DNA of 64,000 nt from an uncultured Gammaproteobacteria bacterium (GTDB taxonomy: Bacteria > Patescibacteriota > Patescibacteriia > Magasanikbacterales > UBA922). The stretch spans positions 300,215 to 364,214 of the forward strand of contig CAYFPM010000001.1 in the NCBI GenBank assembly GCA_964345045.1, in the 5' to 3' direction. Positions 1 through 64,000 of this stretch are shown piece after piece. The translations under genes and the position numbers were made by a program. Under the pieces are notes generated by a model that was given only the letters and a program-made list of their open reading frames with translations, made no database searches and was not told the DNA's origin. How positions within the stretch are numbered: position 1 is the first letter of the stretch; each line of letters opens with the position of its first letter.

Positions 1-153
1 ATAGTATGTTTTTCCTTCTTGAAAAAGTTCTACCTCTATTGGTTTGGTGCCAGAAGCTAATTTAGAAATTATTTCTTTAATTTTTTCAAGATGAACTTCA
101 TCAATATTTGCCATTGCCAAAGTTAAGTGGGGCAACATATTTTTTTTGTTCAT
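1..153 (-). CDS. 2H phosphoesterase / 2'-5' RNA ligase (LigT/ThpR)-like, N-terminal fragment (gene continues beyond window start)
   Basis: Reverse translation gives MNKKNMLPHLTLAMANID...; H-x-T-x (HLTL) motif of the 2H family; ATG is the revcomp of cat at 151-153. Confidence 0.4.
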   Translation of the reverse strand, partial: MNKKNMLPHLTLAMANIDEVHLEKIKEIISKLASGTKPIEVELFQEGKTYY

Positions 154-379
154 TACTACAACTCTCCCGTCATCTCTTTTTCCAGCTTTATTTATATCTA
201 TCAAAATATCCATCACATTTTCTGGTGGAAGCAATACTATGTCTATAGCTTTTTTCATAGTACTAGTACCCACCATGCCCGTAAAAAGCTGGGGCTACAG
301 TAAAAAGAAGCATGGCAAAAATACCAATGATAGTTATAATCGTCCAAATAGTTTTGAATTTTTTGTTGTTGTACATAGG

Positions 380-706
380 TTAACTTGTTTTTTTAAAGTC
401 TATATCTCTTTTTGCTTCTGCGTGAATTATATAAGTGCCGTCTTTCAATTCAATATCTTGTACAACTAATTCGTCTAGCAGTTCTGTGTCCTTGCCATCT
501 TCTCCAAAAAATCCTTTTTCTTTCATTATTTCAAAGAGAATTCCTTTGGATTCCATAAGTTTTTCTAGGGCAACATCGTCAGGTTCTTGCTTACACTTAA
601 TTAACACCCGTATGTAACCATCTAAATCAGTTATTCTTATATCACTAATCCCCAATTTTTCTTCTATTGGGAGCATTTCAAAATTATGATCAAAACGTCT
701 TTCCAT
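380..706 (-). CDS. hypothetical small acidic protein
   Basis: 108-aa ORF with native AT-rich codon usage; no recognisable motif. Confidence 0.35.
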   Translation of the reverse strand: MERRFDHNFEMLPIEEKLGISDIRITDLDGYIRVLIKCKQEPDDVALEKLMESKGILFEIMKEKGFFGEDGKDTELLDELVVQDIELKDGTYIIHAEAKRDIDFKKTS

Positions 707-708
707 AA

Positions 709-2499
709 TTATCTTTTTAATACTGCAAGATATGCTTCTGTTGGGATGTCCACTTTTCCCTTACCATGAGCGAGCATTTTCTTTTTTCCTTTCTTTTGTT
801 TTTCCAGCAGTTTTCTTTTTCTAGTTACATCACCACCGTATAGTTTGGCAGTTACGTCTTTTCTCATAGCACTTAGCCTTTCACCGGCAATTACCTTGCC
901 CCCAATAGCAGCTTGGATTTTCAACACAAATTGTTGTCTTGGCAAAGTGTCTTTGAGAGAGTTAACAATTTGTTTGCCTATACGGAAGGCTTCGTCGCGC
1001 CAAACTAAGGTAGCCAGGGCTTCTACCATGTCTTCGGCAATCAAAATGTCTAGCTTTACCACATCGGTTTTTTCGTATTGCTTCAATTCATAATTAAGAG
1101 AAGCATAACCACTAGTAACGGTTTTTAGTTTATCATAAAAATCGGTGATGAGCGATGCAAGTGGCATTTCGTAGTGGAGTAGGGCGCGCTTGTCGCTACC
1201 AGAAGAAAGATACTCGGTGTTCAAATATCTACCCTTTCTTTCGGAAACTAGACTCATAACATTGCCAATGTATTCACTTGGGGTAATTATGTCTACTGTC
1301 ATCCAGGGCTCTTCGATTTTGTTTATGTGTTGCACTTCTGGCAAGTCTTGTGGGCTTTTTACAATTAGCTCTTCGCCATTGGTTTTTTCAACCTTGTAAG
1401 CCACACTTGGGATAGTAGCTATAATGTGCAAACCAAATTCACGTTTTAATCTTTCTTGAAAAATATCTAAGTGGAGCATCCCTAAGAAACCACAACGAAA
1501 ACCAAATCCTAGAGCTTGAGAGTGTTCTGGTTCAAATGTTAGAGCTGAGTCACTAAGTTTTAATCTATCCATGGCATCGCGCAAAGCTTCGTAATCGTCA
1601 CCTTCTTTGGGGAAGATGCCGGCAAAAACCATTGACTTTACTTCTTTGTAACCAGGTAGGGGAGAGTCGGCCACGTTGTCTTCTAGAGTAATAGTGTCTC
1701 CAACTTTTACTTGGCTTAGGTCTTTGAGACCTGTGACTATGTAGCCAATTTGTCCGTTTTCCAAACTTGGATCTGAGATAAGTTTGGGGGAGTAGTGACC
1801 AATATTAGTAACTTCACCAACTGATCCAGTTTGCATTAGCTTTATCTTTTGGCCTTTTTTTATTTCGCCATCTATCATACGAGCCGAAGCAATGATTCCT
1901 TGGTAGTCGTCGTACATAGAATCAAAGATCAAGGCTCTGGCAGGTTTGTCGCTAGACTTTGTTGGTTCTGGAATGCGTTCTATTACAGCATCTAGCAATT
2001 CGGCTACCCCTTCGCCTGTTTTGCCAGAAGCAGTTAAAATATCTTCTCTTTTGCAACCAATTAGTTGAATAATTTCTTCGGCTACTTTGTCTGGGTCGGC
2101 GTTTGGCAAATCTATTTTGTTTAGTACCGGAATAATGGTGAGGTCTTGCTCCAAGGCTAAGTAAAGGTTCCCAATGGTTTGAGCCTGGACACCTTGGCTA
2201 GCGTCTACTAAAAGAATAGCTCCTTCTACAGCGGCGAGGGATCTGGAAACTTCGTAAGTAAAGTCTACGTGGCCAGGAGTGTCGATCAAATTGAGTGTAT
2301 AGCCTTTGTGCTGCATACGCACTGGTTGGAGCTTGATGGTGATTCCACGTTCTTGCTCTAGTTCCATGGTATCTAGGAGCTGGTCACTCATTTTTCTTTT
2401 TTCTACTGTTCCAGTCAATTCCAAAAAACGATCAGCGAGCGTACTCTTGCCGTGATCGATATGGGCGATAATACAAAAGTTTCTTATGTTGACTGACAT
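709..2499 (-). CDS. lepA: elongation factor 4 (LepA)
   Basis: IIAHIDHGKSTLADRFL G1 motif, DTPGHVDF, LepA C-terminal domain; start trimmed to MSVNIRNF. Confidence 0.95.
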   Translation of the reverse strand: MSVNIRNFCIIAHIDHGKSTLADRFLELTGTVEKRKMSDQLLDTMELEQERGITIKLQPVRMQHKGYTLNLIDTPGHVDFTYEVSRSLAAVEGAILLVDASQGVQAQTIGNLYLALEQDLTIIPVLNKIDLPNADPDKVAEEIIQLIGCKREDILTASGKTGEGVAELLDAVIERIPEPTKSSDKPARALIFDSMYDDYQGIIASARMIDGEIKKGQKIKLMQTGSVGEVTNIGHYSPKLISDPSLENGQIGYIVTGLKDLSQVKVGDTITLEDNVADSPLPGYKEVKSMVFAGIFPKEGDDYEALRDAMDRLKLSDSALTFEPEHSQALGFGFRCGFLGMLHLDIFQERLKREFGLHIIATIPSVAYKVEKTNGEELIVKSPQDLPEVQHINKIEEPWMTVDIITPSEYIGNVMSLVSERKGRYLNTEYLSSGSDKRALLHYEMPLASLITDFYDKLKTVTSGYASLNYELKQYEKTDVVKLDILIAEDMVEALATLVWRDEAFRIGKQIVNSLKDTLPRQQFVLKIQAAIGGKVIAGERLSAMRKDVTAKLYGGDVTRKRKLLEKQKKGKKKMLAHGKGKVDIPTEAYLAVLKR

Positions 2500-2706
2500 A
2501 GTGATCGATACTTGCCACGTAAAGGACGATCTGCCCAAAGGCAGAGAGTTCTTTTACTGTGGTGGGCGATAATGCAGAAGTTGCGGATATTCATAATATA
2601 AATAAGCTTACAAGACCTTGAAAGCCTAGATGGCCTTGTGGGCATTGTAAGCCGTTGCTTTTTTTAGACTATACTAGCAAAAAATATTCTTTTTGACAAG
2701 ACTGTA

Positions 2707-4320
2707 CTAGACCTCGTCTGCTTCTGTAAATTCGGCTTGAGCCGGTTTTATTTTTAACAATTTTTTCTCAAAAGCTTCTTTGAACTTTATCATTTCTTCT
2801 ACTTTTAGGATGTAACAAATATAAGCAAAAACCAAAATACCAGCTGTTCCGGCTACAAAACCTTGAGTTAAAATCCCCCAAAATTTGGTCATGTCAACAA
2901 GACTCGCAATTGGAGATTTTAGACTTTGAACTACAATCATCATAACAAGACCAGCTCCAGAAATTTTCAAAACACTCTCTACCATTTTTGACTCGTGCAA
3001 AGTACCAAGCTTGTCTCGCAGAGTTAACCACAATAGGGCTAGCTGAATAATCATGGCGAGTGAAAAAGCTAGAGCCAAGCCACTAACCCCTAAAATATTT
3101 TTGAGATAAATCCCGGCAATAATATTTATAAGCGAACTAACCAGGCCTACCAAAAAAGGTGTCCAAGTATCGTGTAGTACAAAAAAAGTGCGAACAAGTA
3201 ATGGAATAAGAGCTTGGGCAAAAAGTGACAGAGTAAAAAAAGCCAAGGTGTTGGCAGTGCGGATAGTATCTGACCAATCGAATTGACCACTACCCAAAAT
3301 CACACGCACAATTTGGGCGCGCAGCAGCAAGAAAATAATTGTCAGAGGAATTATAAAAAATATAATTTGTCGAATAGTTTGCGATAGGTGTTCGGTCATT
3401 TCTTCTTTCTTATCTTTTGCTACCAAGTGAGCTAGCGTGGGAAAAGCAGCAATAGCAAAGGATATCCCTATAATTCCAACCGGGAAATGTTGAATATTAT
3501 TGGCAAAATTAAACACCGCTACGCTACCAACTCCAACTGTAGAAGCAAAAATTGTTATGACAATTAAGTTAAGCTGGGTAGTAGCTAGTCCGAGGGTTCG
3601 GGGGATCATGAGTTTGCCAATTTTTTTGATATTTTTGTTTTGCCAAAAAAATTTGGGAGTGTAAGCAAAACCATGGTGGAGGAGGCTAGGTACTTGAATT
3701 AACAAATGTAGTAACGCTCCCAATATAACACCATAAGCCAATCCTATAATTCCAAAAACAGGTACAAAAACCAAGGCTCCAAAAATAATACCCAAGTTGT
3801 AAAAAATTGGAGTAAGTGAATAAACAAGAAAAGCTTTGAAAGATTGTAAAACACCACTAACAATAGAACTAAGACCAAGCAAAATTGGGCTAAGAAACAT
3901 GATTCTAGTTAGGCTAATAGTAGTTTGTAATTTTTCTACCGAAAAACCAGGAGCCAATAAAGGAACAATCTGTGGAGTAAAAATAAATAAAATAGTACAA
4001 ATAAAAATTAGGCTAATTCCCAAAATATTTATAATACCACTGGTTACTTGCCAAGCTTCTTTTTTGTCTTTGTTTAAAATTTTGGTGAAAATTGGGATAA
4101 AACCGGCCGAGAGCGCCCCAACAATTACCAGATTATACACTAAGTCCGGGATACGAAAAGCAGCAAAATAAGCATCCAAAATATCGCCGGCGCCAAATTG
4201 ATTGGCAAAAATACGATCACGTATAATGCCAATAAACCTACTTACAAAAGACGCCGCTCCAAGAATAATGGCGGCGCTGGTAATGGATTTACTTTGTGAG
4301 GTGAAAAGTCTTTTTATCAT
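2707..4320 (-). CDS. murJ: lipid II flippase MurJ/MviN
   Basis: 14-TM MOP-superfamily protein with the MurJ N-terminal signature (ILGAASFVSRFIGIIRDRIFANQFGAGDILDAYFAAFRIPD). Confidence 0.85.
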   Translation of the reverse strand: MIKRLFTSQSKSITSAAIILGAASFVSRFIGIIRDRIFANQFGAGDILDAYFAAFRIPDLVYNLVIVGALSAGFIPIFTKILNKDKKEAWQVTSGIINILGISLIFICTILFIFTPQIVPLLAPGFSVEKLQTTISLTRIMFLSPILLGLSSIVSGVLQSFKAFLVYSLTPIFYNLGIIFGALVFVPVFGIIGLAYGVILGALLHLLIQVPSLLHHGFAYTPKFFWQNKNIKKIGKLMIPRTLGLATTQLNLIVITIFASTVGVGSVAVFNFANNIQHFPVGIIGISFAIAAFPTLAHLVAKDKKEEMTEHLSQTIRQIIFFIIPLTIIFLLLRAQIVRVILGSGQFDWSDTIRTANTLAFFTLSLFAQALIPLLVRTFFVLHDTWTPFLVGLVSSLINIIAGIYLKNILGVSGLALAFSLAMIIQLALLWLTLRDKLGTLHESKMVESVLKISGAGLVMMIVVQSLKSPIASLVDMTKFWGILTQGFVAGTAGILVFAYICYILKVEEMIKFKEAFEKKLLKIKPAQAEFTEADEV

Positions 4321-4327
4321 ACAAAAC

Positions 4328-4405
4328 GTCATTCCCGTGAAAACGGGAATCTAGTAAAAGTAGAGTCGTTCTCTAAATCTGGATTCCCGCGTACGCGGGA
4401 ATGAC
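4328..4405. repeat. twin hairpins ATTCCCG-N-CGGGAAT inside an outer GTCATTCCC/GGGAATGAC inverted repeat (murJ-corA spacer)
   Basis: attcccgtgaaaacgggaat at 4331-4350 and attcccgcgtacgcgggaat at 4383-4402; likely the corA terminator. Confidence 0.55.
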
Positions 4406-4425
4406 AACTAGGAAAAATAATACTA

Positions 4426-5346
4426 TTACAACAACTTCTTTTTCCTCATTATTACAATAAGAATGACAATTATAGCAGCCAAGCCAAGAAACATGCTCCA
4501 GACCCAAACCGGATTTTTGGCAAAAGGTAGACCCATTATATTCATACCATAGATACCAGAAAGAAGTGTAAGAGGAAGTAGGGAAACAGAAATAACAGTA
4601 AGAGCGCTGATCACTTTGTTGGTTCTTTGGTTAATCATAGATTCTACTGTAATATGCAAGCCATCTACCGTTTCTTTGTAACTTTCGATAATTGCCCAAA
4701 TTTTACTTAAGTAATCGTTAATATCATCAAAATAAAGACTTAATTTTTCGTCCAAAAAAGTTTTTCTTGTGTGAGAAAGATTGGCAATCATGAATTTTTG
4801 AGGTTCTAAAATTCTTCTAAATTGCAAAATGTTTCGGCGATGTATAGCCAGTTTACGAATAGTTTGAGGATCTTGTTCACCTTCAAAAATTTGATTTTCG
4901 GCAATAGAAAGCTGTTTCCCGATGTTGGTAAGGATTGGTCTGGTATTTTCTAGAAGAGCTTCGATTAGTCTGTATAGCAAGTAACCAGAACTTCCACTCA
5001 TCCAATCGGCTTTTATTTTTCTATTGTTCATGCAGCGGTAAAAAAAGTTTTTCATTTCTTTGCTTTTGCTACGTTGAATTGTAATGATAAAGTTGTCACC
5101 TATAAAAATATCGATTTCAAGTGGTTTGAGAGTTTGGATGTTGGCTTGCCAATGTGGAAAATGAAGAACAATAAAAAGATAGTTTTTGTAGGTATCTATC
5201 TTTGGGATTTGTTGTTCACTTTGGATATCTTCCAAATCCAAATGGTGGAAGTTGTAATTTTTTTTCAAAAAATCCAAAGATTCTTCGTCAATCTTGTCTA
5301 TGCTAACCCAAGTTAAGTTCTTTTGTGTTAGTGTTTTTATAGACAT
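4426..5346 (-). CDS. corA: CorA family magnesium/cobalt transporter
   Basis: Two C-terminal TM helices with the YGMNI (GMN) signature. Confidence 0.85.
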   Translation of the reverse strand: MSIKTLTQKNLTWVSIDKIDEESLDFLKKNYNFHHLDLEDIQSEQQIPKIDTYKNYLFIVLHFPHWQANIQTLKPLEIDIFIGDNFIITIQRSKSKEMKNFFYRCMNNRKIKADWMSGSSGYLLYRLIEALLENTRPILTNIGKQLSIAENQIFEGEQDPQTIRKLAIHRRNILQFRRILEPQKFMIANLSHTRKTFLDEKLSLYFDDINDYLSKIWAIIESYKETVDGLHITVESMINQRTNKVISALTVISVSLLPLTLLSGIYGMNIMGLPFAKNPVWVWSMFLGLAAIIVILIVIMRKKKLL

Positions 5347-5351
5347 AAAAT

Positions 5352-6023
5352 TTATTTTTCTTTTTCTAAATTTATAGTTACGATTACAAATTCTGTTCCT
5401 TCTGATTTTTCAAAACCTTTTATATATACTGCTCCGTCTATATTGTTTTTGTGAAAACTAAATTGTCTGGTTATTCCTTTGTCGGAAGTTACAATTACAT
5501 CAAAACCTTTTTTTCTTAATTCTGTTTTGTAATAAGAAGCTACAAACCAAGGTGTTGCCGGCAAGTCCCTCCATTCTATTTGGACAATATCTCTATGGTC
5601 GGCGATTGGTTCTTCTATTATTTTTCTAAAAGCATCTATATCTATATAAGATTTTTTGGTGCTGGTAGTGTCTTCGTCTCCCAAATGTTTTTCAAGCGTT
5701 ACCAAAATTGGTGACAAAATTATTTTTGGTATAACCACTGCTCTTTCTACAGCTTTGCTTCTATCTTTGCCTGCGGTAATAGCAATTTTTTCTATATTTT
5801 CTGTGTCATAAAGAGGGACAGATAATTCTACACTCCTAGGTAATTCTTTGGCTACTTTTACTTTTGGAGTGGTCGCAAACCTAATTAGAAATAGAGAGAT
5901 TATCAAAAAAATAAATATAAAAGCACAACCGGTGGTACAACTACGCCAAAAACAAGATTTCTTTTTGGATAGTTCCTGGATGGGCGGTTCTTTTATCTCT
6001 ACTTTTTCAATAATCTTTTCCAT
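5352..6023 (-). CDS. hypothetical membrane-anchored protein
   Basis: N-terminal TM helix and native codon usage; no recognisable domain. Confidence 0.45.
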   Translation of the reverse strand: MEKIIEKVEIKEPPIQELSKKKSCFWRSCTTGCAFIFIFLIISLFLIRFATTPKVKVAKELPRSVELSVPLYDTENIEKIAITAGKDRSKAVERAVVIPKIILSPILVTLEKHLGDEDTTSTKKSYIDIDAFRKIIEEPIADHRDIVQIEWRDLPATPWFVASYYKTELRKKGFDVIVTSDKGITRQFSFHKNNIDGAVYIKGFEKSEGTEFVIVTINLEKEK

Positions 6024-6218
6024 ACCTAGTGTTTGGTTATGGTTTTATAAGTAAATCCTCCGGTAGTCTTGGGCATACAAGCTATACACTAGGCGCCGCG
6101 ATTTTGTATACAAATATATTACCACAAACTTGTGTCTACGCATAGTCAGCAGATGCCGAATATGATAACATAAAAGTACATTTTTGTCAGGTATTTAGTC
6201 TTAATTTTAAGCTAATTT

Positions 6219-7568
6219 ATGAAGTTATCTTTTTTTGGAGCAGCTCACGAAGTTACCGGTTCGTGTTTTTTATTAGAAACAAACAAAAAGAAAATTTTGA
6301 TAGATTGTGGCATGTTTCAGGGGTCTAATTTTAACGAAGGCAAAAATAACGATAATTTTCCCTTTGATCCAAAATCTATTGATGCTGTATTGGTAACCCA
6401 TGCTCATTTGGATCATACAGGACGCATCCCCAAACTGATTAGAGAAGGTTTTAAAGGACCAATTTATATGACAAAAGCTACTTGCGAACTGGCTTATTTG
6501 ATTTGGAAAGATTCTCAAAAAATAATGACTTATAACAACAAAAAATTTAAAACACCGATTCTTTATTCTATAGAAGAAGTAGAATCTACTAGAGAAGCTT
6601 GCAATGGAGTTGATTATAGACAAGAGTTAGATTTGGGAGACGGAGTAAAAGCCGTTTGGAAGGATGCCGGTCATATTTTTGGAGCTGCTTTTATAGAAGT
6701 AACTGTCGAGGGTAAAACAATTTGTTTTTCTGGGGATGTGGGCAACAGCAATGTACCGATTCTAAAAGAAACAGATCAATTGGGAGAAATAGATGTTTTG
6801 CTTTGTGAATCTACTTATGGAAATAGACGTCACGAAACTAGAAAAGAAAGTATTGAATTAATTTTGAAATTGATAAAAGAAGGGGTAGAGCGTGGTGGCA
6901 CAGTTATGATTCCATCTTTTTCTTTGGAACGTACACAAGAATTGCTTTATGATTTGAACCAACTTAGCGAAGCCGGAGAACTACCAAAAGTACCTATCTT
7001 TTTGGACAGTCCTATGGCTATAGATGCTTTGCCGGTTTATCGCAAATATCCAGAATACTACGATCGTCAAGCTGCTTGTCTGCACGAAGCTGGAGATGAT
7101 TTTTTTCAATTTGATCAATTGAAAATTACCAGAAGTGTAGAAGAGTCCAAAGCTATAAACAACATAAAAAAATCCAAGATTATAATTGCCGGCTCGGGGA
7201 TGATGAATGGTGGACGAATTGTTCACCATGCTTATAGATATTTGTCGGATCCCAATTCTACACTTATAATTGTAGGTTTTCAGGCTTATGGTACTTTGGG
7301 GCGCAGATTGTACGAAGGTGCCGAGACAGTAAAAATTTTTAATGAAAAAATTCCAGTGCGAGCTACTATCAAAGCGATTGGGGGACTATCTGCTCATGCC
7401 GACCAAAAGAAAATGATAAGTTGGGTGAGAAATGCCGAGAAAATTCCGGAAAAAATTTATTTGGTGCATGGCGAACCAACTTCGGCAGCTTCACTAGCGC
7501 ACAAGTTTCGAGATGAGTTTGGAGTAAAAACAATTGTGCCGGAGTTTGGAGATGCTACCGAAATTTAA
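6219..7568 (+). CDS. beta-CASP family MBL-fold ribonuclease (RNase J/CPSF-like)
   Basis: HAHLDHTG metallo-beta-lactamase motif followed by beta-CASP and RNA-specificity domains. Confidence 0.8.
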   Translation: MKLSFFGAAHEVTGSCFLLETNKKKILIDCGMFQGSNFNEGKNNDNFPFDPKSIDAVLVTHAHLDHTGRIPKLIREGFKGPIYMTKATCELAYLIWKDSQKIMTYNNKKFKTPILYSIEEVESTREACNGVDYRQELDLGDGVKAVWKDAGHIFGAAFIEVTVEGKTICFSGDVGNSNVPILKETDQLGEIDVLLCESTYGNRRHETRKESIELILKLIKEGVERGGTVMIPSFSLERTQELLYDLNQLSEAGELPKVPIFLDSPMAIDALPVYRKYPEYYDRQAACLHEAGDDFFQFDQLKITRSVEESKAINNIKKSKIIIAGSGMMNGGRIVHHAYRYLSDPNSTLIIVGFQAYGTLGRRLYEGAETVKIFNEKIPVRATIKAIGGLSAHADQKKMISWVRNAEKIPEKIYLVHGEPTSAASLAHKFRDEFGVKTIVPEFGDATEI

Positions 7569-7583
7569 AGATAAAAAAACAGC

Positions 7584-7606
7584 CTGTAGGCTTTTATTAG
7601 ATTATT
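7584..7606 (+). terminator. stem-loop (cagcctgtaggct) with flanking A/T runs, after the beta-CASP RNase gene
   Basis: aaaaaaacagcctgtaggcttttatt. Confidence 0.4.
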
Positions 7607-8500
7607 GATGATGTGGACGAGGAGAGGACGCCGGCAACCTAGTGGTAATACCGGCGTCCTCTCTCGCACAACCTCTAGCAGGCAATGCCCCCATAGCCTG
7701 CGAGGATGATGATCCTCCTAGTTTTTCGCGGTGTGGGAACCGAGTGTCATTGCGGCCAATCAACAACACTCGGCTCCCAATCACCCAATCCGCTGTCTTC
7801 TTTTCACACCAGAAGGAGTCTTGGCGTTACTTTTTGAAGACCTTTTCTCCTTTTCTTCCTGCTAGAGAAAGGAGTTCCGGGATTGCTCGCCGAGCACGCA
7901 TGTTTTTTCCCGGGCGGAACGGTTTTAAACCGACAGCCTCGGCACGGCAGGAGTAGAACTCTCTGCCGTGCCGGGCTGCCTGTCGAGGTCGATTAGATTC
8001 CTCTCTGTTTTGCTCGAAGGTGAGGAAGCTAACATCTAGAATTTTCTCCTAGATACAGGTATGAGTCGCGGTAACCTGCCGACCGTGTGCAGTGTGTCCG
8101 TATACTGTCCAAGATCCTCCCACCCTTTGTATACAAACGACGTCGTGATCTTCCAGAGGGGAGAGGAAGATCCTGACTTGTCGCAGTTTTGCGGGTGGTG
8201 AATCAAGGTTAGTTGCGAAAACCAGCCGAGGTCGCCGGGGGGGACGACGCCAGCTGTCACACTGCTTGATTTTTAAGATTGAAAGATCGAGAAACCTATG
8301 GCTCCGGCAGACGTGTGACTGCCTGGTGAAGTTCATTGTGTTCGCCACAACGATCTGCCGGAGCCCGAGGCCCGCTCTTTTTGGGGCTACCAGGGAGGAG
8401 GTAGCCATGGCGTAGTGTAACCGGGTCGGGTTGCACCACTAGAGGTTACGCTTTGATCTTATCCCTGGGGAAGGTCTAAGACAGCCAAGTTTTTGGGGAC
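7607..8500. other. ~0.9 kb high-GC non-coding block (island A) with multiple strong hairpins; unassigned structured RNA or degraded foreign DNA
   Basis: GC ~55-60% against a ~35% background. The only ORFs are Arg/Cys-rich spurious frames. Hairpins include gagaggacgccgg..ccggcgtcctctc, ggcacggcag..ctgccgtgcc and ggctacc..ggtagcc. Confidence 0.4.
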
Positions 8501-8705
8501 TTGGAAAGCGTCATTAATATGGATATTATTCATATCTTGAAAATTTGTCAAGGTTAAGTTAAAATCTTGGTTCTTGGTAAGATGTGGTAAACTTAATAAA
8601 TACTGATTTCGTAGATTTATAAAAATTACGCAAATATTTAATTTGAAATAGGTATAAGTTTAATTATTTATAAATGTCTAAGTTTAAAATACATTCAAAA
8701 TATCC

Positions 8706-8750
8706 AGCTTCGCTCCTTCTTCGTCGGAGCTTCGCCGGGACAAGCAAACC
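8706..8750 (+). promoter_or_regulatory. GC-rich hairpin / direct repeat (AGCTTCGC x2) immediately upstream of the uvrB ATG
   Basis: agcttcgctccttcttcgtcggagcttcgcc; no Shine-Dalgarno is visible. Confidence 0.3.
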
Positions 8751-8753
8751 AGC

Positions 8754-10850
8754 ATGAGTAAATTTAAAATAAAATCTAAATATAAACCGGCAGGAGATCA
8801 ACCCGAGGCAATTAAGGGGTTAGTTTCTGGTATAAAAAATAAAGAAGAGAAGCAAACCCTGCTTGGGGTGACAGGGTCTGGTAAGACCTTCACAGTGGCC
8901 AATGTCATAGAAAAAGTGCAAAAGCCTACTCTAGTAATTGCTCACAACAAAACTCTGGCAGCCCAGCTGTGCAACGAATTCCGTGAATTTTTCCCAGACA
9001 ATGCAGTAGAATATTTTGTAAGTTACTACGACTACTACCAACCAGAAGCTTACATGCCTGGTAGTGACACCTATATAGAGAAAGAAGCTCAGATAAATGA
9101 AGAAATAGACAGATTGCGTCATGCTTGTACGCAAGCCCTTTTGTCTCGCAAAGATGTAATTGTGGTAGCTTCGGTTTCTTGCATCTACGGACTTGGTTCC
9201 CCCAAAGAATACGAAAAAATAGTTTTGCATTTGCGAAAAGGGGATAAGCTAGATCGTCGGGGCATGATGGAGCAGCTTATTGAAATGCAGTTTGAGCGTA
9301 CTAATGGAGATTTGAAACGCGGAAGTTTCCGTATGCGTGGACAGACTTTTGAAATCATGCCGGTTAACGAAGAAAAGATTTATCGGTTTGAAGTTTCAAA
9401 CTATATAGATAGTATTGAAATGATTGATCCTGTAACTAGAAAAATTTTGAAAGAACAAGAAGATGTTTGGTTCTTTCCAGCCAAACACTATGTAGCTAGT
9501 CCAGAAGCGAGAGAGCGAGCCTATACCAGTATCAAAACAGAATTAGAAGAGCGACTAGGATTTTTTAAGAAAAAAGGTAAAGTACTGGAATACGAAAGGT
9601 TAAAAAGAAGAGTTAATTATGATTTGGAAATGATTCAAAATCTTGGTTATTGTAATGGTATAGAAAATTATTCACGTCACTTTGACGGTAGGGTAGAGGG
9701 GGAACCGGCCTTTACATTGCTCGATTATTTCCGCGAAGCCGATAAAGATTTTCTTACAGTGATAGATGAATCGCATGTAACTGTACCACAGGTAAGAGCT
9801 ATGTATGCAGGCGACAGAGCTAGAAAGGATACCTTGGTAGAGCATGGCTTTCGTCTTCCATCTGCCAGAGACAATAGGCCACTCAAGTTTGAAGAGTTTG
9901 AAGAAAGAGTAAAGCAGACTATATATGTATCGGCTACTCCTGGTGAGTATGAAAATAAAGAATCTAGCCAAGTAGTAGAGCAGATTGTACGTCCGACTGG
10001 TTTGGTAGATCCAGAGATAATTGTGCGGCCGGTGACCCCCTCAGCCTCGGCTGCGGCCTCGGCAGCTCCCCCTAAGAGGGGGAGCGATCGTTCGGCTTCG
10101 TCCACGTCTTTATCTCAAATCGAGGATGTGATTCTTCGGATTGAAGATAGAATTGGAAAAGGGGAGCGGGCGTTGGTTACTACCCTGACCAAGAAAATGG
10201 CTGAGGACTTGGACGAATATTTGCGAGAAAAGAAAATTAAAGTTAAATACTTGCATAGTGATATTAAAACTTTGGAAAGAGTAGAAATAATTACGGCTCT
10301 TCGCAAGGGTGATATAGATGTGATTGTTGGAGTAAACTTGCTTCGTGAAGGACTTGATATGCCAGAAGTTTCGCTTGTTGCTATTCTCGATGCTGATAAA
10401 GAAGGATTTTTGCGTAGTGAAACTAGCTTGATCCAGACCATTGGTAGAGCCGCTAGAAATGTAAATGGCCAAGTGGTACTATATGCCGACCAGATGACAG
10501 GCTCGATTGAGCGAGCTATAGAAGAAACCACTCGCCGTCGCGAGATACAGCTTGCTTACAACAAAAAGCATGGTATTACCCCAAAGACTATTGAAAAAGA
10601 AATTAAAAATTTGCTCGAAGAATTTGGAATTGACGTTGAAAAAGAAAAGAATAAAAAAACCAGAAAGCAAAAAAATGCCAAGAGAACTACTTTGGAATTG
10701 GATTTACTCGGGGATGCTAGATCGATTAAAGAGATTATTAAGGACAAAGAACAAAAGATGAAAGAAGCTGCCCAGGGCCTAGAATTTGAATTGGCAGCAA
10801 TTCTGCGTGATGAGATAAGGGAATTAAAAGCCAGAGAAAAAGTGAAATAA
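8754..10850 (+). CDS. uvrB: excinuclease ABC subunit B (UvrB), carrying an in-frame GC-rich insertion
   Basis: Helicase motifs (GVTGSGKTFT), UvrB interaction domain and C-terminal UVR motif; extra VTPSASAAASAAPPKRGSDRSASSTSLS segment. Confidence 0.95.
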   Translation: MSKFKIKSKYKPAGDQPEAIKGLVSGIKNKEEKQTLLGVTGSGKTFTVANVIEKVQKPTLVIAHNKTLAAQLCNEFREFFPDNAVEYFVSYYDYYQPEAYMPGSDTYIEKEAQINEEIDRLRHACTQALLSRKDVIVVASVSCIYGLGSPKEYEKIVLHLRKGDKLDRRGMMEQLIEMQFERTNGDLKRGSFRMRGQTFEIMPVNEEKIYRFEVSNYIDSIEMIDPVTRKILKEQEDVWFFPAKHYVASPEARERAYTSIKTELEERLGFFKKKGKVLEYERLKRRVNYDLEMIQNLGYCNGIENYSRHFDGRVEGEPAFTLLDYFREADKDFLTVIDESHVTVPQVRAMYAGDRARKDTLVEHGFRLPSARDNRPLKFEEFEERVKQTIYVSATPGEYENKESSQVVEQIVRPTGLVDPEIIVRPVTPSASAAASAAPPKRGSDRSASSTSLSQIEDVILRIEDRIGKGERALVTTLTKKMAEDLDEYLREKKIKVKYLHSDIKTLERVEIITALRKGDIDVIVGVNLLREGLDMPEVSLVAILDADKEGFLRSETSLIQTIGRAARNVNGQVVLYADQMTGSIERAIEETTRRREIQLAYNKKHGITPKTIEKEIKNLLEEFGIDVEKEKNKKTRKQKNAKRTTLELDLLGDARSIKEIIKDKEQKMKEAAQGLEFELAAILRDEIRELKAREKVK
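10035..10110. repeat. GC-rich palindromic element (CTCCCCCTAAGAGGGGGAG core) inserted in-frame in uvrB
   Basis: ~75 nt at ~70% GC inside an AT-rich gene. It replaces the short canonical linker after PEIxVRP. It shares modules with elements at 18868, 12118, 35065 and 59876. Confidence 0.7.
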
Positions 10851-10889
10851 AATAAGCAGAGTAAGCAGAATAAGTACTAAGCAGAATAA
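10851..10889. repeat. AAGCAGA(A/G)TAAG direct-repeat motif (family also at 30830 and 31206)
   Basis: aataagcagagtaagcagaataagtactaagcagaataa. Confidence 0.5.
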
Positions 10890-10920
10890 AAAAATGACTT
10901 GTCTAGCAAGTCATTTTTTA
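10888..10920. terminator. bidirectional rho-independent terminator between convergent uvrB and the 10930 ORF
   Basis: aaaaaaatgacttgtctagcaagtcatttttta. Confidence 0.6.
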
Positions 10921-10929
10921 TTGATAATT

Positions 10930-11469
10930 TTATTTAACTTCTACACTTACATTATTGCTATATTCGGTACAAGTATCTTTTTCATTATTTTTGGTCAAGC
11001 ACATACGAAAGTGCCAAGTGCCGGTGGGTGTATCTTCCCAGATAGTTTCAGATTGTAAATGATTTTTTCTAATCCAGTAATTTTTTTCCGGATTATGAAC
11101 AGGGTTTTCTTCGTCGTCTCTAATTATTATAAATCTATTGCTTTCGTCCAATCCGCTTGGAGCTTGCCAAGATAGTTTTACTTTTCCAGAACCCATAGCT
11201 TCGGCGGTTAGTACTAGTTTATCACTAGTCATAACTTCTTTTTTTTCGCTGGAGTCTTCGTGTTTTTTTGTTTCTTCCATTTTTTTATTCTCTTCCATCA
11301 CTAATGCTTGTCCTTTGCCTTCTTTTTTTTCTTCCATTACTATTTCACTATTTACTTCTTGGGCATTTTCTTGAGCTACATAATTTTTTTCTGCATTGTT
11401 TTGTCTCCACAAGAAAATTAGAATTAGAATAGTGACTATACCCAGAAACCAAGTTGTTTTTTTGCTCAT
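10930..11469 (-). CDS. hypothetical secreted/membrane-anchored protein with FN3-like C-terminal domain
   Basis: N-terminal TM/signal, Glu/Lys-rich linker, KVKLSWQAP beta-sandwich-like region. Confidence 0.45.
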   Translation of the reverse strand: MSKKTTWFLGIVTILILIFLWRQNNAEKNYVAQENAQEVNSEIVMEEKKEGKGQALVMEENKKMEETKKHEDSSEKKEVMTSDKLVLTAEAMGSGKVKLSWQAPSGLDESNRFIIIRDDEENPVHNPEKNYWIRKNHLQSETIWEDTPTGTWHFRMCLTKNNEKDTCTEYSNNVSVEVK

Positions 11470-11678
11470 ATATAATTAATTAGTATATTATTTACCTTAT
11501 TATAAAACAGGTTCCCCTACGGTGCAAGATATGTTTTGGGATTGAAAAAAAAGTCAAAATAAGGTAAACTGTCTATTAGTAGAGATGCCCTTTTTTATTA
11601 TACTAGATATTATCCCGATTTGGTCGGGGATTTTGTATTTTACAAAGGCTAAGGTTTTGAATAATAAAAATTTCAATT

Positions 11679-14327
11679 ATGAAAGATAAAATAACAATCA
11701 AAGGCGCGCGTGAGCATAATCTAAAAAATATTGATCTAGAATTACCTAGGAATAAAATGATTGTGTTCACTGGTCTATCTGGTTCGGGCAAATCGAGCCT
11801 GGCTTTTGATACCATATTTGCCGAGGGGCAACGTAGATATGTAGAAAGCTTGTCGGCCTATGCCAGGCAATTCCTAGGTGGTATGCAGAAGCCAGATGTA
11901 GATGAGATAGAAGGGCTTTCACCAGCTATTTCGATTGATCAGAAGGCTCATAGTGCCAATCCTCGCTCGACCGTAGCGACTATCACCGAGATCTACGATT
12001 ATTTGCGGGTGCTCTATGCTAGAGTCGGGGAGCCGTACTGTCCCGTAGATGGTACCAAGATAGAGAAGATGACTGTAGATGAGATGAATGAGAAGATTTT
12101 GAAGGGATTAAAGAATACTGCCAAACCCTCACCCGCTCGGCCGAAGGCCGAGTCGACCTCTCCCAGAGGGAGAGGTAAAGCTTCAACTTCGACTAAAGTA
12201 TCTAATGAAGTTTTGATTCTCTCGCCAATAGTTCGTGGTAGGAAAGGGGAGTACTACCAGATGCTTTATGATATGTATAATTCTGGTTTTCTAGAAGTGA
12301 GAGTTGATGGCAAAATCAAGAGTTTGCGCAAGCGGATTACTCTTACTAAGAACAAAAAGCACACTATAGAAGTAGTGGTAGACAAATTTCCACTAACAGA
12401 ATTTGAATTTTCTGGCGACAAAGCTGCCAAGCAGCGTCTTGCCGAGGCAGTAGAACAGGCTGTAGATCTATCCAATGGTCTTTGTGTGGTTATATACCCT
12501 GATGGTACCGAGACAGTCTATTCTACAGAATATTCTTGCCCCAAAGATGGTTTTAGCTTTCCAGAAATTGAGCCCAGGCTCTTTAGTTTCAATAGCCCTT
12601 ATGGGCAGTGTGGTTATTGTATGGGGATTGGAACCAAGGAACTCTTTAGTGAAGAATTGTGTCCAAAATGTGAAGGAAAGAGACTCAATGAAAATGCTTT
12701 GTCTGTAAAAGTGAACAAGAAAAATATTTATGAGCTTACCTCAATGGGGATTGGAGATGCCAAGCAATTTGTAGCAGATTTGGAAGAAACCATGAGTGAA
12801 AAAGATCTAGAAATTTCTGGAGCTGTTTTTCGCGAAGTCACGGGTCGTCTTCAATTCATGCTAGACGTAGGGCTAGACTACCTTACTCTAGATCGCAAAG
12901 CTGGCACTCTCTCTGGTGGAGAAGCTCAGCGTATCCGTCTGGCTTCGCAAGTTGGGACCAAACTGGTGGGAGCACTTTATGTGCTCGACGAACCAACCAT
13001 TGGCCTGCACCAGCGCGATAATGATCAGCTTGTTTCAACTCTACGCAATTTGTGTGATGTGGGTAATACTATTATTGTAGTTGAGCATGATGAAGATACT
13101 ATTATTACCAGTGATTGGTTGGTCGACATTGGCCCTGGGGCGGGTAAGCATGGTGGAGACGTGGTTTATTCTGGTCCACTGGAAAAGATTGTGAATTTGA
13201 AATCAAAGGCCAAGAATAATACTGGTTGTAAAGAATATGGTAGTGCCGATAAATCACTGACAGGTAAATACCTGCGCGGTGAGAAAAAGATAGCTGTGCC
13301 AGAGAAGAGGAGAAAGGTAGATAGCTCGACTCCCAAAATTAAGATAAAAGGGGCCAAAGAACATAACTTGAAAAATATTAATGTGGAAATTCCATTGCGT
13401 CGTTTGGTTTGCCTTACTGGTGTTTCTGGATCTGGTAAGTCCACGCTCATGCACGACATTCTATATCGCACAGTAGCCAATAGACTCAACCATGTAAAGA
13501 AAAAAACCGGTGAGCATAAGTCTATTACCAATACCGAATATATCGATAAGATAATTAGAATTGACCAAAGCCCGATTGGTCGCACCCCGCGTAGTAATCC
13601 AGCTACTTATACCAAAGCCTATGACCATATAAGAGAGATCTTTGCCTCTACACCAGAAGCCAGAATCCGTGGTTACAAATCTGGCCGCTTTAGTTTCAAT
13701 ACGCCCAATGGTCGGTGTGAAAATTGTGAAGGTCGGGGATTCCTAGAAATAGAGATGCACTTTTTGCCAAGTGTAGAGATTGTGTGTGATGTGTGCAAGG
13801 GACAAAGATTTGATCACGAAACTTTGCAAGTGCATTACAAAGGCAAAAATATTGCCGAAGTTCTCAATATGACCATCGAAGATGCTGAAGAATTCTTTCG
13901 AGATATTCCGGCAATTTATGATAAATTAAAAGTGCTTAACCAAGTTGGTCTTGACTATTTAACACTTGGTCAGTCGGCCAAGACTCTGTCTGGTGGAGAA
14001 GCGCAGCGTATCAAACTAAGTAAAGAACTCTCCAAAAGAAATACCACCAAGACCCTGTACCTGCTAGACGAACCAACAACTGGGCTGCATTATGATGATG
14101 TACGAAAACTGGTCGATGTGTTACAACGTTTAACTTCTCAGGGTAATACAGTGATGGTGATTGAACACAACTTAGATGTAATCAAATGTGCTGATTGGCT
14201 TATAGATCTAGGCCCAGAAGGTGGTAAAAATGGAGGGCAAGTAGTGGCTGTAGGGACACCAGAGGAGATTGCTCGCAAATCTACCACCAGTTTTACGGGT
14301 AAATATTTGAAGCGAGTTTTGAAATAA
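11679..14327 (+). CDS. uvrA: excinuclease ABC subunit A (UvrA), carrying an in-frame GC-rich insertion
   Basis: Two ABC ATPase modules (GLSGSGKSSL, GVSGSGKSTL), zinc-finger cysteines, LSGGE signatures; extra AKPSPARPKAESTSPRGRGKASTSTKVSNEV. Confidence 0.95.
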   Translation: MKDKITIKGAREHNLKNIDLELPRNKMIVFTGLSGSGKSSLAFDTIFAEGQRRYVESLSAYARQFLGGMQKPDVDEIEGLSPAISIDQKAHSANPRSTVATITEIYDYLRVLYARVGEPYCPVDGTKIEKMTVDEMNEKILKGLKNTAKPSPARPKAESTSPRGRGKASTSTKVSNEVLILSPIVRGRKGEYYQMLYDMYNSGFLEVRVDGKIKSLRKRITLTKNKKHTIEVVVDKFPLTEFEFSGDKAAKQRLAEAVEQAVDLSNGLCVVIYPDGTETVYSTEYSCPKDGFSFPEIEPRLFSFNSPYGQCGYCMGIGTKELFSEELCPKCEGKRLNENALSVKVNKKNIYELTSMGIGDAKQFVADLEETMSEKDLEISGAVFREVTGRLQFMLDVGLDYLTLDRKAGTLSGGEAQRIRLASQVGTKLVGALYVLDEPTIGLHQRDNDQLVSTLRNLCDVGNTIIVVEHDEDTIITSDWLVDIGPGAGKHGGDVVYSGPLEKIVNLKSKAKNNTGCKEYGSADKSLTGKYLRGEKKIAVPEKRRKVDSSTPKIKIKGAKEHNLKNINVEIPLRRLVCLTGVSGSGKSTLMHDILYRTVANRLNHVKKKTGEHKSITNTEYIDKIIRIDQSPIGRTPRSNPATYTKAYDHIREIFASTPEARIRGYKSGRFSFNTPNGRCENCEGRGFLEIEMHFLPSVEIVCDVCKGQRFDHETLQVHYKGKNIAEVLNMTIEDAEEFFRDIPAIYDKLKVLNQVGLDYLTLGQSAKTLSGGEAQRIKLSKELSKRNTTKTLYLLDEPTTGLHYDDVRKLVDVLQRLTSQGNTVMVIEHNLDVIKCADWLIDLGPEGGKNGGQVVAVGTPEEIARKSTTSFTGKYLKRVLK
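12118..12195. repeat. GC-rich palindromic element (CCTCTCCCAGAGGGAGAGG core) inserted in-frame in uvrA
   Basis: aaaccctcacccg...gtcgacctctcccagagggagaggt; near-identical to the right half of the uvrC element. Confidence 0.7.
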
Positions 14328-14364
14328 GTTTCAAGGTACTAATTGACAAAAACTAAAATACTAA

Positions 14365-14394
14365 TCCTGTATTTGCAAAGATACAGGGTTTTTT
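14365..14394 (+). terminator. rho-independent terminator of uvrA
   Basis: cctgtatttgcaaagatacagggtttttt. Confidence 0.6.
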
Positions 14395-14397
14395 ATG

Positions 14398-14426
14398 TTG
14401 ACAAAAAGAAAAAAGCATGATATACA
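14398..14426 (+). promoter_or_regulatory. sigma70-like promoter (TTGACA-17-TATACA) driving a leaderless high-GC small ORF
   Basis: ttgaca at 14398, 17-nt spacer, tataca at 14421; the ATG follows 7 nt downstream. Confidence 0.4.
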
Positions 14427-14432
14427 TTATTT

Positions 14433-14681
14433 ATGTTTTCCGTGAGCAAACTGATGATTCCCTCTCAAATCACCACCGACATCGCCGTCTTCATGATCTG
14501 GGGGTTCTTGATCGCCTCCATGTTGATCTCGATCATGACCTGGTGGAAGTTCTTCCCCTGGCCAACCTCGGTCTGGGCGCGCCGCATCTCGATCGGTGTC
14601 GGGCCGGTCATGTGGGGTGCCTTCTTCATCTTGGCAGCTGTGGTGTACCAGGGTCCGGTCGATCAGTTCGGTGGGCCGTAG
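14433..14681 (+). CDS. small 2-TM membrane protein (82 aa) in a high-GC cassette (island B); possible PLD-N/cardiolipin-synthase-N-like fold
   Basis: GC3-rich codons (atc/gcc/ttc/ctg) and two hydrophobic helices, GPVMWGAFFILAAVVYQG. The other long frames here are Arg/His-rich and spurious. Confidence 0.4.
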   Translation: MFSVSKLMIPSQITTDIAVFMIWGFLIASMLISIMTWWKFFPWPTSVWARRISIGVGPVMWGAFFILAAVVYQGPVDQFGGP

Positions 14682-14786
14682 AAGGTGCCCCTGCGGACGA
14701 CTTAGATGCGGGGAGACAGTGTGCGTGCACCTGTCAACCCGTGTCACCCTTCCTACAAACACTTTGGATAAGTGTTTTTTATATTG

Positions 14787-16001
14787 TCAAAAATTAGCAA
14801 TAAGGTTTTTAAAATCTTGTCTCTTTCTTATCAACCTAATATTTTCACCATCAATTAAAACCTCGGCGGGTAATGGTCTAAATTGATAATTGGTAGCCAT
14901 ACTCATACCATAGGCTCCGGCATTTTTTATTGCCAATATATCTCCTTCGCGGACTTCGTTTAGCATACGGTCTCTAGCAAAATAATCGGCACATTCACAA
15001 ATATTGCCAACCACATCATACTCTCTATACATGCCATCTGGATTACTCAAATTTACAATTGGATGGTAGGAATCATACATAGCCGGGCGGACCAGGTGGT
15101 TCATACCAGTATCTGTACCTACCACAGTATGGCGACTAATCGTTTCTTTGATTGTGTTTACTTTTGTTAACAAAGTTCCGGATTCGGCTACAATATATCT
15201 ACCAGGCTCAAATCTTAGTTGAATATTTCGATTATATTCAGATTCAAATCTATCCATTCTTTTTTTAATTTCTTTACCCAAAGTTTTCAAATCCAATCGA
15301 TTTTCTTCTGGTTTGTAAGGTACTCCAAAACCACCACCAACATCTACAAATTCTAGATTTGGAAATTGTTTGGCAATGTCTAGTATTACATCGAGTGCCA
15401 AAATCGGTTCTCGTAGTCGTAGCCAGCCAGAACCAATATGTTGGTGTACACCAACTATTTGTAGATTGTGTTTTGTAGCAATAATTTTTACTTTTTCTAC
15501 ATCTTGAAAAAAAATACCAAATTTGGAATTTGGTCCACCAGTTATATTTGATTCATGCGAAGCAATACCAATGTTTGGATTGAAACGAATAGAGATTCTA
15601 GAATTTGGGTAGTTTTTTCCATATTTTTCCAGTCTAGACAAAGAACCAATGTTTTGCAAAACTCCCAAGTTTTGGACTTCTTCCATCTCGGCATTGGTCA
15701 TGTTGTTGCCAGTAAACATAATATTTTCTGGTTTGGCGCCACAGTGCAGACCTAGTTTTACTTCTTCTACAGAAACAGCATCTATCCCACAGCCAAGTTT
15801 TATTATTTCTTTAACTATTGTTGGATTATAATTAGCTTTTATAGCGTACAAAAATTTGGTATTTTGGTGCAGACCCAGATAGTTTTGTAATTTTGCAATT
15901 CGGTTTTGGATTATTTGTAAATTGTAAACATAAAGCGGACTGCCAAAATGCTCGCAAAGTTCTGTGGGACTATAATTGTTAAATATTTCATTTTGGTTCA
16001 T
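14787..16001 (-). CDS. lysA: diaminopimelate decarboxylase (LysA)
   Basis: PLP-dependent Orn/DAP decarboxylase fold with YAIKAN PLP-lysine motif and GGG loop; native low GC. Confidence 0.9.
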   Translation of the reverse strand: MNQNEIFNNYSPTELCEHFGSPLYVYNLQIIQNRIAKLQNYLGLHQNTKFLYAIKANYNPTIVKEIIKLGCGIDAVSVEEVKLGLHCGAKPENIMFTGNNMTNAEMEEVQNLGVLQNIGSLSRLEKYGKNYPNSRISIRFNPNIGIASHESNITGGPNSKFGIFFQDVEKVKIIATKHNLQIVGVHQHIGSGWLRLREPILALDVILDIAKQFPNLEFVDVGGGFGVPYKPEENRLDLKTLGKEIKKRMDRFESEYNRNIQLRFEPGRYIVAESGTLLTKVNTIKETISRHTVVGTDTGMNHLVRPAMYDSYHPIVNLSNPDGMYREYDVVGNICECADYFARDRMLNEVREGDILAIKNAGAYGMSMATNYQFRPLPAEVLIDGENIRLIRKRQDFKNLIANF

Positions 16002-16063
16002 ATTTTTGTTTAAGAATAATGGATTTGATAATGAATGGGGGAGCCTGCGTTCTCCTTGTATAT

Positions 16064-16321
16064 TTACGCAGGCTGTGATGAGGGGGTGATGACGACTCGG
16101 CCACGACCAGTGACTGGGATCCAGCTGCCGGTGATAAGGTGCTGTTCTTTGCCAAATTCGGTCAAAGTTCCTTCTTGGATTTGATAGCTATTGCCTTTGT
16201 CCGTGCAAGCCGATTTTGGGACTTGGGCAGTAAAAGGTGGAACCCCTTCTCCGCCAGCATCGCCTGGTGTGAGATGAAGTTTGATTTTGTCTCCATCTAT
16301 TTCTACCTTGGCAATAGTCAT
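16064..16321 (-). CDS. hypothetical 85-aa high-GC ORF between aspartokinase and lysA
   Basis: MTIAKVEIDGDKIKLHLTPGDAGGEG...; sits in the aspartokinase-lysA gap; not ACT-like; could be spurious in high-GC DNA. Confidence 0.25.
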   Translation of the reverse strand: MTIAKVEIDGDKIKLHLTPGDAGGEGVPPFTAQVPKSACTDKGNSYQIQEGTLTEFGKEQHLITGSWIPVTGRGRVVITPSSQPA

Positions 16322-16335
16322 TTCTAGTTTGGGCG

Positions 16336-17157
16336 TCATGCTGCGATCCTCTCGGCCGTAGTCGAGATTACCGTACCAGCACGAGTACCGGTCATGGTGT
16401 TGCACACCTCGATCGGTACCAGGCCAGCGGCCAGCTCGACAGCTCGGGGGTGGACCACGCAGGCGTTGAGGGCAAGGAAGTTTGCCGGAGTGATCTCGGT
16501 GAACAATGTGGCATCGGCGTGTTGGTTGGGGTCTTTGTTGTAGACTCCGTCTACGTCGGTCCAGTTGCAGTGAGTAGCCGAGAGGGCCACGGCGAGTAGG
16601 CTTGCCGTTACATCCGAACCCCCACGCCCGAGCGTGATGACCCGGCCGTCTGCCGTAGCACCGTAGAAACCAGGCACGATCACCTGGTGACCATTGCATC
16701 GCTCGCGGATAAGTTGGTAGGTGGCTTCGAGGTCGATGTTGCCTTCGTCGTCCACACGGATCACATTGGCTGCGTCGACAAATTGGGAACCAGTAAGCTC
16801 GGCCATGATCTGAGCCATGAGCCACTCGCCGCGCGAGGCAGCCAAGTCGTAGCTAGACTTGATCTCAAAGCGAACCTGATTGAGAAGCTTCTCGATGTCG
16901 ATCGATAAGCCGAGCTCGGACACAATGCTCTCGAACCGAGCGACGATCGCGGCCCAGTTCGCCTCGAAGTCTTCGCCACGCTGGCAGGCAATGAAGCGGT
17001 CAGTGAGCTTGGTAGCATCGGCTGGCAACTTGCCCGGAGCCGAGCAAACGACTGCCTGGCAGCCGTGGTTGCTTTGGATGATCTCGAAAACCCGCCGGAC
17101 GTTTTGGGCACATGAAAGCGACGTGCCACCAAACTTGCAGATAGTTTTTTCGGTCAT
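16336..17157 (-). CDS. aspartate kinase catalytic (amino-acid kinase) domain, no ACT regulatory domains; high GC
   Basis: KFGGTSL and LGRGGSD aspartokinase motifs. Ends at the catalytic/ACT boundary (273 aa). Strong SD aggagggtg upstream. GC ~60%. Confidence 0.7.
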   Translation of the reverse strand: MTEKTICKFGGTSLSCAQNVRRVFEIIQSNHGCQAVVCSAPGKLPADATKLTDRFIACQRGEDFEANWAAIVARFESIVSELGLSIDIEKLLNQVRFEIKSSYDLAASRGEWLMAQIMAELTGSQFVDAANVIRVDDEGNIDLEATYQLIRERCNGHQVIVPGFYGATADGRVITLGRGGSDVTASLLAVALSATHCNWTDVDGVYNKDPNQHADATLFTEITPANFLALNACVVHPRAVELAAGLVPIEVCNTMTGTRAGTVISTTAERIAA

Positions 17158-17501
17158 TTCACCCTCCTAGGTGATAAAAAGAGCCTTAGCTCGTTTGAAC
17201 TAGTGAGCTCCAATTGCTTGGAACCCGGTTTGTTCAACCGATTTTTGGAATACGAAAAAACCGCCCAGGAGGCGGTTTCTAGTAATTTTTGGGTACTAAG
17301 AAATTCACCTCGCTGGGGCGGTCATCTTCTTGGTCTTTTTTGTAGCAAGAATGAATTTCATAATATTTTGAGCTTACTAGGATTTTTCGGATTTGTAAAA
17401 TTTTTTGTGGATAAGAGGGGAATTTAGGTCTCTTTGACGATTGTGTTATTATATCTACAATAAAAAATAAAGGTTTTTTAAGGGTAATAAAAGGAGGGAA
17501 C

Positions 17502-18083
17502 ATGCCAGAAAAATATAAAAATAAATATCGGATACCATCAGCCAGATATAAAGGTTGGAATTATGGATGGGATGGATATTATTTTGTGACAATTTGTACA
17601 AAAAATAGGGAACATTTTTTTGGAAATATTGTGGAAGGGAAAATGATTTTGTCGGAAATTGGGGAAATGGTCGAAAAATATTGGTATGAAATTCCAAAAC
17701 ATTTTTCATTTGTACGGTTGGATGCGTTTGTGGTAATGCCGAACCATTTTCATGCCATTGTGATAATTGATAAAAATAATGATAAACCGGTAGAGACGCA
17801 TTGCAATGCGTCTCTACAACAACGGGATGTATATAAAAAATCAAATGATCATCGTGAATACCAAAATAAATTCGGCCCGCAAAAACACAATTTGGCGTCC
17901 ATAATTCGTGGTTTCAAAGGGACGGTAACCAAACAGGTCAACGAAAGATTTGGTGATGAATATTTCGCCTGGCAACCCCGATTCCACGAACACATTATCC
18001 GCAACGAAATAGCGTTGGAAAGAATTCGTAAATATATAAAATTAAATCCTTGGAAATGGCAAGATGATTGTTTTTTCAAATAA
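17502..18083 (+). CDS. REP-associated tyrosine transposase (RAYT) / IS200-like Y1 HUH transposase
   Basis: YYFVTICTKNRE, HuH motif NHFHAIV, WQPRFHEHIIRNE...IRKYIKLNPWKW tyrosine region. Confidence 0.75.
   Translation: MPEKYKNKYRIPSARYKGWNYGWDGYYFVTICTKNREHFFGNIVEGKMILSEIGEMVEKYWYEIPKHFSFVRLDAFVVMPNHFHAIVIIDKNNDKPVETHCNASLQQRDVYKKSNDHREYQNKFGPQKHNLASIIRGFKGTVTKQVNERFGDEYFAWQPRFHEHIIRNEIALERIRKYIKLNPWKWQDDCFFK
17790..17817. repeat. 28-nt perfect palindrome inside the RAYT ORF
   Basis: GTAGAGACGCATTGCAATGCGTCTCTAC, encoding VETHCNASLQ between the HuH and Tyr regions. Confidence 0.6.
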
Positions 18084-18085
18084 TT

Positions 18086-19477
18086 ATGTCTACAAAAATT
18101 CAAAAAAAATTAAAAAATCTTCCAGATACACCGGGTATCTATCTTTTTTATAATTTCAAAAAAGAATTAGTCTATGTAGGCAAAGCCACTTCTCTAAAAA
18201 GTAGAGTTAGAAGTTACTTCAACAGTGGTAACAAAACTAGCCGACCAATAGAAGCACTGATTCACGAAGTGGCAGATATAAAATGGAAAGAAGCAGACTC
18301 TGTACTAGAAGCCATAATAATGGAAGCCAACCATATAAAAAAATATCAACCCAAATATAATGTAGACGGTAAAGATGATAAAAGTTGGAATTATATTGTA
18401 ATAACCAAAGACGAGTATCCACGTGTAGAGACTGTGCGACAACATGAGCTTGAAAATGTACGAAATACTAAAGATACGAAATTACGAAAATTTAACGAAG
18501 TGTTTGGGCCATATCCTGGGTTGAATACCAAAGAGACTTTGAAATTGCTAAGAAAGATTTTTACTTATTCAACCTGTCAAAGCAAGAAAGCAAAAAAACA
18601 AGAAAGCAAAAAAGTTAAGCCATGTTTTTATTATCAACTAGGGCAGTGTTTGGGGGTGTGTACTGGCGAGATAAGTTCTACAGAATACAAAGCAAAAGTA
18701 ATTAGGCCTTTGAAAACTTTTCTTGGTGGTAGAAAAAAGCAACTTATAAAAAGTTTGGAAGTAAAAATGAGAAAGGAGTCTAAGCTAGAGAATTTCGAAG
18801 AAGCAGCCAGACTTCGCAACCAGATATCGGCTTTGCAAAGGATTCATGATGTGGCGCTTTTGAATAAATCGTTTGTAGATACCCCCTCAGGCCTGCGGCC
18901 AGCTCCCCCTAAACCCTCACCCGGACGCCCTGCGGTCGTTTCGACCTCTCCCAGAGGGAGAGGTGAAAACTCTGATTCTAGAAAAGAAGTTATTAGAATA
19001 GAAGGCTACGATATTTCTAATTTTGGTGCTACTGGCAAAGTGGGGTCGATGGTGGTCTTTGAATTTGGCGAAGCCAAGAAAAAAGATTACAGAAAATTTA
19101 AAATTAAATCTGTAGTAGGGCAGAGTGATGTGGATTGTCTCGAGGAAGTTCTTGAACGCAGACTGCGTCACGCAAAAAGCAAAGAGCAAGGAACAAAGAA
19201 CAAGAAAGATTTTTGGCCTTTGCCGCAAGTATTTTTGATTGATGGTGGTAAGCCGCAGGTTAACCGGGCAAAGAAAGTTTTGAAAGATAATAAAGTGGAT
19301 GTGCCGGTGGTGGGGATTGCCAAGGGGCCAGATAGAAAAAAAAATGAATTTATATTGGGGAGTAAGAATAAAGACTTTGTTAAATGGGTTTATTCTAATC
19401 AAAAATTGTTAATCGCGGTGCGCGACGAGGCTCATCGGTTTGCAATTGCTTATCAGCGAAAATTACGAAAATTATAA
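18086..19477 (+). CDS. uvrC: excinuclease ABC subunit C (UvrC), short form without C-terminal (HhH)2, carrying an in-frame GC-rich insertion
   Basis: GIY-YIG (PGIYLFYN...VYVGKA), UvrBC-binding region, RNaseH-like endonuclease (DEAHRFAI); extra DTPSGLRPAPPKPSPGRPAVVSTSPRGRGENSDSRK. Confidence 0.9.
   Translation: MSTKIQKKLKNLPDTPGIYLFYNFKKELVYVGKATSLKSRVRSYFNSGNKTSRPIEALIHEVADIKWKEADSVLEAIIMEANHIKKYQPKYNVDGKDDKSWNYIVITKDEYPRVETVRQHELENVRNTKDTKLRKFNEVFGPYPGLNTKETLKLLRKIFTYSTCQSKKAKKQESKKVKPCFYYQLGQCLGVCTGEISSTEYKAKVIRPLKTFLGGRKKQLIKSLEVKMRKESKLENFEEAARLRNQISALQRIHDVALLNKSFVDTPSGLRPAPPKPSPGRPAVVSTSPRGRGENSDSRKEVIRIEGYDISNFGATGKVGSMVVFEFGEAKKKDYRKFKIKSVVGQSDVDCLEEVLERRLRHAKSKEQGTKNKKDFWPLPQVFLIDGGKPQVNRAKKVLKDNKVDVPVVGIAKGPDRKKNEFILGSKNKDFVKWVYSNQKLLIAVRDEAHRFAIAYQRKLRKL
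18868..18957. repeat. GC-rich composite palindromic element inserted in-frame in uvrC
   Basis: ccccctcaggcctgcggccagctccccctaaaccctcacccgg...cgacctctcccagagggagaggtg. Left half matches the uvrB element and right half the uvrA element. Confidence 0.7.
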
Positions 19478-19608
19478 GAACAAAAAACGACCGGAAGGTC
19501 GTTTTTTGTTCTATCTGTATATTTTTACAAATATACAAAATGGTGTGGGTGCAAGCAACGAATTGCTTGCACCAGAATTCCTTTGTAGCTCTAGTGCCAT
19601 AGAGCCGA

Positions 19609-19680
19609 TGGGGCGGGCCGGAATCGAACCGGAGACTCTCTGACGGACGTCAGGCGCTTTCCCAATTAAGCTACCGCTCC
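19609..19680 (-). tRNA. tRNA-like gene with atypical anticodon arm (possibly Gly-UCC-like); CCA not encoded
   Basis: Acceptor GGAGCGG/CCGCCCC (one A-C mismatch), D arm GCTT-AATTGGGA-AAGC, T arm with TTCGATT loop. The anticodon region CTGACGTCCGTCAG folds as a tight palindrome and gives a 6-nt loop under the standard template. Confidence 0.45.
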
Positions 19681-19931
19681 TAGTTGTGTTTGTAGAACCT
19701 TGTCTACTTTTTTACGATTCTATCGTTTCCTACCCAGCCAATCACCTCGACGAGTAGGAGGCAGCCACGTAATCCTAATCGGAGGGAGTTTATGACCACA
19801 GCTTCGGTGGCTTTGTAGGCCAATGTGCCTTTTTGGAGGCGACATCCGGATTTCTCTTGGTTTTGCATACTAAAATCATTATCACAAAAAAAAGTAAATG
19901 TCAATAGCAAAAATGTTTTTTGTTTAGTATC

Positions 19932-19960
19932 TTGACAATTTAATAAAATTGTGTTAATAA
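19932..19960 (+). promoter_or_regulatory. candidate promoter (TTGACA-17-TAATAA) for the high-GC small ORF
   Basis: ttgaca at 19932; weak -10. Confidence 0.3.
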
Positions 19961-19998
19961 AAATATATTCTCGTTTAGAGATGGAAGGAGCTAATAGA

Positions 19999-20208
19999 AT
20001 GACTAACGTTACGTACGAGACCTGCCCGGGGTGTGGTGGTACCAGGTCAAGGGGTCACTACGGTGGCACCAGGTGTCCCCGCTGTTCCAGGAATGCTCGC
20101 GAGTCCAGGCGTCGCACCGCCGCCGCGATCGGTGACGCAATCATCGAGGGGCCAATCGCGGTTGTCAAGGGCGTGAGGAGCGTCTTCAGGTTCTTAAACC
20201 AGCTCTGA
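19999..20208 (+). CDS. small Arg-rich zinc-ribbon protein (CPGCGG...CPRC), high GC (island D)
   Basis: SD ggaaggag 8 nt upstream of ATG; CxxC-x14-CxxC; GC ~62%; its own terminators follow. Confidence 0.45.
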   Translation: MTNVTYETCPGCGGTRSRGHYGGTRCPRCSRNARESRRRTAAAIGDAIIEGPIAVVKGVRSVFRFLNQL

Positions 20209-20247
20209 CCGCCAGGTCCAGGTTCTGCGAGAGCAACCGAGAATGCG

Positions 20248-20312
20248 GGAGCACGATTAGTCGTGCTCCTGCCTCAAACTTCAATTTGTTACAGCCTGTA
20301 GGCTGTTTTTTT
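20248..20312 (+). terminator. two consecutive hairpins (ggagcacga..tcgtgctcc; acagcctgtaggctgt + T7) ending island D
   Basis: The second hairpin core cagcctgtaggct is identical to the one at 7590. Confidence 0.5.
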
Positions 20313-20359
20313 GTTTACAAATAAACTAAATTTTTATCCACAAAAGTGGGTATTTGTGG

Positions 20360-20388
20360 TTGTTGCATAAATAAAAGTGGTGTATAAT
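20360..20388 (+). promoter_or_regulatory. mraZ promoter (TTGTTG-17-TATAAT)
   Basis: tataat at 20383, ~80 nt upstream of the mraZ ATG. Confidence 0.4.
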
Positions 20389-20467
20389 GGATGCAGGTGG
20401 GGAAAAGTGGGGAAAATCCTTTCAATCGTTCCGACCTCTACTTCTAGTAGAGGCAAAGTTGCTAACC

Positions 20468-20899
20468 ATGTTCATCGGCGAATATACACACAATCTGGAC
20501 GAAAAAGGCCGTTTGGCAGTCCCAAAGAAATTTCGGGCAGATTTGTCAAAAGGTGCTGTAGTAACCAGAGGATTAGACAACTGTTTGTTTCTATATACCC
20601 AAAAAGAATGGAAAAACTTGGCCGAGAAATTGGCTAGCCTCCCATTTGCCCAGGCCAATACCCGCGCTTTTGCCAGACTAATGCTGGCTGGTGCCATGGA
20701 TGTAAAAGTAGACAAACAAGGCAGAATAATTTTGCCAGATTACCTTCGTAGTTTTGCTGGTCTCAAGAAAAATACAATTGTAGCCGGTCTATACAACCGC
20801 CTAGAAATATGGGATCAGAAAAAATGGGAAGATTACAAAAAGAAATCAGAAACACAGAGCACAGAGATAGCCGAACAAATGGCTGAGCTCGGAATTTAA
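20468..20899 (+). CDS. mraZ: division/cell wall cluster transcriptional regulator MraZ
   Basis: MFIGEYTHNLDEKGRLAVPKKFR duplicated MraZ/SpoVT-AbrB motifs. Confidence 0.85.
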   Translation: MFIGEYTHNLDEKGRLAVPKKFRADLSKGAVVTRGLDNCLFLYTQKEWKNLAEKLASLPFAQANTRAFARLMLAGAMDVKVDKQGRIILPDYLRSFAGLKKNTIVAGLYNRLEIWDQKKWEDYKKKSETQSTEIAEQMAELGI

Positions 20900-21020
20900 A
20901 AGAATAGAATTAACTTGTCATTTCGAGGAGGTACGACGAGAAATCTTTCTGACTAATAACTAACTAAAAAGTTGTTGCACGGAAAGATTCCTCGCTACGC
21001 TCGGAATGACTGAATTTACT

Positions 21021-21962
21021 ATGAGACATGTACCAGTATTGTTAAACGAAGTATTAGAAGCACTAAATTTGGAATCAGGTAAAAATATTGTCGATTGCAC
21101 CTTAGGAGACGCTGGTCACTCGGAAAAAATATTAGAAAAGATTAGTCCAGATGGAAAATTGCTTGGAATTGATGCTGATCCAGAATCAATTTTGCGTGCC
21201 AAGAAATATTTGCATCAGTACGAAGGTAGAACTGTTTTTGTAAGAGATAATTTTGTAGGAATCAAAAGTATTGTAGAAGAAGAAAAATTTGCACCGGTTC
21301 ATGGAGTCTTACTAGATCTAGGTTGGTCTACTCCTCAGTTCGAAGAAAGAAGAAGAGGTTTTAGTTTCAAAAATTTGCAAGAACCGCTTGATATGCGCTA
21401 CGACAAGAGACGAGCTTGTAAGCACAATGTAGGAGGGGAGTATTACGAAGCTTGTACTGCGGCCAGTATCTTGAATACCGAATCAGAAAAAGAATTGGCC
21501 AGAATTTTTAAAGAATACGGAGAAGAAAAGTTTGCCAAAGAAATTGCCAAAGCAGTTGTAGAAAAAAGAAAAGAATTGGAATTTGAACTAGTAGGAGATT
21601 TGGTGAATACAGTTTTAGAAGTTTATAGAAAAAAATTAAAAACAGATAAAGAAATTCCTTGGATAGGCGGGCTGCACCCAGCTACCAAAGTGTTCCAAGC
21701 GTTGAGAATAAGTGTAAATGAAGAACTAACAGCTGTAAAAGAAACTTTGCCGCAAGCAGTAGAAGTACTGGAACCAGGTGGTAGATTGGCCATAATATCG
21801 TTTCATTCGCTAGAAGACAGAATAGTCAAACATTATTTCAAAAGTCAGGATGGAAAAAGTCTAAAAATAATTACCAAAAAGCCAATTACCTGTGGAGAAG
21901 AAGAATACAAAAATAATCCACCTTCACGTTCTGCCAAATTGCGAGTTGTCGAAAGGATATAG
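21021..21962 (+). CDS. rsmH: 16S rRNA (cytosine1402-N4)-methyltransferase RsmH
   Basis: HVPVLLNEVLEAL, SAM-binding DCTLGDAGHS, FHSLEDRIVK. Confidence 0.9.
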   Translation: MRHVPVLLNEVLEALNLESGKNIVDCTLGDAGHSEKILEKISPDGKLLGIDADPESILRAKKYLHQYEGRTVFVRDNFVGIKSIVEEEKFAPVHGVLLDLGWSTPQFEERRRGFSFKNLQEPLDMRYDKRRACKHNVGGEYYEACTAASILNTESEKELARIFKEYGEEKFAKEIAKAVVEKRKELEFELVGDLVNTVLEVYRKKLKTDKEIPWIGGLHPATKVFQALRISVNEELTAVKETLPQAVEVLEPGGRLAIISFHSLEDRIVKHYFKSQDGKSLKIITKKPITCGEEEYKNNPPSRSAKLRVVERI

Positions 21963-21995
21963 GAAGTAGGCAACAGGCAATAGTTATTAGAAAAA
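21963..21995. repeat. TAGGCAACAGGCAATAG motif plus imperfect hairpin after rsmH (family also at 37888 and 44733)
   Basis: gaagtaggcaacaggcaatagtt...ctattacct. Confidence 0.5.
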
Positions 21996-22056
21996 ATCCT
22001 ATTACCTAATAAAAACTAATAAACTAATCACCTAACCACCTAGTTACTAAACAAAT

Positions 22057-22395
22057 ATGACACACACACCAAAACAAACAATGAGACAAAGAAGATTAGC
22101 TCTAAAAAGAATGTTTCTTAGTACAACTTTTAGATTTACAGCTTTACTTTTTATGTTAGTTTTTGGTGTGCTGTATGTAATGCAAACTAGTTCTGTATCT
22201 ACCAAAGGATACGATATCAATGAATTGCAAAGACAAATTACCAAACTAGAACAAGATAACCAAAGATTAGAATTTGAAATTGCTACTAACCGTTCTATGC
22301 AAAGTATTCAACAAAGATTGTCTGGTATGGATTTGGTAGCAGTAGATACTATGGAATATGGCACATTGGTAGGTACTGCTGTGGCAAGAAGATAA
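22057..22395 (+). CDS. FtsL-like cell division protein
   Basis: Single TM followed by coiled coil, in the position after rsmH. Confidence 0.5.
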   Translation: MTHTPKQTMRQRRLALKRMFLSTTFRFTALLFMLVFGVLYVMQTSSVSTKGYDINELQRQITKLEQDNQRLEFEIATNRSMQSIQQRLSGMDLVAVDTMEYGTLVGTAVARR

Positions 22396-22450
22396 AAAAT
22401 AATAAAAAATAATAAAAAATAAAAACACTCCCGCTATGGGAGTTTTGTTT
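22394..22450 (+). terminator. (aaaaaataat)x3 tandem repeat followed by hairpin actcccgctatgggagt + T-run
   Basis: Directly downstream of the ftsL-like stop. Confidence 0.5.
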
Positions 22451-22588
22451 TTTGTGATAAAATTAATTAGGGAGTAGTAAGTAGAGGGTAGGCAGTAGTG
22501 GAAAGTTTTTAGACGATTATGTGACTAAACTTTAACTAATATTGTATTTTGTTTTAATGATTTCATGCTTTAATGTTTTATTGAGGTT

Positions 22589-22939
22589 ATGTGGCTAATG
22601 GTTTTACAACGTATTACCATAGATTTTCTTTGGCATTTGGTTTACTTTCCAATTTGGTGGTATACCGGAGGTGTTAAGAAAACTTTAATTTTTTGTTTCA
22701 ATTTATTTCAAACTGGCAATGAAAATTTGGCGCCAGGGCTTTGGTTACGCAATATTTTTGTGCCAATGTTTGGCCAAACAGATTGGCAAGGTAGGATCAT
22801 GAGTTTTTTCATGCGTCTTGTAAATGTTATTTTTAGATTTATTATTTTGGCAATTTGGTTTTTTGTGGTGTTGATAATATTTTTTCTTTGGTTAATTTTA
22901 CCAATTTTTATTGGCTATATGTTGGCGCTTTCATTTTAG
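22589..22939 (+). CDS. hypothetical polytopic membrane protein
   Basis: Trp-rich, 3-4 TM helices. Confidence 0.45.
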   Translation: MWLMVLQRITIDFLWHLVYFPIWWYTGGVKKTLIFCFNLFQTGNENLAPGLWLRNIFVPMFGQTDWQGRIMSFFMRLVNVIFRFIILAIWFFVVLIIFFLWLILPIFIGYMLALSF

Positions 22940-22942
22940 GAT

Positions 22943-25684
22943 ATGCTTTTTGTAAAACAAGAACCACTCAATATAATTTCTTCCAAAAAGGATCCCAAGC
23001 CTACGGTTTTTTCCGAAGGTGCTAGTTTTGGTTATTCGGCTCGTGGTAAATGGTTGTATTTTGGTTTACCAATTTCCAAGTACAATATAGCTTTGCGTCG
23101 TTCACAAAAATGGCTTAGAAAATTAGAAATAGCCAGTGGATTATTTTTTGGTTTAGCTTTTTTGGGATTATTTTTAATACAAATTTTAGCTACCAATTCT
23201 TTTGATTTGCTTTTAACAAATAATTTTTGGACAGAAGCCGATTTGTCTATCAATAGTGCTCCAATGTTGTTTTGGTTGGCAACTATTTCTTTTTTGTTTT
23301 CTTTTTATAGGTTTTTGGCAAAGAGTACACATATTCACAAAGTAGAACAACGCCAATTTGGCAAAGATATAAGCCCGACCAGTGTGGAAACTCCAATGGT
23401 AGCAACTTGGGAAGAAGTAAAAAAAATTTCCAGAAAAAACAAAATTAATGTTGCCAAAACTTTTACAAACGAGGCTATAGAAGTACTTGAAAACAGTTAC
23501 AAATTGGCAGACAAATACCAAAATGGCATTGTTACTCCCATTCATGTACTGCACGCTTTGTTGGAATGTAAAAAAATTTATGCAGTATTTTTGCGTCTCG
23601 GCATACCAGTCAAAAATATCAAGTCGCAAATAATAAGCGCCCTCAAAAATAACAAGGGAGAATCAATTCCATCTCTAACAGCTCCGGTCAAACAAATTAT
23701 TTTTCATGCTTATGAATTGGCTTATGAAAAAAGACAAGAACAAGTTTATGTTACAGAGATATTGGTAACAACTATACGCGAGTCAAAAGCTATTCAAGAT
23801 TTACTTTATGATCTAAAGGTAGACGGGCAAAAATTAACCAATGTGGTTGAGTGGGTTAGGATTCGTGAAAATTTGCGTTTGCAAAGAAAAGCTTTTAGCA
23901 AAGCTGCTAGCAAAGTTAGCAAACACGGCATAGACAAGGCTATGACAGCCGTAGCTACTCCATTTTTAAATAGTTTTTCCAAAGACATTACTTTGGCAGC
24001 CAAGTTTGGTTACTTGGCACCCTGTGTAGCCAGAGATAGAGAGATAGAAGAAATTTTTCGGGTTATAGAAGGTGGTAGACAAAGTATAGTTTTGGTAGGT
24101 GAACATGGTGTGGGCAAACAAAGCATTATAGAAGGGATTGTTCAAAAAATGATTGTGGGCGATGTGCCAAAAAGACTCTATGACAAACGTATGGTTCAGC
24201 TTTCTACCTCGTCTCTTTTGGCGGGTACTACCGTAAGTGGAGCACAAGAAAGATTAATAAAAATGATGAATGAAATTAGGAAGGCCGGCAACATTATTCT
24301 TTTTGTAAATAATATTCATGATTTGGTAAGTATAAACGAAGCTGGTGGGGGAGAAGGATTAGATGTTTCCGAATCTTTGGCCGAATTTTTGGGAGGCAAT
24401 GTGCTACTTTTTGCCACTACTACCACCGATGGTTACAATCGCAATCTTGCCAATAGCCAGTTGGGCTCCAAGCTCTCCAAAGTCGATGTAAGAGAAATGA
24501 ACGAAAACCAAGCTATACAAGTAATAGAATCAAAAATCGGAGGGGTAGAATACAAGCACAATGTTTTCTTTTCTTACGATGCTATTGCTCAGTCGGTAAC
24601 TTTGGCGAGTAGATTTTTGCACGATCAGACTTTGCCAGAAAGTGCGCTCGAGATTGTCTCCGAGGCTGCTAGTTTTGCCAAAAATCAAAAAGGAGCCAAT
24701 AGTATGGTAACGTCCGAAGAAGTAGCTGCCGTAGTTTCGGACAAAACCGGCGTGCCTACTACTAGTATCTCCGAAGATGAATCTAGTAAACTATTGCGTT
24801 TGGAAGACGAAATGCACAAACGAGTAATTGGTCAGAACGAAGCTGTAGAATTGGTTTCCAATGCTTTGCGTCGCGCCAGAGCCGAGATCCGCTCTACCAA
24901 ACGGCCAATTGCTAATTTTCTTTTTCTGGGTCCTACTGGGGTGGGAAAAACAGAATTGGCCAAGACTATTGCTAGTGTTTATTTTGGTGGAGAAAATAGA
25001 ATGATAAGAATAGATATGAGTGAGTTTCAGGACAAAAGTGGAATTTATAGACTAATTGGTCAGCCGGGTCAAAAAGGTAGTGGACTCCTAACCGAAGCTG
25101 TACGACAAGAACCTTTTTCACTTATATTGCTAGACGAAATGGAAAAAGCTGATCCGGATATTCTTAATTTGTTTTTACAAGTTTTTGACGATGGTAGACT
25201 AACTGATAGTGTGGGGAGAGTAATTGATTTTACCAATACTATTATTATTTCAACCTCAAATGCCGGGACTAGTTATGTACAACAGCAAATTACTTCTGGC
25301 GTAGAGCTTGAAACTATACGTCAAAGTTTGATAAGAGGAGAATTGAAAAATTATTATCGACCGGAATTTTTAAACAGGTTCGATGGGATTGTGCTATTCC
25401 GTTCGCTACAAAGAGAAGAAATCAAACAAATTGCCGGACTAATGTTGAAGAGAGTAGAGACAGATTTAGAAAAAAGAGGAGTGGGGTTAAGAGTAGAAGA
25501 CGAAGCCTTAGAAGCTTTGGCCGAAGTTGGTTTTGATCCAGAATTTGGGGCTAGACCAATGAGAAGAGCTATCCAAGACAAAGTAGAAAATAAATTAGCC
25601 GAGCTTATTTTGGCAGGTAATTTGAAACGTAGAGATACTGTAGTTTTGGGGGCTGGAGCAGAAATTTTGGTCGAAAGAGCCTAA
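22943..25684 (+). CDS. ClpC/ClpB-family AAA+ ATPase with N-terminal membrane region and degenerate NBD1 Walker A
   Basis: Clp_N repeats, NBD1 VLVGEHGVGKQS (not GEPGVGKT), NBD2 FLGPTGVGKTELAK, sensor ILLDEMEKA; N-terminus has 2-3 TM helices. Confidence 0.7.
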   Translation: MLFVKQEPLNIISSKKDPKPTVFSEGASFGYSARGKWLYFGLPISKYNIALRRSQKWLRKLEIASGLFFGLAFLGLFLIQILATNSFDLLLTNNFWTEADLSINSAPMLFWLATISFLFSFYRFLAKSTHIHKVEQRQFGKDISPTSVETPMVATWEEVKKISRKNKINVAKTFTNEAIEVLENSYKLADKYQNGIVTPIHVLHALLECKKIYAVFLRLGIPVKNIKSQIISALKNNKGESIPSLTAPVKQIIFHAYELAYEKRQEQVYVTEILVTTIRESKAIQDLLYDLKVDGQKLTNVVEWVRIRENLRLQRKAFSKAASKVSKHGIDKAMTAVATPFLNSFSKDITLAAKFGYLAPCVARDREIEEIFRVIEGGRQSIVLVGEHGVGKQSIIEGIVQKMIVGDVPKRLYDKRMVQLSTSSLLAGTTVSGAQERLIKMMNEIRKAGNIILFVNNIHDLVSINEAGGGEGLDVSESLAEFLGGNVLLFATTTTDGYNRNLANSQLGSKLSKVDVREMNENQAIQVIESKIGGVEYKHNVFFSYDAIAQSVTLASRFLHDQTLPESALEIVSEAASFAKNQKGANSMVTSEEVAAVVSDKTGVPTTSISEDESSKLLRLEDEMHKRVIGQNEAVELVSNALRRARAEIRSTKRPIANFLFLGPTGVGKTELAKTIASVYFGGENRMIRIDMSEFQDKSGIYRLIGQPGQKGSGLLTEAVRQEPFSLILLDEMEKADPDILNLFLQVFDDGRLTDSVGRVIDFTNTIIISTSNAGTSYVQQQITSGVELETIRQSLIRGELKNYYRPEFLNRFDGIVLFRSLQREEIKQIAGLMLKRVETDLEKRGVGLRVEDEALEALAEVGFDPEFGARPMRRAIQDKVENKLAELILAGNLKRRDTVVLGAGAEILVERA

Positions 25685-25942
25685 TTATAAATTTTAAATT
25701 TTTAAACTTTTGCTAGTTTGTCATTTCGACTCTACGTCGGAGAGAAATCTGACATTGTGATTAATTATGCTTTGCAATACGCTTGCCCTAGAGAAAAAAT
25801 ATCACAGTGACAGATCTCTCACCCGACTTTGGTCGGGATTCGAGATGACATCTCTTTTTTGATTTTAGAATTAATAATATAGTAAAATGTCATTGCAGAT
25901 AGATCTATGGATTTTTTGCAATGATTTTTTTGTAAATTTATT

Positions 25943-26842
25943 ATGAACAAATATCTTGGTGCTTTGTACGCTTTTGTGGCTGCCTTTTGTTTTGGAATTT
26001 CGGCGCCACTAATAAAAGTTGCCGCTGACAATATTCCGGTTTTTTTCTTTCAATCTTTTGTTTTGTTTACCGCTTTGTTGATTTTGATACCAATTCATTA
26101 TTTGTCCCAAAATAAAAGAGCTTGGCAGATCAAAAAATACTGGAAAGAATTTTTGTTGATTGGAATTTTGGGTACAGTTATCCCGGCTTCTTTGGCTACT
26201 TTTGGGTTTGCTATGGGGTATGGTTCCAATGCTTCGGTCATGCTCCGTACAGAAGTGTTTTTTGTGCTTATTGTAGGAGCTATGTTTTTTGACGAAAGAG
26301 TTAATCTACGTCAGATTCTTGGGATTTTATTTGGTTTTTTGGGAGTGGTTTTATTTATTACTCAGTTCCAATTGCAATTTTCTTGGGCAGATATATTTGT
26401 AGCTATTGCCGGAGCTTGTTTTGCGGTGCAGTTTTATGTGGTAAAAATAATTGCTAATAATTTGTCTCCGGTACAGATTAATATTGCTAGATTTGCAGTG
26501 GCCTTACCATTTTTTGTTTTGGCTAGCATTTGGTTCGAAACCATAAACTTTTCTACCGTAACTCCTTATTTGCCACATGCTTTTGTCGGGAATACTTTTT
26601 TGATTATGATTGTTGGGGTTAATTTTTATTTTGCGGCTGTTAAATATTGGGAGATTTGGAAAGTGGCTTTTACGGCTCAGTTTGGAGCGGTTTTGATTGG
26701 GGCGATTAGCTCTATTATGATTTTGGGAGAAATGTTTTCTGGTTGGCAGTGGTTGGGGACACTTATTATTGTAGCGAGCTTGTTTGTAGTGTTATATCAG
26801 CCGGCAAAAAAGAGTTGGATTAGAAAGTTCTTAAAGATATGA
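25943..26842 (+). CDS. DMT-superfamily (EamA-like) transporter
   Basis: 10 TM helices, duplicated EamA domains. Confidence 0.7.
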   Translation: MNKYLGALYAFVAAFCFGISAPLIKVAADNIPVFFFQSFVLFTALLILIPIHYLSQNKRAWQIKKYWKEFLLIGILGTVIPASLATFGFAMGYGSNASVMLRTEVFFVLIVGAMFFDERVNLRQILGILFGFLGVVLFITQFQLQFSWADIFVAIAGACFAVQFYVVKIIANNLSPVQINIARFAVALPFFVLASIWFETINFSTVTPYLPHAFVGNTFLIMIVGVNFYFAAVKYWEIWKVAFTAQFGAVLIGAISSIMILGEMFSGWQWLGTLIIVASLFVVLYQPAKKSWIRKFLKI

Positions 26843-27306
26843 AAATTATAAAATCAAAAAAATTAAGATGGTTGGCTATATTATTTTTTGTTGGTTCAGC
26901 TTTGTTTTTGCATTTTTGGAATTTTCGGTGGCCTACGGCAGTTTTGGAATTGGCAGGACAAGAATTGGAGGTACTGGTAGCCAGATCGCCAAATCATCAG
27001 TACAAGGGGCTGGGTGGGCGAGATAGTCTGGAACCTTACGATGGTATGCTGTTTGTTTTTTCTTTTCCTAGGCAGGTAGGGATTGTAATGCGAGATATGA
27101 GGTTCCCTATAGATATTGTATGGATAGAAAAGGGAGTGGTAGTAGATATTGCACCCTATGTACAGGTAGAACCAGGTGTGCCAGAAGGTCAGCTACGAGT
27201 ATATAGGCCTAGAGTCCCAGCCAAGTATGTGCTAGAGCTACCTGCCGGTTGGGCAGAGGAGTATGAGCTAAAAATAGGGGATAGACTAAGGGTTTTGGAA
27301 GAATAG
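26839..27306 (+). CDS. DUF192 domain protein
   Basis: GLGGRDSLEPYDGMLFVF...FPIDIVWIEKGVVVDI. Confidence 0.6.
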   Translation: MKIIKSKKLRWLAILFFVGSALFLHFWNFRWPTAVLELAGQELEVLVARSPNHQYKGLGGRDSLEPYDGMLFVFSFPRQVGIVMRDMRFPIDIVWIEKGVVVDIAPYVQVEPGVPEGQLRVYRPRVPAKYVLELPAGWAEEYELKIGDRLRVLEE

Positions 27307-27384
27307 ACTTGACTAGCTGCCTGGGGCGTGCTATACTGCTGGCGTTCCCTAAAGTAAATTACTTAGCTATAAATTTATTATATT

Positions 27385-27699
27385 ATGTTTGCAGTTATAG
27401 AAACTGGTGGCAAACAATACCTAATCAAGACTGGTGACAGCCTAAAAGTGGAAAAATTGGACACTGAGGCTGGTAAAGAAGTGGTTTTTGACAAAGTATT
27501 GCTACTGGCCAAAGAAGATGGTTCCGATGTAAAAATTGGTACTCCTTATCTAGATGGTGTCAGCATTGCTGCTACTGTCGAAGAGCAAGGCCGCAGCCGC
27601 AAATTGCGCGTGGTCAAGTTCAAACGCAAAGTGCGTTACAAACGTGTCCGTGGACACAGACAACATTTTTCTAAAGTGAAAGTTAAGGAAGTTAAATAA
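27385..27699 (+). CDS. rplU: 50S ribosomal protein L21
   Basis: MFAVIETGGKQYLIKTGDSLKVEKL. Confidence 0.9.
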   Translation: MFAVIETGGKQYLIKTGDSLKVEKLDTEAGKEVVFDKVLLLAKEDGSDVKIGTPYLDGVSIAATVEEQGRSRKLRVVKFKRKVRYKRVRGHRQHFSKVKVKEVK

Positions 27700-27715
27700 G
27701 AAAAAGAAAAATTTA

Positions 27716-27742
27716 AAACCCCGAGATAATCGGGGTTTTTTG
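27716..27742 (+). terminator. rho-independent terminator of rplU
   Basis: aaaaccccgagataatcggggtttttt. Confidence 0.65.
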
Positions 27743-28117
27743 TTTGACTTATTTTGGTTTTGTGTTTATTCTTCAAAAAGAAAGAGAGGTTTTTAATGAA
27801 ATTTTGGGATGCCTTGGCACCTCAGTCCGAGAGACAAGTACTATCTGCAAAAGCTAAAGCACCGGTTAGCGTATGCGAAACTTGCCTATGGTTTTCTCGT
27901 TTTCCAGATGGAAACAATGAGCATGGGCATCCGGGGAGGTGTACTTTGTATCGCCCAGAGCACAGGTCGGAGCCTTACTCAGAAAGGCCTCCTTGCGCGG
28001 ATTTGTAAGAGGGGCTATCTCTTTTGCCATTATCGATCTTTGTGGGGTGTCTATCTTACTACCCCAACCACTTCTTGTTTTCAGCAGATTTTTTGGTGAG
28101 AAGAATAAGTGTAAAGT

Positions 28118-28153
28118 AAAAAAAACACCAGTTTTACGGCTGGTGTTTTTTTG
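28118..28153. terminator. bidirectional terminator-like hairpin (A8-acaccag..ctggtgt-T7)
   Basis: aaaaaaaacaccagttttacggctggtgttttttt. Confidence 0.5.
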
Positions 28154-28321
28154 CATAACGTTCCGGTATATCTGATGTTGCAACCGTAGGGAGCAATATG
28201 GGTGAGCATTTGGCGTTAGGCAAGCGCGAACCAGATATACGCTGTTAGCTGATGTATTCCTTTTCTTTTTGCCGATGAAATAGGGATTGTTTTAAAAATT
28301 TTCAAATTTCTTTTTCCGTTT

Positions 28322-28351
28322 GGGGGAGGGGGAAGAGGGGAATTAAAGGGG
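28322..28351 (+). other. G-quadruplex-forming motif (G5-N1-G5-N3-G4-N7-G4)
   Basis: gggggagggggaagaggggaattaaagggg, downstream of the toxin gene 3' end. Confidence 0.35.
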
Positions 28352-28402
28352 TGAATTCCTACTCCTTCAAACACCCACAGTGGTCTCATTACTTTTTCTA
28401 TC

Positions 28403-28795
28403 CTATAGAAGGTGGTTGTATTCTGGATAATTTTCTTTGATAAGTCGCTTCCAGTTCGCTGTTTCACTACCTCCGCCTAAATCATTTTTGTGATATACGA
28501 GGAGTACAGAAATTTGCGACGTATCTGTGTGGATTGCCAGGATACAACGATTTCCAGATGCTTTTCTTGATTGATTTGTACCAGCAACAGTAAATTCTGT
28601 CTTACATATCTTAACAGTCTCAGTGTGCACTATCACTTCTGCAATACTTCGATCAAATAGTACATCAATGCTTTGATACTGTCTCACAAGAGCCTCTCTC
28701 GTAATATCCCAAGCACGTTTATATTTCCTTTGGAACTTTTTTACAAAATGCCGCTCAGCAAAGGCGGCAAATGTAACAATATACTTAGTAGACAT
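28403..28795 (-). CDS. RelE/ParE-superfamily-like toxin (130 aa)
   Basis: N-terminus YIVTFAAFAERHFVKKF and C-terminus CILAIHTDTSQISVLLVYHKND resemble the RelE y.v.f..a.kdl / yRiiY...vlrighRkd pattern. Overlaps the upstream antitoxin gene by 11 nt. Confidence 0.5.
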   Translation of the reverse strand: MSTKYIVTFAAFAERHFVKKFQRKYKRAWDITREALVRQYQSIDVLFDRSIAEVIVHTETVKICKTEFTVAGTNQSRKASGNRCILAIHTDTSQISVLLVYHKNDLGGGSETANWKRLIKENYPEYNHLL

Positions 28796-29471
28796 ACTCC
28801 GGATCCTCTTGGGTAATAAGAGAATAAGGAATAATCTCGTTATCCTCACAAATTGAATAAGGAAGCTGCTGGTGTGTAAATTTTACAATCTCGTTTGTTC
28901 TTTTGTCCTTCCACTTCTTTGCAATACTCTTGATGAGCTCTTTCTCTTCTTTTGAGAGTGAAGCCAATTTTGCACGTCGAACTGCTTCTGATTCTCCTAC
29001 CAGGATTGCATCACCTTTGCGTTTGATGGAGATAGTCCCTTCATCTTCTAGCTCGGTGAGTGCACGGAAGTACATATCTGGCACAGGTCCGTATTCAATC
29101 TTTCGATATTTCATACCGCTCATACTCTCGAGGTGGTTGTAGAACCATGCAAAGTCTGCAAGGTACACGAGTTTCGCTAGTTTGGTTTTTGGGATTCTTC
29201 CGTCTCCCTTGTGTCCTGCAGTACGGAGATAGGCAAGAATAATTTCTTTGTACTTTTCGTAGTTTGGGATCATTTCAGATTGTAGATCCTCAATTTCAAT
29301 ACCAAACATATCCGCCAGCTTGTGCGCTTCGGAGAGTGAGAGTTCACGCTTTCCTTGTTCGATAGAAAGATATGAAGTGCGCGCGATCTCGAGTCGATCC
29401 GCGACCTCTTGTTGTGAAAAGCCTCGCTTTTCACGTAACTCTTTGATGAATTGTGCGTATGCTTGGCTCAT
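28785..29471 (-). CDS. antitoxin: HTH-XRE + Panacea (DUF4065/SocA-like) domain protein (PanA-type)
   Basis: HTH: ELREKRGFSQQEVADRLEIARTSYLSIEQGKR; Panacea: PKTKLAKLVYLADFAWFYNHLESMSGMKYRKIEYGPVPDMY. Confidence 0.7.
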   Translation of the reverse strand: MSQAYAQFIKELREKRGFSQQEVADRLEIARTSYLSIEQGKRELSLSEAHKLADMFGIEIEDLQSEMIPNYEKYKEIILAYLRTAGHKGDGRIPKTKLAKLVYLADFAWFYNHLESMSGMKYRKIEYGPVPDMYFRALTELEDEGTISIKRKGDAILVGESEAVRRAKLASLSKEEKELIKSIAKKWKDKRTNEIVKFTHQQLPYSICEDNEIIPYSLITQEDPEYVY

Positions 29472-29518
29472 ATATGTATTAGTTAAGAGTACTCTTATAT
29501 ACCACAGTATAACATATT

Positions 29519-29562
29519 TGTCAATATATTGACATAATGTTGTCCACACACTTGACAACATT
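29519..29562. promoter_or_regulatory. operator-like palindromes upstream of the antitoxin gene
   Basis: TGTCAATATATTGACA, a perfect 16-bp palindrome at 29519-29534, then ATGTTGTC-N9-GACAACAT at 29538-29562. Confidence 0.55.
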
Positions 29563-29638
29563 TAAATATTTTGAGAAAATATCTCTGCTGGTGTGGTCGA
29601 GCCAGTAGAGTATATATTATTAATCCCGTCATACATAT

Positions 29639-29926
29639 ATGACTAACATAATTTCTGAGTTTGAAGCATTTATGGGCAAAAACGGTCAGTATTATAGCCA
29701 ATTCTATGTTGGTATAACTGATGACCCACGTGAAAGACTCGTAAGTGGACATGGGGTGCATGATCGAATACCACACATCTATACCACTAATCCTTTGCCA
29801 ACGACAACTGTACGAAATATGGAGAAGTATTTTCTTCAAAAAGGTGCACGAGGTGGAACTGGTGGGGGTATTGGTGCTACTAGGTATCTTTATTCGTACT
29901 TGATCACGAACAGTACTCGTCAATAG
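29639..29926 (+). CDS. small GIY-YIG-like protein (95 aa)
   Basis: QFYVGITDDPRERLVSGHG resembles the YhbQ/UPF0213 GIY-YIG core; Gly-rich tail; divergent from the TA operon. Confidence 0.35.
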   Translation: MTNIISEFEAFMGKNGQYYSQFYVGITDDPRERLVSGHGVHDRIPHIYTTNPLPTTTVRNMEKYFLQKGARGGTGGGIGATRYLYSYLITNSTRQ

Positions 29927-30230
29927 ACAAGAGGTCAATTGAGCAAACGTGCTGGCTTATCAAGATCTTGCGGAGACACCAACGTATCAACAGTGACAGC
30001 ACTGTACGTTCATCTCTCCAATGGAGTGAGAAAGGCACTCCTCGCTTACAAAGAAACGCGCTTGTCGTGTTTTTTTGTTTATATTCCCCGAAAAAAGAAA
30101 TTTGAAAATTTTTAAAACAATTGGGCGTTAGCTCAGAAAAGAAAAGGAATATTTCAGCTAACTAGACATTATACGAACTAATTACCTAAATAATACCAAA
30201 AAATGTATAAAATACGAATTTTTTAAAAAA

Positions 30231-30824
30231 TCACCCCTTTGTTCTATTTTTCAAAGCACTCCCCAGAGTAATCTCATCGGCATACTGCAAATCACTGCCC
30301 ATCGGCAAACCTCTGGCTAGTCTAGTCACAGTCAAATCCGGGGTCAGCTCTTTCAATTTCTTTTCCAAAAACATCATAGTTGTCTCACCCTTCAAATCCG
30401 GATTAAGCGCCAAGATAATTTCCTTGGCCTCTTTGGCTCTGTCCAAAAGCTCGGCTACTTTGAGATATTTAATTTCGTCTTGCCTGTCTGGCCGAATCGT
30501 GCCACGCAACACATGATAAGTACCATGGTACTCACCAGTTTTTTCAAACACTTGCACGCTTTGTGGTTGATCCACTACACAGATAGTAGCTTTGTCTCTT
30601 CTATTATTAGCACAAACCCTACATGGTGATTGATCGGAAAAATCCCAACAAATTTCGCAACTTTGGATAGAATCAATCAAATATTTGAGAGAATTAATCA
30701 TATCCGCCACATCCCGCTTGCCACTTTTTAATAAATAAAAAACAAACCTCTCGGCCGTGCGTTGACCAACCGAGGGTAGTTTGGAAAAAGAATTAATAAG
30801 TTGTTGGATTGGAGGAGGATACAT
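30231..30824 (-). CDS. recR: recombination protein RecR
   Basis: HhH N-terminus, C4 zinc finger (CEICWDFSDQSPCRVC), Toprim. Confidence 0.9.
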   Translation of the reverse strand: MYPPPIQQLINSFSKLPSVGQRTAERFVFYLLKSGKRDVADMINSLKYLIDSIQSCEICWDFSDQSPCRVCANNRRDKATICVVDQPQSVQVFEKTGEYHGTYHVLRGTIRPDRQDEIKYLKVAELLDRAKEAKEIILALNPDLKGETTMMFLEKKLKELTPDLTVTRLARGLPMGSDLQYADEITLGSALKNRTKG

Positions 30825-30829
30825 ATAAA

Positions 30830-30898
30830 ATAAGCAGAATAAGAAGTAAGCAGATTAAGCTTTTTGCTTACTCGCTTACTCTGCTTATGATAGTCCGG
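30830..30898. repeat. AAGCAGAATAAG-family imperfect long hairpin between recR and ybaB
   Basis: taagcagaataagaagtaagcagattaagc tttt gcttactcgcttactctgcttat. Confidence 0.5.
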
Positions 30899-31187
30899 TT
30901 AAGTCTGGCATACCACCCATGTCTTTCATTTTCATAGCCATAATGCGTTGCATTTTTTTCATGGCTTCGGCATGAGCTTCTTTGATAGCTTCTTGAAGTT
31001 TGTTTTGATTTTCTGGTTTTAGCATTTCCGGGTCAATAGCTAGGCCAGTCATTTTTAGATTACCGTCCATAGTCATTACCACTTTGTCACCAGCAGTTTT
31101 TACAGTTACAGTTTCTTCGGCCAAAGCGCTTTGCATAGTTTTGGCTTGGTCACGAAGATCTTTAAATTGTTTTAGTTTGTTGAACAT
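30885..31187 (-). CDS. ybaB: nucleoid-associated protein YbaB/EbfC
   Basis: MFNKLKQFKDLRDQAKTMQ...; ~100 aa; synteny with recR. Confidence 0.85.
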   Translation of the reverse strand: MFNKLKQFKDLRDQAKTMQSALAEETVTVKTAGDKVVMTMDGNLKMTGLAIDPEMLKPENQNKLQEAIKEAHAEAMKKMQRIMAMKMKDMGGMPDLTGLS

Positions 31188-31205
31188 AACAAAAGAATTA
31201 AGTAT

Positions 31206-31290
31206 ATAAGCAGATTAAGTAATAAGCATATTAATTTTTAAAAATAATTTGTGATTTATTTTCTCTTATTGCTTATTCTGCTTACTTCTT
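31206..31290. repeat. AAGCAGAATAAG-family inverted repeat (dnaB terminator region)
   Basis: ataagcagattaagtaataagcat ... cttattgcttattctgcttacttcttaa. Confidence 0.5.
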
Positions 31291-31297
31291 AATTTGC

Positions 31298-32755
31298 TTA
31301 AAAACTTGGTACTTTTGGAGCACCTCCGGCAGGAGGAGCCGGTTGATTTGGTGGAGTTTGTGGGGGTGTTCCTGTAGCAGCTGGTGGGGCGTAGTGAGTT
31401 TCTAGATTGCGGTAACTGGCACGAGAAGCATCAAAAAATAGTTTAACCACACCAGTAGGACCGTTTCTGTGTTTGGCTACATGAATTTCACCGATGTTGC
31501 GTTCGTCTGGTGGAATATCTTCTGGGCGGTAGTTGCGGTCGGCCGCTTTTCTATAAATAAACATAACTACATCGGCATCTTGCTCGATACTACCAGAATC
31601 ACGCAAATGTGACAACTTTGGAATAGCCGGTTTGGTTTGTTCTACCGCACGAGACAGCTGAGATAGAGATAATACTGGTACGTTAAGTTCACGAGCAATT
31701 CCTTTTAGAGCTCTACTCATTTCGGCTACTTCTTGTACACGGTTGTCACTACCTTTTTTGCTATGAGATTCAATTAATTGCAAGTAATCGATAATAATAA
31801 GATCCAAGCCATGTTCGGATTGCAAACGTCTGGCTTTGGTGCGGATTTGCAAAACATTGTTGCCCGGGGCGTCGTCTATAAAAATAGAAGCTTCCGAAAG
31901 CACACCCATAGCCCGACCAATTTTTGGAAAGTCTTGGCTGTCTGGTTTGTCGGACAAGTTTCCAGTACGCATTTTCCACAGGTCGACTCCGGCTTCGGAA
32001 CAAAGCATACGGTCTACCAATTGTTCCTTGCTCATTTCTAGAGAAAATACACCTACCTTGGCTTTGCCTCGGACTGCGGCGTGCCTGGCAATGTCTAGAG
32101 CAAAAGAGGTTTTCCCAACAGAAGGTCTGGCTGCCAAAATTACCAAATCTGATTTTTGTAGACCGGCCAAAAGATTGTCTAGCTGGGTAAAACCAGTTGG
32201 GATCCCTCGCATTTTGCCTTTGTCGCGGTGTAATTCATCTATTCTTTCAAAAGCATCGCTAAGCACCATTTTGATATCTGTAAAATTTTGTTTGAGGTGT
32301 TTTTGGGTTACACCAAATAATTGTTTTTGAGCTTCGTCCAAAACGTGTTCTATATCTTCTTCTTCGTTGTAACCTAGTTTGGTAATGTCGCCGGCTGCTG
32401 CCAAAAGTTTTCGCAATGTAGCTTTTTTGCGAACAATATTGGCATAGTTTTTTATATTAGACGAAGTTGGTACTACTGTAGATAAGCCAGCCAGATAACT
32501 ACGGCCCCCAAGTTTTTCTAATTGTTTTTTTTCTTCTAATCTAGTGGAGAGAGTTAGTAAGTCAATCGGTTCATTTTTACTATACAATTCCTGCATGGTT
32601 TCAAAAATGTCTTTGTGGGCATTTTTGTAAAAATCATCTGGTGAGACGGCATCGGCAATTTTGAGCATGGCGTCTTTGTCTATCAAAACAGAGCCGAGGA
32701 GAGATTTTTCGGCTTCTAGATTTTGTGGGGGGATTTTTTCTGGGTTTTGAGACAT
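31298..32755 (-). CDS. dnaB: replicative DNA helicase DnaB with GC-rich Pro-rich C-terminal tail
   Basis: Walker A ARPSVGKTSFALDIA, DnaB N-terminal domain; extra tail APPAATGTPPQTPPNQPAPPAGGAPKVPSF containing palindrome CCTCCGGCAGGAGG. Confidence 0.9.
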   Translation of the reverse strand: MSQNPEKIPPQNLEAEKSLLGSVLIDKDAMLKIADAVSPDDFYKNAHKDIFETMQELYSKNEPIDLLTLSTRLEEKKQLEKLGGRSYLAGLSTVVPTSSNIKNYANIVRKKATLRKLLAAAGDITKLGYNEEEDIEHVLDEAQKQLFGVTQKHLKQNFTDIKMVLSDAFERIDELHRDKGKMRGIPTGFTQLDNLLAGLQKSDLVILAARPSVGKTSFALDIARHAAVRGKAKVGVFSLEMSKEQLVDRMLCSEAGVDLWKMRTGNLSDKPDSQDFPKIGRAMGVLSEASIFIDDAPGNNVLQIRTKARRLQSEHGLDLIIIDYLQLIESHSKKGSDNRVQEVAEMSRALKGIARELNVPVLSLSQLSRAVEQTKPAIPKLSHLRDSGSIEQDADVVMFIYRKAADRNYRPEDIPPDERNIGEIHVAKHRNGPTGVVKLFFDASRASYRNLETHYAPPAATGTPPQTPPNQPAPPAGGAPKVPSF

Positions 32756-32945
32756 GGATTGCGCTGATTATTCGCAGATTAGGCAAATTTAGATGTGATA
32801 CGAATCTGATTTATTACTGTCATTGAGTTGTCTAAGGTTTGCCTATAATAGCTTATCTAAACTTGGCTAGCAAACTGTAGTTATGGATAGAATGTGTGTT
32901 TTTTGGGGAAAAATAAAAAGCCCAAAAGACAGGCTCCTATTATTT

Positions 32946-33064
32946 ATGTGCGAATTACGAATTTTGCGAATATACGAATAAAGTATTTATATTTATTATT
33001 CGTTCTTTTGTTTTACTAAATTAAAGTATTCGTGAATTCGTACTATTCGTAATTCGCACATCAT
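32946..33064. repeat. ~40-bp imperfect inverted repeat with TACGAAT/ATTCGT iteron-like units, upstream of dnaB
   Basis: atgtgcgaattacgaattttgcgaatatacgaataaagtat ... agtattcgtgaattcgtactattcgtaattcgcacat. Confidence 0.5.
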
Positions 33065-33110
33065 ATGGAATTGTGACGGACGCTGGTTGGCCCCCTCTTT
33101 GTGGCCAGCG

Positions 33111-33395
33111 TCAGGCGGCGGAGTCTTCGGCTTGGAAGCGGCTGATCTCGATGTGTGGAACGGCATAGCCCTTTGGGTTGCCAAATATGATGTCGTTTTG
33201 AACAAGGTACTTGATCACTCCCATGATGTTGTCCATGTCGACTCCAAGGCCAACCAGCTTTGCCGAAAGCTTGCTCAGGTTCCAGCTCTTTCCACGGAGA
33301 GTATCTCCGTTTGAGAGTGCCCCGTAGAGTTGCTCCTTAGAGAACTTTGGTTTGATAGGTGCGATGTGAGTATACACACTTCTTCCTTTGTTCAT
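33111..33395 (-). CDS. hypothetical 94-aa protein, moderately GC-rich (~50%)
   Basis: Strong SD ggaaggag 6 nt upstream of ATG (MNKGRSVYTHIAPIKPK...); composition distinct from neighbours. Confidence 0.4.
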   Translation of the reverse strand: MNKGRSVYTHIAPIKPKFSKEQLYGALSNGDTLRGKSWNLSKLSAKLVGLGVDMDNIMGVIKYLVQNDIIFGNPKGYAVPHIEISRFQAEDSAA

Positions 33396-33445
33396 GGATC
33401 TCCTTCCAATATTTATATTAACCTTGTATATTATAATGGTCAAGT

Positions 33446-34504
33446 ATGAAGTATTGCTTAATAAACAATTTATATCCTCCTTATTCCCTAGGGGGAGCCG
33501 AGCAAATGGTAAAAAGGCAGGCCAAAAAGCTAATAGCCGAGGGTCATGAAGTAATAATAATTACCACTGCTGCCGAAGGAGACCACATTTGGCAAGACGA
33601 GGGCAAAACAGTCTATCGTTTTCGACCCAAAAATATTTACTACTACAAAGAGGCCAGCAAAAAGAATTTTGCTTTGCGTTTGGTTTGGCAATTTGTAAAT
33701 ATGTTTAACTATTCTGCTGCCAGGCAGATAAAAAATATTTTGCAAAAAGAAAAGCCGGATATAGTCCACACTCACAATCTAATGGGCGTTAGTTTTTTGA
33801 TCCCAAAAGTAATTAAGAATTTAAAAATAAAACATTACCATACTCTGCACGATGTGCAGTTAGTAGAACCCAGCGGAATTATAATGTGGCAGACAAGAGA
33901 TTCGATTAGATACAAAAATATTTTTGCTTATCTTTATACTTATTTTTGTAAAAAATTATTTGGTTCACCAGAACAAGTTTTTGCTCCGTCGCAATTTATA
34001 AAAGATTTTTACAAAAGCAAAGGGTTTTTTCCAGATTCAAAGTGGCAAGTAGACGAAAAGCCTATTTTTAATCCAAAAGAAAATTTTAATAAAAATAAAT
34101 TTATTTTTGTTGGTGCTCTTACAGAACACAAAGGGATAAAAATTTTAATGCAGGCTTGGGATAAACTAGAAAAAGAGGCTTTGCTAACTATAGTAGGGGG
34201 AGGAGATTTGGAATCAAAGGTTAGTAAATGGGCAGAAGCAAAAAATAATGTAAATTTTTTGGGTAAAAAAGATAACAAAGAAGTGCAAGAAATTTATGCT
34301 AGTCACAGCACTTTGATTTTTCCATCTTTGGCTATTGAGAATAGACCAACTGTAATTGTAGAAGCTTTGGCAAAAGGTTTGTCTGTGATTGCTACCGACA
34401 CTGGTGGCACCAAAGAGCTTTTGGAAGAGAATGAAAAATTAAAGTTGATTGAAGCGGGTAATGTAAAGGAATTAAGAGAAGCAATTGAAAGGAGGATTGA
34501 ATAA
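33446..34504 (+). CDS. GT4-family glycosyltransferase
   Basis: GT-B fold with C-terminal EX7E-type region ENRPTVIVEALAKGLSVIATDTGGTKELLEE. Confidence 0.75.
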   Translation: MKYCLINNLYPPYSLGGAEQMVKRQAKKLIAEGHEVIIITTAAEGDHIWQDEGKTVYRFRPKNIYYYKEASKKNFALRLVWQFVNMFNYSAARQIKNILQKEKPDIVHTHNLMGVSFLIPKVIKNLKIKHYHTLHDVQLVEPSGIIMWQTRDSIRYKNIFAYLYTYFCKKLFGSPEQVFAPSQFIKDFYKSKGFFPDSKWQVDEKPIFNPKENFNKNKFIFVGALTEHKGIKILMQAWDKLEKEALLTIVGGGDLESKVSKWAEAKNNVNFLGKKDNKEVQEIYASHSTLIFPSLAIENRPTVIVEALAKGLSVIATDTGGTKELLEENEKLKLIEAGNVKELREAIERRIE

Positions 34505-34506
34505 TT

Positions 34507-35016
34507 ATGAAAGAAACAAGATTAATAGTTCTACGAGGTCCATCTGGATCTGGAAAAAGTTCTGTTGCTAGGTCTGTGAGAGTAGAAGAATTAGAAAAAA
34601 ATAAAAAAATAGCTTATATCGAACAAGATTATTTTAGGAGAATCGTTTTGAAAGAGAAAGATATTGTCAACGGATTTAATATAGAATTTATCAAGGAAAC
34701 AGTTAAGTTTTTGCTTAGTAAAAATTATGATGTAATAATGGATGGTATATTTGATAATAATCGTTATAAAAAAATGTTTGAAGAGTTAATTAAATTTCAT
34801 CCTAATAATAATTTCTTTTTTTATTTTGATATTTCTTTTGAAGAAACTCTAAAAAGACACAATACCAAACCTAACAAAAATGATTTTGGTGAAAAGGAAA
34901 TGAGAGCTTGGCATAAGGATAAAGATTTTCTTGAATTTGTAGAAGAAAATTTGATTACAGAAAATAATAATTTTGATGAAAATGTAAGAGCAATTATAGA
35001 TTCTTGTAGTATTTAG
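34507..35016 (+). CDS. P-loop kinase / AAA_33-like small NTPase
   Basis: Walker A LRGPSGSGKSS; translationally coupled to the GT4 gene. Confidence 0.5.
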   Translation: MKETRLIVLRGPSGSGKSSVARSVRVEELEKNKKIAYIEQDYFRRIVLKEKDIVNGFNIEFIKETVKFLLSKNYDVIMDGIFDNNRYKKMFEELIKFHPNNNFFFYFDISFEETLKRHNTKPNKNDFGEKEMRAWHKDKDFLEFVEENLITENNNFDENVRAIIDSCSI

Positions 35017-35064
35017 ATTTAATTTTTTACTTTTGTAATTCAAAGGTTTACGATTACCGAGTAA

Positions 35065-35095
35065 CCCCCTCTGTCTCCCCCTTGGTAAGGGGGAG
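35065..35095. repeat. intergenic GC-rich palindromic element (CCCCCTCTGTCTCCCCCTTGGTAAGGGGGAG)
   Basis: Sits between convergent genes; ~87% identical to the element at 59876. Confidence 0.7.
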
Positions 35096-35105
35096 TACTT
35101 GAAAA

Positions 35106-37196
35106 TTACTCCAAGACATACTCATAAACCCAAACCCTACCACCAGCTAGCTCCCACCAATTGTCGGCTTCTAGCTTGGCAGCGTCTCTTATTTCGGCTG
35201 CCGGGGCCCAGTAGTTGGTATGGATAAAATAAGCTTTTTTTACATCAGCATACTCCATAGCCTCTACCATCCATTTTTTTCTAGGTTCTTCGTAAACCAT
35301 CTTCCGGAAATATTGGTATAGAGGTCCTCCGGTAGGGATAGAATAAAAAAATTGAGGGCCATCCGATGTTTGGTGATAATGGGCAAAGCCCAATTTATTT
35401 ATAGCTGCTACAGATACAACTTGGTTGGTTAAGACAATATACTTGCTGGGATCATAATCGTTTCTACTATTGATTAGCTCAATAGCTACTTCGTCTGCCG
35501 ATCTAATTTGGTATCCAGTGTGTAGTGAAATTGGATCTCTGGTAGGGTAGGTAAAATAAAAACTAATAAGTACAAAAAATCCTAAAATTATAGATAGTAA
35601 AATTTTGTTTAGTTTTGTTTTTGCAAAAAATTTGTAAACAAAAAATACAAAATAAGGGATTAAGAAAACAAACAAAATTTGCAAAACTCTCTGGGCATAA
35701 ACATTTTGTTCGTAAGAAATAACAGAAGGAAATTCAAACGTGGTAGCCAACAAAAAGGCCGATAAAAACAAAGAACCAATAGTAGTAAAGATAAAATTTT
35801 TGTGGGTCTCACTACCTTTTTCGTATAGCCAAACTCCGGCCAACATGGCAAAAACAATTACAAACTTGAAAGCAATTATATAAGCGTAAAGTAGTTGCCA
35901 CTTGGTAGGCGCGCCAGAAAAAATATACCAATGTGGTGGTGAAAAAATTATAACAAAATTTTCCAAACGTTCTAATGGATTGTGAAGGACAATACTCTCG
36001 GCTGCTCGCAAAGAATTGAGATACAGGGCTGCTGGCAAAACCAATGCCAAAGATAGAGCGTAAGAAATATTTTTTAGTAAATAATTTTTTACAAGTTTCT
36101 TTTTATAAAAAATAAAAGCTGTGTAAATTATAATAGTTGGTAATCCAATAAGAGGGTGAATGGCCGTACTAGCCAAGGCTAGAGAATAATATAGAATAAT
36201 GGTTTCTTTTGTTAATTTTTCTTTTTGATAAAAGATTCCTCCAAACACAGCCAAAGCAAACAATAGAGCCAAATTGTTTGGGGTAGTAAAAGTAAAAAAA
36301 CTAAGTGGGATTAACAAAGTAGCTAAAATTGGGTAAACATTTTTCACTCTATTTTTTAGAGCCTTAATTAATATAATCGGCAAAGACAAGCCGGCCAAAA
36401 GTGGCACCAAAATTTTGTTTAAAAATTCTATACTTAGACCAGTGAGTTTTTGCAAAAACAATACCAACATATATTGCCCAATGTAGTAGGGCTGTTTGGG
36501 TTCTATCACCCCGGTCTCCAAGATTTTTTTGGTAGAAGCTTGGTGGATTACACCATCAAAACCAAAAGCATAAGTAAATAAGAAATTAATTATAGAAAGA
36601 GATAAAAAGAAATGTATAACAAGCAGAAATAAATTTTTGTAAATATTTTTGCTAGTTTGCAATATATAAAATAATAATGCTGTGGCAACAAAATAAATTA
36701 AGAAAAATTTTGGTCCTACAAAAATCCAAGGAGAAATAAAAGTGTCCGAAGTCTGGCGACTTTGCAATACTCCAAATAGAGCTATGTATAGAGCCAACAA
36801 AAGTAAAGTTAGAATAAGTATTTTTAGGTTTGGTTTGGTTATTTTTAATTTAATTGTTAGAGTTTCAAATTTGGAAATAAGTATCGTAAAAACAGTTACC
36901 AGTGGAATGGTAAAAAATACAAAAGAAGAACTATAGCCCCAAAACCAATAAACCCCTGACCAAGCAAAAATTATTAAGGAGATTAAAAAAGCATTTCCCC
37001 AAAAAAGTTTAACCAGCTTGTTTTCTTCTTTAAATCTATTTCTTGCCAGGATGGCTCCGTGAAAAATAAAGTAAAAAATAGTTATAACTGTATTAACGAT
37101 TGGGTTTTGTAGATATATAACCAAAATAATTTGTAAAAAGCCTAGGCAAATTAAAGCGGCTATTTGAGAGCTTTTGTTTATAGATAAAATTTTCAT
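35106..37196 (-). CDS. large polytopic membrane protein, putative GT-C-type glycosyltransferase
   Basis: More than 14 TM helices plus a C-terminal soluble domain; located in the glycan locus. Confidence 0.5.
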   Translation of the reverse strand: MKILSINKSSQIAALICLGFLQIILVIYLQNPIVNTVITIFYFIFHGAILARNRFKEENKLVKLFWGNAFLISLIIFAWSGVYWFWGYSSSFVFFTIPLVTVFTILISKFETLTIKLKITKPNLKILILTLLLLALYIALFGVLQSRQTSDTFISPWIFVGPKFFLIYFVATALLFYILQTSKNIYKNLFLLVIHFFLSLSIINFLFTYAFGFDGVIHQASTKKILETGVIEPKQPYYIGQYMLVLFLQKLTGLSIEFLNKILVPLLAGLSLPIILIKALKNRVKNVYPILATLLIPLSFFTFTTPNNLALLFALAVFGGIFYQKEKLTKETIILYYSLALASTAIHPLIGLPTIIIYTAFIFYKKKLVKNYLLKNISYALSLALVLPAALYLNSLRAAESIVLHNPLERLENFVIIFSPPHWYIFSGAPTKWQLLYAYIIAFKFVIVFAMLAGVWLYEKGSETHKNFIFTTIGSLFLSAFLLATTFEFPSVISYEQNVYAQRVLQILFVFLIPYFVFFVYKFFAKTKLNKILLSIILGFFVLISFYFTYPTRDPISLHTGYQIRSADEVAIELINSRNDYDPSKYIVLTNQVVSVAAINKLGFAHYHQTSDGPQFFYSIPTGGPLYQYFRKMVYEEPRKKWMVEAMEYADVKKAYFIHTNYWAPAAEIRDAAKLEADNWWELAGGRVWVYEYVLE

Positions 37197-37248
37197 ACTT
37201 GGCTTATTGTAGCAAATATACCCTATAGTTTGCTATACTATAACAGTT

Positions 37249-37872
37249 ATGAGTTACTTAAGTGAATTTAAGAAAAAACATCCGGATTTGTTTACTTATC
37301 TGCCGGCCAACGAAATCCACCCTCACGATCATATGATGGAGAGGACTTTTTTGCGTTTGTTGCCACGTAGCATTACTCCAAATCAAGTAACCTTATTTAG
37401 AATAATAACTACTCCGATAGTATTTTTGACGATACTTTTTGGAGATTACACCCTTGGGGTGGTATTTTTTGTATTGGTAGCCTTTACCGATGCTATAGAC
37501 GGGTCGCTCGCCAGAACCAAACACAAGGTAACCAAGTTTGGAATGTTGTTTGATCCTTTGGCCGACAAACTCCTCATTGGATCAATGGTGCTTTTGTTGG
37601 TGTTTAAATATTTTAATTTGTGGCTTGGAGTGGCTTTGCTTGGAATTGAAATTATTTTTATTATGACAGCTTTGGTAGCCGGTACAAAATTCAAAACAGT
37701 CCACGCTGCCAATCGTTGGGGTAAGATAAAAATGATTTTACAAGTTTTGGCTGTCTTTTTTACTTTGCTCGCGCTTTTGTTGGAATTCCCAACTCTTATG
37801 ACTGTAGCAGCTTGGCTTTTTGGTCTGGCCATTGGTTTTGCTGTGCTTAGTCTGTTTTCGCATGGGATTTAG
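37249..37872 (+). CDS. CDP-alcohol phosphatidyltransferase (native, low GC)
   Basis: D-G-x2-A-R...G-x3-D-x3-D: FTDAIDGSLARTKHKVTKFGMLFDPLADKL. Confidence 0.8.
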   Translation: MSYLSEFKKKHPDLFTYLPANEIHPHDHMMERTFLRLLPRSITPNQVTLFRIITTPIVFLTILFGDYTLGVVFFVLVAFTDAIDGSLARTKHKVTKFGMLFDPLADKLLIGSMVLLLVFKYFNLWLGVALLGIEIIFIMTALVAGTKFKTVHAANRWGKIKMILQVLAVFFTLLALLLEFPTLMTVAAWLFGLAIGFAVLSLFSHGI

Positions 37873-37887
37873 ATAGGAGATAGGGAG

Positions 37888-37960
37888 TAGGCAACAGGCA
37901 ATAGTCTTAAATATCAAAAACTATTGCCTATTTTCTACTGACTCCTGCCTATAAAAATGA
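37888..37960. repeat. TAGGCAACAGGCAATAG-family long imperfect hairpin
   Basis: gggagtaggcaacaggcaatagtcttaaatatcaaaaactattgcctattttctactgactcctgcctat. Confidence 0.5.
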
Positions 37961-37964
37961 ATTG

Positions 37965-37992
37965 ACCCGCGACGTTGACGTGCGGGTTTTTT
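37965..37992 (+). terminator. rho-independent terminator
   Basis: acccgcgacgttgacgtgcgggtttttt. Confidence 0.55.
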
Positions 37993-38018
37993 GTTCCTCC
38001 TGGATTTTGGTTCTCGAC

Positions 38019-38729
38019 TTAGTTATCGAGGGCTTTTCTGGCGTCTAGCTTTTGGAGCAGGCTGCGAATCCCAAAGGGAATGGCAATCGCCCCGGCGACT
38101 GTAGCCACGTAGAGCGGCCAAGTGCCTACGCTTTGGTCGGCGTATAGAATGCCTCCCACCAGAATCAGCTCTGCTACCATCTTGATCTTGCCAGATAGCT
38201 TGGCTTTGAGATCCAGCTGTTTGCCGGATTCGAGAGCCACAGCTTCTTTGTTGGATTGGTAGTCCTCCACTCGGATAACCAAGAGTGCCATTTCGAGTAG
38301 AAAGAGGGCTGTACAGACCATAACCTCTGCACTCACAAGGAGTGGAGGAGGTTTTATCTCTATTTGCTTGGTGCAGATCAGTGACAGGAGTAACAAGAAA
38401 TACACCTTGTCGCCGACAGCATCGACATACGCGCCGTAATCTCCGGCGGTGCCTTTGGCTCTTGCCACCAGTCCATCGACGTAGTCGAGAAAACTGTTGG
38501 CGGTGTAGGCCAGCAAGATCAAGCTCATGTAGAGCAGGTTTTCGCTGTAGCGAATACTGGCAAGGCCAATGGGAATGGCCATGACCACCCGAAAGTAGGT
38601 GATCCGGTTGGCCGTGATCCAGCTGGGCAGCCTCTTGGCAGCGGGGATGAAGGTGCGGTCAAGCCAGGAATATCCCCGGCCGAAACCACTTTCGATCGAG
38701 GTGGCGAGGGTCGTCGTGTCCTGGCTCAT
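38019..38729 (-). CDS. CDP-alcohol phosphatidyltransferase paralog, high GC (~58%) (island F)
   Basis: LDYVDGLVARAKGTAGDYGAYVDAVGDKV motif; convergent with the native paralog; AT-rich SD aaggaagg upstream. Confidence 0.75.
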   Translation of the reverse strand: MSQDTTTLATSIESGFGRGYSWLDRTFIPAAKRLPSWITANRITYFRVVMAIPIGLASIRYSENLLYMSLILLAYTANSFLDYVDGLVARAKGTAGDYGAYVDAVGDKVYFLLLLSLICTKQIEIKPPPLLVSAEVMVCTALFLLEMALLVIRVEDYQSNKEAVALESGKQLDLKAKLSGKIKMVAELILVGGILYADQSVGTWPLYVATVAGAIAIPFGIRSLLQKLDARKALDN

Positions 38730-38816
38730 TTTTTACCTTCCTTTTTTTAAAAAGTTGTCAAAAAAGCCAAATTACTAGTATCATATAATAAAAAGAAAAT
38801 CAAGCCCAGTAATAAA

Positions 38817-41090
38817 ATGAAATCTGTTAATAAAAAGGTAAAAACAAATTGGTTAGTAAGTATAGCCGTTTTAATACTGTTATATTTTAATCTAACTCTG
38901 TGGCAACAAAGCTTTTTGGGTTGGGGATTGACTATACTTTATTTTTTGGCCACCAGTTGCAGTTGGCAAAAAATACTAAAAAAAGTTTATGGTTTTCGAC
39001 AATCCGATTGGATAAACAAAACAATCGCTATTTTTGCGATTTTATTTTTGGTTAGTTTTTTTAGCGGAGTATTTGTAGTTTGGTACAAATTAACATCATT
39101 AACAATTTGGTTAAGTTTTTTTCTTAGTGCTGTAGTAACTTTTGTACTAGAATATGCTGTACAAAAAAATAAAAAAGTAGAATTCAAAAACAAAAAAAAT
39201 ATTTATTCCAAAGGATTTAAACAAGATTTTTTTAGAAAGAAAAATATTTTTGTTTTTATTTATATAATACTTTGGTTTGTTGGTCTGGTGTTGCTCTCTA
39301 GAAATAATAATACAGAAATAATGTTTAGCCCTTGGCAGGGGATTGGTCCGTGGTTTTTGCCACTTTTCTTTTTGCTTACACTTTTGCTCGGTTATTTTGT
39401 TTTTTCCAAATATAGTATCAAGACGGTTTTGTTTTTTATCCTATTGCATTCTTTGTTGCTACACCTATATCTACCTTTGTCGCACCAATTACCGTGGGGT
39501 GGAGACGTGTGGCGTCATATGGCCGTAGAGCAAAAACTAATCAATGGTGAGCCAGAGTTGCCGATTCTTTTTGGAGGCGAAATCAATTACGAAAGTATAG
39601 GAGGCATAGTTCTACCAGAAGTTTTTCTTTCGCCACACAAATATTTGTATGGCATGTTTTGGGGTTCTAGTACCGTTCTAACCAAATCTCTAAATACAAA
39701 TTTGATTAGTTTTAACATTTGGTATTTGCCCATAGTGTGGTCGATCTTTTTTCCTGTAATTTTGTTTAGAATCGGGGCTTTATTATTTTCTTCTTGGCGA
39801 AGAGGGTTGCTTCTCTCCGCTTTGGGCAGTTTGCCATTTACTTTTCAAGCTGTAGGTAGTTTTACTTTGCCAGTTAGTTTGGGTTACTTATTTTTCTTTT
39901 TTATTTTACTTTTGTGGTTGGTTTATCTAAAAGATGGTTTAAAATGGCAAAAAATAATTGCTTTGTTTTTTGCAGTTACCATGATATTTGGTTACACTTT
40001 GCATTTTATCTTAATTTGGTTTGTAATTATTACTAGTTGGTTATTGAAATTGGCTGTAGAAAAAAAATATAATTTTTTTAAAAATTCGCTCAATCGCAAA
40101 AGTTTTTATACAATTTTATTTTTCTTATCCATGTTTTTTTGGCCGGTTTTTGAAATTTTTGCCAAAATTAGTTATGTCCCATACCAAATAAATTTACTTG
40201 AAAATATAAAACATTTTGTTGGTCAATTTAGTGGTTGGTATTATGCCGCTCTCATCCGGCCACACGATATTTTGAGTGGGAATATAATTTTTAATCATAC
40301 CCCCAGTTATTCGTTTGTTTCCAGTTTGTTTACAGATTTTCGTTGGCATATTGTTTTGGTCATGATTTTGCTTTGGGTTTTTGCAAAATACGCTGTTTTG
40401 GACATTTTAAATAAAAATAATTTACTTTGGAAAGTAATTGCAACTTTTTCTTTTTCAATTATTGGTGGTTATATAATAGGTTGGTTTGTCTTGTCTGGAG
40501 ACAGATCTTTTGTTAGACGCTTAGATGCAACTCTCGCTTTTGTTCTCTTGCTTTTGTTTTTGTACGGAGTGTCCACATTTTTTAACAATTATAAAATTAA
40601 ATATAAAAAATATTTCAAACCTTTGGTTTTGACTATTTTTATAATTATTTTTTCTATTTCTACTACCACTAGTTTGGCTAGTGGTCCAGATAGTCGGGTA
40701 GTAAGCCAATCCGAATACTTGGCAGCCGAAACTATTTGGGGAGAAATAACTCATGATACAAAAATAAATTGTGTTTTGGCCGATAGTTGGACATTGTTGG
40801 CTTTGGAATATTTTTCTGCCAAACAAATTATTGGAGGAGGATTTCCAATAGATTATCAATTTGGCCAACCAGAAAGAATTGCTCTTTTTAACCAAATGGT
40901 TAAATCTCCAGAAGAATCTGTCTTGGTAGAAATAAAAAAATCAACAAATTCAGAGCAATGTATTTTTGCAGTGCAAAAAGAAGTACTATCTATTGACTCA
41001 AAAAAACAAATAAATAAATTGTTTAATACAGAATCAATAGAGATAGGGGATCAGCTATTGTGGTTGGAGTACTTGCCAAAAGAAGGATAA
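38817..41090 (+). CDS. large polytopic membrane protein (hypothetical; glycan-locus associated)
   Basis: ~16 TM helices plus a C-terminal soluble region. Confidence 0.5.
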   Translation: MKSVNKKVKTNWLVSIAVLILLYFNLTLWQQSFLGWGLTILYFLATSCSWQKILKKVYGFRQSDWINKTIAIFAILFLVSFFSGVFVVWYKLTSLTIWLSFFLSAVVTFVLEYAVQKNKKVEFKNKKNIYSKGFKQDFFRKKNIFVFIYIILWFVGLVLLSRNNNTEIMFSPWQGIGPWFLPLFFLLTLLLGYFVFSKYSIKTVLFFILLHSLLLHLYLPLSHQLPWGGDVWRHMAVEQKLINGEPELPILFGGEINYESIGGIVLPEVFLSPHKYLYGMFWGSSTVLTKSLNTNLISFNIWYLPIVWSIFFPVILFRIGALLFSSWRRGLLLSALGSLPFTFQAVGSFTLPVSLGYLFFFFILLLWLVYLKDGLKWQKIIALFFAVTMIFGYTLHFILIWFVIITSWLLKLAVEKKYNFFKNSLNRKSFYTILFFLSMFFWPVFEIFAKISYVPYQINLLENIKHFVGQFSGWYYAALIRPHDILSGNIIFNHTPSYSFVSSLFTDFRWHIVLVMILLWVFAKYAVLDILNKNNLLWKVIATFSFSIIGGYIIGWFVLSGDRSFVRRLDATLAFVLLLLFLYGVSTFFNNYKIKYKKYFKPLVLTIFIIIFSISTTTSLASGPDSRVVSQSEYLAAETIWGEITHDTKINCVLADSWTLLALEYFSAKQIIGGGFPIDYQFGQPERIALFNQMVKSPEESVLVEIKKSTNSEQCIFAVQKEVLSIDSKKQINKLFNTESIEIGDQLLWLEYLPKEG

Positions 41091-41152
41091 ACACTTGAAA
41101 AATTGCTAAATTATGGTATTTTAATAAAAATTTTTTTAAAGGGTAATATTTT

Positions 41153-41557
41153 ATGAATGATTGTATTTTTTGCAAAATTGTAGCTGGGGAGATCCCCAAC
41201 TATACTATTTACGAAGACGAACATTCGTTGGCTTTTTTGGATATTAGCCCTCAAGCCATGGGGCATACTGTAGTAATCCCCAAGAAGCATTTTACAAATT
41301 TAGGAGAAATAGACGACACCAACTTTGCAGACTTAATGCTAGCTACCAAAAAAGCAGCCGAAAAAATTCAAGAAGTTTTGAATCCAGATGGTTTTAATAT
41401 TGGTTGGAACGATAGACCTGCCGGAGGCCAGGCTGTAGCGCATATACATATGCATATAATGCCACGGTGGGATGGTGACGGTGGCGGCAATATGCACTCT
41501 ATTATAAACAACAAAGGAGAGCTTTCGGTAGAAGAAGTTCACCAAAAATTTGCTTAA
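41153..41557 (+). CDS. HIT-family hydrolase
   Basis: Histidine triad HIHMHIMPR. Confidence 0.85.
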   Translation: MNDCIFCKIVAGEIPNYTIYEDEHSLAFLDISPQAMGHTVVIPKKHFTNLGEIDDTNFADLMLATKKAAEKIQEVLNPDGFNIGWNDRPAGGQAVAHIHMHIMPRWDGDGGGNMHSIINNKGELSVEEVHQKFA

Positions 41558-42386
41558 AATGGAAACAGAAAATAATAAACAATTTATAACTAGATACAAA
41601 TCTCACGAGGATAGAAGCAAACCTCATAGAGTTTTGGATACAGTAAAGGTGGGTAATATTTATGTGTCGAGATTAGAGTTAGAACATGGAGCTGTGGCTG
41701 GAAATACTTTTCACAAAGAAACCAACGTAATATTATTTGTAACCAAAGGCGTGGTGAGAATGAGGTTTGCCGATATAGAAACCGGGGCTACCGAAGAGTT
41801 GGATGTTAAACCAGGTTTTGGGATTATCCACCAACCTCCAAAATCAGCACTGGCTGCCAAAAATATTAGCATGGGCAAAGCTACGATTGTGTTTTTTTCC
41901 AATAGAAGATTGCGAAGTGGAGACGATTACGAGTATATTCTTTATGACCCTTTTAATGGTACTCCGATAGATATAGAATACACTGCCAAAGTTCCACCAA
42001 AACAAAAACCCATGACGCATTATCCCTTGAGACATGATCGTACCAAACCGGGACGTTTGCTAGAAGTGGTAAAAGTAGGTGATGTCCATATTAGTAGATT
42101 GACAATAGATCCAGGTGTAGTTACCGGCAATATGTATCACAAAGATACCAGTGTTATTTTGTTTGTGATAAAAGGAAGATTAAAATTTAAATTTGTACAA
42201 ACACAAACCAAAGAAGAAAAAGAATTTGTAAAACAGGTGGGGAGTGGTATAACCTATATGCCGCCATATGTAGCTATGGCCGACAAAAATATTTCTGATG
42301 AACCGGCTATAGTTATACTTTTTTCCAATAAACCTTTGCGTTCTGGAGATGATTTTGAATACAAAGTATATCCAACCAGAGACTAA
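41550..42386 (+). CDS. tandem WxcM/FdtA-like cupin protein (putative dTDP-4-keto-6-deoxyhexose 3,4-ketoisomerase)
   Basis: Two ~135-aa repeats with an FHK(E/D)T..ILFV.KG...F cupin core; adjacent to rfbB. Confidence 0.5.
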   Translation: MLKMETENNKQFITRYKSHEDRSKPHRVLDTVKVGNIYVSRLELEHGAVAGNTFHKETNVILFVTKGVVRMRFADIETGATEELDVKPGFGIIHQPPKSALAAKNISMGKATIVFFSNRRLRSGDDYEYILYDPFNGTPIDIEYTAKVPPKQKPMTHYPLRHDRTKPGRLLEVVKVGDVHISRLTIDPGVVTGNMYHKDTSVILFVIKGRLKFKFVQTQTKEEKEFVKQVGSGITYMPPYVAMADKNISDEPAIVILFSNKPLRSGDDFEYKVYPTRD

Positions 42387-42475
42387 TTAAAGTAATAAAA
42401 TGTATTAATGTGGTAATACATTGATACATTGGACAAATTTACAAAAACAAGGTTTTGTTAACTAGATAAAATAAT

Positions 42476-43477
42476 ATGAATTTGTTAATAACTGGTGGAG
42501 CCGGATTTATGGGCTCGCATTTTGCCAAATATATTTTGAAAAAATATCCAGATTACAAGGTTGTTGTTTTTGATAAATTAACCTACGCCGGTAACTTGGA
42601 CAATCTAAAAGAATTAGAAAATAATGCTAATTATACTTTTGTAAAAGGGGATATTTCAAACGAAAGTGAGGTTAATCAAGTTATAGAAGATTTTGCTATT
42701 GATAGAATTGTAAATTATGCAGCCGAAACTCATGTAGATAGATCTATTATAGATCCAAAAGCTTTTTTGATGACAGATGTAATTGGGACTTATACGCTGT
42801 TAGAATCTGTACGCAAATACAATTTGCAAAAAATAGTACAAGTTTCTACAGACGAAGTTTTTGGAGATATAGAACTTGGCAAATTTACCGAAGAATCACC
42901 ATTTAAACCGAGTAGTCCTTACTCGGCTGCCAAAGCTGGTGGAGATCATCTTTGTCATGCCTACTTTAGAACTTATCAAACTCCGGTAGTGGTTACTCAC
43001 AGTTGTAATTTTTATGGACCAAATCAATATCCAGAAAAGTTAATTCCACTGTTTGTAACTAATTTGCTAGAAGATAAAAAAGTTCCACTTTATGGAGATG
43101 GTTCACAGGTGCGTGAATGGATTTTTGTAGACGATCATTGCCGGGCTATTGATACAATTTTGCACAAAGGTGTATCTGGCGAGGTTTACAATATTGGAAC
43201 TGGTCACGAAGAAAGTAATCTAGAAACAACAAAGAAACTTTTGCAAATACTTGGCAAGGACGAATCGAGTATAGAAAATGTGAAAGAAAGACCAGGACAT
43301 GATGTTCGCTACGCTGTTGACTCTAGTAAACTTCGTAATGAACTAGGTTGGGAGCCGCAAGTAGATTTTGCAGAAGGTTTAGAAAAAACAGTGGCTTGGT
43401 ATAAAGAGAACAAAGCTTGGTGGGAAAAAATAAAAAGTGGGGAGTACGAAGAATATTATAAGAAGCAGTATAGATAA
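42476..43477 (+). CDS. rfbB: dTDP-glucose 4,6-dehydratase
   Basis: GGAGFMGSH Rossmann, YSAAKAGGDHL catalytic YxxxK. Confidence 0.85.
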   Translation: MNLLITGGAGFMGSHFAKYILKKYPDYKVVVFDKLTYAGNLDNLKELENNANYTFVKGDISNESEVNQVIEDFAIDRIVNYAAETHVDRSIIDPKAFLMTDVIGTYTLLESVRKYNLQKIVQVSTDEVFGDIELGKFTEESPFKPSSPYSAAKAGGDHLCHAYFRTYQTPVVVTHSCNFYGPNQYPEKLIPLFVTNLLEDKKVPLYGDGSQVREWIFVDDHCRAIDTILHKGVSGEVYNIGTGHEESNLETTKKLLQILGKDESSIENVKERPGHDVRYAVDSSKLRNELGWEPQVDFAEGLEKTVAWYKENKAWWEKIKSGEYEEYYKKQYR

Positions 43478-43496
43478 GAGGCTGGAGAAGCTAGAG

Positions 43497-43550
43497 AGGC
43501 CTGAGAAGCTGGAGAGGCTTTAGAGGCTTAATTGTTTTTTGCCTTTTGAT
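43497..43550. repeat. left terminal inverted repeat (AGAGGCT/GGAGAAGCT units) of a mini-cassette
   Basis: gaggctggagaagctagagaggcctgagaagctggagaggctttagaggcttaa; its revcomp matches 43833-43872. Confidence 0.55.
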
Positions 43551-43563
43551 TTTTTAAAAATTT

Positions 43564-43785
43564 ATGAAATCTGATAAGTTCAATGACAAATATGAGGCAG
43601 TTGGTTTATTGTTGGGATTGTTGTTTACTTTTAGTATTACTAATTATCTTAACTATCTGTCTAATCAATTAAACAAACCCTTATTAGGTGAATTTTCTAT
43701 GATTTTTTTTATAGTTGGTTTACCTGTGTTTGGTTTACTTGGTTTTTTTTGTGGAAGTTATTATAAAAAGCGTTTCAAAGAATAA
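43564..43785 (+). CDS. small 2-TM membrane protein (73 aa) inside the TIR-flanked mini-cassette
   Basis: Two hydrophobic helices; flanked by ~40-bp imperfect inverted repeats. Confidence 0.35.
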   Translation: MKSDKFNDKYEAVGLLLGLLFTFSITNYLNYLSNQLNKPLLGEFSMIFFIVGLPVFGLLGFFCGSYYKKRFKE

Positions 43786-43832
43786 AGTAAAACTAGAAAA
43801 TCTTGAAAAGTTTGAGAAGTTTAATTATTTTT

Positions 43833-43872
43833 CCTCTCCAGCCTCTCAGGCTTTTCTAGCCTTTTAAGCCTT
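43833..43872. repeat. right terminal inverted repeat of the mini-cassette
   Basis: cctctccagcctctcaggcttttctagccttttaagcc. Confidence 0.55.
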
Positions 43873-43886
43873 TAATAATAAAAAAT

Positions 43887-44729
43887 ATGCGTATTTTAAT
43901 AATAGGAAATGGTTATCTTGGCAACAGATGTAAGGAAGTTTGGGGTGAAGAAGCAGTGATAGAAGGTGCTAGAAATATAAAATCAAAAGATGATGTTTTG
44001 CAATTGATTGAAAAACATAATCCAGATGCCATCCTTAATGCCGGAGGAAGAAAAGGGAGTCCAAACGTGGATTGGTGTGAAACTAATCAAACAGAAACAG
44101 TTACTGGAAATGTAACTATCCCGCTTCTAATTGCCGAAGCTGCTGCTGAAAAAAATGTGTATCTGCTTCACTTGGGATCTGGTTGTATTTTTTATGGCGA
44201 CTCGCCCCACCCGGACAAAGCTTGGCGCGAAGATGATTTTGGTAATCCAAAACCTGTTTACTCGCGCACCAAATGGGCAGCCGACCTAGCGCTCTCTACT
44301 ATGCCAAATGTAGGGATTGCCAGAATCAGAATGCCAATAGACAACCGTCCGCATCCGGGCAATCTAATAGACAAGTTGGCTAGTTACCCAAAAATTATTG
44401 ATGTGGAAAATAGTGTAACGATTATTCCAGACATGATAAATGTTTTTTATAAACTAATGGAAAAAAAAGGAGTAGGAATTTTTCATGTTACCAATCCGGG
44501 ATCCTTGCGACACAAGCGTGTAATGGAGTTGTACCGAGAGTTGGTTGACCCTAGTCATAACAACGAGTGGATAGAGAATGAAGAATTAGTAAAAAATGGT
44601 TTGGCAGCCAAAGGCCGATCGAACAATATTTTGCATTCGGAAAATTTGGAGAAATTGGGAATTGAGATGAGGCCGGTAGAAGAAGCGATTGTGGAGACGA
44701 TGAAGGAATATACTAAAAATAGAGGTTAG
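43887..44729 (+). CDS. RmlD-like NAD(P)-dependent sugar-nucleotide reductase
   Basis: MRILIIGNGYLGN Rossmann; RmlD substrate-binding family. Confidence 0.55.
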   Translation: MRILIIGNGYLGNRCKEVWGEEAVIEGARNIKSKDDVLQLIEKHNPDAILNAGGRKGSPNVDWCETNQTETVTGNVTIPLLIAEAAAEKNVYLLHLGSGCIFYGDSPHPDKAWREDDFGNPKPVYSRTKWAADLALSTMPNVGIARIRMPIDNRPHPGNLIDKLASYPKIIDVENSVTIIPDMINVFYKLMEKKGVGIFHVTNPGSLRHKRVMELYRELVDPSHNNEWIENEELVKNGLAAKGRSNNILHSENLEKLGIEMRPVEEAIVETMKEYTKNRG

Positions 44730-44732
44730 GGG

Positions 44733-44760
44733 ATAGGCAGGAGGCAATAGTGAATAGGTT
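44733..44760. repeat. TAGGCA(G)GAGGCAATAG-family motif after the rmlD-like gene
   Basis: ggggataggcaggaggcaatagtgaatagg. Confidence 0.45.
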
Positions 44761-45028
44761 GTAGTGGGTAGTGGTTTGGTGGATGTTTTTTGGCTAAATT
44801 TAGATAAAAAAGTCTAGCTTGGGCTAGCTTTTTTGGTTTTATCTGATTTTGGTTGACAAAAGGTGTTTTTTTTGGTAATTTTAGCTGTCAATTCTATAAT
44901 AGGATAATTGTATGCGGAGACTGTAATTGGTTGGGAGAAGGTGAAATTTCTTCCACCCTATGCGTTCTTCGTCGTTCAGAAATTTTTAGTATGAACGGCA
45001 AAACAATTTAGAAGGAGGAAGGTTAGAA

Positions 45029-45868
45029 ATGAGTGACAAAAAAGGAAAAGTAGAAGTCACTGAGCAGGTTCATCTCGGACGATCTTGGAGGGTAGGTGAA
45101 GCGTACGATCCTGGTTCCGATATGCCCACGGGTATGGAGGAAGTGCCGAAAGACTTCCTTGACGATGATGGTGCTACGGAGGATGAGCCTGACGATACAG
45201 AGGTTCAACTGGTTCGTCCGCTCACAGACAGCCAAGTGGATCAGCCTGCCCCCGCCGGGCTGGGCTACTACGATGAGCCTCCTACGGAGGAGGGCCCCCC
45301 TCTTCCTTCGGAATCGCCTGCTGTGGTCTCTATCCCCACCGATACGCTCGTGCAGCAACCGGCATTGAGTTGGTGGCAGATTCCTGGCAACTGGGTCAAG
45401 GTGGTGACTATCTTGCTCGTTTTTGTCGTGGCTCTTTTGTTGGGCATGCTCAACAAAAAGTCGGATGAAGAGATCAAGGCTGAACCGCTTGATCAAGCTG
45501 CCCCGGCAAGTAAGCTGGTAGACATTCCCGATGATCCCCCTGTGGCTACGTCGGCGGTCGCTACCGCCCCAGATGCTGGAGTGATGCCCGAGGATCCTCC
45601 TCGGGTAGCTCCAGTGCTCAGGAGGAGTGGTCCTGATGCGGGAGTGAAGAAGGCGGTCAAGAGGAAGGCAAAGAAACGTCGGGAGAAACGCAAGAAGAAA
45701 CCGGCGAAAGATCCAGAAGAAACTACTACCACCCACCAACTTTTGCCTGGAGAGTCTGTCGAAGACTACTGTGACCGGTGGTCTGCCAAAACTTTTTCCA
45801 GCCCTGGCTTGGCTAGGATTGGCGCTTACAAAAGCTGTGTCAAGGAATTGAAAGGAGGAGGCAAATGA
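45029..45868 (+). CDS. single-pass membrane protein with acidic Pro-rich N-region and Lys-rich C-region; high GC (island E gene 1)
   Basis: SD gaaggagg upstream. The first ~14 codons are AT-rich and then GC rises to ~62%. One TM helix (VKVVTILLVFVVALLLGML). Confidence 0.5.
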   Translation: MSDKKGKVEVTEQVHLGRSWRVGEAYDPGSDMPTGMEEVPKDFLDDDGATEDEPDDTEVQLVRPLTDSQVDQPAPAGLGYYDEPPTEEGPPLPSESPAVVSIPTDTLVQQPALSWWQIPGNWVKVVTILLVFVVALLLGMLNKKSDEEIKAEPLDQAAPASKLVDIPDDPPVATSAVATAPDAGVMPEDPPRVAPVLRRSGPDAGVKKAVKRKAKKRREKRKKKPAKDPEETTTTHQLLPGESVEDYCDRWSAKTFSSPGLARIGAYKSCVKELKGGGK

Positions 45869-46791
45869 GAGCCTTCGTGATTGCTATCTTTTTGGTTTTT
45901 TCTTCCAGCTTGATGGCGCAAGCCTCTGACTGGAAGGACGTTCTGCATCTCCCTCCGAAAGATCCGGGCAGCCCACGATTGGTGGGCAAGGCAGCCGACG
46001 TCATGGGGGCTTTGGCTCACTGTCAGCAAGAAGTCCGTTGTCAGATCTTGGTGAAGGAGGATAAGCCCGGTGGGACTGAGTATGGGAATATGTGGCACGA
46101 GGAGTGTTACGAACTTCTCAACTCGGCCGCGATCATGAAACCAGGGCCGGAAACTTGGTTCGTCTCGGAAAAAGACGAGATGGTGGTAGCGATAGATGAT
46201 CCTGGCTCTGGTGGCCACGAAGGTGCTGTGATCAAGTGCCGAGTAGATCCCAAGCCGGCTACCATGCCCTCTATGCCATCGTCACCCCCACCAACCGTAG
46301 CCAAAGCGGTCGAACTTCAAGGTGAGAGCGATTTCAAGTTCGCCCTCACAGTCGACTTCGGAGTCGGTTTCTCACGACTCGATCCGTCGCCGGACCATTA
46401 CTTCGACGGTACGGTCGGCATCGGAGGACTGCTCTTGATCAATGATTTCTGGGAGGTCGCTCTCCGAATCGACTTTGGTGGGACATTCCGCGAGGGACAG
46501 ACGTGGTACTTCGTACCACAGCTCTCTGGCGGGGTGCGACCGGCCGACTGGATATACTTCGGCGTCTTTGGGCGCCTTGGTGGTGCAACCCAGGGATCCT
46601 ACTGGGGTAACCTAGGATTTGGAGTACGGGTGTACCCGCTCAAGATCTTCGGATCGGAGTTCCCGTTGGCTGTCTTCTTCGAGACCGATGCCCTTGGGCG
46701 TCAGGTCACACCGGAGACCGAGACCCACAACCCTGGCGATCAGGGGCGCATGGGCCTGCGCGGTGGTCTACGCTACGAAGCTTTTTTCTAA
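45865..46791 (+). CDS. secreted protein with beta-barrel-like C-terminus ending ...YEAFF (island E gene 2)
   Basis: Signal peptide MRAFVIAIFLVFSSSLMAQA; Gly/aromatic-rich alternating pattern; terminal Phe like OMP beta-barrels; ATGA overlap with gene 1. Confidence 0.5.
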   Translation: MRAFVIAIFLVFSSSLMAQASDWKDVLHLPPKDPGSPRLVGKAADVMGALAHCQQEVRCQILVKEDKPGGTEYGNMWHEECYELLNSAAIMKPGPETWFVSEKDEMVVAIDDPGSGGHEGAVIKCRVDPKPATMPSMPSSPPPTVAKAVELQGESDFKFALTVDFGVGFSRLDPSPDHYFDGTVGIGGLLLINDFWEVALRIDFGGTFREGQTWYFVPQLSGGVRPADWIYFGVFGRLGGATQGSYWGNLGFGVRVYPLKIFGSEFPLAVFFETDALGRQVTPETETHNPGDQGRMGLRGGLRYEAFF

Positions 46792-46911
46792 CGTTCATTT
46801 TTTGGCGGATGAGATCTTTCGAGATCCATCCGCCCCGTTCACATGTTCAGCATTGCAAATGCTGTGCAGGTGTTGGGTAACGCTCTTTCAAATTTTGGAA
46901 AGGAAAACAAG

Positions 46912-48384
46912 ATGAAGAAGATCGCTTTGGCCGTCTTGGCCGCACTGTTCACCTCCACCGGCTGCGAGGTGGTAAACCTCGGCAGCCCGGGTATGGCGCC
47001 GACTGAGAAGCACTTCGTGCAGTATGACGGCGGAGATCTCGACGCAGGTTTCATCGTCGGCGACGACGTGGGGCCCATCGATATGGGCTTCATCGACGCT
47101 GGCTACGATGTCGGCTTCCGCGACGCCAACCTCGACGCAGAGGCAATGGATGCGATCGCTGACGCCGACGTGACCGATGTCTACGACGACGTTGGGTTCG
47201 CTGATGCAGAAGCAGATTCTGGTCTGGACGACAGCGGGGTTCACCCCGATGCCGACTTGCCGGACGCGATCGTAGACTCGGGACCCGAGGATACTGGCGT
47301 CCACCCGGACGCCTTTGTCCCCGACATGGGTTTCCCAGACGCCGAGCCGATCGACGCCGTGATCCATCCCGATGCGGAGATTACGGACAATGGAATCCAC
47401 TTTGACGCCACAGTATACCCCGATGCTACGCCAGACACAGGGTTCCCAGACAGCGGCTTTGCCGACTCTGGGACTCTGGATTCTGGACTCGACGCTGGGG
47501 TTATCGACGGTGGTGGCCCGCCTGTTTGTCCGGCCGGGTTCATCTATGTAGCTCCTGGTTCGTTCACTATGGGGACTCCGGCTGCAGCACCGTGGTTCTC
47601 CTCGCCAGAAGGACCGCAACACCAGGTCAGTTTGACCTATGGCTACATCATGGGGGAGACCGAGGTAACCAGAGCCCAGCTGCAAGCAGTGTTGGGCATT
47701 GCTCGAGATCCTTCTTGGAACACCGGCTGTGGGGCAAATTGCCCGGCTACCAACGTGAGCTGGGACCTGGCGGCCGAGTATGCCAATGCTCTTTCTATTA
47801 GCCAAGGTCTGTCTCCATGCTACGCTGGCTCTGCCGGGAGCTACACTTTCGTAGGACTCTCGTGTACTGGCTGGCGTATGCCGACCGAGGCCGAGTGGGA
47901 ATTTGCCGCTCGAGCTGGTAGTACCACTGCCTTTTGGAATGGTGACCCAGTGAACTTCTCCTCGGGGAGTGCTATGACAACCTTTGGTGAGCCTGGGCAT
48001 GCAATTGCCTGGTGGTTGGCCAATAGTCAGGTAGCCTACACTCCAGCTGTGGACACGTTCACGGCTCCGGACAATGGATTTACCATGGCTGGTACGCACC
48101 CGGTAGCCACCAAGACCCCCAATCCGCTCGGTCTCTATGACATGAACGGCAACGTCTGGGAGCTTACCTCGGATTGTTGGACGCAGACCTACCCGGGATC
48201 AAATCCCAGAACCAATCCGGTGACCGGGGCTGGTACCCGGTGTGCCAGTATTGTGAGGCGTGGAGGAAGTTTTGCCGACCCGCAAAGCTCCTTGCACAAC
48301 TCCACTAGGTTTGGAGATTTCCCGCATGTTCAGAATCCTCTCAATGGTTTCCGGATAGCGCGTAATCACCCGGCCTGCCAGTAG
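46912..48384 (+). CDS. lipoprotein with Asp-rich HPDA repeats and C-terminal FGE-sulfatase (SUMF1/DUF323) domain (island E gene 3)
   Basis: Lipobox LFTSTGC; GSFTMGTP...TNVSWDLAAEYANALS...GWRMPTEAEWEFAARAG...YDMNGNVWELTSDCW...RGGSF. Confidence 0.7.
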   Translation: MKKIALAVLAALFTSTGCEVVNLGSPGMAPTEKHFVQYDGGDLDAGFIVGDDVGPIDMGFIDAGYDVGFRDANLDAEAMDAIADADVTDVYDDVGFADAEADSGLDDSGVHPDADLPDAIVDSGPEDTGVHPDAFVPDMGFPDAEPIDAVIHPDAEITDNGIHFDATVYPDATPDTGFPDSGFADSGTLDSGLDAGVIDGGGPPVCPAGFIYVAPGSFTMGTPAAAPWFSSPEGPQHQVSLTYGYIMGETEVTRAQLQAVLGIARDPSWNTGCGANCPATNVSWDLAAEYANALSISQGLSPCYAGSAGSYTFVGLSCTGWRMPTEAEWEFAARAGSTTAFWNGDPVNFSSGSAMTTFGEPGHAIAWWLANSQVAYTPAVDTFTAPDNGFTMAGTHPVATKTPNPLGLYDMNGNVWELTSDCWTQTYPGSNPRTNPVTGAGTRCASIVRRGGSFADPQSSLHNSTRFGDFPHVQNPLNGFRIARNHPACQ

Positions 48385-48583
48385 AGTCGCCTCATTTCTT
48401 TTCCTTTTACCCCTCTCGAGTCACGCCCACCCAAGCGCGACTCGAGAACATCCATCCCATACTTTTTTAACACTGATTACGCTGATTTAAATTATAGATT
48501 TCGCAGATTTATATGTGTGTGAAAGGTAAGTTTACTAGGTGTAGGATGATTGTTTTTTTACACAGATTACATAGATTGATACA

Positions 48584-48611
48584 GATTACTACGCCCCGAT
48601 GCTCACTGCAT
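48584..48611 (+). repeat. conserved 28-nt hairpin CCCCGA(T/C)GCTCACTGCATTCGGTCGGGG (copy 1)
   Basis: 7-bp GC stem and identical 14-nt loop; ~65 nt upstream of the GT2 cluster. Confidence 0.6.
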
Positions 48612-48676
48612 TCGGTCGGGGTAGGCAGATTAGTTGGTTTGTTTTTTACCTTTTTTTACGATAGTATAATTACATT

Positions 48677-49453
48677 ATGGATTTATCTATAATTACAGTA
48701 ACTTGGAATTCCGAAAAATATATAGCAGACCAAATTAGGTCTGTTGTTTTGGCTGCAGAGAATTTGGATTATGAGCAAATAATTGTCGATAACAATTCCT
48801 CTGATAAAACAATAGAGTTGGTAGAAAAAAAATTTCCAAATACAAAATTAATAAAAAACAAAAAAAATTTTGGTTTTGCCAAAGCCAATAATCAAGCATA
48901 CAAAATAGCCAAAGGTGAATTTGTCTTGTTTCTTAATCCAGATATGAAAGCAGAAGAGGGGACTATACAAAAAATGATAAATTGGATGAAAGAAAACAAA
49001 GATGTAGGGATACTTTCACCAAAACTTTTGGATGAAAATAAAAAACTAGATCCAACAGCTACCCCAAGAAGATTTCCAACTTTGTTTGACCAGCTATTAA
49101 TTTTTTTCAAAATACCTCGATGGTTCCCAAAAATTTTGGATAAATATCTTGGCCGAGATTTGGATTTGGAACAAGTACAAATAGTAGATTCTGTGCAAGG
49201 AGCATTTATGTTGGTAAAAAAAGAATTGCTAGACCAAATTGGTTTTGCTTTTGATGAAAGATATTTTATCTGGTTCGAAGACGTAGACCTGTGCAGAGAA
49301 ATAAAAAAATTAGGCTACAAAGTGGTTTACAACCCAACTTGGTCGGCTACAAATTTTGGTGGCAAAAGTTTTGCCAAAAGAAATTTATTTTGGAAGCAGA
49401 TTAGATTTTTTAGAAGTGCTTTAACTTATTTTGTAAAATGGGGATTGAAGTAG
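48677..49453 (+). CDS. GT2-family glycosyltransferase
   Basis: ITVTWNSEKY..., DNNSSD, DxD region. Confidence 0.8.
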   Translation: MDLSIITVTWNSEKYIADQIRSVVLAAENLDYEQIIVDNNSSDKTIELVEKKFPNTKLIKNKKNFGFAKANNQAYKIAKGEFVLFLNPDMKAEEGTIQKMINWMKENKDVGILSPKLLDENKKLDPTATPRRFPTLFDQLLIFFKIPRWFPKILDKYLGRDLDLEQVQIVDSVQGAFMLVKKELLDQIGFAFDERYFIWFEDVDLCREIKKLGYKVVYNPTWSATNFGGKSFAKRNLFWKQIRFFRSALTYFVKWGLK

Positions 49454-49454
49454 T

Positions 49455-50456
49455 ATGAAAGTTGTGATTTCATTAGTTACCTGGAATGGAGAAAAGTATT
49501 TTCCTTATCTTTTTGATTCTCTAAAAAAACAAACTTACCAAAATTGGAGTTTGCAGATTTTGGATAATGGATCCCAAGATAAAACTGTTGAATTTTTGGA
49601 AAAGGAATGTTCAGAAATCAGCCAGAAATATTCAATAGAAAAAAACAAAAAAAATTTGGGTTTTGCTAGCGGTTACAACCAACTTTTGCAAAAATCAAAC
49701 GCTGATTACAACATAATTATAAATCAAGATTTATTTTTAGCAGAAAATTGTTTGGAAAAATTAATTTCTTTTGCAGACAAACAAGAAGACACTGCAACAC
49801 TATCTCCCAGACTAATGAAGTGGAATTTTCCAAATGATTTTTCTGAAATAGTAGACTCTTTGGGGTTGCAAGTTTTTGGTAATAGAAGAATAGTTGAAAA
49901 AGAAACAGGTGAAAGATGGGATGATAAAAAAATGGAGGTTAAACAAGTATTTGGCTTGTCTGGAACATTTTGTCTGTTCAAAAAAGAAACTTTGGAAAAA
50001 ATAAAAATAAATAATGAAATTTTTGATGAATCATTTGGTTCTTACAAAGAAGATGTGGATTTGGCTTATCGTTTGAATTCTTTGGGATTAAAAAACTATG
50101 TGGTAGAAGAAGCTGTCGCTTACCACGATCGTTCGGTAGGAATAAAAAATTATAGTGACAAAAATGCTGCCAATAATAAAAACAAACAAGATAATAAAGT
50201 AAAATACAATAGTTACAAAAATCATTTGATAACTTTGTACAAAAATGAATATTGGCAAAATGTAATAATGGATTTTCCTTTTGTATTGTGGTATGAGTTG
50301 AAAAAGTTTATATGGTTTTTGTTGTTTGATAGAGATGTGTTGAAAGGATTAATTGAGATTTGGAGAGAAAGAAAAAGTTTAAAAACAAAAAGAAAACAAA
50401 TAAAAGCTAATAGAAAAGTTGATTGGAAAGCAGTAAGAAAGAATTTTAAATTATGA
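49455..50456 (+). CDS. GT2-family glycosyltransferase
   Basis: GT-A fold N-terminus LVTWNGEKY..LDNGSQD. Confidence 0.75.
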   Translation: MKVVISLVTWNGEKYFPYLFDSLKKQTYQNWSLQILDNGSQDKTVEFLEKECSEISQKYSIEKNKKNLGFASGYNQLLQKSNADYNIIINQDLFLAENCLEKLISFADKQEDTATLSPRLMKWNFPNDFSEIVDSLGLQVFGNRRIVEKETGERWDDKKMEVKQVFGLSGTFCLFKKETLEKIKINNEIFDESFGSYKEDVDLAYRLNSLGLKNYVVEEAVAYHDRSVGIKNYSDKNAANNKNKQDNKVKYNSYKNHLITLYKNEYWQNVIMDFPFVLWYELKKFIWFLLFDRDVLKGLIEIWRERKSLKTKRKQIKANRKVDWKAVRKNFKL

Positions 50457-51298
50457 AGGATTTAAATATTACATTTGTAAATTATCTAAGCAAAGATAGT
50501 TTGTTGAAAGCTCTCGAATCCGTCGAAGCAGATCTTGGTTATAGCAAGTTGGATGTATCTATAAATGTAGTGGATAATTCTTTGGATCAAGATAATTTAC
50601 AACAAGAAATTAAAAAAAGATTTAAAAAAGTAAATTATCTAAAACCGGAAAAAAATTTAGGTTTTGGACAAGGAACAACTTTGGGATTTAAAAATGTAGA
50701 AGCAAAATATTATCTAGCTTTGAATCCAGATATAATTATTCCAAAAAATAGTGATGTTATAAAAAGATTGGTTGAATTTATGGAGGCCAAACCAAAAATT
50801 GGTTGTATTGGACCAAAATTAATAAATACAAAAGGTGAAATTCAAGAAGCTTGTTATAGATTTGATTTTTGGGCCATAGCAAGCAAACCACTTAAGCAAC
50901 TAAATTTTGATAAAAAGTTCAAAAGAGTAAAAAGACAGATTGATAGATTGCTTATGAGTGACTTTTCCCACAATGAAACCAGACCAGTGGATTGGGTAAT
51001 GGGAGCTGCCATGCTGGTAAGAAAAGAAGTGATAGATCAAGTAGGTTGGTTTGATAGTAGATATTTTATGTATATGGAAGATTGCGATTGGTGTCATACT
51101 ATGTGGGAGAACAATTGGCCGGTGTATTTTGTACACGATATTACAATAGAACACAGACACAATCGAGAATCTGCCAAAATTCCTGGTTTGATAAAACCAC
51201 TTTTTACCAACAAATTAGCCAGAATTCATTTAAAAAGTTGGTTGCAATATATGTGGAAATGGAGAAAAAAACATAAATATTATGGAAAAGTTTCCTAA
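50453..51298 (+). CDS. GT2-family glycosyltransferase
   Basis: GT-A fold; translationally coupled. Confidence 0.7.
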   Translation: MKDLNITFVNYLSKDSLLKALESVEADLGYSKLDVSINVVDNSLDQDNLQQEIKKRFKKVNYLKPEKNLGFGQGTTLGFKNVEAKYYLALNPDIIIPKNSDVIKRLVEFMEAKPKIGCIGPKLINTKGEIQEACYRFDFWAIASKPLKQLNFDKKFKRVKRQIDRLLMSDFSHNETRPVDWVMGAAMLVRKEVIDQVGWFDSRYFMYMEDCDWCHTMWENNWPVYFVHDITIEHRHNRESAKIPGLIKPLFTNKLARIHLKSWLQYMWKWRKKHKYYGKVS

Positions 51299-52379
51299 AG
51301 TAGCAATTATTTATTTGGCATATAATTCGGAAAAATATCTCGATGATGTGGTTTTGGCTTTGCAAAAATTAAATTATCCAAAAGAAAAAATTGAGTTTGT
51401 AGTAGTAGACAATCCTCACCCAGAGTTTGGCCTTAGTCAAAAATCTGTGGAAGAAAAATTATTACCAAAGTCTGGTAAAGAAATTCCACGTGTAACTTAT
51501 TTGCCGCAAGAAAAAAACCTTGGTTTTGCCGGAGGAATTAACAAAGGATTAAAGTGGGCGATGGCAAATAATTTTGCTTATGCTTATTTGCATAACGACG
51601 ATGCTTATGTGGGAGAAAATGCTATTTTGCCATTGGTAGAAGAATTAGAAAAAGACAACAAAATAGCTTTGGCACAATCTTTAATAATGCTTCATCCCAA
51701 AACTAATTTGGTAAACAATGCTGGTAATTGTTTTCATTATTTGGGTTTTGGTTATAGTGATGAATACAAAACTGATAAAGAAAAAATAAGTAAAAAAGTA
51801 AAAGAGGTTGGTTATATTAGTGGGGCGGCTTGTATGATAAGGGTTCCTCTTTTGGAAAAGTATGGCCTTTTGGACGAAGATTTTTTTATGTATCACGAAG
51901 ATATGGATTGGACATTAAGATACCGAACCCAAGGTTATAAGTCTATTTTGGTTCCCGAATCAACTTTTTATCACAAGTATAATTTTAGTCGTAGTATTGG
52001 CAAATACTATTATATGGAAAGAAATAGATTTGCTGTAATGTTGCTTTATTATAAAATTCCAACTATAATTTTGCTTTTGCCAATTTTGATTTTATTAGAA
52101 GTAGGTCTTTTGTTTTTTGCTTACAAAGGTGGTTGGTTTCCCAAAAAAATAGCGGTTTATAAATATTGGTTAAATACAAATAATTTAAAAACTTGGTTAG
52201 CTAAAAGAAAGAAAATTCAAAAAGAAAGATTGATAACAGATAGAGATTTATTAAAATATTCTGTTTCGGGGATACACTTCCAAGATGAAGAAGTAGAAAA
52301 ACCAGCTCTAAAATATATTGCCAATCCGGTAATGAGACTATATCATCTAGCAGTTGTTAAATTGTTGATTTGGTGGTAG
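51282..52379 (+). CDS. GT2-family glycosyltransferase with C-terminal TM segment
   Basis: IIYLAYNSEKY..VDNPHP; C-terminal hydrophobic helices. Confidence 0.7.
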   Translation: MEKFPKVAIIYLAYNSEKYLDDVVLALQKLNYPKEKIEFVVVDNPHPEFGLSQKSVEEKLLPKSGKEIPRVTYLPQEKNLGFAGGINKGLKWAMANNFAYAYLHNDDAYVGENAILPLVEELEKDNKIALAQSLIMLHPKTNLVNNAGNCFHYLGFGYSDEYKTDKEKISKKVKEVGYISGAACMIRVPLLEKYGLLDEDFFMYHEDMDWTLRYRTQGYKSILVPESTFYHKYNFSRSIGKYYYMERNRFAVMLLYYKIPTIILLLPILILLEVGLLFFAYKGGWFPKKIAVYKYWLNTNNLKTWLAKRKKIQKERLITDRDLLKYSVSGIHFQDEEVEKPALKYIANPVMRLYHLAVVKLLIWW

Positions 52380-52399
52380 GTTTATATAAACAAAATATT

Positions 52400-53485
52400 A
52401 TGATTAAAAAAGCTATTCTAACCGGTGGTGGTAGAGCAACTAGATTGCATCCTATTACTACTACGACCAACAAACATTTACTGCCTCTGGCTAACAAAGC
52501 CATGATTGTTCATGCTATAGAAAAAGTGAGAGATGCCGGCATAGAAGAAATTTTTATAAATACCAATCCTGGAGAAAAATCTTTGCAAGAATTTTTGGGA
52601 GATGGTAGCAAGTTTGGAGTAAAAATAAAATTTTTTGAACAAAATGGGGGACCTCAAGGCATTGCTCATGTGGTAAACGAGGCCAAAGAATTTATTGGCG
52701 ATGATCCGTTTATGTTTTATTTGTCGGACAATATTTTGCTTGGAGGAGTAAAAGAAATGGTAGAGGATTTTAATCAAGGAGATTATGATTGTATGTTGGC
52801 TTTGTCCGAAGTAACTGATCCTCAAAGATTTGGTGTACCATATTTTGGAGAGAATGGAGAATTGCTCGATGTAATAGAAAAACCAGAAAATCCACCAAAT
52901 AATTTGGCTGTAACAGGAATTTATCTATATGGGCCTCGAATGTTTTTTGATACTTTTCAAAATATAGAAAAAAGCGATAGGGGAGAATATGAAATATCTT
53001 CAATTCATTCACACTTTTTGAAAAATAATAAAAAAGTTGGTTACAAAGAAATCACTGGTTGGTGGAAAGATACTGGCAAAAAAAATGATTTGATTATTGC
53101 CAATCGTTTGCTTTTGGAAGCTATGTCAGATAATGAATTTTCTATAGATGTGGAGTTGGAAGAAGATACTGTGATTGAAGGAAACGTGGCCATAGGCAAA
53201 GGAACAATAATAGGTAAAAATGTAAAAATAATAGGACCGGTGGTGATTGGAGAGAACTGTGTTTTGGAAAATTGTGTTGTGGGTAGTGATGTGTCTGTGG
53301 AAAAAGGAGTAGAAATAAAAAAAGCTACGATAACTAATTCGGTTGTGTTGAGTAATGCCAAGCTAAATTGTAATAAAAAAATTACCGATAGCATGATCGG
53401 TAGATTGGTAGAATTGGTAGACGCAGAAGAAAAAACTGACGAATACAAAATGATTTTGGGAGACAAAACAGTAATAGAGTTTTAG
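52400..53485 (+). CDS. sugar-1-phosphate nucleotidyltransferase (RmlA-like) with C-terminal left-handed beta-helix
   Basis: LTGGGRATRLHP signature; hexapeptide repeats in the C-terminal third. Confidence 0.75.
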   Translation: MIKKAILTGGGRATRLHPITTTTNKHLLPLANKAMIVHAIEKVRDAGIEEIFINTNPGEKSLQEFLGDGSKFGVKIKFFEQNGGPQGIAHVVNEAKEFIGDDPFMFYLSDNILLGGVKEMVEDFNQGDYDCMLALSEVTDPQRFGVPYFGENGELLDVIEKPENPPNNLAVTGIYLYGPRMFFDTFQNIEKSDRGEYEISSIHSHFLKNNKKVGYKEITGWWKDTGKKNDLIIANRLLLEAMSDNEFSIDVELEEDTVIEGNVAIGKGTIIGKNVKIIGPVVIGENCVLENCVVGSDVSVEKGVEIKKATITNSVVLSNAKLNCNKKITDSMIGRLVELVDAEEKTDEYKMILGDKTVIEF

Positions 53486-54816
53486 ATACTCATGGCAAAC
53501 AAACCAAATTTTTCATCTATTTGACCAAGAAAAACAAGCTTATTTTCCTCTTGATAAAAAGAGGAATTTTTAATATTTCCCTCGTATAATTTTTGAGAGA
53601 TAAAGTAACCAGGATTAAAGGCTAATAATTCTTGGTTTTTTCTAATGAAGAGTACCCCGAATTGATCAAGAGGACTAATCTCTTGCATAGCTTCTCCGGT
53701 TCGGATTAATGATTCTGTATTTCCATCATTGTAAACAGTCCACAATTCCCAAGGAGACCAAATCAACCATTCATCATTATTTTTGTTGTAGACAATTTTG
53801 GAAGCTTCTGTAGTCTGAGTATGTCCATCTTTTTTAATTGTATAAAATCGGTTATCTGATTGTAAAATATTTCTATTTTCAGAGATTTCAATAATAGAGT
53901 TTGGATTTACAAAAGGAGGAATGCTTTTGTGTTCTTCATTTTTTGAAAGATTTTCCAAGCTGTTTTTTTCGGAGTTGTATATCCAGATGTTGCTTTTGGA
54001 ATCTAGCCCCCAGACTATGTCTCTATTTGGCAACGATAATATTTTTTTCTTATCTCCATTTTTTAATTCAATTATATCCAAATTTTCTTGTACATATAGA
54101 GTTTGTTCATCACTGTTTTTGGACCATTTGTAGTTTGTTTTGTAATCGTCTAGAGAAATAGTATAAGTTTCCAGCTCCAAAGGTTTTTCTGGATCAAGTA
54201 AAGTTATGTTTTGTAAGTTTTTTGATTCTCGAATAATAAAAGCAGTATCAACAAAAGGTGACCATTCAATTTTGCTGGCGTTTTGTTTGGACAATCGGGT
54301 TATTGTTTTTGTTTCGTTTTTTGCAATGTCGTACAAGTCTATAGTTTCTACGCCTTGTTTTGTTTTTTGGAGTAGAATATATTTTCCAGAAGGGGAAGTT
54401 TTGTAATCTGTCAAAGTATTTTTTTCTATTTCCAAAAGTAGTTTTGGTTCAGTTTTTTTATAAAGTTTAATATTTTTTACAAAAGTAGTTTGTTTGCTGT
54501 TTACAATTATATCTTTTTCCCATGGCAAATAATTATCTTTTTCAATTTTGAGTTTGTATGTTCCGGGAGCGCGATTGGTCAACCTGATCGGAATTTCTTT
54601 TTTTATTCTGATATCGTTTATATAAACACGAGCATCTGTAGGTTCTACGTCTATACTTATAACTCCGGTTTGTCTGACTTGTTTGGTAGCAAAGTCATAC
54701 CTGTAACCGGCGGTATATAGGATAATAAGTGGGGCGGACACCAAAAAAACAATAATAAGAAATATCATAATTGCTCTTCTGATCGGTCTGGTTAGAAATA
54801 TATCGGGATAAGACAT
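53482..54816 (-). CDS. membrane-anchored PEGA-domain protein with beta-propeller-like C-terminal region
   Basis: N-terminal TM helix; PEGA: ISIDVEPTDARVYINDIRIK...GTYKLKIEKDNYLPWEKDIIV. Confidence 0.5.
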   Translation of the reverse strand: MSYPDIFLTRPIRRAIMIFLIIVFLVSAPLIILYTAGYRYDFATKQVRQTGVISIDVEPTDARVYINDIRIKKEIPIRLTNRAPGTYKLKIEKDNYLPWEKDIIVNSKQTTFVKNIKLYKKTEPKLLLEIEKNTLTDYKTSPSGKYILLQKTKQGVETIDLYDIAKNETKTITRLSKQNASKIEWSPFVDTAFIIRESKNLQNITLLDPEKPLELETYTISLDDYKTNYKWSKNSDEQTLYVQENLDIIELKNGDKKKILSLPNRDIVWGLDSKSNIWIYNSEKNSLENLSKNEEHKSIPPFVNPNSIIEISENRNILQSDNRFYTIKKDGHTQTTEASKIVYNKNNDEWLIWSPWELWTVYNDGNTESLIRTGEAMQEISPLDQFGVLFIRKNQELLAFNPGYFISQKLYEGNIKNSSFYQEENKLVFLGQIDEKFGLFAMSI

Positions 54817-54901
54817 GTTTTTTGGCTTATTTTTCTAGGTTGTAATCTACAACAGTTTCCTGTATGATAATACCATATTTTTCGCTAAAATCAAGCATTT
54901 T

Positions 54902-56200
54902 ATGACTAACTTTACAATTAGTGGAGGTCACAAATTAACCGGTTCTATAGAAGCTGGTTCTGGAAAAAACTCTCCAATTGCCTTAATTTGCGCTAGTCTT
55001 TTGGTACGTGGACGGGTAGTTTTGAAAGATATGTCCAAAACAGAAGAAGGACAAAAAATGTTGGAAATAATAAAAAGTATTGGTGTAAAGGTAACTTGGT
55101 TGGACAATACTACTTTGGAAATAGATTCTTCCAAACCACTCCAGATGGACAAAATTGACAAGAAAAAATCAGCAGAAACCAGAGTCGTGCTGTTATTTTT
55201 AGGGGCTTTGGCCGCTAGAGAAAAATCATACAAACTTTACAAAACCGGTGGTTGCAAACTTGGCAATCGTACAGTTCGACCACATCTTTTTGCTCTGGAA
55301 AAGTTTGGTATTAGTGTAGTTTCAAAGGCCAGATATTACGAAGTAAAAAACAAACCTTTGAAAGCTGCAGAAATTGTAATGTATGAATCCGGAGATACTG
55401 CTACAGAAAACGCTATAATGGCGGCTATATTGGCTCCGGGCGTTACTACTATTCGCTATGCTTCGGCCAATTATATGGTACAAGATTTGTGCTACTTTTT
55501 GGTCGCGGCCGGTGCTAAGATAGAAGGTGTTGGAACTACAACTTTAAAAATTACCGGAGTTAAAAAACTTAAATCTGTTAGCTCTTATCATATAGCTCCA
55601 GATCCGGTAGATGCTATGGCTTGGATTTCTTTGGCTATTTGTACCAAATCTCCATTAACTATAAAAAATTGTTCCATGCATTTTCTTGATCTAGAATTAG
55701 AACATCTAAAAATAATGGGACAAAAGTTTCAAATTCTCAAAAAAAGAAAATCAAAAAATGGTTATTTTGAAGTAGCCGATATCAAAATTGTTCCATCAAC
55801 TCTAAAAGCTTTGCCAGACAAACTTCATGGTCGACCATACCCAGGTCTAAATATAGACAACGTACCTTTGTTTGTCCCAATTTTGACACAAGCCAAAGGA
55901 ACTACACTTGTCCACGATTGGATTTATGAAAATCGTGCCGTATACTATTTGGAACTACAAAAATTAGGAGCCAAAGTCTTGCTTCTTGATCCACACCGCG
56001 CTTTGGTAGAAGGACCAACCAGATTGCGTCCAAACGAAGTGATGTGTCCACCGGCACTTCGCCCGGGTATGGCTGTGCTTATCTCTATGCTGTCTGCCAA
56101 AGGAACTTCTATATTACGCAATGCTTATATGATAGAACGTGGTTATGAAAATTTGGTAGAACGATTACAAAAAGTAGGAGCACAAATAGAAAGACATTAA
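54902..56200 (+). CDS. murA: UDP-N-acetylglucosamine 1-carboxyvinyltransferase
   Basis: EPSP-synthase fold; MurA N-terminus ...ISGGHKLTGSIEAGSGKNS. Confidence 0.9.
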   Translation: MTNFTISGGHKLTGSIEAGSGKNSPIALICASLLVRGRVVLKDMSKTEEGQKMLEIIKSIGVKVTWLDNTTLEIDSSKPLQMDKIDKKKSAETRVVLLFLGALAAREKSYKLYKTGGCKLGNRTVRPHLFALEKFGISVVSKARYYEVKNKPLKAAEIVMYESGDTATENAIMAAILAPGVTTIRYASANYMVQDLCYFLVAAGAKIEGVGTTTLKITGVKKLKSVSSYHIAPDPVDAMAWISLAICTKSPLTIKNCSMHFLDLELEHLKIMGQKFQILKKRKSKNGYFEVADIKIVPSTLKALPDKLHGRPYPGLNIDNVPLFVPILTQAKGTTLVHDWIYENRAVYYLELQKLGAKVLLLDPHRALVEGPTRLRPNEVMCPPALRPGMAVLISMLSAKGTSILRNAYMIERGYENLVERLQKVGAQIERH

Positions 56201-56210
56201 TTGATATATC

Positions 56211-57470
56211 ATGAACAAAGAAAATAAGATTTTAATTTTTTCGGCAATTGGCTTGTCGTCTATTGTATTTGTTATAGGTTTTTTTTCGGGGACTTTGTTT
56301 GATTTTCGCAAACAGATTTTGGAAAATGCCGATAACATAGAGATAAAAGAAGTTATTAGTCTGTATAGCAAAACCAGATCAGAACAAGTTGATTTTGAAC
56401 AATTTTGGGAAATTTGGGACAAAGTAAAAGATCGTTATGTTGATCAACCTGTTAGCGATGTTGATTTGTTTTATGGTGCTATAGAAGGATTGGTGGCTGG
56501 TCTAAAAGATCCACATAGTGTTTATCTTCCACCCATTGATGCCGAAACTTTTGCCAAAGACTTGGCTGGAGAATTTGAAGGTATTGGCGCAGAAATTGGT
56601 ATTCGTGACAATCAATTACAAATAATTGCCCCACTTCCCGAGTCCCCGGCTCAAAAAGCCGGACTTTTGCCAGGAGACAAAATTTTGGCAATAGATGGAG
56701 AAGATACTGCCGGCATATCTATAGAAGAAGCAGTTACAAATATTCGTGGCAAAAGAGGAACTGTAGTTACTCTAACTATTCGTAGCAATGGTTTTGAATC
56801 AATCAAAGATGTAGATATTATTCGTCAAACTATAAACGTTCCTACTGTGACTTGGGAAAAGGTTGAAGAAGATCAAGATTATGCGTATTTGCGTATAAAC
56901 AGTTTTAATCAAGATACTTGGGATAGATTTGACAAAGCTGTTCGAGAAATTTTGCGCGAAAGTCCAAAAGGATTAATCTTTGATTTGCGTAGCAACCCTG
57001 GTGGATTTTTGGATACATCTATTGATGTGGCGAGTGAATGGGTAAAAGAGGGAGTAATTGTAACTGAAAAAATGAAAGATGGTGTAAGCAAGACTCACAA
57101 CAGCACAGGTTCACATCGCTTGGCACAAATTCCAACCGTACTTTTGGTAGATGGTGGCAGTGCTTCTGGTTCGGAAATTGTGGCTGGAGCTTTGCAAGAT
57201 TATAAAGCAGCTACGATTGTAGGTAGCACTACTTTTGGCAAAGGATCTGTTCAAGATTTTGAAGTGTTGCCAGATGGTTCGGCTCTTAAGCTTACTATTG
57301 CCAAATGGTTTACCCCTAGTGATAGAGCTATCGATGGTGAAGGGATTGAACCGGATATTATCCTAGAAGAAATGTTTGCTCCCAAAGATGGTCAAAGTTT
57401 GGAAGACGAAAATGTAGAAATTATTGATCTGGGTATTAAAAAAGCTTTGGAAATTTTAAAAGAGGAATAA
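56211..57470 (+). CDS. ctpA: carboxyl-terminal processing protease (S41) with PDZ domain
   Basis: PDZ (GLLPGDKILAIDGEDT) plus S41 catalytic region (LLVDGGSASGSEIVAGALQD). Confidence 0.85.
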   Translation: MNKENKILIFSAIGLSSIVFVIGFFSGTLFDFRKQILENADNIEIKEVISLYSKTRSEQVDFEQFWEIWDKVKDRYVDQPVSDVDLFYGAIEGLVAGLKDPHSVYLPPIDAETFAKDLAGEFEGIGAEIGIRDNQLQIIAPLPESPAQKAGLLPGDKILAIDGEDTAGISIEEAVTNIRGKRGTVVTLTIRSNGFESIKDVDIIRQTINVPTVTWEKVEEDQDYAYLRINSFNQDTWDRFDKAVREILRESPKGLIFDLRSNPGGFLDTSIDVASEWVKEGVIVTEKMKDGVSKTHNSTGSHRLAQIPTVLLVDGGSASGSEIVAGALQDYKAATIVGSTTFGKGSVQDFEVLPDGSALKLTIAKWFTPSDRAIDGEGIEPDIILEEMFAPKDGQSLEDENVEIIDLGIKKALEILKEE

Positions 57471-57814
57471 TGATTGTTGGAAAAGTGATTCACGGAGAAG
57501 GGATTGGTAAAAAATTGGGGTTTGCTACGGCTAATCTTGATCTTGATGTTTCTGATCTAGAGATAGCAGAGGGTGTGTATGCTGCCAAAGCTAATCATGG
57601 TGGAAATGTTTACAATGCTGCTTTGATAATTTTGGCAAAGTCAAACAAAGTTGAAGTATTTTTGTTTGATTATACAGGCCAAGATATTTATGGAGAAAAA
57701 TTGCAAGTAGAGTATTTGGAAAAAGTAAGTGAGATTGAGATTTTTGAAAAAAAAGAAGATTTGGTAGAAAAAATTAAAAAGGATATAAATTTAGTTAAAA
57801 GTTTTTTTAATTGA
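57470..57814 (+). CDS. riboflavin kinase domain protein (monofunctional RibF-C-like)
   Basis: GKKLGFATANL matches the RFK G-x-x-GFPTAN motif. Confidence 0.65.
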   Translation: MIVGKVIHGEGIGKKLGFATANLDLDVSDLEIAEGVYAAKANHGGNVYNAALIILAKSNKVEVFLFDYTGQDIYGEKLQVEYLEKVSEIEIFEKKEDLVEKIKKDINLVKSFFN

Positions 57815-57825
57815 CATTGATTGCA

Positions 57826-57853
57826 CCCCGACGCTCACTGCATTCGGTCGGGG
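57826..57853 (+). repeat. conserved 28-nt hairpin CCCCGACGCTCACTGCATTCGGTCGGGG (copy 2)
   Basis: Identical loop and flanking (C/T)AGG(C/T)AGATTA as copy 1; upstream of the rib genes. Confidence 0.6.
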
Positions 57854-57978
57854 CAGGTAGATTATTATAGATTACGCAGATTTTTATTTTCTAAATTGAT
57901 TGACTTTTGTAAAATAATAATCGTGAGAGATATTAAAATGAATATATCGTTAAATTTTTGTGGAATAGTTTATTAAAT

Positions 57979-58557
57979 ATGTTTTCAGGAATTATAAAAG
58001 AAGTTGGAGAATTAATAAGAGTTGGGACTAAACTAGAAGTAAAAACTGATCTGGTTGTAAAAGAAGTAGAGCTGGGTTCTAGTGTGGCGGTAAATGGAGT
58101 TTGTCTAACAGTAGAGGAGATAAAACATAATGCTCTTGTTTTTGACGTAATGCCAGTTACTTTGGAAAAAAGTACTTTGAGTGATTTGAAGGTAGGGGAT
58201 AACGTAAACTTGGAATCTTCTTTAAAATTGGGAGACGAAGTTGGTGGGCATTTTGTGTATGGTCACGTGGACTCGTTGGGAGAAGTTAAAAATATAAGTA
58301 AACAGGAAGATTCAACTTTGTTTGAAATATCGGCAGATAAAACTATAATGAAATATATTGCTCCACAAGGATCTATAAGTGTAAATGGGATAAGCCTGAC
58401 TATTGCTAATTTCAACGAGGACAGCTTTACAGTTTCTTTGGTTCCATTTACTATAGATCATACCAACTTTGCTAGTTTGAACGTGGGGGACAAAGTTAAC
58501 TTGGAGGTAGATATGTTGGCCAAATACGCCGAAAAAGTCTTAAATTATAAACGTTAA
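57979..58557 (+). CDS. ribE: riboflavin synthase alpha subunit
   Basis: MFSGIIKEVGEL... duplicated lumazine-binding repeats. Confidence 0.85.
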   Translation: MFSGIIKEVGELIRVGTKLEVKTDLVVKEVELGSSVAVNGVCLTVEEIKHNALVFDVMPVTLEKSTLSDLKVGDNVNLESSLKLGDEVGGHFVYGHVDSLGEVKNISKQEDSTLFEISADKTIMKYIAPQGSISVNGISLTIANFNEDSFTVSLVPFTIDHTNFASLNVGDKVNLEVDMLAKYAEKVLNYKR

Positions 58558-58559
58558 AT

Positions 58560-59018
58560 ATGAAAAAAGGTGTTATTTTTGACAAAAAATTAAACGGTTC
58601 AAAATTAAAAGTAGGGATTGCCTTGGCCAGATGGAATAACAAAGTTACCGATGCTCTTTTGGAAGATTGTGTGGCCGGTTTACTAGATGCCAAAGTGAAA
58701 AAGAAAAATATTTTAGTTCAAGATGTCCCTGGTTCATACGAATTACCTTTTGCTGCTCATAGTCTTATCTTGCACGACAAGGTAGATGTAGTAGTTTGTA
58801 TTGGAACTTTGATAAAAGGAGAAACAATGCATTTTGAATATATTGCCGATGCTGTAAGCCAAGGAATTATGAAATTGCAACTAGAATCTGGTGTGCCCGT
58901 AGTATTTGGAGTTTTGACTTGCCTAGATAAAAAACAAGCCCTAGAGAGATCAGTTGGTAAGAAGTCTCATGCTTATGATTGGGGACTGACTGCAGTAGAG
59001 ATGGCGTTTTTGAAATAA
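58560..59018 (+). CDS. ribH: 6,7-dimethyl-8-ribityllumazine synthase
   Basis: DMRS family; ~150 aa. Confidence 0.9.
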   Translation: MKKGVIFDKKLNGSKLKVGIALARWNNKVTDALLEDCVAGLLDAKVKKKNILVQDVPGSYELPFAAHSLILHDKVDVVVCIGTLIKGETMHFEYIADAVSQGIMKLQLESGVPVVFGVLTCLDKKQALERSVGKKSHAYDWGLTAVEMAFLK

Positions 59019-59057
59019 CTTACCACTTAATTCTTATTTCTTAATTCTTAAAACTCT

Positions 59058-59306
59058 ATGTTAGAACTATACCAAATGGAACATTGTCCATATTGCGCCA
59101 AAGTAAGACGCGTTATGGAAGAATTGGATCTAGACTTTATTTGTAGAAACATGCCAAAGGGCAGCCCAAAGAGAGAATTACTTCGTCGTTTGGGTGGCAA
59201 AGAGATGGTCCCTTTTTTGGTGGATACTTCGGACAAGTCCAATCCAGTAATGATGTACGAGTCAGACGACATAATTGATTATCTAAAAGAAAAATACGGG
59301 AAATAG
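59058..59306 (+). CDS. glutaredoxin-like protein
   Basis: CPYC active site, thioredoxin fold. Confidence 0.7.
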   Translation: MLELYQMEHCPYCAKVRRVMEELDLDFICRNMPKGSPKRELLRRLGGKEMVPFLVDTSDKSNPVMMYESDDIIDYLKEKYGK

Positions 59307-59390
59307 AAATTATTTTATTTAATCCTGTCATTGCGAGGGAGCGATAACTTTGAAGCGCCGATAGGCGCTTTTTTGTTTTTGTGATATAAT

Positions 59391-59825
59391 TTGTCTACTA
59401 TGAAAAATATTTCCAAAAATAATACTCAGGCAAAAGCTGTAGAAATTTTGAAACACGAATCTACCAAACACAAATTAACTTTGTCCCAAAGAGCTGCCGA
59501 TGCTTTGACCGCTATAATGGGAAGTTGGGGATTTATTATTATTTTTGTTGTTTATCTTTTTCTTTGGATGGGATTAAATATTTATGGTTTTTGGAAGCAT
59601 TGGGATCCGTATCCGTTTATTTTATTAAATCTTACTTTGTCTTGTTTGGCAGCTATCCAAGCGCCGATTATCCTAATGAGTCAAAATCGTACTACTGAGA
59701 GAGATAGAATGAGACAAGAATATGACTACGCAGTCAACCGCAAAGCCGAAAGAGAAATTCAACAAATTCAAAAGGAACTAAAGAGTGTTAAAAAGTTGTT
59801 GGAGAAAATTAGAAAAGGGGAGTAA
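59391..59825 (+). CDS. DUF1003 family membrane protein
   Basis: 2 TM helices + LMSQNRTTERDRMRQEYDYAVNRKAEREI. Confidence 0.6.
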   Translation: MSTMKNISKNNTQAKAVEILKHESTKHKLTLSQRAADALTAIMGSWGFIIIFVVYLFLWMGLNIYGFWKHWDPYPFILLNLTLSCLAAIQAPIILMSQNRTTERDRMRQEYDYAVNRKAEREIQQIQKELKSVKKLLEKIRKGE

Positions 59826-59875
59826 AGTTTAATAAAAAAAGACCTAAACGGTCTTTTTTGTTTTTAGTATTTTTA

Positions 59876-59905
59876 CCCCCTCTACCTCCCCCTTGTCAGG
59901 GGGAG
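59876..59905. repeat. intergenic GC-rich palindromic element (CCCCCTCTACCTCCCCCTTGTCAGGGGGAG)
   Basis: Between convergent genes, next to a separate AT-type terminator hairpin (aagacctaaacggtctt). Confidence 0.7.
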
Positions 59906-59912
59906 AACTTTT

Positions 59913-60665
59913 TTATTTTAGTACATCTCGAATCGCGCCTTTTACTTTTTCCGAAAAATTTCCATTTAAAATCCATTCTAGGTAACCTCTATCCGAAAAG
60001 GCTAGCTCTTCCAAAGTTTTGCCACGGTTTTTGCCAAAGTTAATAGCTAATTTGCTATCGATAAATTTTAATTTTCCGTCGTTGTCGAAATGATCTGGCT
60101 CTTTTGGAAAACAGTATTCGTGTATTTCTGCTGCAGAGCTAGGCACGTCTTCGTACATGTTTATCTGGCCTTCCAACACTTCTATAGAAGCTTTTATATC
60201 GGCCATGGCATCGTGGGCATTGTCAAACATTCCGCCTACATATTTGCCATAAGCAGCTTCTAGAGTTCTGGGTTCTTTGATTTTGTAAATCATCATGGCG
60301 TCGACAATGTTTACACTTTCTGTATCTAGATTCAATCCGATTCTGGCAAATTCGTTTTGGATCATGGGGATGTCGTAGTATTTTATATTATATCCACCCA
60401 AGTCCGAGTCCAAAAATACTTCGGAAACTTCTGCTACTAGGTCGCCAAGCATTGGTTTGTCTTTTACATCCTCATCACGAAAGCCGTGAATTTCGGTGGA
60501 TCCCGGTGGAATTGGGATACCTGGATTTACAATCCATTCGTATTCTTTTTTTTCTCCATTTGGAAAATATTTGATAGCTGCTATCTGGATTATGCGGTCG
60601 TTGTATGGGTCTACACCGGTGCCTTCTAGATCAAAAAAGACAATTGGTTTGTTTAGGTTTAACAT
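59913..60665 (-). CDS. DEDDh 3'-5' exonuclease (DnaQ/epsilon-like)
   Basis: Exo I FFDLEGTG, Exo III HNAHDAMAD. Confidence 0.75.
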   Translation of the reverse strand: MLNLNKPIVFFDLEGTGVDPYNDRIIQIAAIKYFPNGEKKEYEWIVNPGIPIPPGSTEIHGFRDEDVKDKPMLGDLVAEVSEVFLDSDLGGYNIKYYDIPMIQNEFARIGLNLDTESVNIVDAMMIYKIKEPRTLEAAYGKYVGGMFDNAHDAMADIKASIEVLEGQINMYEDVPSSAAEIHEYCFPKEPDHFDNDGKLKFIDSKLAINFGKNRGKTLEELAFSDRGYLEWILNGNFSEKVKGAIRDVLK

Positions 60666-60700
60666 ACAGTTCTTAAGAAGTAAGTTATAAGAAATAAGAA

Positions 60701-61201
60701 TTAAGTTTTAAGAATTTTTGATAATTCGATAAAAATTTGATCCTTGAAATTTTCTGGTTTGTATTTGAAAATTAATTCTGCTATTACTTTGCAATGATTT
60801 TCTAGTTGATCTTGATTGTTTACTTTTTGGTAGTAATTATAACTATCTATTGTGTCGGCTGCTTTTATTATTAGAGCTTCTTCACTATGTTCTGCACATC
60901 TTTTTATCATTTCTTCGTTACGCTCTTCTTTTTTTATTTCTAAATTTTTTGAATTTGCTTTTATCAATTCAAGTACATTTTGTCCAAAATTTTCTTTTAT
61001 TTTTTCTTCTTCAATATTTGTATTTTCCAAAATATCATGCAACAGGCCGGCAATTATAATTTTTTCTTTATAATTATGATTATTCAAATAAACACCAACT
61101 CTTAGAGAATGAGGGAGTATTGGTTTTCTAGTGTTCTCACTAGAAAATGGTAAATGCTCTGCTAGTAATCGTATCGCTTGTTCAAATTTGGTGTCTAGCA
61201 T
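60701..61201 (-). CDS. HD-domain phosphohydrolase
   Basis: H...HD motif (AGLLHDILE). Confidence 0.7.
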   Translation of the reverse strand: MLDTKFEQAIRLLAEHLPFSSENTRKPILPHSLRVGVYLNNHNYKEKIIIAGLLHDILENTNIEEEKIKENFGQNVLELIKANSKNLEIKKEERNEEMIKRCAEHSEEALIIKAADTIDSYNYYQKVNNQDQLENHCKVIAELIFKYKPENFKDQIFIELSKILKT

Positions 61202-61202
61202 A

Positions 61203-61598
61203 TTAAAAATTTAGGAAAGTTATTGTTAATTGCAAAACCGTGGCAAAGCTAACCCAAAGAAGGTACGGGATGTTTACCAGCGCCACCCAGCGGTATTTGG
61301 GGCAGATAACTTTCATAAACCAGATTATGGTGACTAGTACTAGGATTATGTCTATAGCTGCCAAGATATTGTTTTGTAGTCCAAACTGGATTGGGGTGAA
61401 GAGAAAATTGAATACTAGATTTAGAACAAAGGGGAGAGCGACTTTTGGTTTTGGTTTTTTCTGGTAGATTTGCCAAAATACAAAGCCAAAGCTAATGGCG
61501 ATGATGGTATAGAGCACTGTCCATACTGGGCCAAAAAGCCAGGCTGGTGGGGCCCAGGTTGGTTTGATTAGTTGTTGGTACCAGGTAAAGTTATTCAT
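61203..61598 (-). CDS. TspO/MBR family protein
   Basis: WYQQLIKPTWAPPAWLFGPVWTVLY signature; 5 TM helices. Confidence 0.75.
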   Translation of the reverse strand: MNNFTWYQQLIKPTWAPPAWLFGPVWTVLYTIIAISFGFVFWQIYQKKPKPKVALPFVLNLVFNFLFTPIQFGLQNNILAAIDIILVLVTIIWFMKVICPKYRWVALVNIPYLLWVSFATVLQLTITFLNF

Positions 61599-61601
61599 TT
61601 T

Positions 61602-62561
61602 CTAAAAACGATCAAATAAATTTCTACACAGCTCGTATTGTGGATGATTATATCCACAAAGGCTACAAAATCTCACTATTGAGTGAGTATTAAGTTTAAG
61701 ATTATCGCTATATTCTGTTCCGATTATCCCCGGAGTATTATATTTTTCAAAAAGAGGTGTTACTGTTTGATTATTATCTGGCAAAGTTTTTATACTGTAT
61801 TTGTCGATTGAAATGTTCCCTAAACTCGATGAAAGGGGCATTGAATAATAATCAATTTCTTTTCTACTGTAGCTTACAGAAAATTCATTCTTTAACATCT
61901 CTAGAGGATTTTTATAACTTCTTACTTCTAAAAAATATTTTTTTAAATCCTTAATTATTTCAGGTTTTAACTTTGTTTTATTTTTGTCGGAGTAATAATC
62001 TTTATCATCTGTACAAAATACAAATTCTTTAACTTTTTTTGTAAAATTTTTCTCAAAAAAATCTAACATTGATTCAAATGCAACGCAATCTTGTGTCTGT
62101 CTACGCTTCTCAGGATTAAAGGGTGGAATTTTAAACAAATCTCTTTTTATTCCACGTGCAATAATATCAGTAGTGACATTAATTTTTATGGTATTTTCAT
62201 TTTCTGTTATGTTTTTAAAAATTTTTTTACCATCATTTCTGGTTTCTGTAATTTTTTTTAAGCAGTTTTTTTTACTTTTTTTGATTGAATCATTAATAAG
62301 CTTTGATATTTTTACTTTGCTTTTGTCTAATTTATTTTCTAAACTTTCACTAATTATTTTTTTCAATCTTTCTGCTTCAACTTCTATTGTATTTTTAACT
62401 TCTCTTTCGATCATTTCTGGTAGTATCAGTTTTATATTGATTCTTTTGAGTTTACCTGATAAATCTTTTAAGGGTTTGGAGTCCAATTTTGCAACTCTTT
62501 GGTATATACAATCAATAAAAAGGTTCGTATCAATAAATATGTATTTTTCAAATTTTTTCAT
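61602..62561 (-). CDS. hypothetical Lys-rich protein with PIN-like N-terminus and C-terminal Cys cluster
   Basis: YIFIDTNLFID (PIN-like acidic motif); CSLCGYNHPQYELC. Confidence 0.4.
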   Translation of the reverse strand: MKKFEKYIFIDTNLFIDCIYQRVAKLDSKPLKDLSGKLKRINIKLILPEMIEREVKNTIEVEAERLKKIISESLENKLDKSKVKISKLINDSIKKSKKNCLKKITETRNDGKKIFKNITENENTIKINVTTDIIARGIKRDLFKIPPFNPEKRRQTQDCVAFESMLDFFEKNFTKKVKEFVFCTDDKDYYSDKNKTKLKPEIIKDLKKYFLEVRSYKNPLEMLKNEFSVSYSRKEIDYYSMPLSSSLGNISIDKYSIKTLPDNNQTVTPLFEKYNTPGIIGTEYSDNLKLNTHSIVRFCSLCGYNHPQYELCRNLFDRF

Positions 62562-62579
62562 AAATCAAAAATCTAAATC

Positions 62580-63446
62580 CTACACCCTCTTCACCCAATG
62601 CTTATCAACCTCAACTTCGAGTTCCAAAAAAATCTTCTTGTTAACCGCAGCTTCCAACTCACGCCTAGCCATCTGCCCAATCTCCTTAATCTTTTGCCCA
62701 CGACTACCAATAATAATCTTTTTATAACGCTCTTCGTTGGTAAGCACTCTCGCTTCAATCACCAGTACGTCTGGTTTGTCTTCCACATTAGTCACATCCA
62801 CAGTAATAGAATAGGGAACTTCTTTTTCAAAAACAGAAAAAACCTTTTCGCGAATAATTTCGGAGATCCAAAAATAATTATCCACGTTAGTTAGCTGGTC
62901 ACTAGGGTACATAGCCTCGCCCTCTGGCAACAGTTCAAACACTTTTTCTCGAAGTGGTTGTATGTGACTAGCTCGCAAAGCCGATAAATGCAAAACGTCT
63001 GCAAAATCTTCGCTCCAAGCTTCGTAGTCTTCTTGATATTTTCTGTCTTCTCTTGGCAAATCAGATTTGTTAATTACCAATATTTTTGGAGTATCCATGT
63101 GACGGATCATCCCGTAGGTGGCTTTTTCTTCGTCGCCAATTTCACGAGTCGGATCAACTACATAGATAATCAAATCAATGTCTTCCAAAGCTTCTTTTAC
63201 TTTGTTAGTAAGTTTGGCAGTCAAGGGATTCTTGCGGTCTTTGAAAACACCAGGAGTATCTACAAATACCGCTTGGCCAGCTTCTACATCTTTGCCCGCT
63301 GGTATATTCATTACCCCATGGATAATATGCCTAGTCATTTGGGCACGAAAAGAAGTGGCGGCAATTTTGGTGCCGACCAAAGTGTTCATAAGAGTTGATT
63401 TGCCTACATTGGATCTACCAACTAGGACTACAAAACCGGATTTCAT
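62580..63446 (-). CDS. era: GTPase Era
   Basis: G1 GRSNVGKSTL, DTPG, NKSD; C-terminal KH domain. Confidence 0.9.
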   Translation of the reverse strand: MKSGFVVLVGRSNVGKSTLMNTLVGTKIAATSFRAQMTRHIIHGVMNIPAGKDVEAGQAVFVDTPGVFKDRKNPLTAKLTNKVKEALEDIDLIIYVVDPTREIGDEEKATYGMIRHMDTPKILVINKSDLPREDRKYQEDYEAWSEDFADVLHLSALRASHIQPLREKVFELLPEGEAMYPSDQLTNVDNYFWISEIIREKVFSVFEKEVPYSITVDVTNVEDKPDVLVIEARVLTNEERYKKIIIGSRGQKIKEIGQMARRELEAAVNKKIFLELEVEVDKHWVKRV

Positions 63447-63462
63447 ATAGTTTAAAGGCTTA

Positions 63463-63599
63463 GGAGGCTTGCAAAGCTCACAAGGCTTAGAAGGCCAAGG
63501 CTATTTTAGCAATGCCTTGCACAAAATTCAAGGTTGGCATACAATAAGCTTTGTAAGCCTCTAAGGCCTTCTCGGCCTAGTAAGCCTTTTAAATTATGA
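63463..63599. repeat. imperfect ~45-bp inverted repeats (AAGGCTTAG/AGGCC units) flanking a central palindrome
   Basis: aaaggcttaggaggcttgcaaagctcacaaggcttagaaggccaaggc ... aagctttgtaagcctctaaggccttctcggcctagtaagcctttt. Confidence 0.5.
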
Positions 63600-64000
63600 A
63601 AGTAATCCTAACCAAAGACGTCCCTGGTACTGGTTATAAGGGAGAAATAAAAGAAGTTTCCGATGGATACGCCAGAAATTTTTTGCTACCAAGAAAAATG
63701 GCTCAACTAGCTACCAAGGGGGCTGTAAAAGATTTGGAACTAAGCCAAGCCAAAAAGAAAAAGAAAATGGAAGTCGAGCTAAAAAGTTTTCAAAAATTAG
63801 CCGGCAAACTAGATGGTAAAGAAATAGAACTAAATGTCAAAGCTAGTGAAGGTGGCAAACTTTATGCCGCTATATCTGCCAAAGAAATAATAGAAGCTGT
63901 TAAAAAACAACTAAAAGTAGACATCTCCGAAAAGCAAGTAAATTTTCCATCTCCCATAAAAGATACCGGCACGCACCAAGTAGAAATTCAATTTGGACAT
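63596..64000 (+). CDS. rplI: 50S ribosomal protein L9 (C-terminus beyond window)
   Basis: [32 protein letters not shown]. Confidence 0.8.

Follow-up and report, generated by a model that had tools for sequence, protein, structure and literature searches.

In the 64,000-nt stretch of DNA analysed here, which we call the window, a beta-CASP/RMMBL metallo-beta-lactamase RNase gene (6219-7568, plus strand) and uvrB (8754-10850, plus strand), both recognised through Pfam, flank a GC-rich block at 7600-8499. The GC content of the block lies between 0.505 and 0.575 in 200-nt windows, with a mean of 0.54, compared with 0.38 for the whole window, and is 0.23-0.30 in the adjoining region (8500-8700). 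The original prediction for this DNA had recognised the elevated GC, while its estimate of 55-60% was slightly too high. The sequence of the block is the same base for base across three independent assemblies, which rules out an assembly artefact. It contains 14 inverted repeats in all, and the three hairpins that had been pointed out before are present, at 7622-7634/7651-7663 (13 bp, perfect), 7940-7950/7963-7973 (11 bp, perfect) and 8385-8391/8400-8406. A cluster of REP/BIME or MITE elements is excluded, because the hairpins of the block are all different and no repeated hairpin family occurs among them; the other 63 kb of the window hold no second copy of any part of the block except a 14-nt terminator motif. 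The related idea of a REP/RAYT system, suggested by an IS200-like Y1 transposase at 17502-18083, is ruled out by the same lack of repetition.

The open reading frames of the block are short and their translations are rich in Arg, Pro, Ser and Cys, in keeping with their earlier description as non-protein-like. The two longest have no Pfam match, and the longest open frame (8438-8052, minus strand) has zero homologues among 5.8 billion proteins. Reassigning any single stop codon opens no frame across the block, and we reject an alternative genetic code or stop recoding on these grounds. Neither an open frame nor remnants with protein homologues, by which a protein-coding gene or a pseudogene would be recognised, were found in the block.

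With cmscan and Rfam 15 at the gathering score, a check that had been proposed with the original prediction, none of the 4227 families matched the block, and the whole window gave one tRNA (19609-19680). A search at E ≤ 10 with permissive filters over 7500-8760 (1.26 kb) returned only miRNA and lncRNA hairpin noise, which scored 12.7-23 bits where the thresholds are 58-100. Neither at the gathering score nor at E ≤ 10 did the block give a covariance-model match to RNase P, tmRNA, SRP, group I and II introns, OLE, GOLLD, ROOL, HEARO or raiA, in agreement with the previous search, which saw only weak partial matches to RNase P, tmRNA or SRP there; RNAIII and RsaE likewise have no Rfam match in the block, and ARAGORN detected no tRNA or tmRNA in it. 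As regards a group II intron or retron, the neighbours are the beta-CASP RNase and UvrB genes, no ORF in the block matches Pfam, and no Intron_gpII was found.

It is extremely improbable, in our judgement, that the block is a divergent member of one of the large families (RNase P, tmRNA, group I or II intron, OLE, GOLLD, ROOL, HEARO or raiA) that the covariance models have missed. Its size and GC enrichment are similar to those of such families, and the stable RNAs of CPR bacteria are known to contain insertions. Yet nothing emerged from the permissive search of the 1.26 kb, Rfam found no family in the equivalent regions of six relatives, ARAGORN was negative for tmRNA, and the neighbouring genes include no reverse transcriptase, IsrB or other partner gene.

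Predicted fold and transcription unit

Folded as RNA, the block reaches a minimum free energy (MFE) of -399 kcal/mol on the minus strand and -373 kcal/mol on the plus strand, whereas its shuffles reach -290 kcal/mol (minus) and -315 kcal/mol (plus). Against dinucleotide shuffles these energies correspond to z = -16.4 for the minus and -6.4 for the plus strand, and to -12.2 and -7.0, respectively, in a second shuffle run. GC content alone is not the cause of this fold, since nine intact GC-rich coding controls (GC 0.51-0.61) from this window and from related genomes gave z values of only +1.3 to -4.8, whichever strand was folded. When the fold is examined in sliding windows of 150 nt, excess structure extends from ~7550 to ~8550 only and is about zero inside both flanking genes. 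That the minus strand attains the lower MFE despite the weaker folding of its shuffles points to G-U pairs that are present only in the minus transcript and are A-C mismatches on the plus strand. The MFE fold of 7570-8520 on the minus strand comprises 315 base pairs, with 66% of the bases paired and 22 G-U pairs, and 78% of the pairs have a probability above 0.9. By these predictions the structure signal is that of the minus strand, a location for the RNA that is not anticipated in the original prediction. Because the block has no homologue, and hence no covariation, its structure is a single-sequence thermodynamic prediction. The elements of the fold are listed in Table 1; the G-U pairs of the 19-bp hairpin form on the minus transcript only, and GNRA loops are not enriched.

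An RNA gene of this kind should possess a promoter and a terminator of its own. On the minus strand the block is preceded by a sigma-70-type sequence with 10/12 matches, a count to be read against the ~1.4 promoter-like matches of at least 9/12 that a region of such length would yield by chance, and is followed by a terminator-like site that consists of a 4-bp stem and U7. The predicted start lies near 8516, and the promoter stands back-to-back with a uvrB promoter-like site on the plus strand (8537-8565). The terminator scan missed the terminator-like site, whose stem is shorter than 5 bp, and termination there may be leaky for this reason. Read on the plus strand, the same hairpin ends the beta-CASP gene. 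Its 14-nt motif, CAGCCTGTAGGCTG, has a second copy at 20292-20305, where it closes another GC-rich island. The limits of the excess structure coincide with the minus promoter and the terminator-like site.

Table 1. Coordinates of predicted features and of GC-rich coding islands in the window
Feature	Position	Strand	Description and basis
Predicted ncRNA	8516-7573	minus	~944 nt; fold statistics, non-coding, no Rfam family
Sigma-70-type promoter	8551-8523	minus	-35 TTGACA 8551-8546, 17-nt spacer, -10 TAATAT 8528-8523; 10/12 matches (scan)
Terminator-like site	7592-7573	minus	AGCC-UACA-GGCU (4 bp), one G, U7 (7579-7573); read from sequence, helix in fold
Long-range helix	8447-8440 (5' arm, AACCUCUA) with 7677-7670 (3' arm, UAGAGGUU)	minus	closes ~770-nt multi-branched domain; inverted repeat and MFE fold
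12-bp helix	8365-8354/8311-8300	minus	within ~770-nt domain; MFE fold
177-nt sub-domain	closed by 8265-8258/8096-8089	minus	within ~770-nt domain; MFE fold
Hairpin of 7+11+4 bp	7980-7932	minus	includes ggcacggcag/ctgccgtgcc of the original prediction; MFE fold
19-bp hairpin	7730-7785; stem 7779-7761/7752-7734	minus	includes 3 G-U, plus 4-bp helix extension; MFE fold
3'-terminal hairpin of 4+14 bp	7666-7618	minus	includes gagaggacgccgg/ccggcgtcctctc of the original prediction; precedes terminator
5' half with six C-rich apical loops	8498-8155	minus	MFE fold
C-rich loop CCCCAAAA	8498-8491	minus	MFE fold
C-rich loop UCCCC	8471-8467	minus	MFE fold
C-rich loop CGACCC	8428-8423	minus	MFE fold
C-rich loop UCCUCCCU	8399-8392	minus	inside ACCUCCUCCCU, anti-Shine-Dalgarno-like
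C-rich loop CCCCCC	8242-8237	minus	MFE fold
C-rich loop UCUCCCCUCU	8164-8155	minus	MFE fold
Seventh C-rich apical loop CUCCU	7818-7814	minus	MFE fold
GC-rich coding island	14433-14681		82-aa membrane-like protein
GC-rich coding island	16336-17157		amino-acid kinase
GC-rich coding island	19999-20208		69-aa CxxC...CxxC protein
GC-rich coding island	33111-33395		94-aa protein
GC-rich coding island	38019-38729		CDP-alcohol phosphatidyltransferase-family gene
GC-rich coding island	45029-48384		three genes: two without significant Pfam match, one FGE-sulfatase-domain protein

These data bear on whether the block could be a decayed pseudogene, that is, the non-functional remains of at least one horizontally acquired GC-rich protein gene, with its structure incidental. 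These genomes contain many acquired GC-rich protein genes, some of them at the locus of the block, and minus frame 1 of the block contains 6 stops, compared with 10-14 in the other two minus frames and 9-16 in the plus frames. We nevertheless regard this origin as quite improbable, for the fold of the block (z = -12 to -16) lies beyond the range of the intact coding controls, a promoter-like and a terminator-like site bound the structured stretch, the translations have the composition described above and are without protein homologue (longest frame) or Pfam match (two longest ORFs), and decaying DNA would not keep perfect stems of 11-14 bp.

The palindromes might also work as DNA, or the plus strand might be the functional transcript, with G-rich GGA loops that would make it a sponge of the CsrB/RsmZ type or a long uvrB leader. 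The plus strand too folds beyond its shuffles (z = -6.4 to -7.0), and AGGGAGGA, AGAGGGGAGA and GGGGA, the complements of C-rich loops, contain GGA. The GGA loops that CsrB/RsmZ RNAs carry on their transcribed strand occur here on the plus strand only, where there is no promoter before the block and no terminator after it; the promoter-like sites on that strand (8501-8565) lie just upstream of uvrB. The minus strand folds better both absolutely and relatively, and a plus-strand sponge also finds no CsrB/RsmZ match in Rfam, so that we hold these plus-strand and DNA-level readings to be highly improbable.

The locus in related genomes

Homologues of the beta-CASP protein, found by protein search in genome and metagenome contigs, carry the names Candidatus Magasanikbacteria or Patescibacteria, and the genome of the window is that of a Candidatus Magasanikbacteria (CPR). 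The collections contain no close genome, as the nearest non-identical beta-CASP protein is only 77% identical. The order beta-CASP, gap, uvrB is found in six genomes, namely the window and the relatives L021 (77% identity), L022 (75%), L023 (72%), and L001 and L013 (both 66%). Beside the 3' end of beta-CASP, each of the six gaps contains a GC-rich stretch of ~330-1440 nt without protein-like ORFs; the units of the five relatives span ~350-1400 nt, with ~1420 nt for that of L023. A minus promoter of the form TTGACA-17-TAnnAT immediately precedes the unit, with 12/12 matches in L001, 11/12 in L013, and 10/12 in both L021 and L023; in L022 a promoter uncalled by the scan, TTGACA-17-CAATAT, was identified by eye. 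The GC-rich units of the relatives have their terminator in common with the beta-CASP gene, and these terminators are clear and bidirectional. The minus-strand z values of the units are -13.0 (L023), -10.8 (L013a), -8.2 (L021), -4.9 (L001a) and -3.1 (L022). In all eight units tested the minus z is never weaker than the plus z, and in raw MFE the minus strand is the more stable one in 5/8. A further, weakly structured unit lies closer to uvrB in L001 and L013, and the one in L013 resembles a small gene for a Cys-rich protein, ribosome-binding site included.

Neither blastn (word size 7) nor nhmmer detected similarity between these units and the block of the window, or among the units themselves, and the k-mers shared between units are at chance level. 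A covariance model built from the single sequence of the 166-nt domain 8447-8282 was tried both with filters and without; its best foreign match, at E = 0.19, fell on terminators. Compensatory changes are absent among the three assemblies (100% identical), and the L029 population is near-identical and its island is coding. The positional analogues in the relatives, with their four-fold spread in length, may be unrelated insertions.

In more distant relatives (60-69% identity) the position after the beta-CASP gene is occupied differently. In L025-L027 ordinary AT-rich protein genes follow, and in L037 MraZ is directly downstream. L029 carries a 1-kb island of 60% GC, which codes for a plausible orphan protein of 336 aa, ribosome-binding site included, and is missing in L037, its 80% relative; several contigs of the L029 population stop at the island boundary. 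The L021 locus also holds ferredoxin and peptidase U32 genes. These varied contents, together with the L029 contig breaks, mark the position after beta-CASP as a hot spot of GC-rich accessory DNA.

Other GC-rich islands in the window are coding (Table 1). The GC-rich accessory islands of these genomes, small orphan genes with promoter, strong ribosome-binding site and terminator, resemble the block in their GC excess, their compact promoter-to-terminator packaging, their hot-spot location and the same terminator hairpin (7580, 20292), and differ from it in that they encode plausible proteins and have z values of +1.3 to -2.2 (two others -2.4 to -4.8), whereas the block has no ORF and z = -12 to -16. 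A 469-aa ORF at 18068 that had been considered a TnpB is UvrC.

The block may be cargo or a remnant of a mobile or phage-derived GC-rich island at this hot spot, in which the RNA, if made, would serve the element (for instance in replication, packaging or as an anti-defence decoy) and not the cell, or it may be a gene for a structured RNA that was captured from a donor richer in GC. This fits a locus that holds GC-rich non-coding units in six genomes, a coding island in L029 and ordinary genes in L025-L027, with several contigs of the L029 population ending at the island boundary; it also fits the other GC-rich islands across the window, which have their own promoter, strong ribosome-binding site and terminator, two islands being bounded by the same terminator hairpin. 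On the other side, neither an integrase or a transposase nor flanking direct repeats or an att-like site were detected at the block, blastn against 50,697 phage and 72,556 plasmid records was negative, the hairpin pattern was unmatched in IMG/VR, and the orphan proteins of the islands had no phage match. We consider this account unlikely, though it deserves some weight. Since it fits a functional ncRNA too, it concerns the origin of the block and not its nature, and a mobile or foreign origin of the DNA is plausible. The original prediction had offered a degraded foreign insert as one of two interpretations; the absence of a protein remnant and a structure far above that of the GC-rich coding islands weaken this interpretation, but GC-rich islands that are apparently of horizontal origin do make this site a hot spot. 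As an account of the nature of the block, a decayed foreign insert is less likely.

C-rich loops and a possible mode of action

The hairpin tips of the predicted minus-strand RNA offer a hint of a possible mechanism. In the MFE fold, 7 of the 19 predicted hairpin loops contain CCC, CUCC or CCUC, compared with 1.4 of 17.3 in refolded shuffles, and the fraction of C in hairpin loops is 0.42, compared with 0.28 ± 0.03 in shuffled and refolded sequences. C-rich motifs are not over-represented in the block sequence overall, and what is unusual is their placement, unpaired at the tips of hairpins. The same bias occurs in units L021 and L013a and is absent from L001a, L001b, L022 and L023. One loop lies within ACCUCCUCCCU, which we take to resemble the anti-Shine-Dalgarno end of 16S rRNA. 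C-rich motifs in unpaired loops, as in RNAs of the RNAIII and RsaE type, are present in the predicted fold. The C-rich (UCCC) loop motif of staphylococcal riboregulators is the subject of PMC2790875.

Upstream GGAG, GAGG or AGGA occurs in 7 of the 49 genes of the window, mostly genes of GC-rich islands, to which most of the strong GGAGG sites belong. In many core genes a -10 box lies just a few bases ahead of the ATG, an arrangement like that of leaderless mRNAs. Duplexes between the loops and ribosome-binding sites are predicted down to -16.2 kcal/mol, energies that provide no independent evidence, as pairing of CCUCC with GGAGG is trivially expected from the motifs.

From these observations one can outline a mechanism. 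The minus unit 8516-7573 would be transcribed independently and convergently to the beta-CASP RNase gene, and the RNA would act in trans, as RNA, through its exposed, anti-Shine-Dalgarno-like C-rich apical loops. The loops would pair with ribosome-binding sites of the G-rich GGAGG type, or would titrate a factor that recognises them, and in this genome GGAGG-type sites occur mainly on GC-rich, apparently acquired genes. A role as regulator or decoy through the C-rich loops is speculative, and it is with low confidence that we propose action in trans on G-rich ribosome-binding sites or on a factor bound to them, by analogy with RNAs of the RNAIII/Rsa type and, more loosely, with loop-motif sponges such as CsrB. 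A still bolder version would have Magasanikbacteria keep a fast-evolving, GC-rich, hairpin-dense RNA convergent to the beta-CASP RNase gene and sharing its terminator, the sequence turning over completely between genera while position, orientation and foldedness persist; in this genome, where most core genes would be leaderless or without a Shine-Dalgarno site, its loops would specifically silence or decoy acquired GC-rich genes led by GGAGG, possibly in a way coupled to degradation by the RNase. Taken as a whole we think this very improbable; if true, it would amount to RNA-based policing of foreign gene expression.

For the locus itself, we hold with middling confidence that minus-strand 8516-7573 is an independent transcription unit for a very highly structured ncRNA of ~944 nt, an orphan in a locus where GC-rich accessory units recur, which would most likely act in trans via its C-rich loops. 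On the modelled fold, the block is probably a genuine, orphan, lineage-specific long structured ncRNA gene; we infer the transcription, actual fold and any target of the RNA. This reading retains weight because of the size and extremity of the fold, its clean bracketing by promoter-like and terminator-like sites, and the fact that five further genomes carry analogous minus units beside this RNase gene even though the sequence has turned over completely. Of the two interpretations in the original prediction we prefer the first, a large structured ncRNA of an undescribed class, and assign it to the minus strand. Its first part agrees with an exceptional, strand-asymmetric predicted fold, promoter-like and terminator-like bracketing, lack of coding capacity and the negative result for all Rfam families; the word class finds no support, as the equivalents in the nearest genomes have no detectable homology in sequence or structure.

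It is notable for a CPR genome of ~1 Mb to spend ~1 kb on a predicted untranslated and extremely folded transcript, and more so when sister genomes have unrelated-looking positional equivalents. Provided that it is made and has a function, this transcript would be the first large structured RNA linked to the phylum, and an RNA locus kept by position and foldedness and not by sequence. Even if the block is no more than a foreign fragment that was captured or is decaying, it points to a hot spot at which these reduced genomes acquire GC-rich genes.

Comparison with known RNAs

Our search of the literature for large or GC-rich ncRNAs in Patescibacteria or Magasanikbacteria found nothing, and the closest systems come from elsewhere. 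Staphylococcal RNAIII (514 nt) and the Rsa-type RNAs are multi-hairpin molecules with C-rich apical loops able to pair with Shine-Dalgarno sequences. Like RNAIII, the block RNA has several C-rich loops on one long RNA, in its case in a predicted fold. It differs from RNAIII in that it is unrelated to it by sequence or covariance model, belongs to another phylum, is nearly twice as long, contains no embedded peptide gene, and has targets that are only predicted and loops that come from MFE prediction. With CsrB and RsmZ it shares the format of a long RNA in which a short motif is repeated in hairpin loops, suggestive of titration of a partner, whereas its minus-strand loop motif is C-rich instead of GGA and Rfam gives no match.

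To our knowledge, bacterial ncRNAs near 1 kb are rare, and every characterised class (OLE, GOLLD, ROOL, raiA) is structurally or biologically unusual. Conserved sequence and covariation over many species distinguish OLE, GOLLD, ROOL, raiA and HEARO from the block RNA, which has no homologue even at 77% identity of the flanking protein; long regular hairpins dominate its predicted fold, where those RNAs have conserved junctions, and GNRA loops show no enrichment. In other respects the likeness is close. All are non-coding RNAs of several hundred to ~1000 nt that are GC-enriched in an AT-rich genome, with their own promoter and terminator (predicted for the block) and a dense, multi-branched fold with long-range closing helices, and the block came to light through the same logic of searching GC-rich intergenic regions by which these RNAs were discovered.

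GC-rich coding islands in the window

Three larger coding stretches have a GC content of 0.55-0.62, compared with 38% for the genome, and were likely acquired horizontally. The window also contains three small islands (GC 0.51-0.62), each of which has a promoter, a ribosome-binding site and a terminator of its own. None of the three small-island proteins matched a significant Pfam family, and the islands themselves do not fold better than their shuffles.

The hairpin motif CAGCCTGTAGGCT(G/T) occurs in just two copies in the window, at 7580-7593 and 20292-20305, where 0.13 would be expected. Each copy borders a GC-rich island, where it would act as a terminator. The hairpin may represent a boundary or terminator module that is common to islands.

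Coordinates of the features (window positions unless L023, a relative's locus, is named)
Feature	Coordinates	Strand	Content
GC-rich coding stretch	45029-48384		two proteins without significant Pfam match and an FGE-sulfatase-domain protein
GC-rich coding stretch	16336-17157		amino-acid kinase
GC-rich coding stretch	38019-38729		CDP-alcohol phosphatidyltransferase
Small GC-rich island	14433-14681	+	82-aa membrane-like protein
Small GC-rich island	19999-20208	+	69-aa CxxC...CxxC zinc-ribbon-like protein
Small GC-rich island	33111-33395	-	94-aa protein
uvrB	8754-10850		
uvrA	11679-14327		
uvrC	18068-19477		GIY-YIG and UvrC RNase H domains
IS200-like Y1 transposase ORF	17502-18083		partial domain match
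L023 promoter	6604-6576	-	
L023 terminator	5171-5154		

Islands and units in relatives

A 60% GC island separates the beta-CASP gene from mraZ in a Magasanikbacteria population that is well sampled (L029 4850-5920, also in L030-L036). The island codes for a 336-aa orphan protein, and gene callers conflict over its strand. A relative with 80% identity (L037) lacks this island, and four contigs end at or inside it, a distribution that suggests presence/absence polymorphism.

The largest positional analogue of the window RNA, a unit of about 1420 nt, is found at L023 5150-6570 (-), where GC content is 56% against 49% for the contig. We found no protein-like ORF in this unit, which has a fold z-score (MFE against dinucleotide shuffles) of -13.0 on the minus strand.

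A further GC-rich accessory island is present in another relative, at L001 384-2173. It comprises two neighbouring orphan genes of 60% GC that have ribosome-binding sites and code for 293 aa and about 195 aa; they adjoin murJ at the position occupied in the window by lepA. Despite the record label 'Gammaproteobacteria', the gene order and proteins of L001 are of the Magasanikbacteria type.

The uvr genes, a tRNA call and translation signals

All three genes uvrB, uvrA and uvrC lie inside 11 kb (8754-19477), and the annotated TTG start of uvrC is overlapped by the IS200-like transposase ORF. Within the uvrB leader, 8680-8745 (+), a short stretch of high GC content immediately 5' of the start codon carries the direct repeat AGCTTCGC...AGCTTCGC.

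Rfam matched a tRNA at 19609-19680 (-) with 44 bits, and ARAGORN called zero tRNAs across the entire window, this site included. Read by eye, the anticodon arm appears irregular. The element may be tRNA-like or a pseudogene.

Strong GGAGG sites are nearly confined to genes of the GC-rich islands (16336, 19999, 33395, 38019, 45029 and 45865), with others beyond them at 17502 and 34507. Most AT-rich core genes in the window have no Shine-Dalgarno site at their starts, and many carry a TATAAT-like box 6-10 nt 5' of the ATG (e.g. 33446, 35106, 37249, 48677 and 59391). Judged by these boxes, such core genes look like leaderless genes.

Follow-up and report, generated by a model that had tools for sequence, protein, structure and literature searches.

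In-frame copies of a putative triplex-forming repeat (TM/PIT) in the uvrA, uvrB and uvrC genes of a Candidatus Magasanikbacteria genome

The uvr region and its GC-rich blocks

The window considered here, that is, the whole 64-kb stretch of DNA that was analysed, comes from the CPR genome of an ultra-small, uncultured member of Candidatus Magasanikbacteria and carries on the forward strand the three NER genes uvrB (8754..10850; Pfam domains UvrB, UvrB_inter, Helicase_C and UVR), uvrA (11679..14327; UvrA_inter and ABC_tran, alignable to UvrA of 2r6f and 9gxk) and uvrC (18068..19477; GIY-YIG, UVR and UvrC_RNaseH_dom). In the public gene call, uvrC starts at 18086; the C-terminal HhH2 domain is missing from its product and from the Magasanikbacteria homologues alike. 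Each of these genes contains a GC-rich block, and the positions, sequences and peptides given for the three blocks in the original prediction were confirmed, together with the claim that they are in frame: all three ORFs remain open through the blocks, and the block lengths are each divisible by three, with no in-frame stops. The contrast in GC content, put at 70% versus 35%, is real but smaller, namely 68%, 60% and 64% in the uvrB, uvrA and uvrC blocks versus 40%, 42% and 36% in the remainder of the respective genes. The blocks are not assembly artefacts, being identical across independent assemblies: those in uvrB and uvrA are exact in both ERZ930070 and ERZ930068; the contig of ERZ930068 stops short of uvrC, and the uvrC block was compared with ERZ930070, where it is exact.

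The insert in uvrB (10035..10112; 78 nt, residues 428-453, TPSASAAASAAPPKRGSDRSASSTSL), which interrupts an otherwise end-to-end alignment with solved UvrB structures, contains a triplex motif of type A (10035-10085), the 3' 27 nt of the insert lying outside the motif. The triplex-motif scanner, which looks for a hairpin with one pyrimidine and one purine arm and for a third strand that mirrors one of these arms, identified here the third strand CCCCCTC (10036..10042), a mirror repeat of the pyrimidine arm of the hairpin; the hairpin itself (10065..10085; GCTCCCCCT-AAG-AGGGGGAGC) is predicted by DNA folding to have a 9-bp stem and a 3-nt loop. The CCCCCTC block recurs at 35065 and 59876, at 18882 in uvrC, and in the Magasanikbacteria uvrA locus L005. 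The insert in uvrA (12118..12180; about 63 nt, AKPSPARPKAESTSPRGRGKA) consists nearly entirely of a type-B long-linker triplex motif (12126-12176), in which the third strand CCCTCACCC (12126..12134), to which GGGTGAGGG of the published TMECO consensus is exactly complementary, is followed by a linker hairpin (12136..12152; CTCGGCC-GAA-GGCCGAG) and by the main hairpin (12156..12176; ACCTCTCCC-AGA-GGGAGAGGT), both from DNA folding; the entire block folds with z = -4.8. The insert in uvrC is made of two parts. The first (18881..18912), recognized by alignment with the uvrB copy and by block identity, is a truncated type-A motif, in which ACCCCCTC as the third strand is followed by the linker GGCC-TGC-GGCC and by GCTCCCCCT as the pyrimidine arm, the purine arm being absent. 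The second (18914..18964), recognized by its likeness to the uvrA copy, is a type-B long-linker motif with CCCTCACCC, a decayed linker hairpin that folds weakly (-5.5 kcal/mol) and the main hairpin ACCTCTCCC-AGA-GGGAGAGGT at 18944-18964.

All the genic blocks that had been listed are real, but the list missed two intergenic relatives in the window, namely the short-linker canonical type-A motifs at 35064..35094 (ACCCCCTC-TGT-CTCCCCCT-TGGTA-AGGGGGAG) and 59875..59905 (ACCCCCTC-TAC-CTCCCCCT-TGTC-AGGGGGAG), both on the forward strand and each flanked by convergent genes. The relatedness claimed for the blocks rests for uvrA and uvrC on a blastn match of 76 nt, ungapped and 75% identical (E 3e-11), and for uvrB and uvrC on three identical blocks of 7-8 nt, the gapped 41-nt match of this pair having by itself an E of 0.04. 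Chance as the origin of the likeness is excluded: the scanner detects 5 GC-rich triplex motifs in the window versus 0.03-0.13 in block shuffles, and the 19-mer cores have 0.00-0.02 expected occurrences in shuffled sequence. The cores were described as perfect palindromes; in fact, they are stems of 8-9 bp with 3-nt loops (AAG, AGA), and the reverse complements differ at 3 positions; a description as palindromes only overlooks what defines the motifs, the mirror-repeat (triplex) architecture.

Likeness to TM/PIT motifs and to other repeat systems

This architecture, present in all three uvr blocks and at both intergenic sites, is that of the triplex motif (TM; TMECO in E. coli) described by Holder et al. 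(NAR 2015, PMC4666352), also named the PIT motif (Hoyne/Maher 2000) and overlapping with the BoxC repeats of E. coli. Module B shares with it the actual blocks: the published consensus, CCCTCTCCC-loop-GGGAGAGGG-N3-4-GGGTGAGGG (or its complement), when read in reverse complement, is the motif of module B (PMC4666352), and the modules in uvrA and uvrC agree with it at 9/9 positions in CCCTCACCC and at 8/9 in CCTCTCCC/GGGAGAGG. Module A (CCCCCTC / CTCCCCCT) is another sequence type with the same three-block architecture, common in metagenomes. Like TMECO, the present motifs are multi-copy and over-represented, frequently form inverted pairs (loci L005, L322 and L326) and include, in the window, short-linker intergenic copies. 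There are differences as well. Whereas TMECO in E. coli is "always located intergenically" (PMC4666352), 3/5 of the window copies lie inside ORFs, in frame; the linker of the uvr copies is itself a hairpin and, with 21-25 nt (13-25 nt if other block delimitations are included), is longer than the 1-6-nt loop of the ITxF definition, within which the two intergenic copies fall with their 3-nt linkers; and the main stem of the uvr copies, closed by an A-T pair, has 8-9 bp. Linkers of this kind are found elsewhere too: about 35 sampled copies in other genomes have a 12-32-nt hairpin linker like that of the uvrA copy, with differing linker sequences, and long hairpin linkers account for about 20-30% of the sampled copies elsewhere.

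Judged by sequence, then, the three blocks are copies of a pan-bacterial G/C-rich intrastrand-triplex motif (TM/PIT, related to BoxC), and the genic copies represent a long-linker subtype with a second small hairpin as the linker; triplex formation is putative, and in E. coli itself the motif was not detected as a triplex in vivo (PMC4666352). The blocks do not constitute a private, novel family; the core is already published, and the 19-nt type-B core has matches in at least 120 genomes spread over many phyla, as well as in 72 viral contigs, with CCCTCACCC located 3-7 nt upstream of the core in most type-B matches.

The original prediction compared the blocks with Rickettsia palindromic elements (RPEs), short palindromic repeats that are found in frame in numerous unrelated housekeeping genes within a reduced AT-rich genome and add peptide segments at fold-compatible sites (PMC10969869). 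The comparison holds inasmuch as related, hairpin-forming repeats are inserted in frame, with the ORF kept, in unrelated genes and at linkers of a CPR genome, but the family is another, already known one. RPEs are about 100-150 bp long, restricted to Rickettsia and code for a conserved peptide in each family, whereas the present motifs, set apart from RPEs by description, are about 30-51 nt long (in inserts of 63-95 nt), GC-rich, built on mirror-repeat logic and distributed over many phyla, here in a Magasanikbacteria host. The in-frame gains by TM/PIT copies are therefore RPE-like behaviour of a different, known repeat family. With REP/REPIN repeats, the motifs have in common the short hairpins and the frequent inverted pairs, and a RAYT-like ORF (17502-18083) adjoins uvrC; they differ in having no conserved GTAG-type 5' tetranucleotide, the flanks of the ORF contain no motifs, and the search across about 320 motif loci yielded one RAYT match, which was not adjacent to a motif.

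Yeast mitochondria harbour GC clusters and "byp" elements, GC-rich palindromic mini-elements that invade the genes of AT-rich genomes; byps, which ribosomes skip, have no frame requirement. Inasmuch as the present blocks are also GC-rich hairpin inserts within protein-coding genes of an AT-rich, albeit not mitochondrial, genome, they bear a superficial likeness to byps, and one might envisage that they remain untranslated, owing either to ribosome skipping, as with byp or T4 gene 60, or to removal from the mRNA. This possibility appears hardly credible: the blocks are all stop-free, of lengths divisible by three, and the 20 genic copies found elsewhere (see below) are likewise in frame, whereas bypass elements typically carry stops and need no frame; bypass of this kind would call for an insert that breaks the frame or contains stops, with matched take-off and landing codons; and a search of the blocks against intron and ribozyme families gave no match.

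Gain of the copies at variable linkers

The uvrA block is missing in 8/8 relatives (76-81% identical), the uvrB block in 5/5, and the peptide of the uvrC insert in 119 other UvrC homologues; in none of the Uvr proteins compared do the blocks have a counterpart. The insertions are lineage-specific, as had been proposed, and the proposed location at linkers is supported by structures. In place of the uvrB insert, the solved UvrB 9gy7_E has one residue between "V(K/R)PV" and "GQIDDL"; residues 143-177 of UvrA stand in place of 6 residues of 2r6f, directly before the UvrB-binding domain; and the AlphaFold model of UvrC is disordered at the insert, with pLDDT below 50 only at residues 255-300, insert included. 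The linker of UvrC is hypervariable, with a length between about 6 and over 50 residues across 120 homologues, and the uvr insertion sites are linkers of variable length, in which unrelated AT-rich inserts occur too. The alignments show every copy to be a discrete gain, of about 50-95 nt, without a counterpart in relatives, and each is located at an inter-domain linker the length of which varies within the clade. Because neither a mobilising enzyme nor the target-site duplications and terminal inverted repeats of classical MITEs were found, the latter upon inspection of the filled and empty uvrA sites and of the other copies, we infer insertion by a mobile-element mechanism only from the comparison of filled versus empty sites.

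Alternatively, the blocks could have originated where they now stand, through replication slippage, gene conversion with GC-rich uvr homologues as donors or convergent selection favouring a structured or Pro/Gly-rich linker. Hypervariable linkers do gather sequences of many kinds, and inspection of the core shows no stop in any of the six frames, so that the hairpins would be easily tolerated. Against this speak the blocks of 7-9 nt that are identical to those in the intergenic copies of the window, in the L005 copy and in hundreds of copies in unrelated phyla, the lack of any counterpart among Uvr proteins, and the gain of about 63 nt in uvrA, which almost coincides with the boundaries of the 51-nt motif. 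The sequence identity to dispersed copies largely refutes an origin in place, which we consider very improbable.

In other CPR lineages as well, this repeat lies in frame within numerous unrelated housekeeping genes. In an unbiased metagenome sample of type-A motifs from contigs under 50% GC, 20/50 motifs are located well within ORFs that span at least 200 codons, all 20 in frame and without stops. The host ORFs identified by Pfam include MetRS, PolA, PheRS-beta, the CCA-adding enzyme, KsgA, a TrxR-like protein and others, and the four host proteins for which a source is named all come from CPR lineages (Nomurabacteria, Falkowbacteria, Komeilibacteria and Patescibacteria group); further in-frame hosts, recognized by eye, are a DnaE-like ORF of Ignavibacteria, a DNA-methylase-like ORF of Methylococcales and an ORF resembling a phage portal protein. 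A repeat described as intergenic in E. coli is now found within housekeeping genes across CPR lineages.

We consider it quite probable that the uvr blocks are TM/PIT copies that spread by copying and have been kept in permissive linkers, without a repair-specific function. In the spreading unit, which would be propagated by a putative copy-and-insert process, the pyrimidine third strand (CCCTCACCC or CCCCCTC) is followed, after a linker, by a hairpin (CCTCTCCC-AGA-GGGAGAGG or CTCCCCCT-AAG-AGGGGGAG), and the 5' arm of the hairpin mirrors the third strand. In gene-dense, AT-rich CPR genomes, selection would spare only the intergenic copies and those that happen to fall in frame into permissive linkers; the surviving genic copies, for which translation is predicted, would add disordered loops rich in Pro, Ser, Gly and Arg to the Uvr proteins and hardly affect the function of these. 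As DNA, the copies would stay prone to hairpin or H-DNA formation and may raise local instability.

Placement in repair genes and a candidate partner in spread

The original prediction also saw a concentration in repair genes. This is not a property of the family, as there are no NER genes among the 18 in-frame host ORFs of the metagenome sample (10 assigned by Pfam, 8 by eye), and the hosts in other phyla resemble DnaE, a DNA methylase and a phage portal protein; within Magasanikbacteria, it is suggestive only. In the window, 3/3 genic copies are found in the NER genes (6.2 kb) and none in about 50 kb of other coding DNA, for which simple arithmetic gives P of about 1e-3 under uniform placement over coding DNA. 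Four further insertion events, independent and at other sites, are seen in other Magasanikbacteria uvr genes and none in the neighbouring genes, namely in uvrA of L005 (an inverted pair), in uvrA of L321, in the uvrC linker of L320/L321 and in uvrC of L322 (a pair). Furthermore, triplex and H-DNA structures are substrates of NER in other systems (PMC5027492, PMC2602775, PMC11667243). One could therefore envisage that uvrA, uvrB and uvrC acquire or keep such motifs preferentially, either because the non-B structure in the uvr genes is recognised by their own product UvrAB, yielding an expression feedback, or because an element that is an NER substrate gains from altered NER proteins. However, L320, L321 and L322 were chosen for their odd-looking UvrC linkers, which introduces an ascertainment bias; four Magasanikbacteria uvr loci chosen regardless of inserts contain no genic motif; and the linkers in question accept unrelated AT-rich inserts as well. 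The uvr bias within Magasanikbacteria, not replicated in the loci so chosen, remains suggestive, and we deem an NER-specific relation unlikely. Permissive linkers can explain the copies in NER genes, though they may not do so fully; most likely, these copies reflect the permissive linkers of large multidomain proteins and perhaps local copying within the 9-kb uvr region.

As to the spread of the TM/PIT copies, a small gene for a DUF559 (Vsr-like PD-(D/E)XK) nuclease, often bracketed by motifs, would be a candidate partner. The motifs might be non-autonomous, MITE-like derivatives of a small selfish DUF559 element, or its preferred landing sites, with the uvr copies mobilised in trans; this tentative proposal, for which we see a minor though appreciable chance, would refine the main explanation rather than compete with it. 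Of about 312 loci selected for the motif, 10 were matched in a tblastn search with a DUF559 segment, and at 9 of these 10 a motif lies at most 60 nt from the ORF; the ORF is bracketed by inverted motifs in L238, L275 and L231 and flanked by motifs in L066, and the RAYT control showed no such association. On the other hand, the window contains no DUF559 gene, the gene is present at only about 3% of motif loci, the orientation of the motif relative to the ORF varies among the examples, and Holder et al. found the motif unlinked to mobile elements (PMC4666352). Combining both lines of thought, the motifs could be partners of a DUF559 element that favour NER genes in Magasanikbacteria since UvrABC recognises their non-B structure; we hold this to be improbable, but, if true, it would imply a repeat-versus-repair conflict or a feedback loop inside the repair genes themselves. 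The proximity of motif and nuclease gene is also seen in E. coli K-12, where ycjD, annotated as DUF559, has a degenerate motif at the gene end, with TMECO #9 located 168 nt downstream.

GC-rich insertions in uvrB, uvrA and uvrC

The three GC-rich blocks reside in uvrB (8754-10850; block at 10035-10112), uvrA (11679-14327; 12118-12180) and uvrC (18068-19477; 18881-18964). Pfam agrees with the original prediction on the identity of these host genes, the block positions and quoted sequences of that prediction were correct when checked directly, the blocks are in frame, and all three ORFs are open. The GC content of the blocks is 68% in uvrB, 60% in uvrA and 64% in uvrC, as compared to 40%, 42% and 36%, respectively, in the remainder of each gene and 38% in the whole window. 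The proposed modular relatedness was recovered by alignment: the uvrA and uvrC blocks are 75% identical over 76 nt without gaps (E 3e-11), and the uvrB and uvrC blocks have a gapped stretch in common. The "perfect palindromes" are actually stems of 8-9 bp with 3-nt loops. Two further assemblies from different samples (ERZ930070 and ERZ930068, PRJEB17505) contain exactly these uvrB and uvrA blocks, and ERZ930070 has the identical uvrC block as well, whereas the ERZ930068 contig stops short of uvrC; therefore, an assembly artefact, against which the original prediction had cautioned, is ruled out. When the three insert peptides were concatenated and searched against a database of 5.8 billion proteins, no match was obtained, probably owing to the handling of low-complexity sequence.

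The insertions are lineage-specific, and their sites are permissive. As judged from the UvrC homologues, the host genome belongs to Candidatus Magasanikbacteria (Patescibacteria/CPR), with the closest relative being only 66% identical. The uvrA block, missing in 8 of 8 relatives (76-81% identical), occupies residues 143-177 in place of 6 residues of 2r6f, directly before the UvrB-binding domain, and the gain of ~63 nt corresponds almost exactly to the 51-nt motif. The uvrB block is missing in all five relatives, one of which carries an unrelated AT-rich insert of 43 residues at the same site, and replaces a single residue of the solved UvrB, between "VKPV" and "GQIDDL". The UvrC insert peptide occurs in none of the 119 other homologues; it lies in the linker from "ALLNKSF" to "RIEGYD", the length of which varies from ~6 to more than 50 residues across homologues. 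In the AlphaFold2 model of UvrC (77 sequences; mean pLDDT 82.6), the sole segment with pLDDT below 50, residues 255-300, contains the whole insert and has no secondary structure. An ancestral linker was considered as the origin of the blocks and rejected, the relatives being without them; an intein or intron was rejected as well, and so was translational bypass, the inserts being in frame. These are discrete, datable gains of the motif in highly conserved genes, with filled and empty sites at base level, and they argue more clearly than any previous evidence for insertion of the motif as a unit.

Other repeat-like inserts are found in the Uvr linkers of other Magasanikbacteria (UvrC homologues P0002, P0004, P0026, P0039, P0041 and P0056; 5995-6085 and 10796-10931 of locus L003 from another genome), for example, AT-rich palindromes read as 'RNTKTTKLRKSDIRKSEL' or 'NSELRTKNSELR', and also 'DYRLQTTDYSQS'. 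They resemble intergenic repeats of the window, such as those at 21951-21984, 37872-37905 and 32946-33061, and the same permissive sites may be used by several repeat families. As for the proteins themselves, UvrA (11679-14327) is without ~95 residues that match positions 323-418 of 2r6f, where the 'insertion domain' is located, and UvrC (18068-19477) is without the C-terminal HhH2 domain, as are its Magasanikbacteria homologues (407-528 residues).

Identity of the blocks as a triplex motif

An abundant intergenic repeat, variously named TM, PIT and BoxC, has been known for some 25 years; to our knowledge, its origin and function are unexplained, and we know of no evidence of its mobility. At the sequence level, the blocks are a long-linker form of this repeat, namely, of the G/C-rich intrastrand triplex motif TM (TMECO in E. 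coli; earlier name PIT, overlapping BoxC) described by Holder et al. 2015 (PMC4666352), a paper reached by full-text search for the motif strings. According to that study, the motif occurs in more than 260 genomes, including 23 copies in E. coli K-12 that are "always located intergenically" and frequently form inverted pairs; the triplex forms in vitro as single-stranded DNA and was not detected in vivo; the motif is accompanied by local genome instability and showed no connection with mobile elements (PMC4666352).

The 19-nt hairpin core shared by uvrA and uvrC had at least 120 matches in a scan of one genome per GTDB species, those listed coming from Pseudomonas, Variovorax, Archangium, Dehalococcoidia, Planctomycetota, Acidobacteria, Gracilibacteria, Patescibacteria and others, and it was present in 72 viral contigs. 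The flanks of the core matches conserve an extended motif, CCCTCACCC-N3-7-CCCTCTCCC-AGA-GGGAGAGGG, and a subtype in which CCCTCACC and the core are separated by a small GC hairpin, variable in sequence, has the exact uvrA architecture; this hairpin-linker subtype appears to be new. Module A, represented by the uvrB block and the left part of the uvrC block, is built in the same way, with CCCCCTC mirroring CTCCCCC, and its constituent blocks are identical to those of both intergenic copies in the window and of a copy from a different genome (L005). In uvrC, a type-A unit truncated by the loss of its purine arm is followed by a complete type-B unit, the type of the uvrA block.

A scanner pattern of our own (third strand, linker, pyrimidine arm, loop, purine arm) detected five GC-rich motifs in the window versus 0.03-0.13 in block shuffles: the three uvr blocks, with linkers of up to 25 nt, and two intergenic copies of the canonical short-linker form at 35064-35094 and 59875-59905. 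No Rfam family covered the motif in the window or in ten motif loci. All five motifs (10035, 12126, 18881, 35064, 59875) have one orientation, with the C-rich strand on +, which may be due to the direction of replication or to chance (about 1 in 16); among the metagenome matches listed, genic copies are of mixed orientation relative to the host gene (8 same, 12 opposite).

In-frame copies in other genes and the relation to NER

A single metagenome scan with a gapped type-A pattern yielded at least 120 loci with at least 136 motifs; among the matches listed, 20 of the 50 motifs in loci with less than 50% GC lie deep within ORFs of at least 200 codons. Ten hosts were identified by Pfam, the host domain being frequently broken by the motif: MetRS, PolA, a squalene-cyclase-like protein, an NTP transferase, galactokinase, CCA-adding enzyme, PheRS-beta, a C39-like peptidase, KsgA and a thioredoxin-reductase-like protein; ArgRS, PBP1A, Fmt, TruB and Dus were added by eye. 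Exact-sequence look-up gave source names for four host proteins, namely, Candidatus Nomurabacteria, Falkowbacteria, Komeilibacteria and "Patescibacteria group". Many MAGs contain the motif-bearing PheT of Nomurabacteria in its full length, and its motif copy is, therefore, stably maintained. Outside CPR, in-frame copies were assigned by eye to Ignavibacteria DnaE, a Methylococcales DNA methylase and a viral portal protein. A literature search found no paper describing such in-frame behaviour of this motif, and its frequent residence in frame in CPR housekeeping genes appears to be new. Many housekeeping proteins in several CPR lineages would have acquired short, probably disordered loops from a repeat, in parallel to the Rickettsia palindromic elements (RPEs), which bears on annotation, on alignment-based phylogeny and on many unexplained insertions in CPR proteins. 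The RPEs show the same in-frame behaviour (PMC10969869), whereas the repeat family here is a different and already known one. The original reading is partly right, in that the blocks are palindromic in-frame insertions of an RPE-like kind in a CPR genome, but the family is the pan-bacterial TM/PIT motif and not specific to repair genes.

Indeed, concentration in repair genes fails as a property of the family: in the metagenome sample, which is unbiased in this respect, 0 of 18 hosts among the matches listed (by Pfam and by eye) are NER genes. All three genic copies in the 64-kb window do lie within 6.2 kb of uvr genes, for which simple arithmetic under uniform placement over coding DNA gives P of about 1e-3 before allowing for the choice of the window for this very feature. 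Independent insertions are also present in uvr genes of other Magasanikbacteria, specifically, in uvrA of L005 (an inverted pair) and L321, in the uvrC linker of L320 and L321, and in uvrC of L322 (a pair), with no motif in the neighbouring genes. However, L320, L321 and L322 were selected for their unusual UvrC linkers and hence carry an ascertainment bias; four Magasanikbacteria uvr loci chosen without regard to inserts, which span 85 kb (uvr genes, 20 kb; remaining coding DNA, 57 kb), contained no genic motifs, and the uvr insertion sites are demonstrably tolerant linkers. Triplex structures are known to be processed by NER (PMC5027492, PMC2602775, PMC11667243), so that a real bias would connect a non-B DNA repeat with the processing pathway for such structures; on balance, we regard a specific relation of the motif to NER genes as very doubtful.

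Candidate partner enzymes and other features of the window

Directly upstream of uvrC and overlapping its start is an ORF (17502-18083, +) resembling the REP-associated tyrosine transposase (RAYT), with an HUH motif (NHFHAIV) and a match to NF047646 (E 1.4e-19) under the curated cut-off. This ORF is lineage-specific, being absent from that position in relatives, and was rejected as the mobiliser of the motif: it is not conserved in place (L004), has no flanking motifs and shows no association in ~320 motif loci. Of the classical MITE features, neither TIR nor TSD was seen at motif copies.

A different enzyme was brought to attention by locus L066, where a motif-flanked DUF559 (Vsr-like nuclease) domain is embedded in a methylase ORF (L066:6469-7852). 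The tblastn survey that followed found DUF559 ORFs in 10 of ~312 motif-selected loci, with a motif at most 60 nt away in nine; inverted motifs are located on both sides of the ORF in L238 (700-1260), L275 (690-1257) and L231 (1440-1960). In E. coli K-12 (locus L319; NC_000913.3 1351040-1351840), a degenerate motif forms the end of the coding sequence of ycjD, annotated as DUF559, and TMECO #9 is found 168 nt downstream of it. A literature search found no published link between DUF559 and the motif, and the association, as judged from these neighbourhoods, appears to be new; the 64-kb window contains no DUF559 gene. A DUF559-encoding element is a candidate partner of the motif and one open to test, although we consider such a partnership less likely than not; alternatively, motif pairs may be homing sites of DUF559 genes. 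The mechanism of motif insertion, and any function, are at present what we infer. A second kind of small nuclease adjoins motifs in L326 (1945-2271), where an inverted triplex-motif pair abuts the 3' end of a stand-alone GIY-YIG nuclease ORF of 85 residues.

Other GC-rich patches of the window, at 7.6-8.5, 14.4-14.8, 16.1-17.1, 20.0-20.3 and 45-48.3 kb, were considered as relatives of the blocks and rejected, their sequences being unrelated. The interval between uvrA and uvrC (14417-17157) differs from that in relatives and encompasses genes of 57-65% GC, including an amino-acid kinase (60% GC), an Orn/DAP decarboxylase and unannotated GC-rich ORFs (14417-14797); the GC-rich genes and the difference from relatives suggest horizontally acquired DNA. 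A tRNA gene at 19609-19680 (-), scored by Rfam at 44 bits and missed by ARAGORN, adjoins an unusually GC-rich non-coding region (19700-19850); group I introns in tRNA genes have been reported for Patescibacteria (PMC13011429), and no intron family scored at this tRNA or in the adjoining region. Small ORFs of 57-62% GC are found in AT-rich surroundings at 19951-20276 (+) and 7607-8453, one of them encoding a Cys-rich, zinc-ribbon-like protein of 85 residues and the others having no family match. Finally, a segment of ~3.3 kb at 45029-48384, with ~60% GC and a sequence unrelated to the triplex motifs, contains three ORFs, two without a Pfam match and the third encoding an FGE-sulfatase-domain protein, and is probably foreign DNA in this genome of 38% GC.

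Follow-up and report, generated by a model that had tools for sequence, protein, structure and literature searches.

This work reports that the minus-strand gene at 16336..17157 of the window, by which we mean the whole 64,000-nucleotide stretch of DNA analysed here, encodes a genuine aspartokinase catalytic domain of 273 aa without ACT domains, and that this gene stands upstream of a lysA gene native to the lineage. Based on the sequence, the predicted structure and the comparison with related loci, we consider it reasonably probable that the protein is an intact, ACT-less aspartate kinase of class I (the Clostridium type), which would act as an unregulated first enzyme of the diaminopimelate (DAP)/lysine pathway and was likely acquired horizontally or exchanged for another kinase.

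The catalytic domain and the absent ACT region

The translated gene carries the motifs KFGGTSL and LGRGGSD, and its sole Pfam domain is AA_kinase (PF00696), matched with 103 bits over profile positions 2-234 of 234, covering the N-lobe and the C-lobe. It further matches the aspartate kinase model PRK09034 over positions 3-292 of 454, and aligns to the Clostridium acetobutylicum aspartokinase (CaAK, 3tvi), a PRK09034-type enzyme, over residues 5-278 of 446 (E 4e-39). The AF2 model of the kinase reaches a pLDDT of 93.9, and its Foldseek search returned 3tvi (TM 0.91-0.92, rmsd 1.8 A) and 2j0w (TM 0.84), and CaAK is the best match in both sequence and structure among the solved structures. The two share the same catalytic domain, the same catalytic motifs and the same type of 'SAPGK...K(I/L)TD' insertion; they are 34-35% identical in the structural match, and overall the identity to CaAK is only about 40%.

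The motifs KFGGTS (K8-S13), SRGE (S108-E111), LGRGGSD (G177-D182) and WTDVDG (W199-G204) are kept and align to 3tvi and to Escherichia coli AKIII, and the catalytic and aspartate-binding motif positions are mostly invariant columns in an alignment of 46 sequences. The residues that we take to bind aspartate in AKIII (2J0W), namely K8, T45, E119, F184 and R198-D202, correspond in the alignments to K8, T52, E111, F164 and R178-D182 of the window kinase. What counts against the preferred reading here is a deletion of 4 residues relative to CaAK, together with substitutions, in a part of the C-lobe that is usually conserved ('RELSYMGAxVLH').

The C-terminus falls at about the equivalent of CaAK residue 282, 4-9 residues past the last strand of the catalytic domain, and residues 1-282 are what the authors of the CaAK structure define as its catalytic domain (PMC4142519). 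The sequence-only reading had placed the stop exactly at the catalytic/ACT boundary and had called for a structure alignment to confirm the ACT loss; this alignment was run and, ending at residue 278 of 3tvi with the ACT part absent, agrees with the placement. No ACT domain was detected in the kinase with the Pfam and NCBIfam profiles, no ACT remnant 3′ of it in any frame by tblastn with full-length homologues as query, and no ACT-domain gene within the 64-kb window. In CaAK, two C-terminal ACT domains provide both the lysine-binding site and the dimer interface (PMC4142519), and these are absent from the window kinase. Because the C-terminal 160 positions are missing, the protein does not reach the equivalog cut-offs of the NCBIfam aspartate-kinase models (PRK09034, 171 bits vs 434; TIGR00657, 147 vs 209).

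Curated short aspartokinase homologues are found in Thermococcales, TIGR02078 (AspKin_pair, 327 positions) and PRK08373 (338 positions), compared with the usual 400-470 aa, and presumably match the N-terminal half of aspartokinases only. The window kinase is far under the cut-offs of both (63.4 bits vs 242.4 for TIGR02078 and 76 vs 237 for PRK08373). Since it comes from the bacterial PRK09034-type lineage, its ACT loss is independent of the Thermococcales short forms.

Composition and layout of the locus

The kinase gene is compositionally foreign. Its GC content is 58.5% with a GC3 of 0.70, in line with the roughly 60% first estimated from the letters, whereas the window as a whole has 38.3% and lysA has 35.1% with a GC3 of 0.26; it ranks highest in GC among the 60 window ORFs of at least 100 aa, and GC1, GC2 and GC3 are all elevated. 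The gene lies in a GC-rich block of about 1.25 kb that is embedded in the contig with a sharp GC step at each end, and the boundary seen in the sequence-only reading is located near 16050, where about 100 nt suffice for GC to drop from 50-65% to values of 26-43%. The strong Shine-Dalgarno sequence described there was also found, as AGGAGGG at 17162..17168 on the minus strand (core AGGAGG at 17163-17168), about 5 nt before the kinase ATG. As for the pseudogene and the unsupported junction that the same reading had raised as grounds for rejection, the frame is unbroken over 273 codons without frameshifts compared with homologues and without an ACT remnant, and the kinase-lysA locus is identical on three contigs, two from separately assembled runs and the 621-kb NCBI contig, and the flanking genes agree as well (uvrA, uvrC and further out). 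The same junction on three independent contigs therefore excludes both a pseudogene and a chimera.

Downstream of the kinase, ORF2 (16064..16339, minus strand) encodes 91 aa from an ATG that overlaps the kinase stop (ATGA). It had been described as an 85-aa high-GC ORF; the length holds when counted from the second Met, but the GC content, 49.6%, is only intermediate. ORF2 has no family in Pfam, NCBIfam or PHROG, and no homologues among 5.8 billion and 1.84 billion proteins except two spurious or weak repeat matches. A single-sequence AF2 model (pLDDT 72.7) predicts an all-beta protein of nine strands, and the fold search with this model gave no match. By its position ORF2 could be mistaken for the beta subunit of the alpha2beta2 aspartokinases (Corynebacterium glutamicum, Bacillus and Thermus LysC alpha/beta; 3aaw), in which a separate small regulatory polypeptide derives from the 3′ end of the kinase gene. 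That subunit is built from ACT domains, and its translation starts in frame inside lysC, whereas ORF2 is out of frame with the kinase, has no ACT signature or profile match and is predicted as all-beta instead of beta-alpha-beta-beta-alpha-beta; as far as this evidence goes, ORF2 is not an ACT substitute or subunit.

Between the ORF2 stop and the lysA ATG (16001) lies a gap of 62 nt (16002-16063), the spacing given in the sequence-only reading. A 9-bp perfect inverted repeat, AGCCTGCGT...ACGCAGGCT (16042..16074), covers the ORF2 stop exactly at the GC/AT junction, with a predicted RNA fold of -14.7 kcal/mol (z -3.45) and no T-run after it on the coding strand. It occurs once in the window, with 0 copies expected by chance, and a REP-like repeat is ruled out by this single copy. 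A hairpin standing between ORF2 and lysA counts against the preferred reading, as does the absence of a detectable sigma-70-like promoter for the cluster. Upstream of the kinase, a terminator-like GC hairpin with a T6 run (17255..17279, minus strand; RNA fold -16.1 kcal/mol, z -3.0), absent from the consensus scan list, would shield the kinase from minus-strand transcription coming from upstream. Kinase, ORF2 and lysA are arranged head to tail with no coding-strand terminator between them and are therefore probably transcribed together. No lysine riboswitch was found, the Rfam scan giving only a tRNA.

The lysA gene (14787..16001, minus strand) encodes a diaminopimelate decarboxylase of 404 aa that scores 382 bits with TIGR01048 (cut-off 297.9) and contains both PF02784 and PF00278 (PLP-barrel and C-terminal sheet), with K55, EPGR268, R305, C335-E336 and D339 invariant across 35 relatives. 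It is AT-rich and 60-73% identical to many LysA proteins of Candidatus Magasanikbacteria and, as judged from its sequence, native to the lineage, as had been supposed. A scan of the genome collection with LysA gave only one match, to an unrelated Bacteroidota locus. The curated bifunctional model PRK08961 (AK/DAP decarboxylase, 861 positions) joins the same two activities, those with which the DAP/lysine pathway begins and ends. Its positions 8-310 are matched by the window kinase and positions 500-860 by the window LysA (307 bits), while positions 311-499 (about 190), presumed to be the regulatory (ACT) region, are matched by neither. In PRK08961, however, both activities reside in one polypeptide, whereas the window has two genes split by a stop, the 91-aa ORF in another frame and the 62 nt. 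Within the 64-kb window no asd, dapA, dapB, dapD/L or dapF was found; an aspartokinase is useless without Asd, and this counts against the preferred reading.

Several further elements adjoin the locus. A GC-rich mini-island of about 64% GC (14385..14793) separates the lysA stop from the uvrA terminator, with a 23-nt direct repeat at both ends (D4; 14385-14407 and 14771-14793, 87% identical), and contains a plus-strand ORF of 82 aa (14433-14681) with two TM-like segments and a GC3 of 0.84. Searches of Pfam, NCBIfam and PHROG assigned no family to the mini-island ORF, and a similarity between the mini-island (14.4-14.8 kb) and a GC-rich 84-aa ORF beside LysA in the related locus L093 was sought and not found. 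On the other side, an AT-rich gene for an IS200/RAYT-like Y1 transposase (17502..18083, plus strand; Pfam Y1_Tnp 32 bits, REP_Tyr_transpos 70.5 bits vs a cut-off of 80) is oriented divergently to the kinase, with an overlap at the start of uvrC. In all, GC-rich islands make up about 9% of the window, and several encode ORFans.

Kinase-lysA pairs in other genomes

The sequence-only reading described the kinase as fused into the native lysA operon; the comparison with other genomes shows that this is not a unique insertion. At least three other contigs have an ACT-less kinase immediately upstream of lysA, with a length of 296 aa in L016, 267 aa in L091 and 277 aa in L003. The ACT-less kinases, with a size of 267-296 aa and a common C-terminal end point (the window kinase and L091 both finish ...RIAA), form a clade with a moderate neighbour-joining bootstrap of 60%, and all members exceed their host DNA in GC by 8-20 points. 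An ORF of the window's ORF2 type is present in none of L016, L091 and L003. The same arrangement in at least three other genomes indicates a small enzyme variant and not an accident.

The adjacency of kinase and lysA is in itself common in related small genomes. A full-length kinase adjoins lysA in L017, L020, L021 and L042, the pair lies within AK-asd-lysA in L019 and L022, and clusters containing dapB, dapA or dapF occur in L031, L033 and L073; some pairs belong to canonical DAP clusters that also have asd, dapA, dapB and dapF. In the Magasanikbacteria-type loci the pair is accompanied only by dapF (L006), and the L006 kinase, GC-rich within its own genome, has lost the Arg of GRGGSD. In L005 and L011, GC-rich DNA without a kinase lies upstream of LysA, and HMM searches of its six-frame translations revealed no kinase remnants. 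Small GC-rich ORFs occupy an ORF2-like position in L006, L011 and L005; their similarity to ORF2 is marginal (shuffle p only 0.01-0.04) and jackhmmer gave no match, and homology to ORF2 was not accepted.

The L036 kinase resembles the window kinase in having 298 aa with AA_kinase as its only domain and in adjoining lysA, but it lies downstream of lysA and has the native AT-rich composition (34.9% GC). It belongs to another clade, with AT-rich full-length kinases (47% identity to L017), and the different clade points to a convergent ACT loss. Literature searches on kinase-lysA modules in CPR and on aspartokinases without ACT domains turned up no directly relevant work.

Function, origin and meaning

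We propose that the kinase would act as an aspartate kinase (EC 2.7.2.4), using ATP to phosphorylate L-aspartate, with ADP and beta-aspartyl phosphate (4-phospho-L-aspartate) as products; this reaction opens the DAP/lysine pathway. Aspartokinase is the textbook case of an allosterically controlled branch-point enzyme, and to our knowledge the ACT domains form the lysine/threonine binding site in all characterised aspartokinases. Since the ACT region is the binding site of the end products, a kinase without it should escape their feedback. Co-transcription would tie the first enzyme of the pathway to the last, and asd, dapA, dapB and dapF would be encoded elsewhere in the genome. Against this reading stands that class-I aspartokinases dimerise via their ACT domains (PMC4142519), and therefore the stability and activity of a bare catalytic domain are in doubt.

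A different function is conceivable, though rather unlikely: the kinase could be a repurposed module, possibly in complex with ORF2 as its partner or regulator, that acts outside the canonical pathway, either in a LysA/DapF salvage without asd and dapAB or on another substrate than aspartate. The ATGA overlap points to stoichiometric co-expression with an ORF2 that is predicted to fold, small GC-rich ORFs recur at the same position in L006, L011 and L005, and L006 combines a pair joined only by dapF with a kinase devoid of the GRGGSD Arg. However, the window kinase retains all aspartate-binding residues, ORF2 is without a detectable homologue and has no counterpart in L016, L091 and L003, the profile search gave no significant homology among the small ORFs, and related lineages keep the kinase-lysA pair in ordinary DAP clusters.

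It is also unlikely that the gene is a neutral passenger or decaying relic, a functionless fragment of a foreign aspartokinase carried on GC-rich DNA with an incidental position beside lysA. Such a fragment would be in keeping with the GC-rich, ORFan-bearing islands of the window, the kinase-free GC-rich DNA that precedes LysA in L005 and L011, the absence of other DAP genes within the window, the missing ACT-mediated dimer interface and the C-lobe deletion. Yet the frame of 273 codons is intact, no catalytic motif is missing, the Shine-Dalgarno sequence is strong, the model has a pLDDT of 94, and L036 has lost its ACT domains independently beside lysA with native composition. Moreover, kinases truncated at the same boundary precede lysA in the three other genomes although they are only 39-45% identical, which argues that the shared truncated form has persisted through long divergence.

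Regarding the origin, most likely the kinase block was acquired horizontally, or swapped for an older kinase, ahead of a vertically inherited lysA. The kinase has no relative above about 43% identity, plasmid and phage collections gave nothing above 36%, and no GC-rich donor with a close homologue appeared among 5.8 billion proteins, the plasmids or the phages; the horizontal origin therefore rests on composition and phyletic pattern only. The divergence of the two proteins is decoupled, as the kinases are 39-45% identical while LysA ranges from 29% to 74% (in L003, kinase 43% and LysA 29%), the kinase is present in L091 and absent from the syntenic L093, and the kinases of L016 and L006, two loci with common synteny (queA, tgt, peptidase C39), are only 27% identical.

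That the ACT-less kinase is instead an old CPR resident, inherited vertically with lysA and fast-evolving, with its GC kept high by a local process, seems improbable. Every clade member and the L006 kinase are GC-rich within their own genomes, the databases searched hold no compositionally matching donor or closer homologue, and the position relative to lysA is the same in the synteny of the L016/L006 type. Nevertheless, the rise in GC extends to all three codon positions (GC1, GC2 and GC3), as a long stay in a GC-rich genome would lead one to expect, and we know of no mechanism that keeps one gene 20 GC points above its genome; in addition, the kinase distances fail to track those of LysA, kinase presence differs between syntenic loci, and the low identity of the L016 and L006 kinases despite shared synteny speaks against common inheritance. 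An assembly chimera, in which DNA of a GC-rich organism was joined to a CPR contig, could account for the sharp GC steps at both block ends and is very improbable, given the identical arrangement and flanks on the three contigs, the short and embedded block and the analogous blocks in other genomes.

More speculatively, and rather doubtful at present, the ACT-less GC-rich aspartokinase could be a horizontally circulating 'plug-in' that was repeatedly captured or exchanged at a single site, right before a vertically inherited lysA, in Magasanikbacteria-like CPR, giving their minimal genomes an unregulated entry into the DAP/lysine pathway, with the co-translated ORF2 and its positional counterparts in L006, L011 and L005 being a new small partner of the kinase or of LysA.

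In conclusion, short aspartokinases are already known, and the ACT-less type upstream of lysA is a small, previously unremarked enzyme variant, carried by this tiny-genome, Magasanikbacteria-like CPR bacterium and at least three other genomes. The solved and characterised aspartokinases found in this analysis all have ACT domains. A lineage of aspartokinases that naturally consist of the catalytic domain only would offer a ready-made feedback-insensitive enzyme for lysine/threonine overproduction, and would put the stability and activity of the bare catalytic domain to the test. The steady GC excess that this one gene family shows in several genomes is a compositional pattern still without an explanation. 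For the minimal-genome CPR bacteria themselves, the finding bears on how diaminopimelate and lysine are supplied for the cell wall, and the locus would exemplify CPR metabolic operons patched with foreign genes.

Layout and assembly of the kinase-lysA locus

The kinase ORF (16336-17157, minus strand, 273 codons) has a GC content of 58.5% (GC1 0.59, GC2 0.46, GC3 0.70), the highest of all 60 non-overlapping window ORFs with 100 aa or more (the window as a whole has 38.3% GC), and an AGGAGG at 17163-17168 on the same strand lies 5 bases upstream of its ATG. ORF2 (16064-16339, minus strand, 91 aa) follows, its ATG overlapping the kinase stop codon (ATGA), which suggests that the two may be co-translated, and lysA (14787-16001, minus strand, 404 aa, 35.1% GC, GC3 0.26) begins 62 nt after ORF2. 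The compositional step falls near position 16050 and spans only ~100 nt. The sequence-only reading was correct throughout in its observation of layout and composition, namely a 273-aa GC-rich aspartokinase with a strong SD and, 62 nt past a small ORF, an AT-rich lysA on the same strand beyond a sharp compositional boundary; the small ORF was given there as 85 aa, which is its length from the second Met, and as high-GC, which its 49.6% does not bear out.

A chimeric assembly is ruled out for practical purposes, as the identical kinase protein occurs on three contigs, of 134 kb and 41 kb (PRJEB17505, two separately assembled runs) and of 621 kb (NCBI), with identical kinase neighbours on the 134-kb and 41-kb ENA contigs; the junction, for which missing read support had been considered, is thus repeated on separately assembled contigs. 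One of these contigs also contains the long island of GC-rich DNA between 45 and 48 kb.

It is plausible that the kinase, ORF2 and lysA are transcribed together. Ahead of the kinase, the coding strand contains a GC hairpin followed by a T6 tail (~17255-17279), and the minus-strand DNA preceding the kinase and lysA yielded no sigma-70-like promoter. A perfect 9-bp inverted repeat (16042-16074) straddles the stop codon of ORF2, right at the compositional junction, and is followed by no T-run on the coding strand. The next terminator-like hairpin outside a coding region (14366-14387, minus strand) is common to uvrA, and the other minus-strand match of the terminator scan sits inside lysA and is probably spurious.

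The window further encodes LepA, MurJ, CorA, an RNase J-like beta-CASP protein, UvrB, UvrA, UvrC, MraZ, RsmH, ClpB, DnaB, RecR, MurA, glycosyltransferases and riboflavin genes, and no asd, dapA, dapB or dapF was found within it. LysA exceeds the TIGR01048 equivalog cut-off (382 versus 297.9 bits) and shares 60-73% identity with dozens of proteins, the named ones all from Candidatus Magasanikbacteria, which makes lysA native to a CPR lineage, as had been proposed.

Domain content of the kinase

The window kinase is a genuine aspartokinase without ACT domains, the C-terminal regulatory domains of this family. It retains the WTDVDG motif and the signature residues K8 (KFGGTS), T52, E111 (SRGE), F164 and R178-D182 (LGRGGSD), whose counterparts in alignments with E. 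coli AKIII are K8, T45, E119, F184 and R198-D202, the residues that bind aspartate in that enzyme (2J0W structure). It deviates by a 4-residue deletion and substitutions in the usually conserved C-lobe stretch 'RELSYMGAxVLH'. Pfam finds AA_kinase alone (profile positions 2-234 of 234), and the NCBIfam aspartate-kinase models match over their first 285-300 positions only (e.g. PRK09034, 3-292 of 454), with scores all under the cut-off because the C-terminal third is missing.

The closest solved structure is the Clostridium acetobutylicum aspartokinase 3tvi (E 4e-39), with query residues 5-266 aligned to 5-278 of the 446 of the chain. In that enzyme the catalytic domain is defined as residues 1-282 and is followed by two ACT domains, which serve in lysine binding and form the dimer interface (PMC4142519). 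The alignment and the AA_kinase-only match thus uphold the earlier claim that the kinase stops at the catalytic/ACT boundary. The AlphaFold2 model (46 homologues; pLDDT 93.9, pTM 0.92) is confident except for the last few residues, and superposes on 3tvi with a TM of 0.91-0.92 normalised to the query and 0.58 normalised to the target (rmsd 1.8 A), the pattern expected of a catalytic domain alone. No ACT remnant was found in any frame of 14001-17600 by tblastn with eight homologues (six full-length), and no ACT-domain gene in the annotated parts of the window. A pseudogene, the alternative that had been raised, is contradicted by the finding of no frameshift in the kinase against its homologues.

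ORF2 and GC-rich DNA

ORF2 has no family match, and no homologue was found in a word-index search of 5.8 billion proteins; the only matches from an exhaustive search of 1.84 billion representatives were a translated repeat and, weakly (E 2e-4), a repetitive protein rich in beta structure. AlphaFold2, run on the single sequence of ORF2, gives a model of moderate confidence (pLDDT 72.7), all-beta with nine strands, which has no significant structural neighbour. ORF2 as a detached ACT domain is rejected on this fold and the lack of a family match. Small GC-rich ORFs fill the same position in three other LysA-bearing loci (L006, L011, L005), with only marginal likeness to ORF2 (shuffle p 0.01-0.04), and were not retrieved with jackhmmer. 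In L011 a 114-aa ORF ends 62 nt before LysA, the spacing of the window. L005 (6000-7000) and L011 (3200-4950), both Magasanikbacteria-type and kinase-less, have GC-rich DNA (up to 62-68%) directly upstream of LysA with only short or unknown ORFs, and an HMM search found no kinase remnant there.

Other such DNA occurs in the window. A 364-bp insert of ~64% GC (14385-14793) separates the uvrA terminator from the lysA stop codon and is flanked by a 23-nt direct repeat (AGGGTTTTTTATGTTGACAAAAA / AGTGTTTTTTATATTGTCAAAAA), the second copy of which contains that stop codon; the arrangement resembles an insertion accompanied by a target-site duplication. The insert holds an 82-aa ORF (14433-14681, plus strand, GC3 0.84) with two TM-like segments and no family match, while automated gene calls give a 111-aa ORF on the opposite strand. 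A 3.4-kb island (45000-48400, 55-58% GC) has three plus-strand ORFs of 279, 308 and 513 aa, the first two with no Pfam match on record and no PHROG match, and the last with a C-terminal FGE-sulfatase domain, a fold typical of diversity-generating retroelement targets; no reverse transcriptase was seen within the window. Shorter islands of at least 50% GC lie at 7600-8500, 19950-20350 and 38000-38750, the last over a CDP-alcohol phosphatidyltransferase gene (38019-38729, GC3 0.67) that adjoins an AT-rich paralogue. An IS200/RAYT-like Y1 transposase gene (17502-18083), divergent from the kinase and overlapping the uvrC start, contains a perfect 28-bp palindrome (17790-17817, GTAGAGACGCATTGCAATGCGTCTCTAC), present once in the window.

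Recurrence and origin of the kinase

Loci were gathered from the genomic contexts of LysA relatives and from a metagenome contig scan with a LysA alignment, and 90 loci were searched by tblastn with kinase queries. Three more carry an ACT-less kinase immediately upstream of lysA: L016 (296 aa, 50.7% GC; LysA 41.2% GC and 67-70% identical to that of the window), L091 (267 aa, 63.7%; LysA 45.8%, 72-73% identical) and L003 (277 aa, 61.0%; LysA 44.0%, 29% identical). All four kinases end at most 10 residues past the last catalytic-domain strand, those of the window and L091 sharing the C-terminal ...RIAA, and they cluster beside a Clostridia-type clade in a catalytic-domain neighbour-joining tree (60% bootstrap). 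The reading of an ACT-less aspartokinase of foreign composition before a native lysA largely stands; the arrangement is not unique to this locus.

Other loci vary the theme. L006, a 1.23-Mb complete CPR chromosome with a LysA 69% identical, has the order kinase, 84-aa ORF, LysA (35% GC) and DapF; its 472-aa kinase (5134-6552, 51% GC) is very divergent, with degenerate motifs (KLGGTT, and LPSGGTD replacing LGRGGSD) and only sub-threshold ACT similarity, and its function may have changed or been lost. In L036 a 298-aa ACT-less kinase of native composition lies downstream of lysA and belongs to a different clade, which indicates an independent ACT loss. Full-length kinases abut or overlap lysA in four very AT-rich loci (L017, L020, L021, L042; 29-33% GC), the order is AK-asd-lysA in L019 and L022, and dapB, dapA, dapF, asd and a class I/II aminotransferase surround the pair in L031, L033 and L073; a curated fusion of the two activities also exists (PRK08961). 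These recurrent pairs and DAP clusters mark the linkage as a normal feature of the DAP/lysine pathway. The neighbours in L017 are archaeal-looking (CDC48, a RadA/KaiC-like protein, topoisomerase I), and the LysA proteins of the four AT-rich loci are ~50% identical to CPR proteins, with one relative carrying the name Nanoarchaeota (P0179); these observations suggest that CPR bacteria and DPANN-like archaea have the pair in common. In L004 (1354-2673), an apparently 'split' aspartokinase, made up of a 275-aa part and a 136-aa ACT protein, matches a 439-aa full-length kinase over a single tblastn segment (70% identity), and thus has an in-frame stop between its parts, which may stem from a sequencing error, from a recent nonsense mutation or from recoding of the stop codon.

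The window kinase is a singleton whose best database relatives, ~40-42% identical, are mostly Clostridia-type aspartokinases of 436-456 aa with ACT domains. LysA is 67-74% identical among the window, L091 and L016 and 29-31% to L003, whereas the four ACT-less kinases are uniformly 39-45% identical, so that the kinase and LysA histories are decoupled. In the syntenic SMC-[kinase]-LysA-KhpA context the kinase is present in L091 and absent in L093, and L016 and L006 have queA, tgt and peptidase_C39 neighbours in common, yet their kinases are 27% identical. The GC shift affects all three codon positions, as expected after a long stay in a GC-rich genome. Together these observations favour the view that the kinase was acquired or replaced ahead of a vertically inherited lysA. 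Neither a donor of matching composition nor a homologue closer than ~43% was found in the databases searched, plasmids and phages included. Since GC-rich islands make up ~9% of the window, one GC-rich gene alone would be unremarkable; however, each kinase of the clade is GC-rich against its own surroundings, and GC richness in four of four members plus L006 is not unremarkable.

In conclusion, the kinase is a member of a small clade of aspartokinases that consist of the catalytic domain only, are linked to lysA in CPR genomes and have apparently not been described before; the function that we predict as most likely, with moderate confidence, would be to catalyse the first step in DAP/lysine synthesis without regulation.
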